From Nanobdellota archaeon (GTDB lineage: Archaea; Nanobdellota; Nanobdellia; Parvarchaeales; Parvarchaeaceae): a stretch of 62,658 nt of DNA. Where the stretch lies: the NCBI GenBank assembly GCA_021810345.1, contig JAJZIX010000004.1:1-62658 (forward strand), in the 5' to 3' direction. Of the stretch, positions 1 through 62,658 are shown one piece after another. The first letter of the stretch is position 1; each line of letters opens with the position of its first letter. The notes beneath the pieces were generated by a model, which saw nothing but the letters and a program-made list of their open reading frames with translations, was not told where the DNA came from and did no database searches. Made by a program: the position numbers and the translations under genes.

Positions 1-1215
1 GTGAGTATCGGCGGTTTACTTAGCCCCGTCCATTTTCGGGTTACAATATCTAGGTTGGTAAGTTGTAACACACTTTTTAAAGGATGGCCGCTTCTGAGCC
101 CACCTCCCAACTGTTTTAGATATTGTTTCCCTTTTTTGCACTTAGTAAACACTTAAGGGCCTTAACTCACGGCTAGGTTTTTTCCTTCTTGGTGTGGAAC
201 TTTACGCCACACACCCAACTTAAGCCCTTTACTGTTTTGAAATTCTGAGTTTGAAAATGATGTGGGACCTTTCGGTCCCTAGCAGCATGATCAGTGTCTT
301 TACCTTCAAAATAGCAGGACATAAGCTATCCTATGGGATATTTCGATGGGAACCAGCTATCGCCGTGCACGATTGGTTTTTCGCTCCTATACGCATGTCA
401 TCAGACAAGATAGTTCCCAACCTGTTCGGGCCTCCATGGGAAGTAATTCCCACTTCACCCTGCACACGTATAGATCGTACGGCTTCGGGTCTTACAAATA
501 TGACTTATGGCAGTTTCCTACCAGTGCCTTGCGGCAACTCGCTTTCGCTGTGGCTTCCAAATGTTAGCCTTGCCATATTCGTAAACTCCCTGCCCCTTTA
601 TGCTAAAAGGATGTTGCGACACTTGAGCCTGTTTATTTATTCGCAGGTTCACGACGCGCCGCAACAACTATAACTATTAGATTTCAGGTTCTATTTCACC
701 CTCTCATCGAGAGTGCTTTTCAACTTTCGCTCGCGCTACTTTACTCTATCGGTTTCGGGTCGTATTTAGGGTTAGATGTTTTTGACACCCGCATTCACAG
801 AAGAGTCTCGACCTCTGCTACTCTGCGTGATGACAATGTTTCCGGGGAATACGAGGCTGTCACTCTCTTTGGCGCGACATTCCAGTCGACTTTTTTCCCA
901 CCCGCACTGCCATTTACCACTCCACATCTCTGCATTGCTGCAGATTCAGATCGCCCTGTTCCCTTTTCATTCGCCATTACTAGGGGAATCTTTATTAATT
1001 TCTTTTCCTGCAGGTACTAAAATGTTTTAATTCCCCGCGTTCCCTTTCCTCCCTTGCGGAAGGAATCCATGCTTGCGCATGGGCATCACGCATTCAGAAA
1101 CGATACGATCAACAGTCGTCTGCACTTACCGTACCATTATCGCAACTTGCTGCGTCCTTCTTCAGCGCCCGAACCAAGTCATCCATCTAATAGCTTGGAG
1201 TTCGCAAATTACACG
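1..1215 (-). rRNA. rrl: 23S rRNA, 5' portion (partial, continues beyond window start); 5' end approximate
   Basis: Reverse complement contains universally conserved 23S domain I strings: GGGGAATTAAAACATTTTAGTACCTGCAGGAAAAGAAA...GATTCCCCTAGTAATGGCGAATGAA (around 990-1050) and GAGAGGGTGAAATAGAACCTGAAATC (around 685-710). The 5'-terminal AGATGGATGACTTGGTTCGGGCGCTGAAGAAGGACGC lies around 1150-1195. ORFs in this span are stop-poor artefacts. Confidence 0.85.
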
Positions 1216-1540
1216 GTCGCATCAACGTAAAGAACGTTTTGACACTTACTTCCCTACTGGGCACCAGTAAAGAAGCGCATACAATCGTTTTCGACAAGTA
1301 TCTATAATGTAAAAAAGCTTTATAAGCTTTTAGTTTTGGAAGGCCTCACTAAAGACTGGCTATTTTAGCTGAGGATAGGCTCAAAACTAGAACGCAAGCC
1401 ACTGCTGTATCTTCTGTTTTCCTTTATTAAATGCAATAAAATTTTACGTATATGCTCTCTTCAAAAACCTCGCACTATACGTTAAGCCAATTACTATAAA
1501 ACGGCATACAAATCTATAATAATTATTGGCTTATTAACGT

Positions 1541-2659
1541 TTAATCTAAGAAATCATTTTCCTTGATTTTATTTGGTATATACTCCTCTGTCATAAATGA
1601 CAGTCCTTTTGCAGTAAATGCATCTAATTCAACTTTTGCCTGAAGTTTCTCCATTTTTGATAACTCTTCTTGCCACGCTTTGTTATTCTTAAACCAGTCA
1701 TAATTTTTAATCTGCTTAAGCCTAGAAGTATCAACATCTTTAAATTTTATCAAATGCCGTTTTAATCCATAACGTTCTATGTCTTTTTCCATCAGACCTA
1801 AAAATTTGGCGTCGGGAAGAGCCAGCCTATCAGAAGCGTGTGCAAGCGCTATTGATCCGAATTTTATTGCAGAGTAAATATACACTCCCCAAGGATCAAA
1901 ATCGACAAGAACATAAACAGGTAAACCCTGCTCTTCGTGCAACCTTTGCAGCAATCTTCTTATGCCCCTCGTTGCTTGGCCCTGACTTGACATTATGACG
2001 CAGTGTAATTTCTTCCATGCTTTATCTTCATTTGCCCTCTCAAACATTGTACTTTTTTCGAAGTACAAAATGAATTTTGCATCTACTTTGCGGAATATTA
2101 TCTCTTCCACGTTACTAGGTATCGCCCAGCCACCACTGCCGAGTTTAGACCAGTCTATGACATCACCCCTGTCTTCTATGACAACTTCACCAGCCACAGA
2201 TCCGTTCTTATTTGCATTTATATTAAGCTGCTCCCTTGTAAGATCGGTTATCAGTTCTAGGTCTTCTATTGCCTTGTTGGTTTCTGTCTGATCATCGACT
2301 ACGTCTATTTTTGTGCCCGGTATAGTTCTCCTTACCTGATAGAATGCGGACCTTAAGCTTGTGTGCTTGTCGCTCTTTATCAGCTCCCTGCTGACGGCTG
2401 CCATAGCCATGGTCTGTATAAATTTTCTGACGTGACCCACGTTCAGGAAATATCTTCTCGACAATCCGCTGCCTAGCGTTATCATCCTGCTCTGCTCATT
2501 GTATTTGACGTTAGAAAGCCCCCTGACCGGCAAAGTTAGGTAAGGATTCTCACCCTTCTCTATTTGGCTGTATACATTTTTCCCTAGATCTTCAAGTACT
2601 TTCAGTCTATTTTTCTTTGATTTTTCAATTTCATTTGTATCCATATCACTCCTCGCCAC
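1541..2659 (-). CDS. top6A: DNA topoisomerase VI subunit A (Spo11-like)
   Basis: 372 aa. Family-typical length and Toprim-region strings (VLVDFDPWGVYIYS, FILYFEKSTMF). 14-nt overlap with the upstream top6B ORF. Confidence 0.92.
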   Translation of the reverse strand: MARSDMDTNEIEKSKKNRLKVLEDLGKNVYSQIEKGENPYLTLPVRGLSNVKYNEQSRMITLGSGLSRRYFLNVGHVRKFIQTMAMAAVSRELIKSDKHTSLRSAFYQVRRTIPGTKIDVVDDQTETNKAIEDLELITDLTREQLNINANKNGSVAGEVVIEDRGDVIDWSKLGSGGWAIPSNVEEIIFRKVDAKFILYFEKSTMFERANEDKAWKKLHCVIMSSQGQATRGIRRLLQRLHEEQGLPVYVLVDFDPWGVYIYSAIKFGSIALAHASDRLALPDAKFLGLMEKDIERYGLKRHLIKFKDVDTSRLKQIKNYDWFKNNKAWQEELSKMEKLQAKVELDAFTAKGLSFMTEEYIPNKIKENDFLD

Positions 2660-4517
2660 CCCCCTCAGAGGAGGTGTCTGATTCTATTTTGCTTGAAACT
2701 ACATCACCCTGACTCAGACTCTCCTCAACATTAGCTTTGACTTCATCCCTTTTCTTTTCGAGCAAAGTCTCTATCTTCTTCTTTATTTTCGGTTCCTCTA
2801 TGTCGGTTAATTTCGACAGGGAGAAGGCAAGCTCAATCCCATACTTATCGAAAAGACTTATCCTCTCCTGGAAAAGACTGCTCTTGTGCTTGCGATTCAG
2901 GAAGACCGACATGCCCCTGACCAGCTCCTGGAGCGCCAGCTTTATCTCCTTTGTTATTATAGGATAGCTGGCCACTGAGTTTTTACTCTCATTGGAGTAT
3001 GGCACCCACACAGAAGCAATGTGTACTATGAAAACCATTGGGCCTATTGGGACCTTATTCTCCGCCTTCAGGCCATAACGTGAGTAATCTATGCTGATAA
3101 AGCTCTGGGTCAGAGCGCATGAAGCTGAATCAAAAAGCAGTGGTATCTTGTTCGCGAACCTCATCAATGTGGCTTTATCACCAACGATCTTACCGCCATA
3201 TGCAAGGGCAACCTCGATCTGGAAAGGCATCCCCCTGTAAACTTCAGGCTTTCTTGTTACTGATTTCACGAACTCCGGCGAGTATTCTTTCTTCAGGCTT
3301 TTTTCCAGTTCCTCTCCGCCTATTGGGGAGAGACAGTCCGTCTGCGGCCGCATCAAGTCAATTGACTGCAATGCCTTTAATATGGAGGCCGCCTGAACCC
3401 TGTCTATGTCAGAAGGCTTGGTCTTTGGATCGAGACCGACTCCCTTTACGGTCTCCTCTGCAACTGCTCTGCTCACACGTGACAACTCATTCTCAAGGGT
3501 TGACACAACGGTTCTCTGTGTGGAATTCTTCAGTATCCTCATGAATATCCCTATTTCGAGGCCATGTGGATGCGGCTTTATCTCCACTGCTTCCTTCGGT
3601 AGGACATTTACTACACGCTTGTATGTTATCTTTTCGTCGTTCGGATTGGTGTAATGTATCGTCACATGAGGGTTGACCAGCGCAGTTCGTCTTATATATT
3701 CATCTACGCTTTTCTGCCCTGCTACGTAAAGGCCTTCTATCTCAAGCTCTATCCTCGTGCCATGTTCATACGGAAAGGCGGATTCGCCTTTCTCGATCAC
3801 TTCCGGCTCATTTTTCATTATGTTTATCTGGACTTTCATCTCAACGGCCTTCTTCTGGGACTGGACCTTTGAAATTATCTTTGCCGGTTTGCCTGTTGTG
3901 AGCTGCGAGTAAAGGACTGCGGAGTGGATCCCTATCCCTTGCTGTCCCCTGTTCTGCTTCATGGATTGGAACTTGCTACCATAAAGCATCCTCCCGAATA
4001 TGTCCGGTATCTTTGATTCAAGTATCCCCGGTCCGTTGTCCATTATACTTATTAAAAATATAGGGGATGTTTTCTTCAGCCTCAGTGGTTGCCCATTCAT
4101 TGTGACGGAAAGCTTATCGTTCTGGCTGCTCACGGTAAACGTTGCATCCTCAACTTTTATGGACGCAGAGCCTCCTCTTATTTGCTTGGTTTCTGATTTT
4201 CCCTTGTAAAGCACGGTGCAGTCGCTTTTTTGTATCATCATCTGCGCTATGTTGTGCTTTTCATCCAAAAGCTGGTAATTGTCGCTCAGCGCCTTTACTT
4301 CTACGCTTATCTCCGGGAGTGATACCTCCTGCTTTTCCCTCTCCTCTATATGCCCAAGCTCCTCACACGCATCCAGAGAGTTGTCCACCGCTTCCTTGAC
4401 GCAGGTCAATAGCGCTTTCTGCTTGTTGTCAAATCCCAGCAGATGCCTGTTCTTCTCAAAGAACTCTGTTACGCTTATCGCCCTCTGTTTCTTCGCCAGC
4501 TCTTCAGCTACTTCCAT
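2646..4517 (-). CDS. top6B: DNA topoisomerase VI subunit B (GHKL ATPase)
   Basis: 623 aa. N-terminal SVTEFFEKNRHLLGFDN and EAVDNSLDA (Bergerat-fold N box). DNGPGI and GSKF...QNRGQQGIG ATP-lid motifs. Confidence 0.92.
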   Translation of the reverse strand: MEVAEELAKKQRAISVTEFFEKNRHLLGFDNKQKALLTCVKEAVDNSLDACEELGHIEEREKQEVSLPEISVEVKALSDNYQLLDEKHNIAQMMIQKSDCTVLYKGKSETKQIRGGSASIKVEDATFTVSSQNDKLSVTMNGQPLRLKKTSPIFLISIMDNGPGILESKIPDIFGRMLYGSKFQSMKQNRGQQGIGIHSAVLYSQLTTGKPAKIISKVQSQKKAVEMKVQINIMKNEPEVIEKGESAFPYEHGTRIELEIEGLYVAGQKSVDEYIRRTALVNPHVTIHYTNPNDEKITYKRVVNVLPKEAVEIKPHPHGLEIGIFMRILKNSTQRTVVSTLENELSRVSRAVAEETVKGVGLDPKTKPSDIDRVQAASILKALQSIDLMRPQTDCLSPIGGEELEKSLKKEYSPEFVKSVTRKPEVYRGMPFQIEVALAYGGKIVGDKATLMRFANKIPLLFDSASCALTQSFISIDYSRYGLKAENKVPIGPMVFIVHIASVWVPYSNESKNSVASYPIITKEIKLALQELVRGMSVFLNRKHKSSLFQERISLFDKYGIELAFSLSKLTDIEEPKIKKKIETLLEKKRDEVKANVEESLSQGDVVSSKIESDTSSEGGGEE

Positions 4518-5019
4518 TTTGGTATGCCTCCAATTTTTTCCTGTCTATTGAAATGAATACACTATCATGTTTTGCGCCATTTAAAATCATTTCTATTGCA
4601 CCCTGCGCCATGCCAATCCTTTCTACATGCCCGACTATACTTATAGTTTTCCCCTGTATTTTTATGTAGCAGGAAGTTTCTTTCATCAGTCTTTTCTTTA
4701 TCATCCCTCTGCTTCCTATCACGCGGCCTTTGAGCTCCATCTGCCTTTTCTTGGATCTAGTGTAATCATTTATGTTCACCACGGCTATATCATATGAATC
4801 ATCCAAAAGCAGGGAGGAAATTGCACTGTCAAACCCTCGGTTGAAGGCAGTAACCGCATTCTTGGCAAGCATAGAGCGGAAAGCGTTGTCTGATTTCAGC
4901 CTTGCCTTCGTTTTGTCTATTGTTATCTCAACGCCTGTATCCCTTATCTTAGTGAGCAGCTTTGACTGCAGCTTAAGCTCATTAGCCCTCGAGGCAGTCA
5001 TGTTTATCTCTTCTTCCAT
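4504..5019 (-). CDS. KH-domain RNA-binding protein (Pno1/Dim2/Krr1-like)
   Basis: 171 aa. The GRVIGSRGMIKKRL stretch fits the KH GXXG loop. Size and two-KH layout resemble archaeal Dim2-like proteins. Overlaps top6B by 14 nt. Confidence 0.6.
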   Translation of the reverse strand: MEEEINMTASRANELKLQSKLLTKIRDTGVEITIDKTKARLKSDNAFRSMLAKNAVTAFNRGFDSAISSLLLDDSYDIAVVNINDYTRSKKRQMELKGRVIGSRGMIKKRLMKETSCYIKIQGKTISIVGHVERIGMAQGAIEMILNGAKHDSVFISIDRKKLEAYQNGSS

Positions 5020-5025
5020 GAAACA

Positions 5026-6591
5026 CTAGAACTCCTTTACCATATATTCATTCTCTAATTTATAACCTTGCTTTCTATAGTATTCCCTCACACCAACGCC
5101 GGATATTATCTTTATTTTACCGGCTGAATATTCTGATGCGGCGATTCTTTCGGCTTCCGAAAGAAGCGACTTACCCACGCCTTTGTGCTGGAAACCTGAG
5201 TCGCTCCTGGAGGACAGAGTCTCCTGCTCGCCGTAAACATGCAGCTCCCTGACAAGCGCTTCTTTGCTGCCATCTGGGATCCGGAGCCTCAAAAACCCTA
5301 TTAAGCCCTTGCTTACTAAATCATCGCAGCTTATGAAGATTTCATCGCCGCCTGCCGCTCTGTATGTTTCCTTTGATATTTTAATTTTGACCTCTCCCCC
5401 AGTGTACACGTGTCCTATCTCTCTACTTCTTATATCCATCGGCTTTCTGCCGCGCTTCCTTATCTCATCGAATACCAACTGCCTTAAATTTGTCATCTTT
5501 ACACCTCCCTCTATCAAATTCGATGGGATGTCTCTCTCAACGCGCATTATCCTTAACCATTTAGGTGCGTTTATCTCAGCCTCAGCTATAATATCCACTA
5601 TGTCCTTTAAGTCGTAGGAGCTGTACTCTCCCCTCTTCCACATTTTGTAAAGGCCGGTGCCTTTTATAACCAAAGTCGGGTATATCTTTATCGCATCCGG
5701 CTTCAGCTCCTCGTTTTCATACACCTGCTTCAAAGTCTCCCTATCCTTGTCGATGTCAGAGAAAGGTAGGTTCAGCATTATGTGGTGGTCAACCTTAAAG
5801 GCGCTGTCCCTGAGTCTTTTTGTAGTGTCTTTGACATCGCCTATCGTGTGACCTCTGTTGTTTTTCTTCAATATGTCATCATACACGCTCTGGACTCCCA
5901 TCTCCACCCTTGTCACTCCAAAGCTTAGGAGCTGCTTGACTTCCTTTTCGCTGCATCTTTCTGGCTTGGTCTCGATTGCAAATGTGACACACCTGTTCTG
6001 CGCGGTTTCATTGAATATTTTCTGCGCTTCTAAGTCTCCCTCAATTTTCCTACCTGATGAGAATTCATTCAGCGATTTGTAGATTTGGGTCACAAAATCC
6101 TTTTTGTAATCCTCTGGGAGTGTCGTGAACGTGCCACCTATCACTATTACTTCTATCTTCTGTGGTGTCAAACCCATGAAATTATACTGCTTTAGGCGAG
6201 CCTGCACCTGCCGGTATGGATCGTAGTCATTCATTGCCGCACGCCTGGCCGCAGGTTCAAATCCTGTGTAGCTCTGTGGAGTGTTGTACTCTACACCGCC
6301 AGGACAGAATATACACTTCCCATGGGGGCAGGGATACGGCTTTGTCATCAAAGCAAGCACTGATATCCCCGATAGAGTGCGGACAGGTTTGGATTTAAGC
6401 AGCGAAAATATTTTATCATCATTCTCTGCAAGCTCCAATATGTTCCCGTTTTTCGGTATATTAGAGAAGCCCATGCTCCTTGATATTCTCTTCTTCAAGC
6501 GCATTGCCTCCTCCCTGCTTGGATTCTCCATATTTCCAAGTTCGCTTGAAAAACTGGCGACGAACCTCTCCATTTTGGCTTTTTCTTCCAT
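5026..6591 (-). CDS. elp3: Elp3-family radical SAM / GNAT acetyltransferase (tRNA U34 modification)
   Basis: 521 aa. Cys cluster CPHGKCIFCPGG, radical-SAM core, and a C-terminal GNAT motif (FQHKGVGKSLLSEAERIA). Confidence 0.9.
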   Translation of the reverse strand: MEEKAKMERFVASFSSELGNMENPSREEAMRLKKRISRSMGFSNIPKNGNILELAENDDKIFSLLKSKPVRTLSGISVLALMTKPYPCPHGKCIFCPGGVEYNTPQSYTGFEPAARRAAMNDYDPYRQVQARLKQYNFMGLTPQKIEVIVIGGTFTTLPEDYKKDFVTQIYKSLNEFSSGRKIEGDLEAQKIFNETAQNRCVTFAIETKPERCSEKEVKQLLSFGVTRVEMGVQSVYDDILKKNNRGHTIGDVKDTTKRLRDSAFKVDHHIMLNLPFSDIDKDRETLKQVYENEELKPDAIKIYPTLVIKGTGLYKMWKRGEYSSYDLKDIVDIIAEAEINAPKWLRIMRVERDIPSNLIEGGVKMTNLRQLVFDEIRKRGRKPMDIRSREIGHVYTGGEVKIKISKETYRAAGGDEIFISCDDLVSKGLIGFLRLRIPDGSKEALVRELHVYGEQETLSSRSDSGFQHKGVGKSLLSEAERIAASEYSAGKIKIISGVGVREYYRKQGYKLENEYMVKEF

Positions 6592-6639
6592 ACAAAGTGA
6601 TATGTTAGTTATTTAATATTAAAATTAGTACTAATATCT

Positions 6640-8895
6640 ATGAATAGAAAATCACAGGTAATAAGCATTTTCTTTGCAGTGTTCTTGATAATAGCAGTCT
6701 TGAGCATCATCGGGCTTGAATCTGCAAACCTGAAAACCAACGAAAACATAAGCCAGATAGAGACCGCTTACACGCTCACAGACAATGCTTATCAATCCAT
6801 CTCAAACGTTTACAGCACCGCATATAATCTTGGGCTGTCCCCGCAGGCCATAAGCTTCCTGCAGAGCTCAGTAGCTGCTATAGCTGATACTTATATGATA
6901 AACTACCACCTGAACCTATCCGAGGGGATAGCACTGACGAATCCATCGACTTCGCTCCAGCCTACATCCTTCGTAGAGAAAGTACCCGTGACAATAACAA
7001 ACTCGCAGAATGCAGGGGTTGCACCCTTTCAGCAGATGATAAACTTCACTTCATCCGATCCAGGATGGAGTTATATGAATACATCTGCTGTGGGTTTCGG
7101 CCAAAACGTTGAATTCCTATACTCAAACGGGCAGGTGATTCCATCCTGGTTGGAGAGTTACAATCCGACCGATGGTGTATGGTGGATCAAATTGGGGAGT
7201 ATGCCTCCCTCTTCTTCAACAACAATATACATGGGATTTGCACCCCAAACAACAAATCTTTTCAATAATGTAAATGACGGTGAAGCTCCAACCCTTTCAG
7301 AAATCGTACAATCTAATGGTATTGAATATGCAGCGCCAATAACAATAGCGAATTCGCAGTCTTCAGCTACGCCTTCACCTTTCCAGCAGATGCTCAATAT
7401 ATCTTCATCCGTATACTCAAGCTATGCAGCATCAAACCTGCAGAATGTCGAATTCCTGTATAAGAATGGTACTGTGATACCTTCATGGCTGGAGCAGTAT
7501 ACTTCTTCGTATGCGATATGGTGGGTAAAGTTAGGTAGCATCCCGGCTGGTGGAAACGTTAAGGTTTATATGGGCTTTGCCTCGACTTCAACTAACCTGT
7601 TTAACACCAACGACGTCGGTGAAGCCCCGACTTTATCATCCAGTTATGGGGAATATGATGATGGAGCGAACGTTTTCAAGCTTTATACAAACTTTGCCGG
7701 GACTTCTGTGCCATCCGGATTCACGGAATACCACTCGTCTGATTCCTCAATATCAGTAAATAACGGTATAACATTTAACATTGGGGACAGCGACAATCCT
7801 GCCTATGCTTTTATCCTATACGGCAGCAATTTCCCAGACAGCGTTGTTGATGCAGAGATAACAAGCATACCGGTAGCCCAGGACGGCAGCACGGAATACC
7901 CTGGTTTCACCTCATCGACAATAGGCAACGGGATGGCGAATTATGTTGGTTTCGAATGGTATGAAACATGCGGTTATGTTTACCATGGTGATGAAATATA
8001 CAATGTAAGCGAAATTAGTAGCAACACTGGTGGATTAAACGCCCACACAATTATGTCCTCGTCAAATGCTTTTATAACTGGATACTATAATTACTCCACT
8101 ATTCTGTCATCAACAGACACCGCAACGCCTGCAGACACTTATCCCGTGCTCGGAGTTCAGACTGCAGGATCCAGCTCCGGTTGCCCAGACACGGAGGCAG
8201 CCTCATACCAATGGTATGATGTCAGAGCGGAACCACCAAACGGAGTAATGCCTTCCATAAGTGTAGGGGCAGTTGCTTCGAATGGATATTATGCGGAATA
8301 CGATGATGGAGCAAATGTATTCAGCAATTACTGGAATTTTGCCGGGGCAAGCCTGCCAAGTGGATGGAATTCAACAGAAACAGCTAGTTTAGCAGTAAAC
8401 AATGGGGTTTCTTTTACAGGTGCTTCTGGTGGCGGTAATGCAGCCCAAATAGTTTATACAACGGCAATTAATCCTCCTTTTGTGTTAGAATATGATGCAT
8501 ATTCAAGTGGGAATAACCCCGCAGGAGATTTGGCATATGTAAATCAATATGGCTCTGCCTTTTCAAATGGGTATCAAGCATTATTTTCTAATGGTGGAAC
8601 TAGCACAGATATAAACTATTGGTCTAGTGGTTCAATCACAACCGAAGCAAGCACAAGTGCAGGGCCTTCAGTATCACAAATTGAAAGTTATGCACCTATG
8701 TCTCTTGGGGTTGGTCCAAACATTGTTTGGGGGATGTGGAATTACCAGTATTACATTTCATGGTCTGCAACTCCAACTACAGGTTATTACATTGCATTAG
8801 GCAGTTGGTGGGATGATAAAACGATTCATATTCAGTGGGCCCGTGTTCGTGCTTATCCTCCAAACGGAGTGATGCCTTCCGTGAGTTTTGGCTGA
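6640..8895 (+). CDS. Large N-terminally anchored surface protein: 2 x DUF2341-like modules plus 2 x ConA/LamG-like modules
   Basis: 751 aa. N-terminus MNRKSQ plus hydrophobic helix. Clear internal duplications (see findings). Rich in N-x-S/T sequons. Confidence 0.75.
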   Translation: MNRKSQVISIFFAVFLIIAVLSIIGLESANLKTNENISQIETAYTLTDNAYQSISNVYSTAYNLGLSPQAISFLQSSVAAIADTYMINYHLNLSEGIALTNPSTSLQPTSFVEKVPVTITNSQNAGVAPFQQMINFTSSDPGWSYMNTSAVGFGQNVEFLYSNGQVIPSWLESYNPTDGVWWIKLGSMPPSSSTTIYMGFAPQTTNLFNNVNDGEAPTLSEIVQSNGIEYAAPITIANSQSSATPSPFQQMLNISSSVYSSYAASNLQNVEFLYKNGTVIPSWLEQYTSSYAIWWVKLGSIPAGGNVKVYMGFASTSTNLFNTNDVGEAPTLSSSYGEYDDGANVFKLYTNFAGTSVPSGFTEYHSSDSSISVNNGITFNIGDSDNPAYAFILYGSNFPDSVVDAEITSIPVAQDGSTEYPGFTSSTIGNGMANYVGFEWYETCGYVYHGDEIYNVSEISSNTGGLNAHTIMSSSNAFITGYYNYSTILSSTDTATPADTYPVLGVQTAGSSSGCPDTEAASYQWYDVRAEPPNGVMPSISVGAVASNGYYAEYDDGANVFSNYWNFAGASLPSGWNSTETASLAVNNGVSFTGASGGGNAAQIVYTTAINPPFVLEYDAYSSGNNPAGDLAYVNQYGSAFSNGYQALFSNGGTSTDINYWSSGSITTEASTSAGPSVSQIESYAPMSLGVGPNIVWGMWNYQYYISWSATPTTGYYIALGSWWDDKTIHIQWARVRAYPPNGVMPSVSFG

Positions 8896-8938
8896 TAATA
8901 AGAGAAACGCGGCGGCAATAGAAGGCCCAGTGCACCAT

Positions 8939-9976
8939 CTAAGAGAAAAGGAAATCTGCCGTCCTTTCTTTGTTGAATGGGATCAAGTCTCCATAGCCTT
9001 GGCCAGTGCCCAAAAATATTATCGGTTTCTTGGTTATATAAGATATTGACAGGACCGCACCACCTTTTTTGTCCACATCAGCCTTTGATAGGATCGTTGC
9101 GTCTATGTTTACTTCTCTATCAAATATCTGGGCCTGGTTCACTGCATCGTTTCCTGTTAAGGCGTCGCCAACGAATATCGTCAGGTCCGGCTGGCTTACT
9201 CTCTTTACTTTTTTCAGTTCTTCGAGTAGGTTCTTGTTTATGTCGCTCCTGCCGGCTGTGTCCACTAAAACCACATCAACCCCGTTCGTTCTTGCATGCT
9301 TTATCGCGTCGAAAGCAACAGCTGCAGGATCGGACCCGTAATTGTGCTTTATCACGTTTATCCCCAGGTTTTTGGAGTGGACTTCTAGCTGTTCTATCGA
9401 TGCTGCCCTGAAAGTATCGCTGGCTGATACCACGACCTTGAAGCCTTTGTCCATCAAAAACTTGGCGACTTTAGCCAGAGTTGTAGTTTTGCCGACGCCG
9501 TTCACGCCCACAAACAGGATCACAAATGGCTTCTTGTTTTTTATTTTCTCTATCAACTGATCTACTGGATACTCGGACAGGATGTTTGCTACGCTCTTCT
9601 TCATTATTTCTTCTACTGCTTTTTTTGATGAAATCAGCGAGACATCCTGACCGACAAGCTCCTCAAGCAGATCTGCTTTTATCGAATCTAAAACTGAGAC
9701 TGCAACATTGTTATCAAAAAGGGCCTGGCGCATCCCTTCATAGATGTCCATTACTTCCTGCTCTGTTATCTTATGCGACAGCAGCCTCTTCTTGACCTGC
9801 TTATTGTGCTCTTCCTTCTTTGGTTTGCTTGATGGTGCTTTGGTCTTCTCTTCGGCTGCTTTCTGCGGAGCCTCATGGGCTTCCTCATGCAGTTCCTCTG
9901 TCTTTTCTTCCTTCTTGACTTTCTTGGTTATAGAATCTATTGAGTCTTTTATTTTTTTCTTTATGAAATCAAACAT
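8939..9976 (-). CDS. ftsY: Signal recognition particle receptor FtsY
   Basis: 345 aa. Lys/Glu-rich A-domain followed by an NG domain with GVNGVGKTTT (G1), DTAGR (G3) and SKADVD (G4). Confidence 0.92.
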   Translation of the reverse strand: MFDFIKKKIKDSIDSITKKVKKEEKTEELHEEAHEAPQKAAEEKTKAPSSKPKKEEHNKQVKKRLLSHKITEQEVMDIYEGMRQALFDNNVAVSVLDSIKADLLEELVGQDVSLISSKKAVEEIMKKSVANILSEYPVDQLIEKIKNKKPFVILFVGVNGVGKTTTLAKVAKFLMDKGFKVVVSASDTFRAASIEQLEVHSKNLGINVIKHNYGSDPAAVAFDAIKHARTNGVDVVLVDTAGRSDINKNLLEELKKVKRVSQPDLTIFVGDALTGNDAVNQAQIFDREVNIDATILSKADVDKKGGAVLSISYITKKPIIFLGTGQGYGDLIPFNKERTADFLFS

Positions 9977-9978
9977 AT

Positions 9979-10401
9979 CTACTTGAGGCCGGCCTGGTAC
10001 TGCGTGTACAGCTTGGTGGCTTCCTCTTCAAGTATTTCGCCCTTTGCCTGCAGGGCCTGGATGACCTGCGCTATTTTCTCGATGTTATCGCCCATCTCCT
10101 TTAAGTCCTTTTCAAGCTTTTTCTTCAGTTCATCGAAACTGTACTCCTTGAAGACCCCGCTGCCTATGCTGACAAGTGCTGAAGAACTGTTTGTGATGTT
10201 CGCTTTAAGGAAAATCTCCTGACTGTATGGAACATAAACCTCGTTGGCATCCTTGATCCCATCAAGGCCCAATAAGGATCGATTGAGGGAATCCTGCGCC
10301 GACTGCAGCTCGTTCAGAGCATTTATGTAGTTCTCTAGGTCCCTTCTGAGGTACTCTATTTCGAGCAGCCTCTTGTTTATCTCCTCTTCATTTGTTTCCA
10401 T
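9979..10401 (-). CDS. pfdA: Prefoldin alpha subunit
   Basis: 140 aa, coiled-coil / beta-hairpin / coiled-coil layout. Sits in the conserved position immediately upstream of ftsY. Confidence 0.75.
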   Translation of the reverse strand: METNEEEINKRLLEIEYLRRDLENYINALNELQSAQDSLNRSLLGLDGIKDANEVYVPYSQEIFLKANITNSSSALVSIGSGVFKEYSFDELKKKLEKDLKEMGDNIEKIAQVIQALQAKGEILEEEATKLYTQYQAGLK

Positions 10402-10681
10402 CTTTCTTCTGTTCCTGCGCGGCTTTTATGAGGCTTATCGTGACTTTCTTGTTGTCGTCCTTTGAGCACGACACCCTTATCGTTACCGGTGGTTTCTTCA
10501 TCCCGTTCTTGAATATCTCATTGTTTACGCTTATGTCCATGCTGATTACTCCTGCTTTCATGTGGCGTTTAACGAAGGCGGAGACGAACTTTGAGGCTGC
10601 TGCGGCTTTCTTGTAGCTAGGCACCGCCTCGATCGCCTTCCTCATATTTATCGTCATTATCCTTTGCTCTGCCATGCTCAT
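10388..10681 (-). CDS. rpl31e: 50S ribosomal protein L31e
   Basis: 97 aa. INMRKA...KKAAAASKFVSAFVKRHMK...IRVSCSKDD is typical of L31e. Its start codon overlaps the L39e stop (ATGA). Confidence 0.85.
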   Translation of the reverse strand: MSMAEQRIMTINMRKAIEAVPSYKKAAAASKFVSAFVKRHMKAGVISMDISVNNEIFKNGMKKPPVTIRVSCSKDDNKKVTISLIKAAQEQKKDGNK

Positions 10682-10824
10682 CTGCCAACATTCCTGTTAA
10701 GTCTGGATCTGTCTATCCTCCTTGTGCCGTACTTCCTAAGCTGCGCAAACACTGGAGGCCTGCTCACTTTCCTTGCGTGCTTTATATTTTCTCTTTTCTT
10801 GAAAGCTGATTTTCTGCTTGACAT
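10678..10824 (-). CDS. rpl39e: 50S ribosomal protein L39e (below the ORF-track length cut-off)
   Basis: Hand translation of the minus strand gives MSSRKSAFKKRENIKHARKVSRPPVFAQLRKYGTRRIDRSRLNRNVGR (48 aa), highly basic. It lies between the PDCD5-like gene and L31e, the conserved L39e position. Confidence 0.7.
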   Translation of the reverse strand: MSSRKSAFKKRENIKHARKVSRPPVFAQLRKYGTRRIDRSRLNRNVGR

Positions 10825-10827
10825 ATT

Positions 10828-11106
10828 TTATTTCTCACTGAAATTTATTTTCGTTTCCTTCTTTTCCGGCGAAAACGAGGCCAGAAGCTCCTTTAGCTTA
10901 TCATCATCTATGACGGATTTTAGCCTGTTTGAAAGGGCCGACTGGATTATTACGCTCTCGACCTGCTCCTCTATGTCGGGGTGCGCGTACTTTAGGTTGC
11001 TGAGCCTTTCCCTTGCTTCTTTGGTGAGGAACTTCGACATTATTTCCTGCTTCAGCGCCTCCAGCTTCCTCTTCTCCTCCAATGAATTCTGATCCAATTG
11101 CTGCAT
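10828..11106 (-). CDS. PDCD5/TFAR19-family DNA-binding protein
   Basis: 92 aa. ILSKFLTKEARERLSNLKYAHPD...IIQSA resembles the archaeal PDCD5 homologues (MTH1615 type). Conserved position after rps19e. Confidence 0.75.
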   Translation of the reverse strand: MQQLDQNSLEEKRKLEALKQEIMSKFLTKEARERLSNLKYAHPDIEEQVESVIIQSALSNRLKSVIDDDKLKELLASFSPEKKETKINFSEK

Positions 11107-11107
11107 A

Positions 11108-11536
11108 TCAATTACCCAGTCCTTTGGCGGTCTTGTCCAGCAGTGATACTCCCTTGCCGGTTATGACCCTTCCGTAATGGTTCTCAACCTTGACCTTCTT
11201 TATAAAACCTGCTTTTTCCAGCTGCTGCATGAGCTTCCTTATTATTGCACCGCCTGCCGGCTTAAAATGCCTCCCGCTGTACCTGTTCTTTTCCTTGTCG
11301 CCGTATACAGATCTCAGCCTGTTAACGCCTATCGGATGCTTGTCAATGTACATTCTTCTGAGTATGCTTGCCCCGCGCATGTACCACCAGTCTGGCTGCT
11401 GCGGTACTCTGTCCTTTGAGGAACCAGTCTTAACGAACTGGGACCAGGCCGGCGGCTCCAAGACTTTCTCTTTCTTGAGCTCTCCAGCAAGCGCTTTTGT
11501 TAGCTCTATCTGATCAACATCGTATGCCCTTATCAT
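11108..11536 (-). CDS. rps19e: 30S ribosomal protein S19e
   Basis: 142 aa. PPAWSQFVKTGSSKDRVPQQPDWWYMRGASILRRMY and GRHFKPAGGAIIRKLMQQLEKAG are S19e signatures. Confidence 0.9.
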   Translation of the reverse strand: MIRAYDVDQIELTKALAGELKKEKVLEPPAWSQFVKTGSSKDRVPQQPDWWYMRGASILRRMYIDKHPIGVNRLRSVYGDKEKNRYSGRHFKPAGGAIIRKLMQQLEKAGFIKKVKVENHYGRVITGKGVSLLDKTAKGLGN

Positions 11537-11838
11537 ATTCTCAATTTTCTAACACTACCACAATTTAAGCATTTATACGTTATAAAATTTTTATAAATGC
11601 GCAGAGATGCGGTCTTTCCAGGTATAAGTATTTTAGTACAGTTCCTGCATATTAAAACCTTTTTGTTCTTCGGCAGCCTTAGTTTTTTCGACAGTATTAT
11701 CCTGTAAGCTATGTAGGCGTACCTGTCCGCAAGCTTAGGATCATCTTTATAGACCTCATAGGCCATTTCCAGAAGTTTTTCGACATCCCTGGTGAATTTA
11801 GCCTTGTTTTTAGTGTCAACCATAGACCTAATACGCAA
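11533..11838 (-). CDS. rnp4: RNase P protein component 4 (Rpp21/Rpr2)
   Basis: 101 aa. N-terminal helical LADRYAYIAYRI, then a zinc ribbon CRNC...17 residues...CLNC. Confidence 0.75.
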   Translation of the reverse strand: MRIRSMVDTKNKAKFTRDVEKLLEMAYEVYKDDPKLADRYAYIAYRIILSKKLRLPKNKKVLICRNCTKILIPGKTASLRIYKNFITYKCLNCGSVRKLRI

Positions 11839-11986
11839 ACACCTTATATATCGTTATTTCAGGTTGATTTGTAATAATTACAACAAAAAAGCAGAAGGAA
11901 AAATTTATAAAGAAATGATTTCATTGAGAAGGTGAGATGCAATGCCGCCGCAAGCGCCACTGCAAATAAAAAAATAGGAGGTCGTT

Positions 11987-12115
11987 ATGGCTAAGAAACC
12001 CACGAAGGAAAAGAAGGATGAGGACATCATCGAGGACCAGGAGTTCGAAGACGATGTGGATGACACAGAGTTAGATGATGAGAAGATGGACGACGACACA
12101 GAAGACTCAGAGTAA
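11987..12115 (+). CDS. Small acidic protein candidate (42 aa), unannotated
   Basis: ATG preceded by AGGAGGT (6-nt spacer). Translation: MAKKPTKEKKDEDIIEDQEFEDDVDDTELDDEKMDDDTEDSE. Followed by a long T-run. The track ORF on the opposite strand (11905-12186) is a Ser-rich mirror image. Confidence 0.35.
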   Translation: MAKKPTKEKKDEDIIEDQEFEDDVDDTELDDEKMDDDTEDSE

Positions 12116-12126
12116 ACGATAAAAAC

Positions 12127-12147
12127 TTTTATTTTTTTTGTTTTTTT
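12127..12147 (+). terminator. Oligo-T tract (archaeal-type terminator candidate)
   Basis: TTTTATTTTTTTTGTTTTTTT lies directly after the small acidic ORF stop. Confidence 0.35.
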
Positions 12148-12640
12148 ATACTTTTCTAAGCACAAGAACAAGATTCTCATTTTCAAACTGTTCTGATATT
12201 ACTCCTTCTTTCTTGTCTCTCCTGAGTATCTTAAGGTAAAGCTTCTTTCCATTCAGGGCGCGCACTTCTATCGAGTTCTGCATCTTGCTTACTTTTATGT
12301 CATGCTTGCTCTTTACGCCGGGCAGACTTATCGCATGCACTATTGTATCGCCATGCGTCGAAACCAGGTCTTCTGGCTCGATCACCTCACTGACATCCGA
12401 CATTGCCTTATCGGCTTTCTGCTTGCTATATGGCCGTGAAGCCTCCTGCTCCGGCTGGAACACCCCACCGTTGGCTATCCCGTTCAATATCTGCGGTATG
12501 ACCTTCTGGACAACCTTTGTAAGGTCTATGCTTATGCCGTTCATCTCAGAGTCTGTAAAATGAAGCGGCCTGCCGCAGTTAGGGCAAAAATTCCAGTCTT
12601 TTGATATAATTTCACCGCAGAATTTGCACTTTTGAACCAT
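12146..12640 (-). CDS. Zinc-ribbon protein fused to an HSP20/alpha-crystallin-like domain
   Basis: CKFC...CPNC ribbon at the N-terminus. The C-terminal THGDTIVHAISLPGVKSKHDIKVSKMQNSIEVRA...LVLVLRKV looks like an ACD/p23 beta-sandwich. Start chosen at MVQKCKFC because GGAGG lies 8 nt upstream. The track ORF extends to 12673. Confidence 0.6.
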   Translation of the reverse strand: MVQKCKFCGEIISKDWNFCPNCGRPLHFTDSEMNGISIDLTKVVQKVIPQILNGIANGGVFQPEQEASRPYSKQKADKAMSDVSEVIEPEDLVSTHGDTIVHAISLPGVKSKHDIKVSKMQNSIEVRALNGKKLYLKILRRDKKEGVISEQFENENLVLVLRKV

Positions 12641-12755
12641 AAAACAATCCTCCAATATGATTCTTAGGCTCACAGTGTATTTAAATTTTACTAAACGGGT
12701 TTCAGCGCAAGCAGTTGGGCGAAAGAGTTAAATTCTGTGAAAACCAGTATTTAGT

Positions 12756-12980
12756 ATGATCAAGTCTTTGGTGTTGCTGGGATTGATTCTTCTTGGGGTA
12801 GGGCTTGTGACCCTTCTTGGGTTTTATGTACCGGACCTCACAACATACATCAAACAGATATTCTCATATATACCGCTGAAAGCCTATTATGTCTCCATAA
12901 TAATAACATTGGTGGGTCTGCTGTTCGTTGTTGTTGGCGCAAAGAAATCAAAGATGGGAAAGTATTACAGATATTATTAA
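12756..12980 (+). CDS. Small two-helix membrane protein
   Basis: 74 aa, two hydrophobic helices, basic C-terminus. No recognisable family. Confidence 0.45.
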   Translation: MIKSLVLLGLILLGVGLVTLLGFYVPDLTTYIKQIFSYIPLKAYYVSIIITLVGLLFVVVGAKKSKMGKYYRYY

Positions 12981-13009
12981 AGACGTTTCCGTGCTTTGCC
13001 AAATCCAAA

Positions 13010-13408
13010 TCATCTGTAGCTTGTCTGTTTCAACGCCCTTGCAGCGCTGCGGTATGGCTTCTGCGCTTCTGTCTGCCTCTTATCGTCGACCAGCAATGAC
13101 CTATCGTATTCCAGAAATGCCTTTCTCAGGTTTTTCTCCTTCTTGACGAGGCATTTGGCTATTGCCGCGCGTATGGCCTGCGCTCTTGCTATCTGGCCGC
13201 CACCGTTTATTGAAATATAAATATTGTACTTTTTGTAGACGTCGCCGGAAAGCTTCAGTGGCTCGGATGTCCTAAGAGCGAACATCGTGTCCTTTTTGAA
13301 CGACTCGAGCTTTCTGTGGTTTACGTAAACCTCTCCTGTGCCGTCCTTTATTACCGCATTCGCGATCGCGGTTTTCCTCTTCGATACTATGATTGTGCTC
13401 TTTTTCAT
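13010..13408 (-). CDS. rps9: 30S ribosomal protein S9
   Basis: 132 aa. GGGQIARAQAIRAAIAKCL and the C-terminal ...KQTSYR are S9 hallmarks. 4-nt overlap with rpl13. Confidence 0.92.
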   Translation of the reverse strand: MKKSTIIVSKRKTAIANAVIKDGTGEVYVNHRKLESFKKDTMFALRTSEPLKLSGDVYKKYNIYISINGGGQIARAQAIRAAIAKCLVKKEKNLRKAFLEYDRSLLVDDKRQTEAQKPYRSAARALKQTSYR

Positions 13409-13818
13409 GCTTGCCTGTGCTTTAATAGCTGTGACAATTCAGCTATTTTAACTTTGTGCAGGGGGATGTCCATCCTGTATTTGCCGGCGCTGGCCTTCTC
13501 CTTGTCCTTGAACTCCTCTGGTAAACCTTCGAAAACCTTGACCCTCCTGAATGCCTCTCTTCCGCTCGGGATTTGCCGCTTAAGCATTCCCCTGACTGCC
13601 CTTCTAACTATGCCTGTTACTGTTCTTGGGAAAAATGGCCCCTTCGACATCGTGCCTACTTCCCTTCTCTCCAAGTACTTGCCAAGGATGGCGCGCTTGT
13701 CGCCAATTATCACTATGTCATCTGCATTGACGATCACAACCTGCTCGCCCTTTACGGCCGATTTTGCGGCCATGGATGCAACGCGACCCAAAGCAGAATC
13801 CTTACCATCGATTATCAT
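13405..13818 (-). CDS. rpl13: 50S ribosomal protein L13
   Basis: 137 aa. IIDGKDSALGRVASMAAK...VVIVNADDIVI... and the conserved L13-S9 pairing. Confidence 0.92.
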   Translation of the reverse strand: MIIDGKDSALGRVASMAAKSAVKGEQVVIVNADDIVIIGDKRAILGKYLERREVGTMSKGPFFPRTVTGIVRRAVRGMLKRQIPSGREAFRRVKVFEGLPEEFKDKEKASAGKYRMDIPLHKVKIAELSQLLKHRQA

Positions 13819-13847
13819 ATTATTGTTTTTAGAGCATTCAAAGCAAT

Positions 13848-14297
13848 TTAAGCTTTTCTTTTCTGATCCAGAAGCAGGCTGAAGAAGAACAACACGGCAA
13901 ATACGGCTATGACCCCAAATTCAGCGTACACATTGTATACACTGTAGTACTGGCTCAGGCTGTACAGCTGGGCCGTGCTAACCAACAGGTTCGCCTCATC
14001 TACTATAAGCCCGACGCCGAAACCGAAAAAGAACGATAAAAAGCTCCTTAACTTGACGCTTCTTGCGGCTTTGTCGTAGAACAGGAACATTATTGCGCTA
14101 ACAGCCATTACCAGGAGTATCCCAATAAAAAAATGGTGTATCAAGATTCCGCCATAGCGCACATTCAAATCTCCTCCCAGAAACACATAGAGCCTCGCTA
14201 TAGCTATGCCAACAAGTATACCGGCAAGTATGTATAGGAAAGGACTGGAGACCATTCTTCTCTTGAGCACTTCGTAGCCTGTTACCTGCTTTTGCAT
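13848..14297 (-). CDS. Polytopic membrane protein, unknown function
   Basis: 149 aa, about 4 hydrophobic helices. Confidence 0.55.
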   Translation of the reverse strand: MQKQVTGYEVLKRRMVSSPFLYILAGILVGIAIARLYVFLGGDLNVRYGGILIHHFFIGILLVMAVSAIMFLFYDKAARSVKLRSFLSFFFGFGVGLIVDEANLLVSTAQLYSLSQYYSVYNVYAEFGVIAVFAVLFFFSLLLDQKRKA

Positions 14298-14353
14298 AAT
14301 GATATTTAACCTATGAGATTCTTAATACTCACTATAGCTATATATATTTAGAT

Positions 14354-14425
14354 GGGCCGGTAGTCCAACGGCACGACGCCACGTTCGCATCGTGGAGACT
14401 TCGGGTTCAAATCCCGACCGGTCCA
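14354..14425 (+). tRNA. tRNA-Ala (anticodon CGC)
   Basis: Cloverleaf folded by hand. Acceptor GGGCCGG/CCGGTCC with G3:U70. Anticodon stem CCACG/CGTGG with loop TTCGCAT. T-arm TCGGG-TTCAAAT-CCCGA. Discriminator A. No encoded CCA. Confidence 0.9.
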
Positions 14426-14467
14426 TATTTTAGCATAAAAACGCCGCTTGAGCTCTCAGCTCTGGGT

Positions 14468-14827
14468 TCAAAAGAAATCCTTCATGCTGTTCAGGTTCTC
14501 CGCCCAGTCCTTCTTGAAGTCGCTGAAACTTGATAGCGCTTCCTTTCCCTTTTCGGTTATTTTGTACTCTTTCTTGGCTTTTTCAGGTAGGTTCTCATCT
14601 GTATCTACCTTCTTGATAAAGCCGCCTCTTTCAAGCTGGGACAACGCGGGGTATACAGCGGCAGTGCTGGGGCGCCATAGCCCCTTTGACCTGTCAAAGA
14701 TCTCCTGCATTATCTCAAAGCCATGCATTGGCCTCTCGCTTAAAAGCTTAAGTATGTAGGGCTTTATGACGCCCTGCGGCATCATATTCACCCTAAAAGG
14801 GCCGCATCTGCAATGCCCATTCATCAT
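14468..14827 (-). CDS. PadR-family transcriptional regulator
   Basis: 119 aa. YILKLLSERPMHGFEIMQEI...PSTAAVYPALSQLERGGFI is the PadR winged-helix signature. It begins 2 nt after the upstream ORF stop. Confidence 0.8.
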   Translation of the reverse strand: MMNGHCRCGPFRVNMMPQGVIKPYILKLLSERPMHGFEIMQEIFDRSKGLWRPSTAAVYPALSQLERGGFIKKVDTDENLPEKAKKEYKITEKGKEALSSFSDFKKDWAENLNSMKDFF

Positions 14828-14829
14828 AC

Positions 14830-15018
14830 TTACTCCTTGCTTTCTGCTGAGCTTATTCTCTCGTTCAAGTGCTTAAGCTCCACTTCAAGCATCTCCTTGT
14901 ATTCTTTTAGGCTATCGACATCCTCGGCTTCGTCGTTGAATCGGCGCATTCCCATGCCCCCATTGCAGCCACAACCGCAGCCTCTGTGCATTCTCCTTCC
15001 CATAAATGTTTCATCCAT
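14830..15018 (-). CDS. Small Cys/Gly-rich plus coiled-coil protein (DUF5320-like), co-transcribed with PadR
   Basis: 62 aa. GRRMHRGCGCGCNGGMGMRR followed by an acidic coiled coil (LKEYKEMLEVELKHLNERI). AGGTGA lies 6 nt upstream of the ATG. Confidence 0.5.
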   Translation of the reverse strand: MDETFMGRRMHRGCGCGCNGGMGMRRFNDEAEDVDSLKEYKEMLEVELKHLNERISSAESKE

Positions 15019-15030
15019 TTATATCACCTC

Positions 15031-15062
15031 TTATATATAATATGATATAAGGTTATATATAA
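15031..15062 (-). promoter_or_regulatory. Two copies of the palindromic decamer TTATATATAA 22 bp apart (TATA box plus possible PadR operator)
   Basis: 15031-15040 and 15053-15062 are identical and self-complementary. They lie directly upstream of the DUF5320-like/PadR operon. Confidence 0.35.
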
Positions 15063-15124
15063 AGCTTTGCATTAGCTGAGTATACCGAACTTATGTTTCC
15101 ATCCGCCAAAATTGGCGCGGAAGA

Positions 15125-15349
15125 TCACTGTTTATCGTAGGTCTTCCAGAGTATAAAGAAAACAAATGACAGCGCGAAAGAAGCCACGGCCAGCAGGTTC
15201 TGCGGTATCGGGACATAAACGGACAAGTTTGTATTGGCAACTGCAGCAGGGTATAGAAGATTCTCTATGCCTATGTACACCCAGATAAAGATCAGGTAGA
15301 TCCAGAGTGCCTCGAAGACGGTAGACAGCTTAAAAACGCGTTTGCTCAT
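15125..15349 (-). CDS. Small membrane protein (74 aa from MSKRVFKL)
   Basis: Two hydrophobic helices. The internal ATG at 15349 forms an ATGA overlap with the upstream ORF stop, implying translational coupling. The track ORF extends to 15382. Confidence 0.5.
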   Translation of the reverse strand: MSKRVFKLSTVFEALWIYLIFIWVYIGIENLLYPAAVANTNLSVYVPIPQNLLAVASFALSFVFFILWKTYDKQ

Positions 15350-16431
15350 ATGTAGACTTTCGTGTTTGTGCGCTTTGCCCATACGAATCTATTGATCAGA
15401 ACAAATGACAGTATAGAAACCGCGATTATGGATATTAAAGATATCGCAAAAAACGTGCCCGTGCCAATACCCTTAGAGTATCTTGACAATACCCCGAGTA
15501 AAAGTATCTCCAAGACCACCGGCACCATCAGGAAGGCATTGAATTTTCCGAACTTGTAGGCCGAGTTTAGAAAACCTCTATTTTTAAAGTTTATTTTCTC
15601 GTTTACGATAAAATTTGAGAGCCCGGCCAGCTCGCTGCTGAAAAACACCGCAAGTGGGTATATCATACCCAGGCTCAATCCAACGTACAGCATCACTACG
15701 TTTGCTATGTAGGTAAGCAGGCTTATGCCGCCGTAGAAAACAGAGTTCTGCTTTGTATTTCTCATTATAACCGCAGCCAGCTCGCTGGTTGTAAGCCGCC
15801 TGGACTTGTTCTTAACCGTGTTCTTCTTTATGATTTCGGTTGTCCTGATCCCATGCGAATTCAGGAGGTTTATCGATTCCGTCAGGAAACTCCTTCTACT
15901 CAGTTCATATCCAGCAAGCACTTCAACGGCCTCGGGGGTGAATATGCGATTCATTGAAAACACATTGTATGAGTTACCGAAAGACACGAGGTTTACTACC
16001 TCCGAGACAAGCATCTCCTTGAAATTCCTTTTTGTTGATTCAATTACATTGCCCATGCCAAGGTAAGGCAGAAACCATGTTGCATTTCTGGTGGATAGAT
16101 TCTCAAATGTGATGATTTTTTCGACGTCCAGCGTAAGCGCGGCTGAAAACCCCTGCTTCAGGAAATCCTCAGGCTTCGCGGCAGGCGATATTTTTATAAA
16201 AGTAAACCTGTTGTTCTTATCATGGCCGGAAAAATCAGATATTATGAATATTTCGCCTTCAAAATTTGCTCTTTGCTTTTCTAAAAATGCATTCCGGTTC
16301 TGCTCACTAAGCAGACCCAATCCTGGTAACAGCAAGGCTAATCTCGGACTCGCCATTAGTAGACTAGGTTTCACTGCCTTTTTAACCTTATTAGTTAGCT
16401 TTTCAAGGTAACTGCTCCGCAAAGGGAGCAA
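15346..16431 (-). CDS. Membrane protein: soluble N-terminal domain of about 220 aa plus 4-5 C-terminal TM helices, unknown family
   Basis: 361 aa, no motif recognised. Immediately downstream of the A24 peptidase on the same strand. Confidence 0.6.
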   Translation of the reverse strand: MLPLRSSYLEKLTNKVKKAVKPSLLMASPRLALLLPGLGLLSEQNRNAFLEKQRANFEGEIFIISDFSGHDKNNRFTFIKISPAAKPEDFLKQGFSAALTLDVEKIITFENLSTRNATWFLPYLGMGNVIESTKRNFKEMLVSEVVNLVSFGNSYNVFSMNRIFTPEAVEVLAGYELSRRSFLTESINLLNSHGIRTTEIIKKNTVKNKSRRLTTSELAAVIMRNTKQNSVFYGGISLLTYIANVVMLYVGLSLGMIYPLAVFFSSELAGLSNFIVNEKINFKNRGFLNSAYKFGKFNAFLMVPVVLEILLLGVLSRYSKGIGTGTFFAISLISIIAVSILSFVLINRFVWAKRTNTKVYI

Positions 16432-16497
16432 GAAAAAGGTTAAATATAAATACTACCTATATATAATTGTAATTTGTTATTACTGAGTGAGTTATAC

Positions 16498-16593
16498 ATG
16501 AAAAGAAAAGAGTTTACGCTGAAAGATAAGGATATTGTTGACGATCCGGATGAGGATTACGAAATAGAAAAAGACGAAGAACTCTTTGACTAA
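16498..16593 (+). CDS. Small acidic protein candidate (31 aa), unannotated
   Basis: Hand translation gives MKRKEFTLKDKDIVDDPDEDYEIEKDEELFD. Shares the motif K-D-x-D-I-[IV]-[DE]-D with the 11987 ORF. Confidence 0.25.
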   Translation: MKRKEFTLKDKDIVDDPDEDYEIEKDEELFD

Positions 16594-16603
16594 GCCGCAA
16601 AAT

Positions 16604-17443
16604 TCAAGGATGAATGCTTGATACTATTATTGTGAACAGTGGGTTACCAAAGATTATTGTTATCAAAGCCCCTATAAAAACACCAGGTATAAAAGGAAGG
16701 CCAACTTTCACGATAACGTACTTCACTCCTTCTTTCTTCAGCTTTTCTATGTCCTCCTTGAGCAGGCCAATCTTCCTTTGCTTCAATATTATGGTGCCAT
16801 CCTCGACTACGTCCCCTGCAAGCCAGTCCCCTTCAACGAGCTTGTCGACTTCAACCCTGAAAAACATAAGATTATCGGCAACCAGATAGATGTAGCGCAT
16901 CGAAACTAGCAGAAAGGCGATCAGCGATATCAAAACATCGAATGGAAAAGGAAGAAAGAAAAGCGCATATAGTATCGCTGCGACACCCAATGAGATGAGA
17001 GCAACGTCGTACTTCCTGAGCAGCTTGGACATCTTCTTAGGATGGATAGCGCCGATGAACAGCGTGCCCAGCAACCCGTATACTCCCCCAAATATCAGGA
17101 TGTTTATGAAAAGTGATATAAAGGATGTCCTTGATGTGGGCGAGATAGCTGTGAAAACAACCGCTAGGCCAAGCATCAACTTCACGTCCCCGCCGCCCCA
17201 CTGCCCCATGTAGTACATCGCGTAGGCAAACCCGAAAAGCAGGCCTATAGACAGCGGCATGTATACTAGATTTCCTATTGAATACGATGCTATAGAATAA
17301 AATAACGACAGCATTAGCCCCCCTATTATAAGGATATAGCTTATAAAGTCGGGTACTTCCCTCTTCCTTGCATCAAAAACCGAGGCCGCTCCAAGTATCA
17401 ACAGCACAAAAACAAATATAAGCAGACTAATTTCATATATCAT
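16604..17443 (-). CDS. A24-family prepilin/preflagellin peptidase (PibD/FlaK/EppA type)
   Basis: 279 aa polytopic. Both catalytic-Asp motifs are present (RKREVPDF and GGGDVKLM). A soluble insert (VDKLVEGDWLAGDVVEDG...KKEGVKYVIVKVGLPF) precedes the last helix, comparable to the inserted soluble domain described for FlaK. Confidence 0.85.
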   Translation of the reverse strand: MIYEISLLIFVFVLLILGAASVFDARKREVPDFISYILIIGGLMLSLFYSIASYSIGNLVYMPLSIGLLFGFAYAMYYMGQWGGGDVKLMLGLAVVFTAISPTSRTSFISLFINILIFGGVYGLLGTLFIGAIHPKKMSKLLRKYDVALISLGVAAILYALFFLPFPFDVLISLIAFLLVSMRYIYLVADNLMFFRVEVDKLVEGDWLAGDVVEDGTIILKQRKIGLLKEDIEKLKKEGVKYVIVKVGLPFIPGVFIGALITIIFGNPLFTIIVSSIHP

Positions 17444-18178
17444 ATGCTATACTTAATTGGTACGGGATTGTTCTATTTAAATGATTTGCCGCTCAGAGCG
17501 GTGGATCTGCTCAGCAAGGCGGATGAAGTGTTCATGGAAAATTACACGAACCTGATAGATATGAGCTTTTTAGGTCCGCTTGAAAAGACAATAGGCAAAA
17601 AAATAACCCTGATAGGCAGGGAAGAAACGGAAAATGAATCGATACTGGCTGATGCCGACAAAAAGACAGTATGCTTGCTAGTGCCCGGGGATCCGCTTGC
17701 TGCAACGACACATATGTCCCTGATATTGGCCTGCAGAAAAAGCGGCATAAAAACTAGAGTAGTGCATGCGTCGAGCATCTTCTCCGCAATAGCAGAGACT
17801 GGGCTGTCGCTCTACAAGTTCGGCGCGACAGTAAGCATCCCCTTATACGAGAAGAACTTCACCCCGGACAGCTTCTTTGATGGCATAAAGAACAATCTTG
17901 ATAAAGGGTTCCATACCCTTGTACTTCTCGAGGCAAGAAGCGAAAAGGAGTTCGTAGATGCAAATACAGCCGTCGAACTGATAAAAAACATAGAAAAAAG
18001 GAAGGGACTGAGGATCATAGACTGGAGAAACGTGCTGTACGCATCAAGGCTCGGAAGCGATGAAAGCAAGATAGGCTTCACTGAAAAACTTGACGTCGAC
18101 CTTAAACCCCCGATTTCACTCGTCATTCCTGGCAGGCTTAACGAAATTGAGAAGGAAGCGCTTGATAGCATCAACTAA
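17444..18178 (+). CDS. dphB: Diphthine synthase
   Basis: 244 aa. MLYLIGTGL...DEVFMENYT...VCLLVPGDPLAATTH is the tetrapyrrole-methylase-fold Dph5 signature. Confidence 0.92.
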   Translation: MLYLIGTGLFYLNDLPLRAVDLLSKADEVFMENYTNLIDMSFLGPLEKTIGKKITLIGREETENESILADADKKTVCLLVPGDPLAATTHMSLILACRKSGIKTRVVHASSIFSAIAETGLSLYKFGATVSIPLYEKNFTPDSFFDGIKNNLDKGFHTLVLLEARSEKEFVDANTAVELIKNIEKRKGLRIIDWRNVLYASRLGSDESKIGFTEKLDVDLKPPISLVIPGRLNEIEKEALDSIN

Positions 18179-19046
18179 CGGACACTGGCATCGGTGAGGA
18201 TTCTACGCAGTAGTTGTACCCTGCACTGATATTTATATCGGCCCCTGTCGTATATCCTGAAGCCGCAGTCACTGGCTGTGTCTCCAACTGTATTGGAAAT
18301 GGAGAAATCAGCTTGCCGGAACTAAAATTGAGCTGGTAGCTGCTCGAGCTTAGATTCACAAAACCGTGTACAGGAATAACCGCACCCGAGGCGCTTGTGT
18401 AGTACACTGTCAAGCCGCCCACTGCAATATCAAGCCATTTCAAGCCGGAAGTCGAACCCAAAGCCCCGCTCTGGCTTGCTGATATATAGTAAGTGCTGTT
18501 GGTTGGAGTAGGCGGCGCAGTTACGATGTCAGCCAGTCCGTCAACCGACAAAGAGAGCGGCGTAAAGGATGATGAAGATTCAAATCCAGACGGCGGAGTG
18601 CCGGAGAAAGAAGGGTTTTTGAGCGTTATTGGGTAATTGGTGAAAGAAACCGAATTGAAGCACGCCATGAACGTTATAGAGCAGCTTGTCGAGCTTGAAG
18701 AAGAGAAGTTCCAAACGAGGGAAGAGGACGAACCCGGATAAACCTCAACGTATTTCTTTGCAAGTGGGAGAAATGCACAGCCAAACGAGGTGAGCGACAC
18801 GTTGATAGGATCAGGTGAGTAATCGTATACGGATGAGATTATCTTCATGTTCTGTTGCGGGTACAGATTCAGCAGGTTTGAGGTCGATGAAACGGAAAGG
18901 GCTATCGGCACGGTGCTGTTGTAAAGAGCTGGCTGCGAATGAAAGTTGAGGTAACCTGCATTGTACATGTACGCAATCGCTACAATTGCTATGACAACCA
19001 CCGCTAAAATGGCGATTCCTGAACCTCCCTGAGATCTTTTGTGCAT
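18171..19046 (-). CDS. Surface paralogue 1 (fifth gene of operon): anchored Ser/Thr/Asn-rich protein
   Basis: 291 aa. N-terminus MHKRSQGGSGIAILAVVVIAIVAIAY. C-terminal AGYNYCVESSPMP. Many N-x-S/T sequons. Confidence 0.7.
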   Translation of the reverse strand: MHKRSQGGSGIAILAVVVIAIVAIAYMYNAGYLNFHSQPALYNSTVPIALSVSSTSNLLNLYPQQNMKIISSVYDYSPDPINVSLTSFGCAFLPLAKKYVEVYPGSSSSLVWNFSSSSSTSCSITFMACFNSVSFTNYPITLKNPSFSGTPPSGFESSSSFTPLSLSVDGLADIVTAPPTPTNSTYYISASQSGALGSTSGLKWLDIAVGGLTVYYTSASGAVIPVHGFVNLSSSSYQLNFSSGKLISPFPIQLETQPVTAASGYTTGADINISAGYNYCVESSPMPVSVS

Positions 19047-19047
19047 A

Positions 19048-19980
19048 TCAACCGCAGTCTATTATATTTGGAGACCCCTGTACATAGAAAAAATAATTAT
19101 ATTTCACTGCAATATTTACCAAATCCTGCGTTGTGGCCGTTATATTCCTTGCGGTTATCTCGATTGGCAGCCCACTGGCCAGAAGTGGCATATAAACGTT
19201 ATTAATCTGCGCAGTCAAAAGGCCCCCGGGGGATGAGGTAAAATCCACCTTCTGACCATTGTAGAATACAAATGCCGATGCTATGCCGCCGTTGAAGGAG
19301 GTATTCGATATTGATATGTATATGCTGCTGATGTCGTCATTAGGAGTTCCTGATGTTATCTCGGTGTAGGGGGCCCCACCCGCGTATGTCGAGTTTGAGA
19401 AGACTATGTTTATGTTACTCTCCGGGACTGTCGACGGAAGCTGCGTCTCTATCGAGATTGGATTGGCGATTATCGGAATGAACCCCTGCATGCTGTTATT
19501 ATATATAGATACTGGAATCAGTTTGCTGGCTGTACCATAGGGGTACGTCACAACAGAAGTCGTGAAATTGTCCCAAAATGACGGCACAGCGACTGAAAAT
19601 ATGTAAGTTGACTGGCCTGAGTTTGTCAGGCATGTCACATTGAACGAAGATGAACTGGATGAGGGCATTGACGCGGGCATATAGATGCTGCGGTATGGCG
19701 TCGATGTCGACACGTACGCCGGCTCGCCAAGGCTCAGCGAAACGTTTGCAGTTAGAGTCTGGCTGAACGGATTATAGAAATCCAGAAGTATTGATGAAGA
19801 ATGCCCCTTGAGTATCTGCCCGGACGGAGAGACCGCAGACACGGTAAAGGCACCGGGCTTCGATGCTGAATGCGAAGAGGCAATGTTACCGATTCCGTGG
19901 TAGGCAATTATTACTATAATTATTGCAACAACAAGCAGGATCAAAAAAATCATGCTCCTATTTTGGCCTAGCCTATCCAT
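19048..19980 (-). CDS. Surface paralogue 2 (fourth gene of operon)
   Basis: 310 aa. N-terminus MDRLGQNRSMIFLILLVVAIIIVIIAY. C-terminal AVKYNYFFYVQGSP...DCG. Confidence 0.7.
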   Translation of the reverse strand: MDRLGQNRSMIFLILLVVAIIIVIIAYHGIGNIASSHSASKPGAFTVSAVSPSGQILKGHSSSILLDFYNPFSQTLTANVSLSLGEPAYVSTSTPYRSIYMPASMPSSSSSSFNVTCLTNSGQSTYIFSVAVPSFWDNFTTSVVTYPYGTASKLIPVSIYNNSMQGFIPIIANPISIETQLPSTVPESNINIVFSNSTYAGGAPYTEITSGTPNDDISSIYISISNTSFNGGIASAFVFYNGQKVDFTSSPGGLLTAQINNVYMPLLASGLPIEITARNITATTQDLVNIAVKYNYFFYVQGSPNIIDCG

Positions 19981-20015
19981 ATCTCATATTATTGGGCTTA
20001 TTGTATTTAAGCATT

Positions 20016-20942
20016 TTAAGAATAAGTATAAGTTTCGGCGCTCAGATAAATTGGGAAAAACCCATCCTCCTCATAATTGTAAGAGAGAGCAACATGCACG
20101 TCAAATGGGGGTGAATAAGGCGCAGATGTTGAAGTAAGGCCGCTCATTTCAGCCGGGTTGAGTCCAATCGGCATTTCCATAGTTAGGCCGCTTGTCCCAA
20201 GGTTAAGCAGGAATGAGAACACCGTGGTGCCATTTGGATATGAGAAAACCTTAGCGCCATCTGGGGGGGTTGTTATGTTTATGAATGCGCTGTTCATCGA
20301 GATATTCATTGCAACGGGGCCGAGGACTATCCCGTTTCCAACATTATCGAGTATAAGCTGCAGAAGGGCATCATTTCCGTAAGCGACGGGAGCGACCGAA
20401 GTTGCAACTGCTACAGGGCCTGCAGTCCTGCTAAATGAAGTGGAGGGCATGGTTGCTCCGGATGAAAGAGTATTCTGTGAAGCAAAAATGACCGATTGGG
20501 TAGCTGATGATGTGTACGAGAAGTTTACGAAATACCCGATATCCTGCGTGTATGGAATGTTGCCATATTCGCCTACTGACGGTGATGTAAGAGAGAATGA
20601 TTCGGACAGCACGCCCCCCGCAAAAAGCGATGGGATACCGACGCAGTGTGACGATGAGGAGACAGAAAACAGCCCTAAATCATCAAGGCAAAGATTTATG
20701 TTTTTCGCCGAATTACCAGCAAGGTTATTTGACACCCTGAAATTAATACTAAACGAAGATGATGGGGAGACGAGATTAGGATACGAATAGTTGACTAGGA
20801 CACCTTCTGTGATTGGCAGCGGCGCCGGACCCGGGGAATATGTGAAATACAGAAATGCAGCCACTATTATCAGTATAAAAATAAGCGCAAAAGCCGCTGT
20901 TCCTCCCTGTGCCCCAAGTTTGCCTTCCATGATCAACCGCAT
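20016..20942 (-). CDS. Surface paralogue 3 (third gene of operon)
   Basis: 308 aa. N-terminus (MRLI)MEGKLGAQGGTAAFALIFILIIVAAF. C-terminal ALSYNYEEDGFFP. An alternative start at 20930 would lie 2 nt after the upstream stop. Confidence 0.7.
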   Translation of the reverse strand: MRLIMEGKLGAQGGTAAFALIFILIIVAAFLYFTYSPGPAPLPITEGVLVNYSYPNLVSPSSSFSINFRVSNNLAGNSAKNINLCLDDLGLFSVSSSSHCVGIPSLFAGGVLSESFSLTSPSVGEYGNIPYTQDIGYFVNFSYTSSATQSVIFASQNTLSSGATMPSTSFSRTAGPVAVATSVAPVAYGNDALLQLILDNVGNGIVLGPVAMNISMNSAFINITTPPDGAKVFSYPNGTTVFSFLLNLGTSGLTMEMPIGLNPAEMSGLTSTSAPYSPPFDVHVALSYNYEEDGFFPIYLSAETYTYS

Positions 20943-22402
20943 GCTGTCGTTTGGTTTTGAACTACAAACGGCACATTGAGCCGCTGTATATAATTGTAAT
21001 TAGCATAAGCCAGAACTGGAATCGTGTCAAAATGGAGCCCATTCAGCGTCTGAAGGGCTGGCAGAGTGAAGAAAAAGTTTGAGCTTGACTGCAGAAGCAC
21101 GGGATTTGATATTGTGCAGTTCCAGTAGCCGGAGGGGAAGACAAAGTTTTGCCTCTGCATGCCAGATGAAACCTGGCAGGCCCACAACCCATTCGAAGGA
21201 TTTGTAGCTGGGTTGGAGCTAGACAGGGCTGTGCTTATGAACAAAGATAGAGAGTTCAGGTGGTATCCGCCGGTACCCGAGTTGCCGATGGATAAAGAAA
21301 TCGGGACCGCACCGAGCTTCGTGAGTATAGGCTCCAACGCATCTGTGGACAATTTTACCTGCACTGGCCCCGCGGCAGTAAACGATATCGAAGGCTGCAA
21401 TGGGATTAATGGTGATGATGAAATAAGTTTGGAATCAAAGCTCTGCGACACGAATTCAAGCGGCATTATCGAGGCCGTGCTGTAGTTGAAAACCGTGAAA
21501 TTCAATAGGAGTGAACCTCCTGTTGGGAAAGTTATCGGGGATGATGGACATTTGAACTGCACTAGCGTCGAATTCGTAATCTGTTGGGTCGGAAAAATCT
21601 CCTTGATCAATCCAACGTTTTCAACAACCGGCGGGAATGATTGTGAGGTCGCGGGTGGCTGCTCGAAAGTATTTATAAGGTCCTCACACACAGTTGCTGC
21701 CTGCTTTGAATAAGTATTTCCGCAGGACATATTAACCAGCACATTATTTGGGGTTCCGCCGCCCAATGGGACGTTGGAAGTATCCTTAACGGAATACTCA
21801 AAGCTCTGTGTCTCGGACGTGCCTGTCAAAGTGAGATACTGGTTCGGTGGGACTGTCAAAGCCAAAAATGATGTAAATGTCGGGGTTGCATTTGTGATAG
21901 TGGGCGGTGGTATCTGCGACGCGAATGGGTTTTCGATGAAAGCAAAGCCGCCGACTATACTATTCCAGAGCGAGGAGAAAAGGCTACTTATTTTGCCATA
22001 GGCCGAGCCATAGTGTATCTGCATATACGAATTAACGCTTGCAACCGCCGGGCTATGCGATATATAAGAGTATGCTACCACAAAGATTATAACTATCAAG
22101 ACCAAAAAAGGCAGTACTATCTTTGCAGCCCTTTTGTGTGCCCCAAAATTGAATACTTTGTTCTTAGCCTTCTCCTGCTTTCTAAGCATTTCAGCCTGCA
22201 TCTGGTAGTAAACATCCTGCGACGATTGTGGAGGTGGGATGGCGTTTTTCACTTTGCTGCTTCCAATGCCCTTATACATGGTGCGCACAAACTTGTTCTT
22301 AAGAAGTTTATTTTTTATACGCATTAGGCGCTTCTGGGTACCTTTCCCACTGCTTTTTTCGCCTTTATCAAGATCCTCGGCATTATTTATAATATCTGCC
22401 AT
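20933..22402 (-). CDS. Surface paralogue 4 (second gene): basic cytoplasmic N-terminal region of about 95 aa, one TM helix, large extracellular domain
   Basis: 489 aa. TM helix IVLPFLVLIVIIFVVAYSYI. C-terminal AYANYNYIQRLNVP...ACG. Confidence 0.7.
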   Translation of the reverse strand: MADIINNAEDLDKGEKSSGKGTQKRLMRIKNKLLKNKFVRTMYKGIGSSKVKNAIPPPQSSQDVYYQMQAEMLRKQEKAKNKVFNFGAHKRAAKIVLPFLVLIVIIFVVAYSYISHSPAVASVNSYMQIHYGSAYGKISSLFSSLWNSIVGGFAFIENPFASQIPPPTITNATPTFTSFLALTVPPNQYLTLTGTSETQSFEYSVKDTSNVPLGGGTPNNVLVNMSCGNTYSKQAATVCEDLINTFEQPPATSQSFPPVVENVGLIKEIFPTQQITNSTLVQFKCPSSPITFPTGGSLLLNFTVFNYSTASIMPLEFVSQSFDSKLISSSPLIPLQPSISFTAAGPVQVKLSTDALEPILTKLGAVPISLSIGNSGTGGYHLNSLSLFISTALSSSNPATNPSNGLWACQVSSGMQRQNFVFPSGYWNCTISNPVLLQSSSNFFFTLPALQTLNGLHFDTIPVLAYANYNYIQRLNVPFVVQNQTTACG

Positions 22403-22434
22403 ATCTAACCCTACTCATCGAGTCCTTATAAAAG

Positions 22435-23637
22435 TTAAGAGAAAGTGGAAATCGAAAGGTACTGTGGTATAATGAGCCCATTGGTGGAGACAGTTATTGT
22501 TCCAGTGTAATTTCCATTGGCGTTGTTGCCGGATAGGTAGTAGGATGGGAAGATCATCACGTTCTCCCCTGCGGTCAAATTAGAGCTTGGTATAGTGTAC
22601 TTATAGCCAGACGGGTAAAAGGAAAAAGTAACGCTGCCGCTGTAAAGTATCTGATTGAGGTAAAACACCGACTCATATTCCGTTGAGCTTGAAACGACTG
22701 AAAAGGGGAAGGTGACATTGTTGTATTTTATCTGTGGCAGACTATATACAAGCTCTGCGTTTGATATCTCGTAGTGAACTCCTTTTGAAGGCACGAATCC
22801 GACATTAAACGTTACCGGCAGAACAACGGAAGATGACTGCGGTATTGCAGCAGAAACTACACTTTGCGGTATAGTCACATTCTCTGTGCTATCGCTACCA
22901 CTGGATATCTGCGATATCACGTTGTTGTTGACTGTGATATTCAAGTTGCCCGTACCTATTGGTGAATAGCTGATAGTGTAGAGTCCAAGCCCGCTTAGTG
23001 TCAAGACTTTGACGGGGACTATGTTTGCTGCAAGGTTAGAGGTGGACTGCACGAAAGCCACACTGGAGAAAGACGCAGACTGCCAAAATGCAAACCCATT
23101 GAGTGAGACCACCATTGAAAGGCTGTTTGATTTATTTGATACCGTCGGCAGCTCTAAGTAAAGCACGGATCCGGAGGATAGTATGTTAGATGCAAACTTG
23201 TTGCCATTGAGCGAAACCGTAAGTCTAGGGTTTCCAGAGACAGAAGCCACGTGAACAACCAATAGGTACTGGTCTGATTGGCTCCCATTGAAGTTAATAG
23301 TATAGGAGGAAGATCCGAATATTGACGCGGAAAGCGAGAACTGTGTCTTATTCAGAAGAGTCACGTTTTTCTGCAGGTAAGAGACACCAAATGTCCCTAT
23401 CTGGTAATTAAAGCTTTTCCCGCTAGATATACCACCAATATAGCTTGTGAATGGATAATAGAATGAGCCAGGGGGGTGCGAGGAGGTTACGTTTGCTGGC
23501 GCAGGTGTTGTAGTATTGCCGGATATAAGATTATAAGCAGTCTGTGGGGGTACCATCAGCAGATATACTATTATGAACCCTATCATTGCTATAATGAGCA
23601 TGACAACTGCTGGTATTCGCTCTCTTACTTCTGCCAT
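22435..23637 (-). CDS. Anchored Ser/Thr/Asn-rich surface protein (first gene of operon; lacks the YNY motif)
   Basis: 400 aa. N-terminus MAEVRERIPAVVMLIIAMIGFIIVYLLMV. Very high density of N-x-S/T sequons. Confidence 0.7.
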   Translation of the reverse strand: MAEVRERIPAVVMLIIAMIGFIIVYLLMVPPQTAYNLISGNTTTPAPANVTSSHPPGSFYYPFTSYIGGISSGKSFNYQIGTFGVSYLQKNVTLLNKTQFSLSASIFGSSSYTINFNGSQSDQYLLVVHVASVSGNPRLTVSLNGNKFASNILSSGSVLYLELPTVSNKSNSLSMVVSLNGFAFWQSASFSSVAFVQSTSNLAANIVPVKVLTLSGLGLYTISYSPIGTGNLNITVNNNVISQISSGSDSTENVTIPQSVVSAAIPQSSSVVLPVTFNVGFVPSKGVHYEISNAELVYSLPQIKYNNVTFPFSVVSSSTEYESVFYLNQILYSGSVTFSFYPSGYKYTIPSSNLTAGENVMIFPSYYLSGNNANGNYTGTITVSTNGLIIPQYLSISTFS

Positions 23638-23658
23638 AATCTATTTACTACACTAAAA

Positions 23659-23666
23659 TATATAAA
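23659..23666 (-). promoter_or_regulatory. TATA box (TTTATATA on minus strand) for the surface-protein operon; implies a leaderless or near-leaderless mRNA
   Basis: Minus strand reads GGTTTATATATTTTAG. The box ends 22 nt upstream of the ATG at 23637, matching the usual archaeal TATA-to-TSS spacing. Confidence 0.35.
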
Positions 23667-23707
23667 CCTATCTGCTAACAAAAAACTCCCGAAAACTACA
23701 ATTTTTC

Positions 23708-23989
23708 TCAGGAGGTGAAATGCTCGGCCAGCTCCCGCGGCACGGAAAAAAAGCCCATTTTTACGCCTGCGTCTATGTAGCTCCAGCTTATCGTGATTGC
23801 TTCAAAGGCCCTCACATAATCTTTTTTTTCGAAGAAGAAAAGCGAATCCTTGTAATAATTGCTTGCCATGTCAAAGAACTCTGTCGCCTTCTTCGATTCC
23901 TCCGATAGTTTAAGCCCTTCGAAGACCTTCTTCATGGTCTCCTTCTCCTTCACAACGCGCTGCATCAGCTCTTCATCAACCATAATCAT
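23708..23989 (-). CDS. DUF357-like small helical protein
   Basis: 93 aa. YYKDSLFFFEKKDYVRAFEAITISWSYIDAGVKMGFF resembles the DUF357 core as I recall it. Confidence 0.55.
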   Translation of the reverse strand: MIMVDEELMQRVVKEKETMKKVFEGLKLSEESKKATEFFDMASNYYKDSLFFFEKKDYVRAFEAITISWSYIDAGVKMGFFSVPRELAEHFTS

Positions 23990-24974
23990 TCAAAGACCCC
24001 TGACTCGTATCCAGTTTTTCGACGGCGGAGCTTATCCTGTCGGTTTCAAATCCATGCTCATCGCACATAAATGATACTAATCCCGCTTTGTCTATGCGGC
24101 CCTGGGGAGGTAGCTGTTTAAGCTCTAGGACATTCGGATTCAGGAAATATTCATATATCTCTCTCACATTGTATGAAGACCCGAAATCATAGGCAGCGAG
24201 CAGCTTGTCTACGCTCTCCTTCTTCACCAATGAAAGCGCCTTCTTGGGGCCTATGCCGTTTACACCAGTGTTATAGTCAGTGCCGCTGAAAAGCGCTATT
24301 ACGATCAGCTTTTCTCTGGTTATGCCGAGTTTCTTAAGTGAGTTTTCACTCTCAAAAATCTCAGGATTGACGCCAGTTGTTATGCCTTTTCTGGAGATCT
24401 TCCTGCGGTTAGTTATATTAAGGTTCCTGACGACTCGCTTAGCCCCAAAAAGAAACGTATCGTAATCCTGCGAAGCGGCTGCATAGACCAATGAATCTGC
24501 GCTTAGCTTTGCTGCCTGTGCTTCTCCTTCGGCCGGCGCCTGCACAACCGGTATACCCAAAAGTGACAGAAGCTGCTTTGATGAGTCAACGATGTAATTG
24601 TCTATATAAGCCGCCCTCTTGAGGTACATCGCTTTTTCCTCGTTTGTGCTTGCTGCTTCCGACTTTGAAAGCGCTTCCTTCTTCATAGTCTGCCTCTCTT
24701 CCAATGTTTTTTTCTTGAACTTTGGGGCTTCTCCATCAAAAACAAAAACGGGTTTTATCCTGTTGTAAAGCAAGTTCATTGACCGGTAAAAAAGCCCATT
24801 CAAGTGAGTAGTGACTCTTCCCTGTTTATCCGTTAGATAGGAACCATCCGCAAGCCTTATCGTCGTAAGAAACTGAAATATCCAGTTGAAAGCATCTACC
24901 GCTATAGTTTTCCCCGCAAGGTCACTTAGGCTTATATCCTTACCACTCATTATGGCCTTTAATTTCGTGCCCAT
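23976..24974 (-). CDS. fen: Flap endonuclease 1
   Basis: 332 aa. IAVDAFNWIFQFL, VFVFDGEAP, APAEGEAQAA, SQDYDTFLFG, and H3TH GTDYN.GV.GIGPKKA. Confidence 0.93.
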   Translation of the reverse strand: MGTKLKAIMSGKDISLSDLAGKTIAVDAFNWIFQFLTTIRLADGSYLTDKQGRVTTHLNGLFYRSMNLLYNRIKPVFVFDGEAPKFKKKTLEERQTMKKEALSKSEAASTNEEKAMYLKRAAYIDNYIVDSSKQLLSLLGIPVVQAPAEGEAQAAKLSADSLVYAAASQDYDTFLFGAKRVVRNLNITNRRKISRKGITTGVNPEIFESENSLKKLGITREKLIVIALFSGTDYNTGVNGIGPKKALSLVKKESVDKLLAAYDFGSSYNVREIYEYFLNPNVLELKQLPPQGRIDKAGLVSFMCDEHGFETDRISSAVEKLDTSQGSLNDYG

Positions 24975-24975
24975 A

Positions 24976-25869
24976 TCACGCGGTAGTTACTATTATTTCC
25001 GAACCGTCAAAAAGGATGGTGTGCTCAAACTGTGACACCATCCCGTCGTTTTTCTCCTTAAGAACATGGAATTCAGACAACGCACCTGCAGCTACCAGCG
25101 ATTTAAGCTCAAGCTCTGCCACCCTGCCGAATTTTTTGATTATCCAGCGCTTTGCGAACGGAAGTTTATTGTACTCGCTGCTTATGAATTCCAATATCTC
25201 TCTGCCAAGTGCGCTTCTCACTGGTTTTTGCTCTTCAAACCCGAGTATCTGAACTTCGGAGCTATCGACAACGTACCCTCCGCCAGTTGTTGCAAATGGT
25301 TCTATTGCTATTACCCCTTCTCTTTTGAGTGGCCTCGAGTAGCTGCCGGAGATATTTGGTATGAACCCTTCCTCATGCAAATCATACCTGCCTATTCCAT
25401 GGCCCCCCAGGTTGACTATTGGCGAGAAACCATGCGATTTTATGATTCTTTCGATTACAGAGCCTATGTCGTTCACGTCAACACCTGGCTTTGCGATCTT
25501 TAGAGCTTCGGATAGCGCTTCTCTTGATGCTTTAACGAGATCATTGTCATCTCCCCCTACAACCGTAGTTGCCGCAGTATCTGACAGGTACCCATCAACG
25601 CTGGCGCCGACATCCACTTTCAGTATGTCTCCTTTCTCAAGTACTTTGTCATCCTCAAACCGGGGAGTATAATGCGCAGCTATCTGGTTCACCGAAAGAT
25701 TCGGCGGAAACGACGGCTTCGCGCCCATGTCACTTATTTTCTTCTCTATCGCCTCTGCAACATCAAGAAGCTTGGCACCTGGCTTTGCGGCGGCTATGCC
25801 GGTTTCTCGCGCTTCCTTGCCTATTTTTCCGGCAAGAAGCCATTTTTGTTTCTCTCCTGTTTCCATCAA
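24976..25869 (-). CDS. map: Methionine aminopeptidase, type 2 (archaeal)
   Basis: 297 aa. AHYTP, DILKVDVGASVDGYLSDTA, GHGIGRYDLHE, AIEPFATTG and QFEHTI metal-ligand contexts. Confidence 0.92.
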   Translation of the reverse strand: MMETGEKQKWLLAGKIGKEARETGIAAAKPGAKLLDVAEAIEKKISDMGAKPSFPPNLSVNQIAAHYTPRFEDDKVLEKGDILKVDVGASVDGYLSDTAATTVVGGDDNDLVKASREALSEALKIAKPGVDVNDIGSVIERIIKSHGFSPIVNLGGHGIGRYDLHEEGFIPNISGSYSRPLKREGVIAIEPFATTGGGYVVDSSEVQILGFEEQKPVRSALGREILEFISSEYNKLPFAKRWIIKKFGRVAELELKSLVAAGALSEFHVLKEKNDGMVSQFEHTILFDGSEIIVTTA

Positions 25870-25877
25870 TATACTCT

Positions 25878-26447
25878 CTAAAGTCTAAACTCTGTATCCA
25901 TGAAACTCCTGAGCTTGTCCATGAACAATTTGCTTATACCATCTTCACTGATTACAACAAAAATCGCCTTCTCATTTTTTTCGTGTATAACCGATGAAAC
26001 ATAATGAACGAACTTTAGCAGATCGTTCTCTGAGTTGTATATAAGGAAAGAAGTTACCGAATCTATCAGCACCAAGACATTTTTCTTTGAATCTAGGACC
26101 TTCTCCATTGAAATCCCAAGAGCAGTCAATTCCCCGGGAGAATTGAGAAATATGCAGTTCTCGATGTCTCTGTCCGCTCCACTGAACATGCTCTTTGTAA
26201 TGGTATCAATAAGCGTGTAATCTACAATCCCAGCGCTTTTTAGTTGAGGTACTATAATGTGGGAAGGCAGGCTGCTGGTTATGTAGACTAAAGAAAGTGA
26301 ACCTTTGCTTATTGTCGAGAAAACGCTCTGGTAGTTTTTCTCGAGAAAACCCCTGTCCTTTAGCGTCAGCATGCTGACTCCATGCGACAGCAAATCCCCC
26401 ATCACGTTTCCAATATCGACCTGTTCTACCATTGTTTTATCATACAA
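25878..26447 (-). CDS. KaiC/RecA-superfamily-like protein lacking a Walker A motif
   Basis: 189 aa. KaiC-like strand pattern (LVYITSS..., VLVLIDSVTSFL, AIFVVISEDG). No GxxGxGK[ST] anywhere in the protein. Confidence 0.55.
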   Translation of the reverse strand: MYDKTMVEQVDIGNVMGDLLSHGVSMLTLKDRGFLEKNYQSVFSTISKGSLSLVYITSSLPSHIIVPQLKSAGIVDYTLIDTITKSMFSGADRDIENCIFLNSPGELTALGISMEKVLDSKKNVLVLIDSVTSFLIYNSENDLLKFVHYVSSVIHEKNEKAIFVVISEDGISKLFMDKLRSFMDTEFRL

Positions 26448-26491
26448 TTTTTTGGTTATAAGCTTTTTAAATGACAGCGCATTGTGTTTTT

Positions 26492-28816
26492 TCAGTCCAT
26501 AAAGCTTCCAAGGGAGCTGTCCTTCCGCCCTACAAAATCATCCTGCTTCAATCCGAAAACCTCAAATATCTGCATTACCGATGGCGCAACCTGGTTCTCG
26601 ATGTAGTACTCCGGATCGTATTTTATCTTGTTCTGTTTGGCGATATCTAGCATCACCGATCTTTCAGATATGCTTTCGCCGGGCTTGCCCTTGGAGATTA
26701 TATAGCGTATAGTGTCTCCACTCGAGAATTTTCTTCCGCTCTTCTCAGCGGCAGAGACGTGCCTGCCGGTCTGCTGATAGCTGCTAAGGTCCTTTCTCAG
26801 CCTTGTAAGTATCGCAAGTTTTTCAAGCGGCACTGTGCCAGCGTTTATTTGGTTTATCACGTCCTTGACATATACTACGGCGGCATCCACGTCGTTCTTG
26901 ACAAGTATAAGTTCGAGTACTTTCTTCTGGGTGTCTTTAGCTATGACCGCCCAGTCCCTCCTAACAGACTGAAACCCTTTTATAGTAAGATTCATCGACG
27001 AATCGCAAAGAGCATACTTTTTCTTTGCGCCTTTCATCCCGCTTTTTGATGCTACGAAAAGCGCTCGAACATAGATGCCCTGAAGCTCCAGCTCCATTGG
27101 CTTCGGCAGCTTCGAATTTATCTCCGAGATCAGGCCATTGATCTCTTTGCTTATGTTCTCCTTTGTTATAAACTCCGAATCGGTATCTGCGTATATGACC
27201 TCAAAACCCCTCGCCATAGCAGTTTCTATCGCGCCATGCACGTAATCCCTGCCATAGGAAGTAACCGCCCCTGCGCATTCAAAGCAATACCATCTTGAAT
27301 TGTAGTAACCAAGGTAGCCGTAAAATCCGTTGGCTATGAGCTTCAAGACCATGACCCTTGCTTTAAGCCTCTGGTCATCGGGCGAAAGCTTCAGCTTCGC
27401 TTTTGCATCAACTCTCAGAGTTATTATCTCATTCACGACCCTTGGGATCAGGCCTTCTCTCTTGTCCTTCGGCATAAAAGAAACCGCTTTTCCATCGTTG
27501 ATTATGGTTGAGGGGCATATGTTATGGGATACGATTATGCTAGGATAAAGGCTCCTGAAGTCAGCAACGGCTACATCCTTGTACAGGCCCGGCTTCGGCT
27601 GGAAGACAAATGCCCCGACGTTTATTTTCTTCATCCTGCCCTCCACCTCAAAGTCTGACGGCTTATTTGGTATAAGTTCGGATGTCCTGTGGGCTTCCCT
27701 CATGATAAGATTTTCGACAACAACCCCAGTTGTCATCCTTGAAACATCGGATATTGTCTGACCGACAAGTTTATTTAGCTCAGCTATGAGGGGGGAAAGT
27801 CTGGAGTAAAGTTTAAACGTCAGGTTAGAATCCTGCATGCAGTAAACGCACAAGGAGGAGGCAACCTCTTTGTCAGAGAAGATCTTATCTGATTCATCCC
27901 AGTTAAATTCGCCTTTCCGCTCGTTTAGCATCTCGGCTGAAACCTCCCTTAGGGTAAGAACCTCGGTCTTGAGGTTGTACACTGCATAGATGTTTCTTAT
28001 GAAATTTAGTATGTCTATGTGCGCCATGCCATTTATTTCAGAGGCCCTTTTATTCTGTCCCTTTGCTTTTATCTCGAAACCGTTAAAGAGCGGCTTTACT
28101 CCCAGTATCCTGGCCCTTTCCTGTATGTACGGGAGATCAAAGGAATCAGAATTGTATCCTATCAGTGCACTTATACCGTTTGATGAGATATACTCAGCAA
28201 ACTTGAGTATCAGCTCTTTCTCATCCTGCACCCTCTCTATCCCTTCTCCCTCGGCATTTAGCCATGTAATGCATGAAGAGCGAAAACCATCGGACATTGA
28301 TATCGCCACTATTGGATCCACCTTTGAATCCGGGAAGGACCTTTTTGAGAAAGTTTCTATGTCAAAAGCTAGCGGTTTAATCGGCGAGTCGGCTGTGCCA
28401 AGCTTGGAGATTGATTTAATCCTGTCTCCGTCCAGCTCTGCTCTCACGAGATCATAGCTGCCGATTTCCTTGTCCAGCAGGTATCTTTTGTAAAAAGGTA
28501 TATCAGCTTCATACGTTTTCAGGTTTAGCTGCCTTAGCTTTGGGACATCCTCTGGAAGCTTTGTGAATACTTTGCATACACTAACTTTTTCCCCAAGACG
28601 AAACATCTCCTCCTCTCGAACTTCTTCTACAAACGGCATTCCGCTGACTTGCTGCATCAAATCCTGTTTGCTGGCCTCAACGAAACAATACGGCCTGAAA
28701 GAATCATCGTACAGTATCACCCGATCCGAATTCTGCTTTAGGCAGAAAAGCCTGACGATCGGCTTTCCATCCACTACTATGTAGTCTGCGTCCAAAACGA
28801 ACACGTCAATGTTCAT
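26492..28816 (-). CDS. polB: DNA polymerase, family B
   Basis: 774 aa. Exo motifs (FDIETF, YNSDSFDLPY), Pol motifs (DFRSLYPSIIVSHNI, KLIANGFYGY, IYADTDSEF). Motifs are contiguous, so no intein. Confidence 0.95.
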   Translation of the reverse strand: MNIDVFVLDADYIVVDGKPIVRLFCLKQNSDRVILYDDSFRPYCFVEASKQDLMQQVSGMPFVEEVREEEMFRLGEKVSVCKVFTKLPEDVPKLRQLNLKTYEADIPFYKRYLLDKEIGSYDLVRAELDGDRIKSISKLGTADSPIKPLAFDIETFSKRSFPDSKVDPIVAISMSDGFRSSCITWLNAEGEGIERVQDEKELILKFAEYISSNGISALIGYNSDSFDLPYIQERARILGVKPLFNGFEIKAKGQNKRASEINGMAHIDILNFIRNIYAVYNLKTEVLTLREVSAEMLNERKGEFNWDESDKIFSDKEVASSLCVYCMQDSNLTFKLYSRLSPLIAELNKLVGQTISDVSRMTTGVVVENLIMREAHRTSELIPNKPSDFEVEGRMKKINVGAFVFQPKPGLYKDVAVADFRSLYPSIIVSHNICPSTIINDGKAVSFMPKDKREGLIPRVVNEIITLRVDAKAKLKLSPDDQRLKARVMVLKLIANGFYGYLGYYNSRWYCFECAGAVTSYGRDYVHGAIETAMARGFEVIYADTDSEFITKENISKEINGLISEINSKLPKPMELELQGIYVRALFVASKSGMKGAKKKYALCDSSMNLTIKGFQSVRRDWAVIAKDTQKKVLELILVKNDVDAAVVYVKDVINQINAGTVPLEKLAILTRLRKDLSSYQQTGRHVSAAEKSGRKFSSGDTIRYIISKGKPGESISERSVMLDIAKQNKIKYDPEYYIENQVAPSVMQIFEVFGLKQDDFVGRKDSSLGSFMD

Positions 28817-28864
28817 ACTAATATCAGAAATCTCTTGGATAAATAGCCTAAAAACGCCGATGTT

Positions 28865-30619
28865 TCACTTTACGGTGACTGATTTGGCTAGATTTCTCGG
28901 GTGATCCGGGTCTATTTTCTTCAGCACTGAAACCTTGTACGCGAGAAGCTGGCTTATTATTATCTGGGTTATAAAGCTGAACGCCCCGGCCGGCTGCGAG
29001 CGTATGAAAAAATCAAACGCTCTATCATTTTCCTCTGAGATGCCTATTATTTTTCCAGACCTGGATTTTATCTCGTCTATGTTGTTTGAAGTCGACGGGC
29101 CGTTCTTCTTCGTCATGAAAGACACAACGTACAGGTCCCTGTCTACAAGCGCGAGAGGGCCATGCTTGAACATCGCCGCATCAAGAGCTTCTGCATGTAT
29201 GTAGGCAACTTCCTTGAGCTTTAGCGAGGCCTCTAGCGCAGACAGGTAATCTATGCCGCGCCCTATGAAAAACACGTTTTCCTTGTTTTTTAGCTTCGCA
29301 GCGACTTTGTCAACTGCGGCATAAAGCGACGGAACAAATATATTATAGACATTAAGGCTTAACAGCCTCAAGTCCGGCAGGATGTCCTTCTCCTTACCAG
29401 CTGTATAGTAAGCAAGCAACGTCAGCATTATCGCTGACGTAGTAAAGGTCTTAGTCGCGGCTACTCCTCTCTCTTGGCCGGCAGACATGTCGAGCCAGTA
29501 GTCGACTGAATTGGCAAGTGTGGACCCCTTCGTGTTAACAAGCCCGATTTTCTTGATGCCGCTGATCGAATCGAGCGAGTTTATCAAGTCTGCGGTCTCC
29601 CCGCTCTGTGAAACTATTATTATCGTATCCTTATTTGACATCAGCCTCCTGTAGAGAGGTATATCCTGGCTCTGTATCGCCATCGCCTTTATGCCATTTT
29701 TTACCATCATGTACGCGCCGACCGTCGCGGCATAAAAAGACGAGCCTGAGCCCGTCAGGTAGACAGTTGCGCTTGGGTTTATGAGTCCTGCGGCCTTTTT
29801 GATGTCTGGTAATCCGCTGTCCAACAGCTTTTTTATCAACGCGGGCTGTTCCAGTATCTCTTTTATCATGTAATGATGGTATCTTCCCTTGTCCACTTCT
29901 TCGTAGGATAACTTTACCATTGTGACACTGTGATTCGGTTCCTTTCTGTAAAGGTTCGTTATCTTGTAGCCGTTCTTTTTCAGCACAGCAACGTCCCCGT
30001 CGTGTAGAAAAACCACTTTGTTTGTGTATTTCAGGAAAGAAGGCACATCGCTGGACACAAATGTCCCGGATTTGGCCAAACCCAGCACCAAAGGCGCACC
30101 TTTCTTAACGGCATATACGGAATTATCCCTGCTAGATAACACTGCAAAGGAGGATGACCCAACAAGCTTCGCTGTGGTGGACTTTACTGCAGACTCCATG
30201 CTGCTTCCTTTGCTCACTTCTTCCTCTATTAAGTGGGATATGACTTCTGTGTCGGTATCTGACACAAATTTGTGGTTCTTCAGCATGGCTTTAAGCTCAT
30301 CCAGATTTTCTATTATCCCGTTGTGCACCACCGCAATCTCGCCGGTGCAGTCAGTAAGCGGATGCGCATTGACTCTGTTCACGGCCCCATGGGTTGCCCA
30401 CCTTGTATGGAATATCCCCCTATTAGAGTAAACCTGATCAATGGGGTATTTGGACAGGACGTCCTTAACCCTGCCCGCATCCTTCTTTATCGCTATTTTA
30501 CCACTGGAGTCGAATGCGCACCCAAAGCTGTCGTATCCTCTGTATTCTAAGTTCTCTATACCGTCTACAAGGTATGGAATTGCATTGTCTGTGCCGTTAT
30601 AGCCGATTATACCACACAT
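28865..30619 (-). CDS. glmS: Glutamine--fructose-6-phosphate aminotransferase
   Basis: Start set at MCGIIGY, since a Cys2 nucleophile is required for class II amidotransferases. The track ORF starts 5 codons earlier. Two SIS domains and the C-terminal PRNLAKSVTVK. Confidence 0.93.
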   Translation of the reverse strand: MCGIIGYNGTDNAIPYLVDGIENLEYRGYDSFGCAFDSSGKIAIKKDAGRVKDVLSKYPIDQVYSNRGIFHTRWATHGAVNRVNAHPLTDCTGEIAVVHNGIIENLDELKAMLKNHKFVSDTDTEVISHLIEEEVSKGSSMESAVKSTTAKLVGSSSFAVLSSRDNSVYAVKKGAPLVLGLAKSGTFVSSDVPSFLKYTNKVVFLHDGDVAVLKKNGYKITNLYRKEPNHSVTMVKLSYEEVDKGRYHHYMIKEILEQPALIKKLLDSGLPDIKKAAGLINPSATVYLTGSGSSFYAATVGAYMMVKNGIKAMAIQSQDIPLYRRLMSNKDTIIIVSQSGETADLINSLDSISGIKKIGLVNTKGSTLANSVDYWLDMSAGQERGVAATKTFTTSAIMLTLLAYYTAGKEKDILPDLRLLSLNVYNIFVPSLYAAVDKVAAKLKNKENVFFIGRGIDYLSALEASLKLKEVAYIHAEALDAAMFKHGPLALVDRDLYVVSFMTKKNGPSTSNNIDEIKSRSGKIIGISEENDRAFDFFIRSQPAGAFSFITQIIISQLLAYKVSVLKKIDPDHPRNLAKSVTVK

Positions 30620-30754
30620 AGCTGATCGTCTCAAGTTTTATAAAAGAACAGAGATGGCAACTAGTATTTAACCATTTGTATTCTTAGGAAAGCCGGAATG
30701 AGGATAAGACGCAGGGAAAAAGATTAATATAGGTAATGAGCCCAATTAGCTGTT

Positions 30755-31669
30755 ATGAAGACATACATATTGAGATCTGAGGATGATAAATATTATATAA
30801 AGGATACAAAGCTGCTGAAGGATGAAAACGAGCTGAAATTCGTGTCCAGCCAGATAGCGTTCCTGAAAGCCCTGGCCAAAAAGCCGGTTTCGAGCGACAT
30901 TGTCGCAAAGACACTGAAAATAAGCAAAAAGAAAGCAGAGGACTATGCTGCAAGGCTGAACAAGTTAGAGCTGATAAAAATATCCGGGAAAAAAGAGAAG
31001 CAGATTTATTCCCTGGACAGCGGCGCAGTGTCGCTTGAGTTAAATGACTCCGAATCCAAGTTCAATATAAGAGAAAAGAGGATAAAAGACTCGGGCACAT
31101 CGAGATTTTACAGTAATTTCATCAGGGACGGAAAATTCGACGGGTATATATGCGTCGGATCCACCGATCCGCACGGTGAATACAGGGCTGTCTCAAAGGA
31201 CACGCACCATGCAATGTATCTGACCATGTTCTTGGGCCAGTTCATAGACCTGCCGGTAAAAACGCCGGTTGTGCTCGATACAGATGTAATATCAAAGAAC
31301 CTTTTCAAGAACAACCTAATTGTGATAGGCGGGCCGGTCACAAACCTCATAACCCGGGACATAAACAGCTACCTGCCAGTTAAGTTCATAAAGGAGGAAG
31401 GGTGGGGTCTGAAATTCAGGGACGGCCTGCACACGAGAGACTATGAGGGTGTAATAGAGAAGATGAAGAACCCGTTCGACAAAACAAAGGAGATAATATT
31501 GCTTGCAGGCGTGAGGAATATAGGCACTTTTTCCTCGATTCTTGCGGCCACTAAATTCTCTAACCTCAGCTTTGCATCATACAACGGCGAGAAGCCATGG
31601 AGCATGCTCGTGCGTGGATACGATATAGACGGGGATGGAGAAGTAGATTCTGTAGAAACTGTAAGATGA
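30755..31669 (+). CDS. Winged-helix regulator fused to a domain resembling the C-terminal part of the S-layer-like protein
   Basis: 304 aa. N-terminal wHTH-like IAFLKALAKKPVSSDIVAKTLKISKKKAEDYAARLNKLELIK. The C-terminal part has NLIVIGGPVTNLITRDIN and EIILLAGVRNIGTFSSILAATKF, echoing VIVVGGSAINTLGAELLN and ALWVAGYGASDTLEASEVLAA of the 60784 ORF. Confidence 0.55.
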   Translation: MKTYILRSEDDKYYIKDTKLLKDENELKFVSSQIAFLKALAKKPVSSDIVAKTLKISKKKAEDYAARLNKLELIKISGKKEKQIYSLDSGAVSLELNDSESKFNIREKRIKDSGTSRFYSNFIRDGKFDGYICVGSTDPHGEYRAVSKDTHHAMYLTMFLGQFIDLPVKTPVVLDTDVISKNLFKNNLIVIGGPVTNLITRDINSYLPVKFIKEEGWGLKFRDGLHTRDYEGVIEKMKNPFDKTKEIILLAGVRNIGTFSSILAATKFSNLSFASYNGEKPWSMLVRGYDIDGDGEVDSVETVR

Positions 31670-31676
31670 CTACAGC

Positions 31677-32273
31677 TCAATGAGGGGTTTCCCTTGTCAT
31701 CGCATATACAGCAACCGCCATTGCACCAAGCGTCAGCAGCAGAGAAAGCACTGATGGATTTGTAAGGATACCAAGGACATACGCTGAATTCAAGTACGAT
31801 GGGAAGGTTGTCGATGAACTTATTGAAGAAACCGCGCCAGACGAACTGCTATTAACCGAGGTAGGATGAGAAGTAGTGGATACGACGTGACTGGTCGAAG
31901 AGTAGAAAAGTGCGCTTGTATTACCGAAAGCTATCAACCCGAATATAAACATCACAAGCACCAAAATCGCAGGGACAAGAGTACTTTTTTTGAGATAGCC
32001 TGAAACGGCTTCGCTCGGCACTCCTATAGTGTATAGCAGCAGGAGTATGAGGAACAGGAACACTAGTATCGCCAACACATACGGCAGAAATTGCAGTATA
32101 AATGCAACGAAGAACGATGAAGCCAACGCGGCAAAAGCGACTGCCAACGCTATCAAAGCTGGCAGGTCTGAGGCCGTAAAGAACTTCGACCTTGAGAGAA
32201 GACCGTATACTATTGTGAATACTAATAGAAACACAATTAAATCATACGCACCGAATACAACCGATAATATCAT
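31677..32273 (-). CDS. Polytopic membrane protein, paralogue A
   Basis: 198 aa. YDLIVFLLVFTIVYGLLSRSKFF motif. Ser/Thr-rich loop. Confidence 0.6.
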   Translation of the reverse strand: MILSVVFGAYDLIVFLLVFTIVYGLLSRSKFFTASDLPALIALAVAFAALASSFFVAFILQFLPYVLAILVFLFLILLLLYTIGVPSEAVSGYLKKSTLVPAILVLVMFIFGLIAFGNTSALFYSSTSHVVSTTSHPTSVNSSSSGAVSSISSSTTFPSYLNSAYVLGILTNPSVLSLLLTLGAMAVAVYAMTRETPH

Positions 32274-32279
32274 ATTTAC

Positions 32280-32894
32280 TTACTGTTTTTTGCCGCCGCC
32301 CGAAAAGGCAATTGCCAGCGCAATTATTAAAATCCCAAAAACAATCAGCACGCCAAGGTACTGAGTTGTAAGTGAGGATATCACGCCGGATAGCTCGCTG
32401 CCGGTTGAGCCGTTGGCACCAGGCACAAATGCGTGCGAAAACAGCCCCCCTCCAAGGAACAAAACAAGGATGGCAACGACGAATACTGCCCCGGAAACAC
32501 GCGAATTTGCCTTCAAATCAACGCCAGCGAGCGAAGCGACTGCGAGTATCGCCACAAGTATCAAAGCCGTGACCGCCAGAGTGGATGACATGTAGACCAG
32601 CACTGGGCTGACCCATACGACCGTAACCGCAAAGAACGAGATTATCATAGATACTATTGCACGAGCAGACCTATTTGAGTCTTCGCTGAAGAAGCTTATC
32701 CTCTTTAGTACTGTGTTTAATATCGCAAGTATAAGCAGAAAAGCCAGCCAGAACTCGAGCGGATTCGTTACATTCGCAGGTGTTATCACAGCAAGAGCAT
32801 TATTTATCTGCGAAAAGATCGAACCCTGAACTGCTGCTACCATAAGCGTATAAGAACTTTTATAGTATTTAAACTTTTGTAAGGTTATCCTCAC
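32280..32894 (-). CDS. Polytopic membrane protein, paralogue B
   Basis: 204 aa. LEFWLAFLLILAILNTVLKRISFF motif. Confidence 0.6.
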   Translation of the reverse strand: MRITLQKFKYYKSSYTLMVAAVQGSIFSQINNALAVITPANVTNPLEFWLAFLLILAILNTVLKRISFFSEDSNRSARAIVSMIISFFAVTVVWVSPVLVYMSSTLAVTALILVAILAVASLAGVDLKANSRVSGAVFVVAILVLFLGGGLFSHAFVPGANGSTGSELSGVISSLTTQYLGVLIVFGILIIALAIAFSGGGKKQ

Positions 32895-32913
32895 TTAAAA
32901 GTGATTCAATTGT

Positions 32914-33465
32914 TTACTTTGACAATAGGTACCCAGCAAGGACCAGAAAAACGAAGACTATTATGTAGGGCAGGTAGCTTGTCAGGTTGCTGCTCACCGC
33001 TTTTGAGGATATACCGGCAAAAGTCAGGTTTGCGGTGGTCAAAACCCAGATTACCAGCCCCAATGATATTACTACCGCCAGCACAGTTATTATTTTCTTT
33101 ATACTGCTTGGAAGGGATGCATCGCTTCCGCCATAAGCCATTGAAGCCAGTATCAAAAGCATGAATATCACCACTGCTATTATGCCGGCTATCGGAAGTA
33201 TCAAGAATGTGAGCTTTAAAGTGTAGTTTGTCGTCGCGAAAACTATACCCAAGACAAATGCGATTATAGCGTTTATATCGCTCTTGCCCTTGAACATGTT
33301 GCTTCTCTCAAGGACGCCGTAGGTTATCGCAAAAACCAGCAGAAAAGGAAACAAAAATGACTCTATCCCGCTGTAAAGTATGGAAACCCCCGATGCTTTT
33401 GATGTCAGTGTATTATTCAAATTACTAGTATTATTGGCAAATGACAAAACATAAGCGCTTAACAT
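32914..33465 (-). CDS. Polytopic membrane protein, paralogue C
   Basis: 183 aa. ESFLFPFLLVFAITYGVLERSNMF motif. Confidence 0.6.
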   Translation of the reverse strand: MLSAYVLSFANNTSNLNNTLTSKASGVSILYSGIESFLFPFLLVFAITYGVLERSNMFKGKSDINAIIAFVLGIVFATTNYTLKLTFLILPIAGIIAVVIFMLLILASMAYGGSDASLPSSIKKIITVLAVVISLGLVIWVLTTANLTFAGISSKAVSSNLTSYLPYIIVFVFLVLAGYLLSK

Positions 33466-33507
33466 AATATATTATGAAAAGGCAGGTATTTAACCATTTC
33501 GCTGGGA

Positions 33508-34263
33508 TTAGCTAAAAGCATGCGAAACTAGGCTGCTGGCAGACGAAGAATTGAAGTTTCCATTGTTCAGCTCGTTGATCATTAGAGTCCTGTTGTTGAA
33601 CGAGTATGTTTCGCTGAAGTGTATCAAAGTATGCGATGTTTTGTTGCTGGATGAATTTGTTTCATTCAAGTAGCCTGACAAAAACAGAACTTTGCTGCTA
33701 CCAATAGTCATATTTTTTAATGAAACGGTTGATATGTTCGAGAATTGGGCAGAAATGTGTGTTTCAATGTTGCTGAAAACGGAGGCTGCATCGCTCGAGG
33801 AGTTCAGGTACATGGCCTCAGCCATAAACTCTGGCGTACTTTTTGAGCTAATATTCGCCCCGACTGGCGTGAATATCTGAAGCAGGGCATCGAGTGTCCC
33901 GGGTGGAAAAGAAAGGGGATTTGCGGCGATGACGCTGGAATTCGCCGTCTCATTGATGTAGACTGCCCAACTCCCGCCGACAAGCGAATTGATATCTCCC
34001 ACTGAAAATGCGTTTACCCCTGTGTAAGGAACAGAGACTGGTGTAGTAATCGACTTTGCTGCAGGGTGGTATAATACAAGAAAAACTGCTATAATTATTA
34101 CCACAGCCGCGACCGGGATCAGTATCTTCACCGGCAAAATCGTTTTCTTTGTTTTTCCGCTTTTTTGCTCATTCGTAGGTTCTTTGTCGATAGTCTCTTT
34201 ATGTTTCACTTCAACAGTGCTTGTTTCTCTATCTTTTTCATCGACATTTTTGCCGGGATCCAT
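33508..34263 (-). CDS. Type II anchored extracellular protein, unknown function
   Basis: 251 aa. Acidic/basic cytoplasmic N-terminal region, TM helix ILIPVAAVVIIIAVFLVLY, sequon-rich ectodomain. Confidence 0.6.
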   Translation of the reverse strand: MDPGKNVDEKDRETSTVEVKHKETIDKEPTNEQKSGKTKKTILPVKILIPVAAVVIIIAVFLVLYHPAAKSITTPVSVPYTGVNAFSVGDINSLVGGSWAVYINETANSSVIAANPLSFPPGTLDALLQIFTPVGANISSKSTPEFMAEAMYLNSSSDAASVFSNIETHISAQFSNISTVSLKNMTIGSSKVLFLSGYLNETNSSSNKTSHTLIHFSETYSFNNRTLMINELNNGNFNSSSASSLVSHAFS

Positions 34264-34335
34264 CCAAATATTAATAAGTGATATTATTTAAACGCATTAT
34301 TTAAAAGATTAATATCGGGCCGACGTAATAAATGA

Positions 34336-34605
34336 ATGGCCCGCTCAAGAAAAAGAATGCTTATACCCGCAGCTGGCTTATTCGGGATCCTAGTCGGAGC
34401 TATAGTAATCTACTTCGGGCTTGCCAGCTATTTGTCCTACCAGAATTTCCTGAATGAATCTTCTTTGGGCGGAATAAGCATCGGACCGGCAGTTTCCAGC
34501 AGCCAGAATCTGGGATATGCACTGATATTCTCTACAGCATCGGCAGCAGTAGCTCTGGGAGCTGTCCTGATCATAAGATCTATGCGCCGAAAAGCCTCTC
34601 GCTGA
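34336..34605 (+). CDS. Small two-helix membrane protein
   Basis: 89 aa, basic termini, two hydrophobic helices. Its 3' end overlaps the convergent ThiF-like gene by 26 nt. Confidence 0.4.
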   Translation: MARSRKRMLIPAAGLFGILVGAIVIYFGLASYLSYQNFLNESSLGGISIGPAVSSSQNLGYALIFSTASAAVALGAVLIIRSMRRKASR

Positions 34606-35485
34606 TGAACTTTCGCGCTTCTTGTTCAGAGTAGCCGGTGAAAAGAACATCGCCGGCTGATGACAGCAATATTGATTTCGTACCGCTTTTTATAACGCAG
34701 ATCCCATTCTCTATAATAGCGCCCGGCTCGTCCCCAAAAAGTGTTTTCAGGTTTATGTCTCTTTGAAGGGAAAATTTTATTCCATCCCCGCAGATCTGTA
34801 TAAAACCGTCCGCTTTTATCGGTTTATGCTCGTGCAATGAGCATACTTCGCACATGCCATCCTTTTTTATCGCCGTCTTTGTCACCCGGCCGTCAGTGAA
34901 AGATGAGGAAACCCAATCCCCTTCGACGGCTCCGCTAAAGAAGGATTCTGCAGCGTCTGCTATCATGCTTGAGAAGTTATCTGGGACGTGCAGGGGCGCA
35001 CCATAGCAGCCTTCCTTGATTTTCCCCGACAGATTCCTGTAGAGACAGTTGAAGCAGGCCCCTTTATCGATTATGTAATAAAACCCCTCCTTCTCGTTTA
35101 CCGAGGCGATAAGTAGCGGTATACCTTTTTCTACACAGGCCTGGTTTATCACCAGCCTGGAGAAAGTGTTGTCGGTAAAATCCAGAACCATGCTAGAGCC
35201 CTCTATCAGTGAACTGGCCCTTTTCTCCCCAACATACTCGGGTACACTGACAAAATTTGTTTTGCTGCCATTGGAGAGGAGAGAAACGATTGCATCGGAT
35301 TTGTAGACAGGATTTGAAGTGTCTACGCCGGAGTATAGAGGCTGGTTCAGCTTGTTCTTTTCTGTAACGATATCGCCGTCGATCGCCCTTACCACGCCGA
35401 ACCCTCTGCCGGAGATTTTCTGCAGTACTTCGCTTCCAAGCGCGCCTGCGCCTATTACAGTCAAAACAAAATTATTTAAAGGCAT
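34580..35485 (-). CDS. ThiF/MoeB/HesA-family (E1-like) protein with C-terminal extension
   Basis: 301 aa. Rossmann motif VIGAGALGSEV, DGDIV...NKLNQPLY (variant of D.D.V..SNL.RQ), two CxxC pairs (CFNC, CEVC). Confidence 0.7.
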   Translation of the reverse strand: MPLNNFVLTVIGAGALGSEVLQKISGRGFGVVRAIDGDIVTEKNKLNQPLYSGVDTSNPVYKSDAIVSLLSNGSKTNFVSVPEYVGEKRASSLIEGSSMVLDFTDNTFSRLVINQACVEKGIPLLIASVNEKEGFYYIIDKGACFNCLYRNLSGKIKEGCYGAPLHVPDNFSSMIADAAESFFSGAVEGDWVSSSFTDGRVTKTAIKKDGMCEVCSLHEHKPIKADGFIQICGDGIKFSLQRDINLKTLFGDEPGAIIENGICVIKSGTKSILLSSAGDVLFTGYSEQEARKFISERLFGA

Positions 35486-35521
35486 ATATACTCTTTAATA
35501 GGTATTTAAGGGTTTAAAACT

Positions 35522-36073
35522 ATGTACGGAGTAATCACGCTTAGGGACAGGATAAGGCTTGAGCCAAGCAAATTTGAAGAGGAACCGCAGACGGCAATCG
35601 CAGAGTCGATAAAGCGCGACTATATCGGCAGGATAATAGAGGAGAAGATGGTCGCCATCGGCCTGATAGGGATAGACAGCATCGAGGAAGGTATAATAAT
35701 CCCAAACGACGCGGCGATCTACTACGATACTACATTTAGGATACTGGCGTATATGCCACTGCTGCATGAAACAGTGAAAGGCCAGATATCAAACATAAGC
35801 GAGATAGGCGCAATGATCAATATAGGCGCAATAGACGGATTAGCGCACATTTCGCAGACGATGGATGATTTCGTTGACTTCTCAAAAACATCCCTCATAG
35901 GAAGAAAAACACGCGTAGTGCTCAAAACAGGTGACACTGTCATAGCGAGCGTAATCGCGATAAGCGCCAAGGGAATAATGAAAGTCGGCTTGACAATGCG
36001 TCCGCCTGGCCTTGGAAAACTTGGCGCAAAAAGAAAAGAAGAAAAGACAAAGGTGAAGAAAGATGGTGCTTAA
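35522..36073 (+). CDS. rpoE: DNA-directed RNA polymerase subunit E' (Rpo7)
   Basis: 183 aa. N-terminal Rpb7 fold (ITLRDRIRLEPSKF...) followed by an S1 domain (GQISNISEIGAMINIG.IDGLAHISQ). Confidence 0.9.
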   Translation: MYGVITLRDRIRLEPSKFEEEPQTAIAESIKRDYIGRIIEEKMVAIGLIGIDSIEEGIIIPNDAAIYYDTTFRILAYMPLLHETVKGQISNISEIGAMINIGAIDGLAHISQTMDDFVDFSKTSLIGRKTRVVLKTGDTVIASVIAISAKGIMKVGLTMRPPGLGKLGAKRKEEKTKVKKDGA

Positions 36074-36248
36074 AGCCTGCAGAGTCTGCCATTTTCTTAC
36101 AGAGGACAAGAAATGTCCCAGCTGCGGGAGCGATGATCTTTCCGCCAAATGGAAAGGTGAAGTGATAATAAACTCGGTAGATAAATCAGAGACCGCAAAG
36201 AAACTCGGTATAACCAAACCGGGAAAGTATGCGCTGAGCGTCGATTAA
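36063..36248 (+). CDS. spt4: Transcription elongation factor Spt4 (RpoE'')
   Basis: 61 aa. Zinc ribbon CRVC...CPSCG followed by WKGEVII. Confidence 0.85.
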   Translation: MVLKACRVCHFLTEDKKCPSCGSDDLSAKWKGEVIINSVDKSETAKKLGITKPGKYALSVD

Positions 36249-36249
36249 A

Positions 36250-36543
36250 ATGGAACTTAAGATAACCAAGGAGACCAATGACAAGTACTTCGACAGGAAA
36301 GTCATAGAATTCCACATCAAGAAGGAAAACAAGGAGATTGTAAAACTTGAGGATGTGAAAGGCAAGCTAAGGGAGAGATTCCCGGAGGGCACACTCATAG
36401 TATACACTCTAAAGAATGTTTACGGAATGAACGCAGCTAATGGCGTGGCTCATCTGTACAAAGATGAAGCCGTGGCAAAGAAGGTTCTGCAGCCGTTCAT
36501 TCTGAAGAAAAACGGGGTTTTGAATGGAAAAGAAAAAGAATGA
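36250..36543 (+). CDS. rps24e: 30S ribosomal protein S24e
   Basis: 97 aa. [13 protein letters not shown]...[16 protein letters not shown] is S24e-like. Conserved position before S27ae. Confidence 0.9.
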
Positions 36544-36718
36544 GCCTTCTGCATCAAGATTTTATAAGATAGAGGACAAAAAAGCTGTGCTAAGCAGGCG
36601 AACGTGCCCCAAGTGCGGTCCGGGTACCTTTCTCGCAGAACACAAGGACAGGTTCAGCTGCGGAAAATGCGGCTATACCGAATTCAAAACAAAGGTTGCC
36701 GAGAAAACCAAAGATTAA
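36524..36718 (+). CDS. rps27ae: 30S ribosomal protein S27ae
   Basis: 64 aa. [26 protein letters not shown] zinc ribbon. Confidence 0.88.
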
Positions 36719-36742
36719 AAATCCTGGCTTCTATATTTACTC

Positions 36743-37705
36743 ATGTATATCTTAGGTATAGAGAGCACAGCGCACACTTTTGGCGTCGGCATAGTTAAAG
36801 ATGGAGAGGTAATAGCGAACCAGAGGGACACCCTAAAGCCTGAAAAAGGCGGTATAATACCGAGGGAAGCGGCAGCGCACCACTACAGTTTGGCTCCGGA
36901 GATATTATCAAAAGCCCTCAACGAAGCGGGACTGTCACTCAAAGAGATTGATATGTTCGCTTTCTCCCAGGGCCCGGGTATTTTATCACCTCTGAAAGTC
37001 GGGTACCAGGTCGCGGCGTTTCTCGGAAGCAAATTCGGCAAAAAGGTAGTAGGAGTAAACCACTGCATAGGCCACCTGGAGATAGCAAGGCTTGCCACTG
37101 GGCTTGAAGACCCGGTGATGCTTTACGTCAGCGGTGGCAATACTCAGGTCATAACATTCCAAGAAGGCAGGTATAGGGTGTTCGGGGAAACGCAGGACAT
37201 AGGCATCGGAAACTTGATAGACAAAATCGGCAGGAGGGTGGGTCTCTCATTTCCCGCAGGCCCGAAAATAGAGGAATACGCAAAAAAAGGCAGAAAATAC
37301 ATAAAGATGCCGTACAGCATAAAAGGGATGGACGTGAGCTTCTCCGGCCTCGAAACATTCATATCTCGTATAATAAAGAATGAGAAAATAGAAGACATTG
37401 CATACTCTCTTCAGGAGACCGCATTCTCGATGCTTATAGAAGCAAGCGAGAGGGCTATGGCCTACTGCTCAAAGAGCAGCCTGGTTATAACGGGAGGAGT
37501 CGCTGCAAACTCCAGGCTCAATGAAATGGGCGAGAGAATGTGCCAGCAGAGGGGCGCAGACTTCCGCAGGATACCAATGGAATTTTCTGGAGACAACGGC
37601 GCAATGATCGCGTATGCCGGATACCTTATGCGCGATCAGAGAGCAAAAGACATCATGCCAAAGCCGTACTTCAGGACGGATTCGGTTGACATAGGGTACA
37701 GGTGA
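36743..37705 (+). CDS. kae1: tRNA N6-adenosine threonylcarbamoyltransferase Kae1
   Basis: 320 aa. ILGIESTAHTFGVGIV, VNHCIGHLE (HxxxH), SGGNTQVI, GGVAANSRL. Confidence 0.93.
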   Translation: MYILGIESTAHTFGVGIVKDGEVIANQRDTLKPEKGGIIPREAAAHHYSLAPEILSKALNEAGLSLKEIDMFAFSQGPGILSPLKVGYQVAAFLGSKFGKKVVGVNHCIGHLEIARLATGLEDPVMLYVSGGNTQVITFQEGRYRVFGETQDIGIGNLIDKIGRRVGLSFPAGPKIEEYAKKGRKYIKMPYSIKGMDVSFSGLETFISRIIKNEKIEDIAYSLQETAFSMLIEASERAMAYCSKSSLVITGGVAANSRLNEMGERMCQQRGADFRRIPMEFSGDNGAMIAYAGYLMRDQRAKDIMPKPYFRTDSVDIGYR

Positions 37706-37709
37706 GAAA

Positions 37710-38405
37710 ATGCCGATAAATGCACCGCAGGAATATTACAATTTGGAGGAGGCCTACAGCAAGGAAAAGGACCCGGAGGAGAAGGAGAGGATCCTGAAGA
37801 AAATGCTTGTGGTCCTGCCAAAACATAAGGGAAGCGACAGGGAGTTCGCATCTCTGAAGCGCAGGCTCTCACTGCTTAGAAAGGCATCTAGAAAAGTATC
37901 GCAGAAACACAAGTCCATCTCGATAAGAAAGCAGTGGCCTAGAATCTGCCTTATCGGATATGATCCAAAGGATGTGCTGTCAATGTTCAAGCTTACTCAG
38001 CTTGGCTCGATCTATTATGGCATTGTAAAGTCGTATGAAGTCCCAGTGCAGCTCATATCCATGGACAAGCCGGAGAAAAACAGGGACCTGATTGAGCAGG
38101 CTGATGCGATTCTCTCCAGATACAGGATAGACATGCCAAACAAAAAAGTGGTGGTATCGGATGAGCCGAACCTGGCACAGGCGATAAAATTATGCGGAGC
38201 TATAGGTATATTCACTGAAAAGTCTGACGATGTACTGGCCATGAAGGAGGGCGACACTGTTTTCACCCTAGCGAAAAGGCTGCATATGGAAGTCGGCAAA
38301 AATGCTTATGCTCTGGTATACGGCAAAAACGTAAAATTCCAGGGGCAGCGCGTAAGCATGAACTATCGGCTGAACGATGGGGATAGGGTGTTCATAAAGA
38401 CATGA
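37710..38405 (+). CDS. DRG/Rbg-family homologue with degenerate G domain plus TGS domain (pseudo-GTPase)
   Basis: 231 aa. DRG-like N-terminal helix (HKGSDREFASLKRRLSLLRK). In the G1 position ICLIGYDPKDVLS replaces V.LVGFPSVGKS. C-terminal TGS (GDTVFTLAKRLH...YGKNVKFQGQRVSMNYRLNDGDRVFI). Confidence 0.65.
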   Translation: MPINAPQEYYNLEEAYSKEKDPEEKERILKKMLVVLPKHKGSDREFASLKRRLSLLRKASRKVSQKHKSISIRKQWPRICLIGYDPKDVLSMFKLTQLGSIYYGIVKSYEVPVQLISMDKPEKNRDLIEQADAILSRYRIDMPNKKVVVSDEPNLAQAIKLCGAIGIFTEKSDDVLAMKEGDTVFTLAKRLHMEVGKNAYALVYGKNVKFQGQRVSMNYRLNDGDRVFIKT

Positions 38406-38998
38406 AAATGATAGCTCTCGGCTCGGAGGCGGCGATATACGATGCAGGAGACTGCATTATAAAGCGCCGAATAAAGAAGAACTACAGAATAGGTGAGATA
38501 GATTCGTCCCTGCGCAGATCTCGCACTTTGAGGGAATTCAAGATCTTGTCTAAGTGCTATTCTGCCGGGTTCAAGGTACCCAAACCACTGTCGGTTTCTG
38601 ACAGTACATACACGATAAAGATGGAGAAGATATCCGGTTTGCAGCTGGATAGCTGCTTTGACATTGATTTTATCGAGAGGATAAGCAGAGAAATCGCCGG
38701 GATCCACAAACTTGGCGTAATACACGGTGATTTGACCACAGCAAACATGATAGCCGAGGGCAAAGAAGTTTACATAATAGATTTCGGTCTCGGTTACTTC
38801 TCGCTGAAACCAGAGGACAGGGCATCTGACCTTTTCCTGATGAAAAACGCGCTTATCTCACGCCACCCAAAGAAAGCGGCAGAGGCTCACAGGCTGCTTT
38901 TAAAAGCCTACGAAAAAAGCATGGGAAAAGAATTTAAAGAGATAGAGACTCATCTTAAAGATATAGAAAAGAGGAGACGTTATCATGAAAGTAGTTAA
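38402..38998 (+). CDS. bud32: KEOPS kinase/ATPase Bud32
   Basis: 198 aa. GSEAAIY, IKRRIKKNYR, HGDLTTANMI, IIDFGL. Confidence 0.88.
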   Translation: MKMIALGSEAAIYDAGDCIIKRRIKKNYRIGEIDSSLRRSRTLREFKILSKCYSAGFKVPKPLSVSDSTYTIKMEKISGLQLDSCFDIDFIERISREIAGIHKLGVIHGDLTTANMIAEGKEVYIIDFGLGYFSLKPEDRASDLFLMKNALISRHPKKAAEAHRLLLKAYEKSMGKEFKEIETHLKDIEKRRRYHESS

Positions 38999-39410
38999 GA
39001 TAAAAAATAGGTTTGTGCCGCACTGGCTGAGTTATAAGCCAGACGAGGTCGAGAAAATAATAATAAACAAGTACAACAAAGGCCTCACAAAGTCGCAAAT
39101 AGGCCTTGTTTTGCGGGATCAGTACGGTATACCATCGGTCAAGGACCTGACAGGCAAAAACATAAACAAAATACTGAAAGAACACGAGATAAACGAAGCA
39201 CTGCCGGAGGACCTGGTTGCGCTCTATAGGAAAGCGGTAAAACTCCATATGCACATAGACCGCGGGAAGAAAGACAGCCACTCCGTAAGAAGCCTCGTCG
39301 TGCTTGAGAACAAGATAAAAAGGCTGATAAACTATTACAAAGCGGCGAAGAAGCTCCCATCCGACTACTCATATTCGCTCGAGGCAGCAAGGTTGGTGGT
39401 CAAGATATGA
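38985..39410 (+). CDS. rps15: 30S ribosomal protein S15 (S13e)
   Basis: 141 aa. SQIGLVLRDQYGIPSVKDLTGK and LE.KI.RL..YY signatures. Confidence 0.9.
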   Translation: MKVVKIKNRFVPHWLSYKPDEVEKIIINKYNKGLTKSQIGLVLRDQYGIPSVKDLTGKNINKILKEHEINEALPEDLVALYRKAVKLHMHIDRGKKDSHSVRSLVVLENKIKRLINYYKAAKKLPSDYSYSLEAARLVVKI

Positions 39411-39940
39411 AGCTTGAGAGCTCGTGGTACAAGGTTACGGCTATCGATTTCGGCGACGCTGAGATGGGCGAATCATACGGGAATTCTGATAATATGATCA
39501 ACAGGAGACTGGTGGTAAACGCATCGGATATAAAGGACGTCAAGTCCAAGCCAGGCTATAAGGTCACGTTCAACGTGGATTCCGTCTCGGGCGACAATGC
39601 AAAGGCTTCCATCCTTTCTTTAATTATGCCCCGGGATCATATAAGCAGGTTAATGCGTCACAAGATCGCGAAAATAGACGTCACGGTAAAAACCAGCCTT
39701 GGCGGCAAAAAATACGCGATAAAGGTGATAGCCATAGTCAACAAGGCAGAAAACAAGTACAAAACTGCCATCAGGAAGGAGATAGATGCTTTCATAAAGA
39801 AAGAAACAGAAAACAAGGAGCTCAAAGAGGTCATGCTGGATGCAATGGGAAACAAGCTGCAGAACCCCCTCCACAAAGCACTTAACAAGATATACCCCAC
39901 CAAAGCAGTGGAGATAAGAATGATCGAGCCGTCCAAATAA
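39407..39940 (+). CDS. rps3ae: 30S ribosomal protein S3Ae (S1e)
   Basis: 177 aa. WYKVTAIDFGDAEMGES...INRRLVVNASDI matches the S3Ae N-terminus. Shorter than typical. Confidence 0.8.
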   Translation: MKLESSWYKVTAIDFGDAEMGESYGNSDNMINRRLVVNASDIKDVKSKPGYKVTFNVDSVSGDNAKASILSLIMPRDHISRLMRHKIAKIDVTVKTSLGGKKYAIKVIAIVNKAENKYKTAIRKEIDAFIKKETENKELKEVMLDAMGNKLQNPLHKALNKIYPTKAVEIRMIEPSK

Positions 39941-39957
39941 CCCACAAAATTAAACAG

Positions 39958-40030
39958 TGGACTCGACGGGATTTGAACCCGTAGTCTCTCCCATGCCATG
40001 GGAGCGCGTTGCCAATTGCGCCACGAGCCC
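39958..40030 (-). tRNA. tRNA-Ala (anticodon GGC)
   Basis: Reverse complement GGGCTCG...CGAGTCCA with G3:U70. Anticodon stem CTCCC/GGGAG with loop ATGGCAT. T-arm ACGGG-TTCAAAT-CCCGT. No encoded CCA. Confidence 0.9.
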
Positions 40031-40049
40031 TACGATGAATACAGTACTC

Positions 40050-41327
40050 TTACCGATGTATATACCTATTATACCTTTTGATAGTATAATCTATCCTTCT
40101 TAGTTCATTTCTAGCGTTTTTAAGCTCCTTGCTAGATAATACTCCTGAGTTTATTGAGTTAACTAATTCCTCGCGCCTATGTGACAGGCCTTGTACCTCT
40201 AGATCATTTTGAGTATTGGGGTCTAATTTTAGATCTTTGTCTACCGGAGATTTAGGCGTAAACCATAAGGGAGGTTTTAATCTTCTATCATACGCACTTG
40301 TCGGACCTGATTTAGCCTCTTTTCCTGAGGGTTGCTGTGGGGGCGAGCTAACCTCTTTTGATTGGGGCAGAGCAATTGTATGGTCGGACGGAAGCACCTT
40401 TTCTCCCCTCCCTCTTAGTACTCTTATACCTCTTTCTTTGGCTTCCTTTTCAGATATGTAGGGGAGTGCTTTAAGCCCCTTCGGCGCAGGAAGGGCCTTC
40501 TGGTTGGATAATCTATTATGAGCGAATTTCTTTCCTTGTGACCTCTCGGGAGTTTCCATATCAAATTGTGGAGTGTATCTCCCGACCCTCCAGATAAGGA
40601 AGACCACAATTATGAAAGCGACGGCAAGTAGCCCCAGAACCAAAGGCGTAAAGAGTACAAAAACGAATCCTGGGATAAACATCGAGGAAAAAAATATTAA
40701 AAGGAACACCAACAGCATCTTCACTCCTAAGTTCCTGGACCTGGCCATTGCTCTGATAAGCGCATAAATTATGCTAAGTATTATTCCAGCATCCATTGCA
40801 AACAACAAAAATGGAAGAACATTGAAATGTAACGTTGAGCTCAGCCAATTTGCAGCAGGGGGGTAATTCTCAAGAAAAAGAACCGCAGACACAAGCAGCA
40901 ATATTAGAGATAATATCCTTCTCGTTGGAGACGTCCTTGACCAGCGTGAGAATATCAAAAACAGCAACAATATAGAAGCAAAGGCCAGGAACCCTATATT
41001 CAGCAAGGTACCTATCAACGCAGGATTTGTGAGGAAGAATATGAATGTGATTGCGCCGAAAAGCAGAGAAATGGCAGTACTGCCACCGGACAGAACGGTG
41101 CCTTTAAGTGCGTAATTGAGCACAAAGAACACTATCGCAGCGAACAGGGCTGCATAAGCATACAGGTTCGTGCTGTTGATGTTGAATGGCCCAAGCAGGT
41201 TTTGGGCAAGCGGCTCACTTCCTGTAACCGGGATAGATGGGGAAGGCAAAGCGAAAGACTGGCCAAGGCCTGTAAGTATCAGCCCAAACAGCACAGAAAG
41301 CAGCAGCAAATGCAACTTGTTAACCAT
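40050..41327 (-). CDS. Polytopic membrane protein with a long basic C-terminal tail, unknown function
   Basis: 425 aa. Signal-like N-terminus, about 8 TM helices, and a Lys/Arg/Pro-rich tail of about 170 aa ending in a coiled coil. Confidence 0.6.
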   Translation of the reverse strand: MVNKLHLLLLSVLFGLILTGLGQSFALPSPSIPVTGSEPLAQNLLGPFNINSTNLYAYAALFAAIVFFVLNYALKGTVLSGGSTAISLLFGAITFIFFLTNPALIGTLLNIGFLAFASILLLFLIFSRWSRTSPTRRILSLILLLVSAVLFLENYPPAANWLSSTLHFNVLPFLLFAMDAGIILSIIYALIRAMARSRNLGVKMLLVFLLIFFSSMFIPGFVFVLFTPLVLGLLAVAFIIVVFLIWRVGRYTPQFDMETPERSQGKKFAHNRLSNQKALPAPKGLKALPYISEKEAKERGIRVLRGRGEKVLPSDHTIALPQSKEVSSPPQQPSGKEAKSGPTSAYDRRLKPPLWFTPKSPVDKDLKLDPNTQNDLEVQGLSHRREELVNSINSGVLSSKELKNARNELRRIDYTIKRYNRYIHR

Positions 41328-41476
41328 TAATATGATTATCCGTTGTGATATTTAAGATTATATTATACAAACTCTGAGGAAAGGAAAACTATAAATCAAT
41401 GCAAATCAATTATGAGGATATGCTTAAAGCATGCAAATTTAAACACAACGGGCCTAAATAGGTTTGCTGATCAGAT

Positions 41477-41695
41477 ATGAAAAACCAGGAGAACCCAAGC
41501 AAGAAAAAACCTGCCCTTAAAAGGGTGGAATTGGAGATCGAAGAAGAAGAGACGGAATTCGGCGACATAAAATGCCCGAAATGCGGCCAGAAGAAGGTGG
41601 ATTCATGGACTCAGCAGACGCGTGCGTCCGATGAGCCGCCTACTACATTTTACAAGTGCAGGAACTGCCACTATTCCTGGAGAGAGTACGGTTAA
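41477..41695 (+). CDS. TFS/RpoM-like protein with only the C-terminal TFIIS-type zinc ribbon
   Basis: 72 aa. CPKCG...QQTRASDEPPTTFYKCRNCHYSWRE matches TFIIS domain III, including the acidic DE hairpin. The N-terminal ribbon is replaced by a charged tail. Confidence 0.75.
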   Translation: MKNQENPSKKKPALKRVELEIEEEETEFGDIKCPKCGQKKVDSWTQQTRASDEPPTTFYKCRNCHYSWREYG

Positions 41696-41697
41696 AT

Positions 41698-42693
41698 GTG
41701 GAAGAGACAGACTTGGTAATAGTCGGCGCCGGACCTACTGGGCTTTTCGCTACGTTCTGTGCTGGCCTTAGAGAGATAAACTCTGTCACGCTCGAAGTAT
41801 CCGGCACGTACGGCGGACAGATAACTGAGCTTTACCCGCAGAAGATAGTATACGACATGCCGGGTATACTTAAGATAAAAGGAGCTGACCTGTCAAAGCA
41901 GATGTATGAACAGGCAGTGCTACTGAACAAAAAGATCCTGTTCAATTCCGGAGTCACTGATATAATCCCGACAGACGACAGGCAATTTATAATCGAAGTA
42001 AACGGCAAGCAGACGTACAAAACAAAGGCAGTCTTGCTGTGCCCCGGGATAGGCCGCTTCGAGCCTAACAAGCTAAACGTGGAAGGAGAAGACAGGTATA
42101 AGGATAAAGGAGTCTTCTACTCCGTCAAAGACCCAAGTGATTTCAAAGGTAAAAAAACGCTGATAGTAGGAGGAGGCGACTCCGCATTTGACTATGCAAA
42201 CCAGATAGTTGATGTCTCCGCAGGTGTAGTTATAGCCCAGCACAACAACGTACTGAAAGCGGCCGAAGAAGTGGTGGATAACACAAAAAAGAACAGCAAA
42301 GTGGAGATAAAGCTCAACACAGTGGTCATCGGCATATACGGAGACGACAATTCGGTTAAAAGCGTAAAGCTGAAGGATGTTGCTTCTGGGAAAGAGTACT
42401 CGCAGGACTTCGATGCAGTTGTGATCGCGGCTGGTCAGAAAACCAATCCTAACATGTTCAAGTCGCTGAAGCTGGATAACGATGGCAGATACGTAAAAAC
42501 CGACAACAATTACAAGACAAGCATGGACGGCATATACGCAGCGGGTGACGCTGCTAATGTAAGAAATGAGCCTAGATTTGCGTTGCTAGCGGTCGGAACA
42601 GCCGAAGCTTACATAGCCATAAACAACATAAAGAAGTACGTTTCGCCCTCCTCCGGCCTGTTTGGAGAGCACAGCAGCAACATGAAACTATGA
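41698..42693 (+). CDS. Ferredoxin--NADP+ reductase, TrxR-like type (YumC family)
   Basis: VIVGAGPTGLFA, GGQITELYPQKIVYDMPG, GGGDSAFD, AAGDAA. No redox CxxC, so not thioredoxin reductase. GTG start at 41698 chosen because it directly follows the upstream stop. The track ATG at 41656 would overlap by 40 nt. Confidence 0.82.
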   Translation: MEETDLVIVGAGPTGLFATFCAGLREINSVTLEVSGTYGGQITELYPQKIVYDMPGILKIKGADLSKQMYEQAVLLNKKILFNSGVTDIIPTDDRQFIIEVNGKQTYKTKAVLLCPGIGRFEPNKLNVEGEDRYKDKGVFYSVKDPSDFKGKKTLIVGGGDSAFDYANQIVDVSAGVVIAQHNNVLKAAEEVVDNTKKNSKVEIKLNTVVIGIYGDDNSVKSVKLKDVASGKEYSQDFDAVVIAAGQKTNPNMFKSLKLDNDGRYVKTDNNYKTSMDGIYAAGDAANVRNEPRFALLAVGTAEAYIAINNIKKYVSPSSGLFGEHSSNMKL

Positions 42694-43538
42694 TACGAGT
42701 AAACATTGACCAGAAGGTACTAAAGAAAGTCTATAAAAGGAGGGAACCCTGGTCGCATAAAGGGGACTTTGGAAAGCTCCTCATAATCGGCGGATCCAAC
42801 GACTATCCCGGCTCTCCTGGACTGGTGGCGATGTCGGCCTTGAGAAGCGGATGCGATTCTGCGCGGATAATGGCCCCCAGGAGATCAGCCGACATATGTG
42901 CTTCTTTCTCGCCGGAGATTATGTCCACGCCACTTGGAAACGAACTCGGGGCTGCTGACTTCGACGGCATAAAAGCAATGTCAGAATGGTCCACAGCGGT
43001 TTCCCTCGGAAACGGACTGGGCGTCAGCAGCGAAAAAAAGGAGCTTGTAAACATGCTGGCAGAAAAAATAAAGAAGAAGATGGTGATTGATGCCGATGCA
43101 CTGAAGATGCTAAACAAGGAAAACCTGAACAGGGGTATCCTGATAACGCCGAATTCCAACGAATTTGAGGTCCTGTTCGGGATCAAACTCAGCACATCGC
43201 TTGATGAGAGGACAAAAGCAGCAGAATCAATGGCAAGAGAGTATGGCACAACTATCCTGCTGAAAGGCCATGTCGATGTGATATCAGACGGCAATGAGAC
43301 ATTCATAAACAAGGTCAACAGCATTTACATGACAAAGGCCGGGACAGGTGACACCCTTGCAGGGATCTGCGCTGGGTTAGTTGCACAGAAAAATCAGATC
43401 GTCGATTCGGCATGCGCAGCTGCGTTCATAAACGGATATTCAGGCAAGACAGCAGCCAGATACAAAAAAGAATCGCTGTCCGTTATGGACATAGTCAATG
43501 AGATAGGCAGCACAATAACAAAATTCAGGTCCAGCTAA
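42690..43538 (+). CDS. nnrD: ADP-dependent NAD(P)H-hydrate dehydratase (YjeF C-terminal type)
   Basis: 282 aa. HKGDFGKLLIIGGS..YPG.PGL.AMSALRSGCD, DADAL, GTGDTLAGI. Confidence 0.85.
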   Translation: MIRVNIDQKVLKKVYKRREPWSHKGDFGKLLIIGGSNDYPGSPGLVAMSALRSGCDSARIMAPRRSADICASFSPEIMSTPLGNELGAADFDGIKAMSEWSTAVSLGNGLGVSSEKKELVNMLAEKIKKKMVIDADALKMLNKENLNRGILITPNSNEFEVLFGIKLSTSLDERTKAAESMAREYGTTILLKGHVDVISDGNETFINKVNSIYMTKAGTGDTLAGICAGLVAQKNQIVDSACAAAFINGYSGKTAARYKKESLSVMDIVNEIGSTITKFRSS

Positions 43539-45025
43539 GCCTCGAATGACTTCTTCAGCTCCTGAAATGACTGGGACTGCATTGCCTGGATTATCTTATC
43601 AAGATCCGAGAGCTTTATCCTGAACTGGCCCATTGAATCCCTATCCCTTACAGTGGCGGTGTTATCCTCCAAAGTTTGGTAATCCAGGGTTATCGAAATT
43701 GGTACACCTATCTCATCGGCTTTCCTATACCTCTTGCCGATGCTGCCGCTCTCCAGGTAGTAAATATCATTCCTGTATGCAGAACCGGAGAAGGCCGAGA
43801 ACGACAGGACATCCAGATTATCCTTTGACACGAGCGGGAAAACCGCCGCCTTATAAGGGGAGACAGTACCATTCAGCGCAAACCATTCTCTCTCGCTGTC
43901 TTTTTTCATTGTTGTGTAAAGCAGAAGGTAGAACAGCCTGTCGGTTCCTGCGGAGATCTCGAATATCCTGGGGATTTTTCCATCTACTTCGGGGACGTCT
44001 GCCCCTGCTTTTGAATAGGCTTTTAGATCGTAGTCGCCCCTCTCATTGCAGGACATGAGCTCGACCCATGTGCTTCCCTTTTTCACCTCGACGTCAAAGG
44101 ATTCCTTAGAATAGAATGCTTTCTCCTCGTAAAGCTTCCTGTATCTTACAAGCTCCGGATCAAACCCCAAGTTTAGGAGAAACGACTGAACCACTGATAT
44201 TGAGTAAGCCGCGACATTCGTGGTTATGAATCCGCTGCCGATGGCCTCCGAAACCTTCATTTTCTTGGACTCGTCGGTTTTTGTATCATAGAAATTGGCT
44301 TCAAGGTCTGCTATCGGCTTGAAATCATCATCAAGGAAAAATATCTCTATGTCATTCTGGTAGAACTCGCGCTGCCTCAGCAGACTGTTTCTTGGCGAGA
44401 TCTCATTCCTGAAGGCCTTTCCCACCTGCGCAATTATCAATGGCAGCTTCTTGCCATACAGAGAGAACAGTCTCTTGAAATCGAGGAATATCGACTGGCA
44501 TGCCTCTGGCCTAAGATACGCATTTATGCCCTCATCCTGGTCAAAGCCTGTCTTGAGCCCGAACATTGTGCCGACCCTCTTTATTTCAGACAGCTCCCCC
44601 CCGCATTTGGCGCATTTTATCTTGCTTTCTTTAAGAAGCGCAAGGTACTCGCTGTCGGATAAGCCACCGTAGCTCTTACCGGGATTTTTCTCCTCCAGCA
44701 GCTTGTCCACTCTGTAAGTCGATCGGCATTTCGAACAGACAACTGCCACATCGAAGAAGCTGTCCTCGTGACCTGATGCCTGGAGGACTTTTCTTGGCAG
44801 GATTACGCTGCCAGATACTTCGACTGCACCTATCGCATCCAGTGTCCTGCGCCACTGACTGACTATGTTGTTGAATATCTTCAGCCCTATTGGGCCGTAA
44901 TCCCAGAAACCAGCCTGGCTGGAACTGAATATCTCGGCCGATCCAAAAAATAGTCCTCTCGATAGGGCTATCTTGACTATCTCCTCATCTACATTCATTC
45001 CATCTGGAGTTGAGTTGTTATCCAT
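43535..45025 (-). CDS. glyS: Glycine--tRNA ligase (archaeal/eukaryotic type)
   Basis: 496 aa. GFWDYGPIGLKI, QASGHEDSFFD, FRNEISPRNSLLRQREF. C-terminal GSIGKRYRKADEIGVPISITLD...TVRDRDSMGQFR. Confidence 0.9.
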   Translation of the reverse strand: MDNNSTPDGMNVDEEIVKIALSRGLFFGSAEIFSSSQAGFWDYGPIGLKIFNNIVSQWRRTLDAIGAVEVSGSVILPRKVLQASGHEDSFFDVAVVCSKCRSTYRVDKLLEEKNPGKSYGGLSDSEYLALLKESKIKCAKCGGELSEIKRVGTMFGLKTGFDQDEGINAYLRPEACQSIFLDFKRLFSLYGKKLPLIIAQVGKAFRNEISPRNSLLRQREFYQNDIEIFFLDDDFKPIADLEANFYDTKTDESKKMKVSEAIGSGFITTNVAAYSISVVQSFLLNLGFDPELVRYRKLYEEKAFYSKESFDVEVKKGSTWVELMSCNERGDYDLKAYSKAGADVPEVDGKIPRIFEISAGTDRLFYLLLYTTMKKDSEREWFALNGTVSPYKAAVFPLVSKDNLDVLSFSAFSGSAYRNDIYYLESGSIGKRYRKADEIGVPISITLDYQTLEDNTATVRDRDSMGQFRIKLSDLDKIIQAMQSQSFQELKKSFEA

Positions 45026-45088
45026 CTAAATCTAAGTTGATTTTATCTTAAATAGTTGAGCTGGTGAGAAAGTGCAGCCAGATTGGCT

Positions 45089-46948
45089 TCAGCGCCTTCT
45101 CTTACCCTTAGATTTTGAGGTTTTCTGGTTAAGCTTTATCTTGCCCCTCCTGACAAGACTAAACAGCCTATATTCGTAGAAGAAACCGCCGACTGCTATC
45201 CCCACCGCAAGGCCAAGAACTATGTAGGCAGCTATCTCGTAATACGACAGTGTGGAAGGATGCACTGATATAGGCTGGAGCGAGGGAGTATAAGGTATCG
45301 GCTTCGCGCTCGAAACGGCCACTCCAAGGCCTGTGAACAGCCTGGCCTCCGATTCAAATGTAAGGTAGTGGTAAACCGAGGTATTCTCAAAGGTCTCCCC
45401 GTATGTGTAGTAGCTTATCCCAAGGAACGGTGTGATGCCCGACGCTTCTGCTGAGTTTATGGACCTTAGGGCTGACAGCCCAACCTGGTTCAAAACGTCC
45501 TGGGCGGTCGAGTTGCTTATCGCGCTGTTCTCCTCTATCACCATATCAGCGGTGCTCATTGCTTCTATAGAGGCAAATATAGACGGAATGTAGTTCCCCT
45601 GGCTGAACCTTGCCTGAGACTCATTCAGGTAAAATTGTATTTCACTGAGCTGGGAAGGCGAATTAACTCCAAGCAGAGACGCGTAATAGCTGTACGATGC
45701 GGCCTTGTAAAGGTAGTAATCGCTCAGGTTCTCATATGTTGACTGCGAGAAATTGGACTGGCCCATCGGTAGTATCGACACCCAAAAGTAAGCTGTATGC
45801 CTCTTTACCGTCGCTACACTGTAATTGAAGAGAGCGCCGTAGAGATTGCCAGATGCAAGGGAGGAATTCGCAGACGCGAGGTAGTCCTGCGCTTGCTGCA
45901 GCCTGTCAAGTGCTATAAACTTGAGAATCAATGTTGATGAGTTCGTTATGTAATTAGAGCTTATATTGGCCACTGTTGCAGAAACAAGGGAGCTCTCCCT
46001 GGATATGAGCGACTGCATATAAGCCGTAGAATTCGACTGCGTGGCAAGGTTCTCCAGTGTCTTCGCCTCCAGCAGATAAGCCGAGGTGGTTATCATTTGG
46101 CTTGCGGCGGTGTAGTAGCCCCCACTTGCCGCCTCAGACTGCTCCTGGCTCATCTGGGATGAAGCCGTATTTATCAGAGACTGTATGTTGCTGTTTGAGC
46201 TGTTCTTCTGCGGCAATGACGAGTAGAGGCCATTTTGGTAGGCATTGAATCCCTCGTAGGTGCCCTTCATGAGCGAATTATAAAGAGGGGTGACTATGCT
46301 GTAGTTCACCGCAGGAGTTATATTGTATCCCGTGAAATAGTCATACGCCTGATAAACAGAGCTTATGGGGACCGGCACCATACCATGGTTCTCATCGTAT
46401 GACATCGCAGCGGATGAGATATTGTCGGATGAAGGATAAAGGAATATTTTTATGCCCATATTCGCTGCGGCCTCGCTCTTCTCTGATACGTCTCCGACTA
46501 TACCCATGCTTCCATCTGGGTTAGCCGTGCCGGTCATCGCGATGTTTTTGTGCAGCGGCTTGCCGCTTAATATAGACATTGCTGTTATCGCGAAAGCTGC
46601 GCCCGCGCTAGGACCTCCTACTTCGGCTGATGATGAAGTTATGTAATAGTAGAAATTGTAATTGGCGCAGTTGATGTTGAGAAGATTGCATGCTACATCC
46701 ACAGAGACCACGGCCTGCGCCTGCGTGTCTATCTGGGTAAGCGGAGTTGATCCAAGGAAGACCTGTCCAGTCCCGTTTGTCACGGTCAGGTTCAGCAGCG
46801 CCGGCACGCCCACGGTTGTGCCGTTTACAGTGGTAACGCCGAATATGTACACTCCTGCGCTACCGACGGTCTGCGCGTTTGCCCTGCCCAATGCAAACAG
46901 AAACACTAAACCGAATAACAGTACAAATATGTATTTTGTCTTGATCAT
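45089..46948 (-). CDS. Exported, C-terminally anchored protein with Lon-protease (S16) proteolytic domain
   Basis: 619 aa. Sec-type signal (...ALGRANA/QT). VGGPSAGAAFAITAMSIL.GK......AMTG...PDGSMGIVGDVSEKSEAA carries the Ser-Lys dyad contexts. Helical region of about 380 aa, then TM helix IAAYIVLGLAVGIAVGGFF and a basic tail. Confidence 0.75.
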   Translation of the reverse strand: MIKTKYIFVLLFGLVFLFALGRANAQTVGSAGVYIFGVTTVNGTTVGVPALLNLTVTNGTGQVFLGSTPLTQIDTQAQAVVSVDVACNLLNINCANYNFYYYITSSSAEVGGPSAGAAFAITAMSILSGKPLHKNIAMTGTANPDGSMGIVGDVSEKSEAAANMGIKIFLYPSSDNISSAAMSYDENHGMVPVPISSVYQAYDYFTGYNITPAVNYSIVTPLYNSLMKGTYEGFNAYQNGLYSSLPQKNSSNSNIQSLINTASSQMSQEQSEAASGGYYTAASQMITTSAYLLEAKTLENLATQSNSTAYMQSLISRESSLVSATVANISSNYITNSSTLILKFIALDRLQQAQDYLASANSSLASGNLYGALFNYSVATVKRHTAYFWVSILPMGQSNFSQSTYENLSDYYLYKAASYSYYASLLGVNSPSQLSEIQFYLNESQARFSQGNYIPSIFASIEAMSTADMVIEENSAISNSTAQDVLNQVGLSALRSINSAEASGITPFLGISYYTYGETFENTSVYHYLTFESEARLFTGLGVAVSSAKPIPYTPSLQPISVHPSTLSYYEIAAYIVLGLAVGIAVGGFFYEYRLFSLVRRGKIKLNQKTSKSKGKRRR

Positions 46949-46984
46949 ATTATAGGCTAAGTAAAGGTTAATTTATATACTTTA

Positions 46985-47263
46985 CTAAGCGGAGTCAAAG
47001 CCGGTTGACTCCAGCTTCGATTTAAGGCTTGTCAATGCGTCTATCAGCAGGGGAAGCTCATCGAAATTCACGGTGAGGCTGGTCTTTATCCTCTCCTGCT
47101 GCTTCCCGTCTACGTCGGCCATATAACCCTTCTTTATGCTTATGAATTTTATCTCCTTGTCCCCTTCCTTTCCCTCTGTAAGATTTATCTTTATAAAATT
47201 CTTAGAGCCTTCTCTGGTTATTTTCTCCGCTGGCTCCGGCAGATCCTTAAATTCCATTACCAA
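46985..47263 (-). CDS. Small protein, possibly PC4/YdbC-like ssDNA-binding fold
   Basis: 92 aa. KFISIKKGYMADVDGKQQERIKTSLTV is reminiscent of PC4-type beta sheets. Weak call. Confidence 0.35.
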   Translation of the reverse strand: MVMEFKDLPEPAEKITREGSKNFIKINLTEGKEGDKEIKFISIKKGYMADVDGKQQERIKTSLTVNFDELPLLIDALTSLKSKLESTGFDSA

Positions 47264-47290
47264 TTATGCTTTTTTGCGCTTATATATTTT

Positions 47291-48112
47291 TTACTTGACG
47301 AGCTTCTTGGCCCTCTCTATGTCCTGCTTTGTTTTTATGCGCAGCCAAAACCCATTGTAAGTATAACCATAAAGATTCCCCTCCTTCGCCATCAGAGGCA
47401 GCATGTCCTGCCTTATGTCCCACTCCATATCCCCAGGAGGTATATACTTATAGACCTCTCTCTCAAACACGAGCAGGGTCGTTGGGACGAGCTTTGACAG
47501 GAACGGGGATTTAAGCCTCTCATACGAGAAGACTTTGTTGCCCTTCAAAACCAGCTTGTCGGTTACCAGTTCGGGCGATGAGCCAGAAACGGATATCGCT
47601 ATCGAGGCCTGGCTGTTGTTCGACACGTGGTATTTTATCATATCTTTAAGGTCTATGTCGAATATTGCATCGCCAGGCAGGAAAAGCGTCGTGGACCCGA
47701 CGTATTTGCTCACTCTCTCCAGCGCCTTTGCGCTTCCTTTGAGGTTGTTATCATCCAAGTACTTCACGTCTATGCCGTATCCTTCTCCATTCTTTATTAC
47801 CGGAAAGATCCTCTTCAGGAGGTCTGTCCTGCCCGATATGAATACATTCCTGAAATTATTGGCCCGCAGATTTGATATTGTCCGCTCTATTAAAGTCAAG
47901 TCTCCGAGCTTTACGAGCGGCCTGTAGGTGTCAGTGCCCTGGATGGTAAAATCTCCGCCGCATAGGATTATCGCGGTGTGCTGCCTCTCGAAGAATTTCC
48001 TCAGGATATCCTCAACGGCCTCACTTTTTGACTTGTAGTATATATTGTCCACGATTGAATCGAGCCTGGCAAGCACATCCGATTCTATCGTAAAGGAAGC
48101 CCGTGACTTCAT
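47291..48112 (-). CDS. Ribbon-helix-helix domain fused to a sugar-nucleotidyltransferase-like domain
   Basis: 273 aa. N-terminal RHH-like FTIESDVLARLDSIV...KSKSEAVEDILRKFF. Then ILCGG...RPLVKLGD.TLIERTI..L and LPGDAIFD, typical of the GlmU/RmlA-fold N domain. The G-x-G-T-R-L loop is atypical. Confidence 0.65.
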   Translation of the reverse strand: MKSRASFTIESDVLARLDSIVDNIYYKSKSEAVEDILRKFFERQHTAIILCGGDFTIQGTDTYRPLVKLGDLTLIERTISNLRANNFRNVFISGRTDLLKRIFPVIKNGEGYGIDVKYLDDNNLKGSAKALERVSKYVGSTTLFLPGDAIFDIDLKDMIKYHVSNNSQASIAISVSGSSPELVTDKLVLKGNKVFSYERLKSPFLSKLVPTTLLVFEREVYKYIPPGDMEWDIRQDMLPLMAKEGNLYGYTYNGFWLRIKTKQDIERAKKLVK

Positions 48113-48259
48113 AATATTGCTATGAATATCCAGCTATTTAAATTTAAAAGCCACATGCGGCTCAAAAACGTCCACTACGTGCCATGGGCGAAAAATGAAA
48201 ATATTTAAATAGGGTAAGCATCATTAATCTATAATAATAGAAGTTCTAAATGATTAATT

Positions 48260-48880
48260 ATGGAACAGATAAAAACAGGCACCACGACATTGGGGTTGGT
48301 TTACAAGGATGGCATAATTTTAGCAGCCGATAGAAGGGCCACAGCAGGGCACATGGTCGCGAACAAAAACGCCGAGAAGGTCATGCCAATAAGCGACAGG
48401 ATAGGCATAACTACCGCCGGGATGGTCGCAGACTTGCAGGCGCTTACAAGGATTATGAGATCAGAAATATCGCTGCACGGGATAAGATCCGGCGAGAAGA
48501 TGACAACAAAAGCAGCGGTCGGACTGCTTTCGACGATCCTTTTCAACAAAAGACTCTCAATGAACATACTCTACGGGGAGTTCATAGTCGGCGGCTACGA
48601 TGTTAAGCCTGAGCTGTATTCACTCGATGAAGCAGGCGGGCAGGGAACTGATCAGTACACGGTAACCGGAAGCGGCGGCGTCTTCGCACTTGGAGTCCTT
48701 GAAGCGGATTACAAGCCTGGGATGAGTGAGGAAGAGGCGATCAAGTTGGCATACAAGGCTATAAGCTCGTCTCTAAGAAGGGATGTTTACACGGGCGAAG
48801 GCATAGACATAGCGGTCATAAACAAAAAAGGATTCAAGAAACTCACAGACGAAGAGATAAACAAAACAGTGAATAAATGA
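48260..48880 (+). CDS. psmB: Proteasome beta subunit
   Basis: 206 aa. Short propeptide MEQIKTG followed by the catalytic TTTLGLVYKDGIILAADRRAT. GSGG motif present. Confidence 0.93.
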   Translation: MEQIKTGTTTLGLVYKDGIILAADRRATAGHMVANKNAEKVMPISDRIGITTAGMVADLQALTRIMRSEISLHGIRSGEKMTTKAAVGLLSTILFNKRLSMNILYGEFIVGGYDVKPELYSLDEAGGQGTDQYTVTGSGGVFALGVLEADYKPGMSEEEAIKLAYKAISSSLRRDVYTGEGIDIAVINKKGFKKLTDEEINKTVNK

Positions 48881-48910
48881 GCCTTGGCTTGACAGCCGGT
48901 TGAGAGACTT

Positions 48911-50800
48911 GTGGACATAAAAAAAGACATATCTGATTTTATAGGAGACCCGTCAGTCATAGAGGACATAAACTTCGAAGTATCGAACGCTATAATCTAC
49001 ACAAAAAGCAAGAAATTCTTCCTCGAGTCGTCAGAATTGATAAAAGAGCTTGTGAGAAAGGAGAAAAAAAGGATAGAGGTAAGGCTTGACCCCGACCTGC
49101 TGATGGACGAGAAGGAAGCCGAGAAAGCCATCAAAAAGATCGCGCCTGAGGAGTCGGAGATCAAGGAAATATGGTTTGACAGGGATCGGAGCCTCGTTTC
49201 GATAGAGGCAATAAGGCCCGAGGTCCTCAACTCTGACAACAAAAAGCCAATAAATGAGATAAGAGAGGCAACAGGCTGGTCAGTTACCCTATCTAGGTAC
49301 CCATTGATAAAATCAGACATAGTCAAGGCAGTAAGGTCAATGCTTTATGAAAACTCCAAGTTCAGGAGGAAGCTCCTGAATTCCATAGGCGAGAAGATAT
49401 ACGGCGCAAAGTTCGAGGTTGATGACAAGTACTGGGTAAGGATGAGCGCACTGGGCGCATTCAGGCAGGTCGGCAGGTCCGCTGTCCTGGTGCAGACTCC
49501 TGTAAGCACTGTGCTACTCGATGCGGGGATTGACGTGAGCAACTCAAAGGAGCCAGTCCCAAGGATAGACGCGCCGGAGTTTGACATATCAAAGCTGGAT
49601 GCGGTCGTGATAACCCACAGCCACCTTGATCACTGCGGCTTTCTGCCCGTGCTTTACAAGTACGGATACAAAGGCCCGGTTTACTCTACTGCACCCACAA
49701 GGGATGTCATGACGCTTCTCCATCTGGATTATATCTCGCTCGCTAGCAGGACGAACTCAAAGCTGATGTTTGATATAGATGATGTGAAGACCATGCTGAA
49801 ATACTCCATAACCATACCTTTCCATGAGGTCACCGACATAACACCGGATATGAGGGTTACTTTCCACAACGCAGGGCATATACTGGGATCCGCCATGATA
49901 CATCTAAACATAGGCAACGGCTTCCACAACCTGCTTTACACCGGCGACTTCAAATACGCCAACTCCAAGACGCTGGACAAGGCGGAAAACATGTTCGACA
50001 GGGTCGAGACCCTCATAATGGAGAGCACATACGGGGGGGATTCGGACCAGCAGCCTAGCCGCAAAGAGACCGAGGAGTTCTTCCTGGATATAGTCAAGAA
50101 GACGCTCGATAAGGGCGGAAAAGTGCTTGTGCCTGTTCTCGGCGTCGGAAGAGCGCAGGAGCTCATGCTTCTGATAGAAGAATGGCAGCGCTACGGGATA
50201 CTGCCGGACATACCAGTAGTGGTGGACGGAATGCTTTGGGACGTCACGGCAATATACACCGTCTATCCCGAATTCATGAACATCGACACGAAGAAGAGGA
50301 TAATAGACTATAACAACAATCCTTTCCTGTCCCCGGGCTTCAAGCACACTGTCAGCGAAGAAGAGCGGCAGCAGATACTTTCCGGTGGCCCGGCGGTTAT
50401 ACTTGCTACATCTGGAATGCTCAATGGCGGGCCTGCTGTAACATATTTCGCGAACATGTGCGAGGACAGCAAGAACGCGGTCATACTCGTTTCATACCAG
50501 GGCAACGGAACCCTGGGCAGGACGCTCCAGAACGGCGGAAGGGAAATAGACATAGAGCTCAATGGCAAGCTGAAGCACTTCACAGTGAGCTGCCCCATAT
50601 ATTCAATAGAAGGGCTTTCAGGCCACTCCGACAGGACCCAGCTTGAAAGGTATGTAAACGACATAAGGCCGAGACCTAAGAGGATAGTGATAGGCCACGG
50701 CGAGGAGAGCAAAACTCTGGAGCTCAGCAGGTTCCTTAGAAAAAGATTCCATACGGACACCGTTGTGCCTCATGTCCTGGATGCGGTCAGGCTTAAATGA
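48911..50800 (+). CDS. aCPSF1: KH domains plus metallo-beta-lactamase/beta-CASP ribonuclease
   Basis: 629 aa, GTG start. N-terminal KH repeats, HSHLDHCG, beta-CASP region, GHSD near the C-terminus. Confidence 0.92.
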   Translation: MDIKKDISDFIGDPSVIEDINFEVSNAIIYTKSKKFFLESSELIKELVRKEKKRIEVRLDPDLLMDEKEAEKAIKKIAPEESEIKEIWFDRDRSLVSIEAIRPEVLNSDNKKPINEIREATGWSVTLSRYPLIKSDIVKAVRSMLYENSKFRRKLLNSIGEKIYGAKFEVDDKYWVRMSALGAFRQVGRSAVLVQTPVSTVLLDAGIDVSNSKEPVPRIDAPEFDISKLDAVVITHSHLDHCGFLPVLYKYGYKGPVYSTAPTRDVMTLLHLDYISLASRTNSKLMFDIDDVKTMLKYSITIPFHEVTDITPDMRVTFHNAGHILGSAMIHLNIGNGFHNLLYTGDFKYANSKTLDKAENMFDRVETLIMESTYGGDSDQQPSRKETEEFFLDIVKKTLDKGGKVLVPVLGVGRAQELMLLIEEWQRYGILPDIPVVVDGMLWDVTAIYTVYPEFMNIDTKKRIIDYNNNPFLSPGFKHTVSEEERQQILSGGPAVILATSGMLNGGPAVTYFANMCEDSKNAVILVSYQGNGTLGRTLQNGGREIDIELNGKLKHFTVSCPIYSIEGLSGHSDRTQLERYVNDIRPRPKRIVIGHGEESKTLELSRFLRKRFHTDTVVPHVLDAVRLK

Positions 50801-50848
50801 ATTATTTGTCCTGAAAAAGTTTTTATACTGCAATCTGCATCAAGTCTA

Positions 50849-51442
50849 ATGATAAAGAACACACTGGTCATAGGATTGACATCCCTGCCGAGTGGAGGAA
50901 AAGACTACACCGCCAATATATTGTCAAGGAAATACGGCTTCTACAAGGTCTCACCTGGAGAAATTCTAAGAAGCAAGATGAAGGCTGCCGGGATAAAGTC
51001 ATACGACAGGAAAGCCCAGGAAAAACTACAGAACCAGCTCAGAAAGAAATACGGCAAATACTACATCATGGAGCTGTGCTACAGAAGGATATTGAGGTCC
51101 AAAAGAAGGAGGATCGTGATACCGGGCATAAGGTTCCCATTCGACATAACCTTTTACAAGAAAAGGTTCGACGGCAATTTCATCAACATAGCAATAGACG
51201 CCCCCGCCAGAATCAGATACGAGCGGGAAGTAAAGAGGAACCGCGAGGACGCGCCGAAAACCTATGCACAATTCATAAGGAACGACGCTGCAGAGAGAAA
51301 AACATTCAACCTGGAAAAGACAATGAAGCTGTCAGACTTCAAGGTAAGGAACCATATAAACGACTCAAAATACTTCGAAAGAGACATAGAGAAAGTGATA
51401 TCTCACTTCCTGCTCAAAAACGCGTCCTCAATGTCCAAATAG
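50849..51442 (+). CDS. UPF0200-like P-loop nucleotide kinase with atypical Walker A
   Basis: 197 aa. GLTSLPSGGKDY where relatives have G.PGSGKS. IPGIRFPFDITFYKKRF...IAIDAP..IRYERE.KRNREDAPKTYAQFIRND matches the layout of archaeal UPF0200/dNMP-kinase-like proteins. Confidence 0.5.
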   Translation: MIKNTLVIGLTSLPSGGKDYTANILSRKYGFYKVSPGEILRSKMKAAGIKSYDRKAQEKLQNQLRKKYGKYYIMELCYRRILRSKRRRIVIPGIRFPFDITFYKKRFDGNFINIAIDAPARIRYEREVKRNREDAPKTYAQFIRNDAAERKTFNLEKTMKLSDFKVRNHINDSKYFERDIEKVISHFLLKNASSMSK

Positions 51443-52083
51443 TGCTTCTGGCCTTCGCTGACTATCCTGTACCTGCCAATCGTTATGCGGCTGCTGAAAT
51501 TTGGGCCGTCCAGTACCGCCGTCTCCGCCTCGCCCCCCTCGAAACCCATGTGAAAGCGATATTCTTTACTGAGCTGCTCCAGCCTGTCCAGATTGTCGCT
51601 GTCCAGCTCCTTATTTAGCCACTCTTTTCCCAGCCCATCCGCGGAGACTGAGACTATTACGGCCTTGAAACCATCGGATATGAAATCCCGCAGGTATTTT
51701 CCGACATCAACATGCCAAAGAGGGGTCATGGACTCCAGGCCTGCTTCCTGCAGTATTTTCGAGATCCTGCTGCGCTGGTATTCGCTTGCTATCGCCCCGC
51801 TAACAACACCTTCGAGCTTGTATTTATCCCTCATCTGGATTATGAAGGACTTAAGATCATCAAGCTCCCTTTCTTTTTCCCCTTCCGTGGCAAACCTCTC
51901 CAACGGCAGGCCCATGGCCTCGGCCTGTAGCCCAAGCAGCCTCGACCCGACGGTATGGAACATGTAGGAATCCTTGTTCCTGGATTCTGCATTCATAAGA
52001 CACACCGGCAGGTTTGCTTTTGAAGCCAGGTATAGCGAGTAAGTTGAATCCTTTCCACCGGTAAAAAGAGCGCCTATTCTCAT
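51403..52083 (-). CDS. dph6: Diphthine--ammonia ligase (Dph6; PP-loop, MJ0570 family)
   Basis: 226 aa. ALFTGGKDSTYSLY PP-loop and GAIASEYQRSRI. Confidence 0.8.
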   Translation of the reverse strand: MRIGALFTGGKDSTYSLYLASKANLPVCLMNAESRNKDSYMFHTVGSRLLGLQAEAMGLPLERFATEGEKERELDDLKSFIIQMRDKYKLEGVVSGAIASEYQRSRISKILQEAGLESMTPLWHVDVGKYLRDFISDGFKAVIVSVSADGLGKEWLNKELDSDNLDRLEQLSKEYRFHMGFEGGEAETAVLDGPNFSSRITIGRYRIVSEGQKHYLDIEDAFLSRK

Positions 52084-52142
52084 GCTGTTATAACAAAAGC
52101 TGTGGATTTAAATTATTAATTCCCCGGATAACATAAACTAGC

Positions 52143-52709
52143 ATGGAGAACTTCATGCTGAACGATGAAAAGGCAACTATATCAATAAAGCCGTCCATAC
52201 TCGGCGAGCACAGCTTCTGGGTAGGAGTGATGCTGCTGATCATTTCTATTGTGATATTCGCGCTGATGGGGATTTTTATTCCATCATACGATATTTCCTT
52301 TGCCGGGGTGTTCGCCCTTGTAGGTATGGGCGCGCCGCTGCTGATTGGCCCGCTGCCGCTTATACCCTCGATTCTTGAGATCGTTGCGCTTCTGTACATA
52401 CTATACGCCGAATTCACGGTCTACTTCAAGCATTATATGGTCACAAACTACCGCGTCATACTCCGCAGGGGGATAATAGCCAAGGACACCAACATAATAC
52501 TCCCCGCCAAGATAAGCGATGTTTCGGTTGACATCAGCATCCTGGACAGAATGCTGAAGCTCGGCAAGATACTTATAAGGCCTGAAGAAGCATCCAGGCC
52601 CGTCATAACACTGTACGGGGTGAGAGACCCGTACAAATTCCAGGACGCGATCCTGAAGCTAGTCGACCAGAAAACCTACCAGAAACCTGATGGAACAGTC
52701 CAATCTTGA
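52143..52709 (+). CDS. Membrane protein with bacterial-type PH domain (YdbS/YdbT-like)
   Basis: 188 aa. Two or three TM helices, then YMVTNYRVILRRGIIAKDTNIILPAKISDVSV......LKLGKILI. Confidence 0.65.
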   Translation: MENFMLNDEKATISIKPSILGEHSFWVGVMLLIISIVIFALMGIFIPSYDISFAGVFALVGMGAPLLIGPLPLIPSILEIVALLYILYAEFTVYFKHYMVTNYRVILRRGIIAKDTNIILPAKISDVSVDISILDRMLKLGKILIRPEEASRPVITLYGVRDPYKFQDAILKLVDQKTYQKPDGTVQS

Positions 52710-53292
52710 AAGCGCTGCGGGGTTCTTCATGTCGTCGATAGCGACGCTTAGCATAGGGGTAATGCTATTGGAGATGATAAGGTCAACGCTGATTTCTCTG
52801 TTCCCTTTCTCATTTATACTCGTGTTTTTCCTTGCCGGGCTTGCGCTCAGGGGTCTGGCATCGAGAAGGATCTACGCTGACAGCAAAGAACTGTGGTACC
52901 TGCTTTCCTTCATCCTGGTACCGATGTTGGGGGTTGTTCTGCTCATACTGTTCTTCGTTTTCGCTTCTCAGCAGCTCATTCTCTTCTCCCCGAGCCATTA
53001 CTCTGGGATTTCGTTGCTGACGTACATGGCGGCAGTCTGGACTGTCTACTCCCTGATAGAATTCAAAAATCTCCCTGCTTCCTTCAGAGGGATCTTCAAG
53101 AAGCTTGTGAGCGTACAGCCAGTGGCGATAGCCTTTATGGATGTTTCACTGGTTTGGCTGGGGGGCCTTTCCAATTATATCCTGCCGCTGGCTTTTTTCC
53201 TTCTTGCAGCGGCGACTGCGGTGATTGGACTATCATTTCTTAAAGCCGAAGAGACCAGAAGCACCGCCAAAGAAAGCAAGCTTGTACAGTAG
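52690..53292 (+). CDS. Polytopic membrane protein, unknown function
   Basis: 200 aa, about 6 hydrophobic helices. 20-nt overlap with the preceding gene. Confidence 0.5.
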   Translation: MEQSNLESAAGFFMSSIATLSIGVMLLEMIRSTLISLFPFSFILVFFLAGLALRGLASRRIYADSKELWYLLSFILVPMLGVVLLILFFVFASQQLILFSPSHYSGISLLTYMAAVWTVYSLIEFKNLPASFRGIFKKLVSVQPVAIAFMDVSLVWLGGLSNYILPLAFFLLAAATAVIGLSFLKAEETRSTAKESKLVQ

Positions 53293-53446
53293 CATAGAAA
53301 AAGCACTAAAGACTATGCGGCGTGTGACCGCGTGCCCAGATTCTCGGTAATTGTCTTCCTTATTTATGTTTGCCTTTTTTTAACGTTCGCTTTCATCCCA
53401 CAATTCAAATCGTGGGCTTTCCCACCCACACTTTATAAATGCCTAA

Positions 53447-53531
53447 TGCAGAAGGAGGGATTTGAACCCTCGAAGGCCTAAGCCACTGGCCCCTGAAGCC
53501 AGCACGTTTAACCGAGCTTCGCTACCTCTGC
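53447..53531 (-). tRNA. tRNA-Leu (anticodon CAG), class II with long variable arm
   Basis: Reverse complement GCAGAGG...CTTCTGC plus A. Anticodon stem CTGGC/GCCAG with loop TTCAGGG. Variable arm about 14 nt. T-arm GAGGG-TTCAAAT-CCCTC. Confidence 0.88.
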
Positions 53532-53889
53532 TTTGACACTGTATATTCAACAATTATCAAATAAAAAGCGATCGCTTACTCATTTTTTGGCTCAAAAAAA
53601 AGTACAAACATATTTAAGTGAGCAGTGCATCTAATCAGCATGGCAAAAAAATCATCTAAGAAAAAGAAGAGGAAGTAATTGGCCCAAATCGGAATCAAAA
53701 ATTCCGATTCGCTTAATACTTCTTCTGCCGGGGCCCCAAAAAGCCAGCCGGCAACCAGCATAGTTTGAGATTCTTTTTTATTTTTTCTCTTTTTTGATTA
53801 AAAAAAGTTTCCATTTAAAAGAGGCCTCGATAAGATAAGGTATAAATACAATAAACTTTAAGCTCTACAATAAAGAGGCTTGAAATAAC

Positions 53890-56085
53890 ATGCCAGAAAA
53901 AGAATCTTTAACAGAGAAAGTTGTAAGGCTGATGAGCCAGCAGTCCAGGATAAGGAACATAGGCGTCATAGCTCATGTAGACCACGGAAAGACCACGACT
54001 TGCGACACGCTTTTGGCCGGATGCGGAATGCTTTCCGAGGAGAAAGCAGGCAAACAGCTGTATCTTGATTCAGAGAAAGTAGAGCAGGAGCGCCAGATGA
54101 CGGTGAAATCATCCAACGTCAACATGGTTTACGAACTAAAGGAGAACGATGAATACCTGATCAACCTTATAGACACTCCCGGCCACGTTGACTTTGGCGG
54201 CCATGTTACCCGCGCAATAAGGGCGATAGACGGCGCGATAGTCGTAATGGACTCGGTCGAGGGCGTCATGCCCCAGACAGAGATGGTCCTCAAGCAGGCT
54301 TTAAGAGACAAAGTAAAGCCGATACTATACATAAACAAGATAGACCGCCTGATCACTGAGATGCGCTACTCGCCTGAAGAAATGCAGAACCATCTTGTGA
54401 AGCTCATAACCCAAATAAATGCGTTCATAAAGGACCTTGCGCCGGAAGAACTTAAACAGAAGTGGCAGGTGAATGTCCAGGACAACACAGTGGCCTTTGG
54501 GGCCTCCAGGGAGAACTGGGCTTTGTCATTCAAGAGAATGAAGGAGACGGGCCTTTCCTTCAAGGATGTATACGATGCCTACACCTCCGGGGACAAGGAG
54601 AGAGTAAAGGAGTTATCAAAGAAAAGCCCTGTGCACAAGGTTCTGCTCGATATGGTGATAGAGCACCTGCCAAACCCGCTCGAGGCACAGAAGTACCGCG
54701 TTCCGATAGTGTGGCATGGGGACCTCGAAAGCGATGTTGGCAAGTCGCTTCTGACGTGCAACCCAGAAGGGCCGCTGATGATATCCGTTACGAACATTGA
54801 GATAGACCCACAGGCAGGTGAAATCGCCGTGGGCAGGATATTTTCAGGTAAGATAACAAAAGGCCAGGATGTTTTCCTAATAAACAACAAGCAGGTCAAT
54901 AAGATACAGCAGATTTACATATGGAAAGGGCCGCAGAGATTCCAGGTTGATAGTGCCATAGCAGGCAACCAAATAGGGATAGCCGGGCTTAAAAACATAG
55001 TTTCTGGTGAAACTCTGTCTTCTTTGCAGGATGCGACGCCGTTCGAGCCAGTGAAGCACATGCTTCAGCCTGTCGTCGTAAAGGCGATAGAGCCGAAGAA
55101 CCCCAAAGACCTTCCAAAGCTGATACGGGCGCTGAAGGAGCTTGCGATATATGATATAACTCTTAAAGTATCTATAAACCACGAGACGGGTGAGAACCTT
55201 ATCGCCGGACTTGGTACACTGCATTTGGAGATAGTTGAGGACAAGCTCAGGAGAACCTACGGACTGGAGATAGTCGGCTCACAACCTATAGTGGTCTACA
55301 AAGAAAGCATATCCGCCAAAAGCCCAGAAATGGAGGGGAAATCTCCTAACAAGCACAACAGGTTCTACATCCATGCCGAGCCGCTTTCACAGGAAGTAAT
55401 AGACGCCATAAACAGCGAGGATGTCCCTACGGGCACGATAAAGACGATGGGGCCCGAAGCGCTGAAGGCGCTGATGGACGCAGGCATGGAGAGAGAAGAG
55501 ATCAAAAGAATCGCCGCTATATACGGGGATAACATGTTCATAGACGCCACAAGGGGTATAATCCATATAGGCGAGATAATAGATATGTGCATAGAGGCAT
55601 TCAATGAGGTCATGAAAGCCGGGCCGCAGGCCAAGGAAGAAGTAAGGGGCGTCAAGATAGTGCTTGATGACACTGTGCTGCACGAGGATGCGATACACAG
55701 GGGGCCTGCCCAGGTCATACCAGCAGTCAGGGATGCGATAAAGGATGCTGTAATGAATGCAAATCCGGTTCTGCTTGAGCCGATACAGATGATCAGGGTC
55801 GACCTGCCGATGTCAAACCTAAGCACGATAAGCACGCTGATCCAGTCAAAGCGCGGAGTGCTCGACAACGTGAAAGAGGACGGCGACAAGGCTGTTTTGA
55901 TGGCGCAGCTCCCCGTATCCGCTTCGTTTAATTTCACCAATGAACTCAGGTCCGGCACCGAAGGAAGGGGCTCATGGTCGCTTGCCGGCGAGACGTTTAG
56001 GAAGCTGCCTAAGGATCTTTACATGTCTGTTCTAAAGCAGATAAGGGAGAGAAAGGGCATGCCTCCGCTGGAACAGACTGCCTGA
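53890..56085 (+). CDS. fusA: Translation elongation factor aEF-2
   Basis: 731 aa. AHVDHGKTT, DTPGHVDF, NKIDR. Diphthamide-site context HEDAIHRGPAQ. Confidence 0.96.
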   Translation: MPEKESLTEKVVRLMSQQSRIRNIGVIAHVDHGKTTTCDTLLAGCGMLSEEKAGKQLYLDSEKVEQERQMTVKSSNVNMVYELKENDEYLINLIDTPGHVDFGGHVTRAIRAIDGAIVVMDSVEGVMPQTEMVLKQALRDKVKPILYINKIDRLITEMRYSPEEMQNHLVKLITQINAFIKDLAPEELKQKWQVNVQDNTVAFGASRENWALSFKRMKETGLSFKDVYDAYTSGDKERVKELSKKSPVHKVLLDMVIEHLPNPLEAQKYRVPIVWHGDLESDVGKSLLTCNPEGPLMISVTNIEIDPQAGEIAVGRIFSGKITKGQDVFLINNKQVNKIQQIYIWKGPQRFQVDSAIAGNQIGIAGLKNIVSGETLSSLQDATPFEPVKHMLQPVVVKAIEPKNPKDLPKLIRALKELAIYDITLKVSINHETGENLIAGLGTLHLEIVEDKLRRTYGLEIVGSQPIVVYKESISAKSPEMEGKSPNKHNRFYIHAEPLSQEVIDAINSEDVPTGTIKTMGPEALKALMDAGMEREEIKRIAAIYGDNMFIDATRGIIHIGEIIDMCIEAFNEVMKAGPQAKEEVRGVKIVLDDTVLHEDAIHRGPAQVIPAVRDAIKDAVMNANPVLLEPIQMIRVDLPMSNLSTISTLIQSKRGVLDNVKEDGDKAVLMAQLPVSASFNFTNELRSGTEGRGSWSLAGETFRKLPKDLYMSVLKQIRERKGMPPLEQTA

Positions 56086-56811
56086 TCAGCTGAGCGGACC
56101 GCAAAAGCTCTGGTTTGAATTATAGGAGCATATCTCTTTTTCTATCTGGTACGTGGATAGGTAGCCGCTTAGAACATACTTTCCACCAAAAACAAGGTAC
56201 GGATAGCCGCTCTGACTGACGTTGTATATCTTATCCAATGATGAAATTATAGGCAGGGAGTAGTTGCCGTCAACGCTTGAGACGACTATATTCGGGTATT
56301 TCTCGTTGAGGTACTGCAGCTCGCTTCCTTCGACCGCGCAGTTGTTGCAGTTGAATGGAGTGTAGATGAGCAGGACTGTCGTTAGGTTTCCCCCGCAGGT
56401 TGACGCTATCTTCTGGCCGAGTATCCACAGCTCCAGCCTTGAGTAGGTGTACGATTCCATCAACATTGCGTAGTTGTCCTGCTTCTGGAGCCCGGCCTGC
56501 GTCACCTCGTTGCTAAGCTGGGTTGCCTGGGTGCCAGCCTGCGAAAGTGTGTACTCGGCAACTGAGCAGTAGAGCGGAGTGTTGATATTGCCAAGCGACT
56601 GCGATACCTCCAGCTGGTAGATGTTCTGCTGGAAGGACTGCAGCTCTGATGATATGACTGACGCCTTATACGTCTGCAGGGAGTATCCCACAAGGAACGA
56701 TGCAGCCATCAGCGACGCTGTTATCAGTACTGCTAGGAGGAACTTCCTGTATTTAGGCTCCATCCTGCGCCTTTTCTTGTTACCGCCACCAAAATTAGAC
56801 TGTATAGCCAT
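56086..56811 (-). CDS. Anchored extracytoplasmic thioredoxin-fold-like protein (CxxC)
   Basis: 241 aa. TM helix FLLAVLITASLMAASFLVGY, a coiled segment, then LLIYTPFNCNNCAVEGSEL..L..KYP, compatible with a DsbA/Trx-like CxxC site. The start overlaps the GT2 gene end by up to 79 nt, so an internal start is possible. Confidence 0.5.
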   Translation of the reverse strand: MAIQSNFGGGNKKRRRMEPKYRKFLLAVLITASLMAASFLVGYSLQTYKASVISSELQSFQQNIYQLEVSQSLGNINTPLYCSVAEYTLSQAGTQATQLSNEVTQAGLQKQDNYAMLMESYTYSRLELWILGQKIASTCGGNLTTVLLIYTPFNCNNCAVEGSELQYLNEKYPNIVVSSVDGNYSLPIISSLDKIYNVSQSGYPYLVFGGKYVLSGYLSTYQIEKEICSYNSNQSFCGPLS

Positions 56812-58010
56812 ACGAAAGATAAGAAGACAGAGTAGAATGTAATATAAATAAGTATCCCGAGCGTGTTCCTAAAGACATTCTGACTGCTGTCCACGGACGC
56901 AATCGAGTAGAAAAGCGAGAAGATGCCTATGGCAGTTACTAGCAGCGCCAGCAGATCCCTCGTTGTTATGGAGAATATGCTTATGCCGCCTATGAATGAC
57001 TGCAGGGTAAAGCCCAGGCTTGTGTTCACAAGCGAATAATAAAACGGAGTAGCAAGTATGAAAAGCTCGTATGCTATCCCGCCAAGAACCAAAAAACTCA
57101 GGAAGATTGAGATCAGCATGAACGGCACGACCAATATCCCCAGGGAGCCGTACTTCTTGCTGAAAAGCACTTTCCTGTATTTTATCAGGTTTATGTAGAA
57201 ACCAGAGAACCACCTCACTCTCTGCTTGATGAGCTGCCTCAGGTTGCTCGGCACTACTGTGTAGGAGACGGACTGTATCGAATTGTCCACCTTATACCCG
57301 TTCGTCAGGAGCTTCAAACCTATTTCCATGTCCTCCGTGTAGTTGTGCTCGTCAAAGTACCCAACTTTCTTCAATGCACTCACCCTGAACATGGAGCCCG
57401 CACCGTGCGCTATCATCAACCCGCCGAGGTAGCTCAAAGCTTTCCTGCCCAATATCGACAGCATGTACTCGTATTTCTGGAGTTTTTCCACTGCTGTCTT
57501 TGGCCTGTAGACCTTTACCGAGGATATCGCGGCCCCGACGGTTTTGTCCGCAAAATGCGATGCCAGCCTTTTCGGCAGGTCCCTTTCTATCACGGTGTCC
57601 GCATCCAGAATCAGCACAAGGTCCTGCTTTATGTACTTCTTCAACGCGTAGTTCATCACCCTTGATTTTCCGTCAAACGGCGCCCAGATCAACTTTACGT
57701 TTTTTAGGCTTTTGGCAGCCTCCCTGGTCTTCTTGTCTGATGAGGCGTTCAGCACCACATATATATAGTATCTATTTTTGGGGTAATCCGCCCTCTGTGC
57801 CCTCTCGACGGTCTTTTTCAACCTTTCGCCCTCGAATATCGTGGGTATCAGCACGGCGATTGATGGGTACTTGCCTTTCATTACAAGCTCTGCGCGATCC
57901 TCCTGCTTCCTGGCCTTGTTGATGTCAAAGTAGAGTATTATCCAGTATATCGCCAGTACCGAGGCGAGAAATATAACCACGTAGGTGTACAGTTTATCTA
58001 ATTGAATCAT
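56733..58010 (-). CDS. Membrane-integrated family 2 glycosyltransferase (processive, QxxRW type)
   Basis: 425 aa. VLIPTIFEGE, LILDADTV, QRVRWFSGF. N-terminal and multiple C-terminal TM helices. Confidence 0.85.
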   Translation of the reverse strand: MIQLDKLYTYVVIFLASVLAIYWIILYFDINKARKQEDRAELVMKGKYPSIAVLIPTIFEGERLKKTVERAQRADYPKNRYYIYVVLNASSDKKTREAAKSLKNVKLIWAPFDGKSRVMNYALKKYIKQDLVLILDADTVIERDLPKRLASHFADKTVGAAISSVKVYRPKTAVEKLQKYEYMLSILGRKALSYLGGLMIAHGAGSMFRVSALKKVGYFDEHNYTEDMEIGLKLLTNGYKVDNSIQSVSYTVVPSNLRQLIKQRVRWFSGFYINLIKYRKVLFSKKYGSLGILVVPFMLISIFLSFLVLGGIAYELFILATPFYYSLVNTSLGFTLQSFIGGISIFSITTRDLLALLVTAIGIFSLFYSIASVDSSQNVFRNTLGILIYITFYSVFLSFVWLYSLILVAVTRKGAGWSLNTGSSS

Positions 58011-58090
58011 AAAGTTAATCTAGCTTCTTCTTATTCATAAACTTTTAAACGCATTAAAAAAGTTATAAAAGGGGAGAGCATAAGATAAGC

Positions 58091-59068
58091 ATGAAAGCGG
58101 TGTTCTGCGACCTGAGCGAGTTCGAACTCAAGGAAGTCGACAGGTTCAAATCAGAAAACCCATCCTTGGTGATAGCCGAGTACAGCGGGGACGTAAGTTC
58201 TATCGACCAAAAGGATCACGATGCCAGCGTCATATCAATATTCATAGACTCAAAGATTGACGAGAAAACACTTGAAGGTTTCCCAAATCTCAAATTTATA
58301 CTCACTAGATCCACCGGTCTTGACCACATCGACCTAAACGCATGCAAATCCCGCGGGATAAGCGTGTACAGTGTTCCGGACTACGGAAGCGAAACCGTCG
58401 CTGAATTTACATTCTTACTAATGCTGATGCTTGCCCGCAGGCTCAACGCCTCAAAAACCGGCACAAACCGGTTTGCGCGCGGCAACGACCTGGAAGGCAA
58501 AACCCTGGGGATAGTCGGCGCAGGCAGGATAGGGACGAACGTCGCAAGGATAGCGAACGCTTTCGGCATGAAGCTGCTCTACAACTCCCACAAGAACAGC
58601 GAATACATAGACAGCTTAGGCGGTAAAAAGATGGAACTCAACGAGCTCCTTCATAATTCTGACATAGTCACGCTTCACGTTCCGCTCAGTGACTCCACGT
58701 TTCACATGATAAACCACGACAACATAAAATCCTTCAAACGGGGCGCATACTTGATTAACACCGCCCGGGGCGCCGTTATCGATACAGAAGCGCTGATAGA
58801 AGGATTAGAATCCGGGGTGATAGGCGGCGCAGCGCTTGATGTCGTGGAAGGCGAGGAATTCGCCGGCAAAGAAATGGAAGTTATAAGGAAGAAGGAGAAC
58901 TACGAGATACTCAAATCGGTCCTGGAAACGAACGTTCTGAGTAGGTTCGACAACGTAATACTCACGCCGCACATAGCCTACAACACGGCCGAAGCAATGC
59001 AGAGGATAATAAACCACACTCTCAATGATCTGTTGGCAATAGCAAGCGGAAAACTCCCCTCTGATTAG
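58091..59068 (+). CDS. D-isomer-specific 2-hydroxyacid dehydrogenase family protein
   Basis: 325 aa. GKTLGIVGAGRIGTNVA, LINTARGAVID, ALDVVEGE, TPHIAYNT. Confidence 0.88.
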   Translation: MKAVFCDLSEFELKEVDRFKSENPSLVIAEYSGDVSSIDQKDHDASVISIFIDSKIDEKTLEGFPNLKFILTRSTGLDHIDLNACKSRGISVYSVPDYGSETVAEFTFLLMLMLARRLNASKTGTNRFARGNDLEGKTLGIVGAGRIGTNVARIANAFGMKLLYNSHKNSEYIDSLGGKKMELNELLHNSDIVTLHVPLSDSTFHMINHDNIKSFKRGAYLINTARGAVIDTEALIEGLESGVIGGAALDVVEGEEFAGKEMEVIRKKENYEILKSVLETNVLSRFDNVILTPHIAYNTAEAMQRIINHTLNDLLAIASGKLPSD

Positions 59069-60273
59069 AGATCAAAGACCTTCATCAGCAGCACCGTTGC
59101 ATAGCTGCCTTTCTTGAGCGAAAATGAGATTATGAGGTCTTTGCCGTCTCTCTTGAATTCCAGTGCTTCCGGCTTCATCAAGCCCTCCCTTTCAAAGGTT
59201 TTCAGGCTTGCCTCCGGTATCTGCGGTATTTTAAGCTGCTCCAGGCTTGTTATGCCTTCTTGTTCCATTACTTTCCTTATTATTTCGTATACTTTTGACT
59301 CTCCGATATGCATGTCATACCCTATTGCAGGAATGGTCTCCGGGATCTCCTCTATAGATTCAAACGAGCTCAGGACTTTATTGAACAGGTAGGATTGGTA
59401 AGACTGCAGTATAAGAAGCCTGAAATACTTCGGCATCAACCTCAAGGCGCCGACATAATCGTGCCTGTTCTTAATCAGCGCAGACAGGATTTCTTTCTCC
59501 GAAAACATGGAGTACGGGAGGTTCTGCAGCGCGCTATCGGCTGCTTTCACATCTATCTCTGCGTCATCAAGTATGAACTTACCGAAAACATCCTTCAGCA
59601 GAAGCCTTGCCTGCCTTGAATTCTCTGACTCTTCCCTGTCCTCCAGGCACAGCAGATAAACGGCTTTCTTGAAGTCCCTGGCGATTATCGCCCTCGAAAC
59701 ATCAATATTCAACGCGGATGAGCCGAACCTCTGTGGCCCGTAGAAGTTTTGGATGCCATTAATCAGGTCATTTTTGGCTTCCTCCAGCTTTTCATCGCTG
59801 CCTTCGAAGTTCCTCACGATTATTGTGAATCTATTACCATACAGCGCGCCTATCCTGCACGGCTTTTCCGAGAAAACGAAATCCTTCAAGAACATCCTTT
59901 GGTACTCCTTCTTTATCGCCTCCGGTTTGGCCTTGAAGATGCTTATGCGCTGCGCAGTTATCGCGTTTTTGTCCTTGTTGCCATTGGCTGCTATCCTCTT
60001 GATATTGAGATGGTTGAATCTTGATATCTGCTTCACTGCTTCCTGAGTTGAAAGACCTTTCTTCACCAGCGTAAACGCTAGGAAGTCTTTCTGATCCTCA
60101 AGATTGTCATGACTTACGCTGTCTATTGAGAGAACATGCCCGTCGTCCTCTATCTCCTGGACTATGAAATCCTCCTCTTTTGTGAACAGATCGACCTTGA
60201 AGCCGTAGTCCTTGGTTTTTAGTCCTGAGATCCCTATCTTCTCGAGCATGTTCAGGTTGCCTACTTGATGCAT
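59065..60273 (-). CDS. truD: tRNA pseudouridine synthase D (TruD/Pus7-like)
   Basis: 402 aa. DFIVQEI, FTLVKKGLSTQEA, GNKDKNAITAQ (catalytic Asp context), NFYGPQRFG. Confidence 0.85.
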   Translation of the reverse strand: MHQVGNLNMLEKIGISGLKTKDYGFKVDLFTKEEDFIVQEIEDDGHVLSIDSVSHDNLEDQKDFLAFTLVKKGLSTQEAVKQISRFNHLNIKRIAANGNKDKNAITAQRISIFKAKPEAIKKEYQRMFLKDFVFSEKPCRIGALYGNRFTIIVRNFEGSDEKLEEAKNDLINGIQNFYGPQRFGSSALNIDVSRAIIARDFKKAVYLLCLEDREESENSRQARLLLKDVFGKFILDDAEIDVKAADSALQNLPYSMFSEKEILSALIKNRHDYVGALRLMPKYFRLLILQSYQSYLFNKVLSSFESIEEIPETIPAIGYDMHIGESKVYEIIRKVMEQEGITSLEQLKIPQIPEASLKTFEREGLMKPEALEFKRDGKDLIISFSLKKGSYATVLLMKVFDL

Positions 60274-60662
60274 ATGCCCGTCGCCACTACCTTATTAGGC
60301 TCCAAAATATCGCACACAACGCTTAGTGAGTTGGCCTGTACGGGCGGCTGGTACTGACATGCGCTTGAATAATAGCAGTAGTAAACTGCGCCACAAACGC
60401 TGACTTTGGCCAAAGTCGTGTTAAGATCGACCTGCCGGCATGCGGATGAATTGACTGAAAGTTCCTGCGTAAGCTGGTCTCCATAGGCTGCTGCTGCCTG
60501 GTTCAATGATGCTATTTTAGACTGCTGAGCCGCAGCGTTCAAAGAGGTCACAAGAAGGTAAATCAGTATAGAGAATAAAACAAAGAATACTATCGTTGCC
60601 AGAAGCTGCTTGTTGATTCTTGCTCTCTCTCCAGGTTCTTTTCGGTGTATTACGATTTTCAT
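60261..60662 (-). CDS. Anchored Cys-rich small extracytoplasmic protein
   Basis: 133 aa. TM helix LLATIVFFVLFSILIYLLV and seven Cys in the ectodomain. Confidence 0.5.
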   Translation of the reverse strand: MKIVIHRKEPGERARINKQLLATIVFFVLFSILIYLLVTSLNAAAQQSKIASLNQAAAAYGDQLTQELSVNSSACRQVDLNTTLAKVSVCGAVYYCYYSSACQYQPPVQANSLSVVCDILEPNKVVATGICIK

Positions 60663-60729
60663 AGTTACTCTAAGTAAGAAGGAATCGTTGTATTTATACT
60701 TTAAGGCCTATCAGAAACCAAAGAACGAG

Positions 60730-60770
60730 AAAATAAATAAAAAAACAAAAATAAGGGGAAAAATTCCCCC
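60730..60770 (-). terminator. Hairpin plus oligo-T terminator downstream of the S-layer-like gene
   Basis: Minus strand reads GGGGGAATTTTTCCCC followed by TTATTTTTGTTTTTTTATTTATTTT, about 14 nt after the stop codon. Confidence 0.5.
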
Positions 60771-60783
60771 TAATTTAAGTTAT

Positions 60784-62658
60784 TTAAGCAGTGCTGTTTG
60801 TCGACACTATGCTAACACCAGTGTAGCTTGCAGATGACGTGCTCAGTATCACCTTGTTGCCTGTCAGACTGACTACAGGCTCACCCAAAAGCGATGCTGC
60901 TAGCACTTCCGAAGCCTCCAGTGTGTCTGAAGCTCCGTAACCTGCTACCCATAGGGCTGGCTGGTTTCCGAATGCCTTGACCGAACCGTACATCTCTATA
61001 AGTGCTTCGCCGCTGCCTACACCTGTATCAGTGGTGAATGCTGCACTTCCTACAGGTGTGCTTGAGTTAAGGAGTTCTGCTCCCAAAGTGTTGATTGCTG
61101 AACCGCCTACCACTATGACAGGTACTGAGTTGGTTGCGCCTGCAAAGCTGCTGTCCAGCTCTGAGATGCTTGGGGATGTCAATCCCTTTGCTGCAATCGA
61201 CGAAACTCCGCCTATGCCAAGCACTTTACCACTTACGCTACTTAGAGTAGAGCCTACAGAGTAGTTGACCGATCCTGAAGGAACCTCGGATCCCGATAGA
61301 GCCAATGTATAATTCTCTGATGGTACAACGAAGTTAGCTCCTGTTTTCAGAGAGTCATTCACAAACGCTCCAGAGATACCAGGGGTAGAAGTGGTATTTG
61401 CAGGTGATGGGTCGTATGTTTTAAAGTTAGTCTTATTTTCAGCTACGCTCATTGACTGCGTGTCTCCGTATGGGCTTGTGTAAGTCAGTGTAGTACCACT
61501 GAACGACATCGTTCCTAAGTTACCGCTGGTTAAACCACCAGTCACGTTTACTGTTGAATAACCAACACCGTTAACGTATATTTTGTTGAAGCCTGGGACT
61601 ACTGATCCAGTGACGCCGTCTGATAGCTCAGCGACCGGTCCTGTTATATTTACGCTTCTTATTCCTGCTTCAGAAGCACTAGTAGCAGCGGTAGAGGTAC
61701 CATTGTACAACTTAACAGTACTCTTTGTAACGGTCATATTATAACCATTGAAAGAGTAGTTTCCAAGTGGTGTAAGTTTTGTCGGAACGGTTCCTGCAGT
61801 GAAGTTAGCAAAGCCAGTTATGTTATAGATAACACCTTCGCCGGTACCAGAACCACCAGTGTACGTAACAGGTGTTTGGAAGAACTCCAAGTCAATGCCA
61901 TTAGGTAGCTGGTAAAGCAAACCTACGCTGTCCTTAGAGCTTGGAGTCACATTGTAAGCCCTACCGCTTGTAAGGTTGTAGAATTCTGCGTGTAGTAGAG
62001 ATGAATTAACGGTAACGCCAGTAGGCGCACTAGTAGTATCATTGGCAAATGCCGCATGAGCAGGTGCAGGGAAGATGTACTCCGACTGACCCACAACATA
62101 TTGAGGTGAAGATATCGAACCGTTGTTGTATGTTTGGTAGTGCTCCAATGAGTAATCAGGTGGCAGGAACAATCCGCCGCTGCTTACAGCAGAGCTCCTG
62201 AAGTCTGTACCGAATGCTACATTAGGCAAGCCGTGAGTTACATTCACTGCGGCTCTGAATTTAGTGGTTGTACTTCCTATAAGAGCCACTGGCCTTATCC
62301 TATCTACGCCTGCATTACCTAAACTAACAACAACATGCGTAGCCGGATAGCCTGCAGCTATTGTACCGGATGATTGGTATGTGGTCAAAGATGTCAGTTT
62401 CTGCAATGATATGCTTGGCAAGCCAGATGGCAGTGCAAAGCTGTTTGCTGCTGTAAATGAAGAATTTATCATCTCTTTCTTCGCTAGCGTAAATACTATG
62501 TCCTGTACGCCATGCGCTGCTGTACCAATCGTCCCTGTAGTCACATTGTAAGGCCCTAAGCTCAGAACATTGCCGTTCTTTCCAGCGGTTATGTTCTGGT
62601 AGTATTCAGGGCTTGACACTGCAAGGCTTGACAGGACTGTCGTGCCGTTTGTGTAGAT
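60784..62658 (-). CDS. S-layer-like surface glycoprotein candidate (N-terminus lies beyond the window end)
   Basis: The reading frame stays open to the window edge, so more than 620 aa. Gly/Ser/Thr/Asn/Val-rich beta-type composition with dense N-x-S/T sequons. C-terminal VPVIVVGGSAINTLGAELL...ALWVAGYGASDTLEASEVLAA. Strong terminator downstream. Confidence 0.65.
   Translation of the reverse strand: MYTNGTTVLSSLAVSSPEYYQNITAGKNGNVLSLGPYNVTTGTIGTAAHGVQDIVFTLAKKEMINSSFTAANSFALPSGLPSISLQKLTSLTTYQSSGTIAAGYPATHVVVSLGNAGVDRIRPVALIGSTTTKFRAAVNVTHGLPNVAFGTDFRSSAVSSGGLFLPPDYSLEHYQTYNNGSISSPQYVVGQSEYIFPAPAHAAFANDTTSAPTGVTVNSSLLHAEFYNLTSGRAYNVTPSSKDSVGLLYQLPNGIDLEFFQTPVTYTGGSGTGEGVIYNITGFANFTAGTVPTKLTPLGNYSFNGYNMTVTKSTVKLYNGTSTAATSASEAGIRSVNITGPVAELSDGVTGSVVPGFNKIYVNGVGYSTVNVTGGLTSGNLGTMSFSGTTLTYTSPYGDTQSMSVAENKTNFKTYDPSPANTTSTPGISGAFVNDSLKTGANFVVPSENYTLALSGSEVPSGSVNYSVGSTLSSVSGKVLGIGGVSSIAAKGLTSPSISELDSSFAGATNSVPVIVVGGSAINTLGAELLNSSTPVGSAAFTTDTGVGSGEALIEMYGSVKAFGNQPALWVAGYGASDTLEASEVLAASLLGEPVVSLTGNKVILSTSSASYTGVSIVSTNSTA

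Follow-up and report, generated by a model that had tools for sequence, protein, structure and literature searches.

Within the 62,658-nt window (the whole stretch of Nanobdellota DNA that was analyzed), five genes, g1 to g5, represent, as judged from sequence comparison, the local form of a five-protein surface module that lacks annotation and is common to many ultra-small (DPANN) archaea. We give somewhat better than even chances to the view that their products form a vertically inherited, membrane-tethered heteromeric surface complex, predicted to be glycosylated, with interchangeable anchors. Since the anchor of the outer subunits was a pilin-type signal here and a lipid in other lineages, such a tethered complex is more likely than a pilus.

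The five tightly packed, co-directional ORFs of the initial annotation (Table 1) were confirmed in size, minus-strand orientation, and spacing (intergenic distances of +32, −10, +35, and +1 nt, in order), and so was their own TATA box at leaderless spacing: the TATA element TTTATATA lay 22–29 nt upstream of the g1 ATG, preceded by a purine-rich BRE (AGATAGG), and this spacing implied a leaderless or near-leaderless module transcript. The same promoter element was found at the same distance from g1 in 8 further Parvarchaeales loci, and it read GGTTTTTAA at the matching distance in distant loci; this recurrence exceeded chance. A TATA-like TTTTATAA was present ahead of g2 (22426–22433), and 8 nt at the g5 stop were shared with the convergent gene dph5.

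Table 1. Features of the module locus
Feature	Length	Position	Strand	Basis
BRE/TATA promoter of module		23659..23673	-	Sequence; same element at same distance in relatives
g1	400 aa	22435..23637	-	AF2 model, Foldseek, hhalign, TM-helix identity
g2	489 aa	20933..22402	-	ORF call, hhalign, motif counts
g3	308 aa	20016..20942	-	AF2, Foldseek, exhaustive profile search
g4	310 aa	19048..19980	-	hhalign, site and motif counts
g5	291 aa	18171..19046	-	hhalign, site and motif counts
A24 aspartyl prepilin-type peptidase	279 aa	16604..17443	-	PF01478 (E 8.9e-11), motifs, synteny

The order g1–g2–g3–g4–g5 was found in 12 Parvarchaeales-type genomes and, identically, in the distant loci L016/17, L019, L021, L024, and L028/29; partial or variant arrays were present at L014, L018, L023, L025, L026, and L030–L034, the taxonomy of most distant loci being taken from gene content alone and one being labelled Micrarchaeota. 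When compared by hhalign with their positional counterparts in distant cassettes, g1, g2, g3, and g5 reached probabilities of 99.8%, 96.3%, 99.7%, and 97.3%, respectively, and g4 gave 11.9% against distant position-4 proteins, which was no direct support. Across lineages, the module was embedded in housekeeping synteny (EndoQ-like–PAC2–Nop10–eIF2a; DUF357/dph5). Searches of Pfam, NCBIfam, and PDB sequences gave no match for any of g1–g5, in agreement with the earlier proposal of undescribed surface-protein families.

Profile comparison and structure models identified g2–g5 as paralogous proteins with two predicted Ig-like domains. The paralogy claimed for these four genes gave no signal in direct blastp among the five proteins but was recovered by hhalign with broadened alignments: paralogue pairs reached 95–99% probability over 249–270 columns (g4–g5, 96.6% in one comparison and 98.8% in another; g3–g4, 97.0%; g3–g5, 98.6%; g2–g3, 95.2% over 249 columns), and individual distant proteins were matched jointly by the g2, g3, and g5 HMMs. 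The structure models displayed an N-terminal helix, then a flexible linker, and then beta-sandwich domains; g3 (AF2 model, pLDDT 64) had two Ig-like beta-sandwich domains with invariant C85 and C100, and its listed Foldseek matches were generic tandem Ig/FnIII folds alone. The C-terminal motif described as Y-N-Y was indeed shared by g2 (residues 469–471, with a C-terminal Cys tail), g3 (S-Y-N-Y-E-E-D-G-F, residues 287–295), g4 (residues 294–296, with a conserved C-terminal Cys), and g5 (Y-N-Y-C, residues 277–280), but its consensus across orthologues was Y-x-Y (20/22 g2, 23/25 g3, 16/17 g4, and 14/20 g5; 0/19 g1). It was located 12–18 residues before the C-terminal end, with family-specific signatures (YxY[FA]xEG in g3, terminal Cys in g4, and YxYC in g5), and is most simply taken as a fold motif of the tyrosine-corner kind, placed in a strand close to the end of the C-terminal Ig-like domain. 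Sequon richness, also claimed, held in weaker form: 38 sequons were observed versus ~28 expected from composition, a modest excess.

The leading two genes differed from the rest of the cassette. g1 was unrelated to g2–g5, and its homologues formed 36 clusters, Parvarchaeota without exception; it was bitopic, with a conserved TM helix (residues 9–30), a low-confidence linker, and a beta-rich multi-domain ectodomain (AF2 model, pLDDT 82.9). Low-scoring matches suggest a CBM/jelly-roll-like character for this modeled ectodomain: Foldseek returned just generic CBM/jelly-roll-containing proteins (TM below 0.25), and Pfam gave one sub-threshold CBM-like match. The g1 TM helix had an identity of 0.57 versus 0.45 for the ectodomain, and g1 of the lipobox lineages (see below) carried, at the N-terminus, a class III-like K-[KR]-[G/A/S]-Q sequence plus a well-conserved helix, and therefore may have a pilin-like role. 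In the Parvarchaeales lineage, no class III site was found in g1 or g2. The basic N-terminal region of about 95 aa reported for g2 was verified as a 94-aa cytoplasmic tail (22 K+R versus 8 D+E), variable in length and sequence among orthologues and followed by a TM helix (residues 95–116) and the ectodomain, which is the part paralogous to g3.

Every one of the five proteins had a single strongly hydrophobic segment, as the N-terminal helix initially assigned to each. The Q-G-G junction noted in two of the proteins was not what the orthologues conserved; instead, Parvarchaeales g3–g5 conserved the site [KR][KR]-[G/A/S]|[A/Q] with a small residue at −1 (G in 13/13 g3, G or A in 9/9 g4, and A or S in 9/12 g5). 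At +1, all 9 g4 proteins had A or Q, and 9 of the 12 g5 proteins had Q. The corresponding class III-like signals were K8-L9-G10|A11 in g3 (predicted cut after G10, a residue invariant among 10 clusters, then a hydrophobic helix), R3-L4-G5|Q6 in g4 (predicted cut after G5), and K3-R4-S5|Q6 in g5 (predicted cut after S5). The strict FlaFind-type pattern expects a hydrophobic residue at +2, which was G, S, or N here, so that most g3–g5 members missed it. Class III signals on non-pilin surface proteins have been reported as widespread (bioRxiv 10.64898/2026.04.22.720090). In distant equivalents of g3–g5, L-[AS]-G-C lipoboxes replaced the hydrophobic pilin helix: an exhaustive g3 profile search gave 90 representatives, and, of the 41 distant sequences that were read, the majority had a lipobox; L013 harbored class III-like and lipobox members side by side. 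Lipobox ORFs numbered 0 in 240 kb of Parvarchaeales sequence versus 37 in 188 kb of distant loci, and lipoproteins appear to be unused in Parvarchaeales; because the 240 kb was mostly one and the same region, this absence of lipoproteins and AliA holds for the sampled region, not for whole genomes. Judging from these N-termini, the g3–g5 anchors are swapped between lineages, being class III-type in Parvarchaeales and lipobox in most others.

The maturation enzyme beside the module matched the signal type: A24 with class III-like sites and AliA with lipoboxes. As initially annotated, the A24 peptidase (PF01478 above cut-off; ~6 TM segments; D24 in DARKREVP; GGGD at 83–86) was separated from g5 by a single dph gene, dph5 (TIGR00522, E 3e-59). 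It was syntenic at L002–L009, L012, and L014 (the last a distant Parvarchaeales locus), namely every Parvarchaeales locus with sufficient flank, and is the candidate peptidase that would trim the g3–g5 leaders; this adjacency accompanied the conserved housekeeping synteny MAP–FEN1–DUF357 ... dph5 and, because of that embedding, was weak evidence by itself. Neither A24 nor a pilus ATPase was found near the module at lipobox-lineage loci, and AliA_AliB (PF01889) was located inside or beside the array at L031, L032, and L033 (3/9 long distant loci, these three possibly sharing ancestry). AliA is the archaeal lipoprotein lipidation enzyme that occurs in DPANN with gaps, and lipoprotein genes near aliB have been reported (PMC12462473).

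In the proposed arrangement, the locus would be the Parvarchaeales form of an ancient five-protein cell-envelope module of DPANN-type archaea, with g2 spanning the membrane, its variable basic tail in the cytoplasm, and g3–g5 tethered at the outer membrane face by the lineage's own N-terminal anchor: (i) in most lineages, a lipobox signal with lipidation of AliA type and (ii) in Parvarchaeales, a class III-type signal in which [G/A/S]|[A/Q] comes after a short basic leader and ahead of the hydrophobic helix. By analogy with Sulfolobus class III-signal sugar-binding proteins, A24 would trim the leader, and the helix would stay membrane-embedded as the anchor. That the gene order is strict and the orthology one-to-one suggests a heteromeric complex close to the membrane, N-glycosylated and fixed in composition, rather than a type IV filament; the role of this complex might, at a guess, be envelope scaffolding or outer-layer anchoring, possibly with glycan binding via g1.

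A type IV filament was considered improbable; in it, g3–g5 would be minor/major pilin-like subunits cleaved by A24 and assembled into a pilus or pseudopilus by a FlaI/PilB-type ATPase and TadC/FlaJ platform encoded elsewhere, while g1 or g2 would form the base or act as accessory proteins. The conserved site followed by a hydrophobic helix and the syntenic A24 would fit it, as would a 914-aa repeat protein with a pilin-like N-terminus (DAQSAVEYL) inserted between g1 and g2 at L002, and a window-encoded DUF2341 protein whose N-terminus reads MNRKSQ. The DUF2341 domain has been proposed for pilus-tip adhesins (PMC4858521), and precedents favor the filament further: archaeal pilin sets away from the ATPase locus are normal, one ATPase/TadC pair can serve several pilin sets (PMC4858521), and TFF system 1 is present in some DPANN (bioRxiv 10.64898/2026.04.22.720090). 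However, the window contained no assembly ATPase or platform, as first noted (its only Walker A ORF was FtsY/SRP54), and none was found within 8–10 kb of the module in >20 loci; pilin N-terminal Pfam models gave no match at E up to 1, and two-domain proteins of ~300 aa are large for major pilins. Moreover, lipobox orthologues of g3–g5 cannot supply a pilin core helix, and the g2–g4 helices (identity 0.26–0.31) were less conserved than the ectodomains (0.40–0.48), which fits passive anchors; filament-core helices of known pilins show the opposite pattern. The cell-surface assembly initially suggested was partly supported, namely in its anchored proteins of undescribed families, paralogous last four genes, conserved g3–g5 class III-like site, and syntenic A24, with its pilin/filament framing weakened.

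Just as improbable were tandem paralogous glycosylated surface proteins, such as adhesins, acting separately, without an obligate complex, their conserved order merely reflecting low recombination in compact genomes. Generic Ig-like folds and variable copy number (g4 missing in L003, L009, L010, and L014; an extra copy in L023; 4–7 tandem paralogues in L030, L032, and L034) were consistent with this, as was an IS insertion tolerated between g3 and g4 in L005; against it, one-to-one positional orthology and family-specific C-terminal signatures persisted across very distant lineages, the unrelated g1 and tail-bearing g2 led the cassette every time, and frames that overlap (−10 nt) or abut (+1 nt) suggest that expression is coupled. 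Least probable was a fibre, modeled on Bacteroidia type V (FimA/Mfa) pili, of g2–g5 polymerised by donor-strand exchange via the C-terminal Y-x-Y strand, with g2 or g1 as membrane anchor: four homologous two-beta-sandwich subunits, lipoprotein precursors in most lineages, and the strand motif near the C-terminal end would fit, but no FimA/Mfa-type structure was among the 50 matches that Foldseek listed with g3 as query, no sign of a processing protease or vacant groove was seen, and an ordinary structural strand of the Ig-like domain explains Y-x-Y equally well.

The tethered surface complex was compared with known systems. Bacteroidia type V pili (FimA-E, Mfa1-5) are encoded by sets of five genes whose products are homologous lipoprotein precursors with two domains; the likeness (five genes, two beta-sandwiches, functionally important C-terminal strand) was analogy only, as these pili polymerise and belong to another domain of life and another envelope, and no sequence or fold match was detected. 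CARDB/DUF11-type Ig-like repeat proteins shared beta-sandwich ectodomains and an RNNxxGxxAxN-type strand-loop signature, with sub-threshold DUF11 matches in two distant module members, but no member reached Pfam thresholds, and the architecture of the module was a two-domain unit of fixed layout, marked by a C-terminal signature of its own and encoded within a cassette of five genes. Archaeal type IV pilins and sets of minor pilins (Methanococcus Epd/EppA; TFF system 1) resembled the module in [KR]-G|Q-type N-termini, multiple pilin-like genes per operon, a nearby A24, and a DUF2341 adhesin-like protein in the window; in contrast, g1–g5 had no pilin N-terminal model match and no ATPase or platform linkage, the helix was poorly conserved and missing altogether in orthologues, and the proteins were ~2x the usual major pilin size. 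AliA/AliB-matured lipoproteins (Haloferax volcanii; PMC12462473) had their likeness in the canonical lipoboxes on g3–g5 equivalents in most lineages and the adjacent AliA at three loci, whereas g1–g5 of the window lacked a lipobox Cys and Parvarchaeales seem to have replaced the anchor. Compared to the PibD-processed sugar-binding proteins of Sulfolobus ('bindosome'), the ectodomains were Ig-like/CBM-like, from unannotated families, and not solute-binding folds, no Bas-type ATPase/membrane pair was linked, and orthologues elsewhere use lipoboxes; shared with the bindosome were extracellular proteins of at least 300 aa, a short basic leader, a small −1 residue, a hydrophobic helix serving as membrane tether (predicted for g3–g5), and a genome-encoded prepilin-type A24 peptidase.

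The five surface-protein genes, termed g1 to g5 in transcription order, were all found on the minus strand as the co-directional ORFs of the initial annotation (see table), with intergenic spacings of +32, -10, +35, and +1 nt, and the g5 stop overlapped the convergent dph5 (TIGR00522, E 3e-59). A promoter element TTTATATA, preceded by a purine-rich BRE, was located 22-29 nt upstream of the g1 ATG; eight further loci from Parvarchaeales kept it at equal distance, distant-lineage loci had the counterpart GGTTTTTAA, and this recurrence made the earlier claims of an own TATA box and leaderless spacing firmer than one sequence would allow. Besides, TTTTATAA was observed at 22426-22433 (minus), just past the g1 stop and with its centre some 27 nt before the g2 ATG, and it may be an internal promoter giving g2-g5 a separate transcript. 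Each protein had one hydrophobic segment, which in g2 followed a basic tail of 94 aa, much as previously stated (about 95 aa). S, T, and N together made up 27-33% of residues in each of g1-g5, in keeping with the reported Ser/Thr/Asn richness, while the reported sequon richness shrank to about 1.4 times the expectation from composition (38 observed versus 28 expected).

Coordinates of the five surface-protein genes, the neighbouring A24 peptidase gene, and the g1 genes of lipobox lineages
Feature	Locus	Coordinates	Strand	Description
g1	window	22435-23637	minus	400 aa
g2	window	20933-22402	minus	489 aa
g3	window	20016-20942	minus	308 aa
g4	window	19048-19980	minus	310 aa
g5	window	18171-19046	minus	291 aa
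A24 peptidase	window	16604-17443	minus	PF01478 42.6 bits versus cut-off 26.5; two Asp motifs
g1, lipobox lineage	L016	1532-2656		class III-like N-terminus
g1, lipobox lineage	L019	768-1967		class III-like N-terminus
g1, lipobox lineage	L024	4400-5626		class III-like N-terminus
g1, lipobox lineage	L026	2571-3821		class III-like N-terminus
g1, lipobox lineage	L028	5095-6312		class III-like N-terminus

The candidate class III sites were counted as alignment columns across orthologues: (i) in g3, column -1 was G in 13/13, with K or R dominant at -2 and -3 and A or Q at +1 in 9/13; (ii) in g4, column -1 was G or A and +1 was A or Q, each in 9/9; and (iii) in g5, column -1 was A or S in 9/12 (S, A, or V across orthologues) and +1 was Q in 9/12. 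The conserved element of g3-g5 was [KR][KR]-[G/A/S]↓[A/Q] (arrow, site) with a helix after it, instead of the Q-G-G junction previously put forward as a shared feature, and the +2 residue was G, S, or N, not hydrophobic. We take this site to resemble the [KR]-G↓[A/Q] sequence at which archaellins and Methanococcus-type pilins are processed; the strict FlaFind pattern would presumably mostly fail on g3-g5, since the site is followed by small polar residues in place of hydrophobic ones. In Parvarchaeales, g1 (RER[IV][PS]A) and g2 (94-aa tail) were off the class III pattern. None of g1-g5 matched PF04021, PF07790, or PF01917 (pilin/archaellin N-terminal) at E up to 1 or gave an NCBIfam match, and the lipobox [LVI][ASTVI][GAS]C was absent from the five window proteins, which had no N-terminal Cys. 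The A24 prepilin-type peptidase beside the operon was confirmed as a member of its family by a PF01478 score above the gathering score and by both catalytic Asp motifs (D24 in DARKREVP and GGGD at 83-86), and it fell below the NCBIfam FlaK equivalog model (24 bits versus 330).

All-vs-all blastp of g1-g5 gave nothing significant apart from g1-g2, matched weakly at E 0.003, and hhalign of Parvarchaeales-only alignments joined only g4-g5 at full length (96.6% over 251 columns). Once distant orthologues were added, hhalign gave 98.6% for g3-g5, 98.8% for g4-g5, 97.0% for g3-g4, and 95.2% for g2-g3, the paralogue matches covering 249-270 columns, and the g2, g3, and g5 HMMs all matched single distant proteins; paralogy of the last four genes was thereby borne out, and g1 was unrelated to g2-g5 in profile comparison. 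The C-terminal Y-N-Y motif attributed to these four survived as Y-x-Y (g2, 20/22; g3, 23/25; g4, 16/17; g5, 14/20; g1, 0/19), its N not being conserved. It lay 12-18 residues from the C-terminus in the window proteins and came with family signatures: YxY[EFA]xxG in g3, an extra terminal Cys in g4, YxYC in g5, and a Cys-containing tail in g2. Y-x-Y fell within the last strand region of the g3 model, and on the simplest reading of that model it would belong to the fold of the C-terminal Ig-like domain as one of its structural strands. A role of the motif as a signal for sorting or processing was rejected: N was variable, and the motif lay in a late strand of the C-terminal domain.

By exact matching, the window proteins were traced to MAGs that bear the label Candidatus Parvarchaeota. 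The g3 family comprised 10 clusters among 5.8 billion proteins, and the g1 family comprised 36 clusters, all at least 40% identical and from Parvarchaeota wherever named. A scan of species-representative genomes recovered 12 loci with the module, in the conserved order MAP-FEN1-DUF357-g1-g2-g3-g4-g5-(dph5)-A24, with g4 absent from L003, L009, and L010; in L014, which is related to the window's clade at a deeper level, g1-g2-g3 abutted A24 and dph5. L005 had an IS-like insertion between g3 and g4, with two transposase-like ORFs (10843-12802) breaking the module in this one MAG, and co-transcription of g4/g5 with g1-g3 would thus be dispensable there, or the copy is decaying. L002 carried between g1 and g2 a 914-aa repeat protein (4846-7590) with a pilin-like 'DAQSAVEYL' N-terminus, which contained a repeat of about 60 aa (TWTCTTTFSETGLPSSQ...), started with GGNDAQSAVEYLISWGWVLVVV, had no Pfam match, and was followed by a small ORF starting MKKTEKAGIAVLGVV within 7340-8218. 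The g2 cytoplasmic tail, whose length ranged from about 45 aa to over 300 aa across lineages, displayed a C2H2 zinc-finger-like motif YVCP[ET]CG...F..[RK]..L.DH.L.VHG in L002 (8493-10010) and L004 (8442-9962), and it was of low complexity outside this motif.

The g3 alignment, used as the query of an exhaustive profile search, returned 90 representatives, about 77 of them distant; most of the 41 distant relatives examined, none of which had a Pfam family, carried at the start a signal peptide of the lipobox type (L-[AS]-G-C), and one distant relative was in a Micrarchaeota MAG. The metagenome scan was queried with a 6-sequence alignment, and taxonomy of the distant loci was inferred from gene content. 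L016/17, L019, L021, L024, and L028/29 (the L028 contig being 759 kb) had the identical five-gene order with similar sizes: position 1 was TM-anchored, position 2 had a charged cytoplasmic tail plus a TM helix, and positions 3-5 were lipobox proteins bearing the family-specific C-terminal signatures. Positional orthology was supported by hhalign for g1 (99.8%), g2 (96.3%), g3 (99.7%), and g5 (97.3%), and g4 had no direct hhalign support against distant position-4 proteins (11.9%). Neighbours of the distant loci were EndoQ-like (MJ0043_C), PAC2, Nop10, eIF2a, S27e, L44e, GINS, and primase genes, observed downstream at L016, L021, L023, L025, L028, and L034; DUF357 and dph5 flanked the cassette in the halophile-like L031 (10634-11558) as they did in the window. 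That such distant lineages share these housekeeping neighbours points to an old, stable chromosomal position of the cassette. The module appears to be ancient and vertically inherited, and it is part of core synteny.

The co-occurrence of homologues with A24 expected from the initial annotation held in Parvarchaeales including L014 and failed in the distant cassettes: neither A24 nor a pilus ATPase was ever seen beside L016/17, L019, L021, L024, or L028/29. AliA, a recently identified archaeal lipoprotein lipidation enzyme, occurs in DPANN with gaps (PMC12462473). L031, with a very acidic proteome, contained g1, g2, and three lipobox paralogues, with an AliA_AliB gene inside the array and DUF357 plus dph5 alongside; AliA_AliB lay directly upstream of tandem lipobox paralogues in L032 and L033, and a class III-like member adjoined a lipobox member in L013. 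Lipobox ORFs numbered 0 in 240 kb of Parvarchaeales sequence versus 37 in 188 kb of distant loci, and no AliA-like ORF was found in the sampled Parvarchaeales sequence; because these 240 kb came mostly from one region, a loss of lipoproteins and AliA from Parvarchaeales is only suggested. Judged from sequence, the outer three subunits g3-g5 apparently use interchangeable anchors, and the gene of the matching maturation enzyme tends to adjoin: AliA with lipobox and A24 with class III-like N-termini. A24 adjacency in Parvarchaeales is not independent functional evidence, since housekeeping neighbours are conserved too, and it is the enzyme-signal pairing that supports the earlier idea that A24 acts on g3-g5, making A24 a plausible candidate for leader processing. 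In lipobox lineages (see table), g1 rather than g3-g5 bore a K-[KR]-[G/A/S]-Q-x(0-4)-[YF]-[AG] N-terminus, followed by a well-conserved helix ending YP.ER, and G-Q was lost in Parvarchaeales g1; the subunit bearing the class III-like signal therefore varies by lineage.

That g1-g5 form a type IV filament built by machinery encoded elsewhere was considered unlikely. As previously noted, the 62-kb window contained no pilus-type ATPase or platform (the sole Walker A ORF was FtsY), and no FlaI/PilB ATPase or FlaJ/TadC platform was present within 8-10 kb of the module at L001-L034; a missing ATPase is not unusual in itself, since pilin genes encoded apart from the ATPase locus, ATPase/TadC pairs shared by several pilin sets, and DUF2341 adhesins have been described (PMC4858521). 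Class III signals are also reported to be widespread on non-pilin surface proteins (bioRxiv 10.64898/2026.04.22.720090). The filament was opposed by two observations: (i) distant g3-g5 orthologues carried a lipobox signal peptide in place of the helix, and the core helix of a pilin cannot come from an orthologue anchored by lipid, which undermines g3-g5 as filament pilins; and (ii) helix identity of g2-g4 (0.26-0.31) was below ectodomain identity (0.40-0.48), so that the N-terminal helix conservation expected of a filament core was not seen in these three. The two identities were near equal in g5 (0.37 versus 0.38) and reversed in g1 (0.57 versus 0.45). The pilus framing of the initial annotation is weakened accordingly; by sequence, g1 remains the most pilin-like component of the module, given its conserved helix and its K-[KR]-[G/A/S]-Q N-terminus in lipobox lineages.

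The AF2 model of g1 (pLDDT 82.9) consisted of helix 10-28, a low-confidence linker 32-51, and a beta-rich multi-domain ectodomain; its Foldseek matches listed were jelly-roll/CBM-like proteins (Cry toxins, BcsB, GH2/GH35 sugar-binding domains, and CBM51), and a sub-threshold Pfam 'CBM-like' match was present, a hint that g1 might bind carbohydrate. The g3 model (pLDDT 64) consisted of helix 13-34, a disordered linker, and two beta-sandwich domains with generic tandem Ig/FnIII matches (TM about 0.25); on the question of Ig-like versus pilin fold, it gave generic Ig/FnIII folds and no specific family. TM stayed below 0.3 throughout for both models, and no specific family was assigned to either protein from these matches. 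It seems improbable that g1-g5 are independent adhesins. A fibre built by strand exchange, in analogy to type V pili, would be highly unlikely, and no FimA/Mfa-type fold was among the 50 Foldseek PDB matches listed for g3, all generic Ig/FnIII.

The families themselves proved to be undescribed, as proposed. Searches of PDB sequences with g1, g2, and the g3 profile gave zero matches at E up to 1, and Pfam and NCBIfam contained no above-threshold family for g1-g5 or for distant cassette members. The window proteins matched neither CARDB (PF07705) nor DUF11 (PF01345), and the best distant DUF11 matches were at 22.6 bits versus a threshold of 24.6 and, for another, at E 0.0037. An S-layer identity was rejected: no S-layer model was matched (TIGR01564/TIGR01567; NCBIfam), and in Micrarchaeota another protein, of 101 kDa, is the S-layer protein (bioRxiv 10.1101/2021.04.28.441871). 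No description of this cassette was found in the searched literature on Parvarchaeales/ARMAN pili and DPANN lipoboxes.

Three further features were observed in the window: (i) a 751-aa protein (6640-8895, plus) with an MNRKSQ N-terminus and then a hydrophobic helix, class III-like as in g5, together with DUF2341 (E 2e-12), a domain proposed to belong to PilY-like tip adhesins encoded in type IV pilus loci of archaea (PMC4858521), a combination suggesting some pilus-type system in this genome; (ii) a 619-aa protein (45089-46948, minus) that has a Sec-type signal peptide (…ALGRANA↓Q), is anchored by a TM segment at its C-terminus, and contains a proteolytic domain of the Lon_C (S16) family (E 2e-9), which looks like an unusual surface-exposed Lon-like protease domain; and (iii) three consecutive small proteins of 198, 204, and 183 aa (31677-33465, minus) with 4-5 TM each, followed by a 251-aa single-TM protein with only a sub-threshold Pfam match.

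The surface location of g1-g5 stands, and these five proteins are, with slightly better than even chances, a membrane-tethered heteromeric surface complex. DPANN archaea live through surface contact with host cells, and to our knowledge almost nothing is known of their envelope proteins. The module keeps its gene order across Parvarchaeales and probably Micrarchaeota and halophile-like relatives, and the shared order and housekeeping synteny make it a candidate fundamental component of the DPANN envelope. More tentatively, and on balance doubtfully, g1-g5 might be an unrecognised multi-subunit surface machine ancestral to DPANN, in which the transmembrane base would consist of g1 and g2, the three anchor-exchangeable paralogues would build an extracellular structure (a contact/attachment device or a strand-exchange fibre) underlying ARMAN/DPANN-host cell connections, and the g2 tail would couple it to the interior. 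Members of one orthologous set have, depending on the lineage, either a lipobox with AliA nearby or a class III-like signal with A24 nearby, a natural experiment indicating that archaea can exchange membrane-tethering chemistries; anchor type would offer a genomic handle on lineages that gave up lipoproteins, and the cassette would provide defined targets for the small number of DPANN-host pairs in culture. Compared with known systems, g1-g5 belong to an already known kind, the anchored archaeal surface proteins, and what appears to be new is a five-gene surface module of unannotated families with a notable anchor swap.
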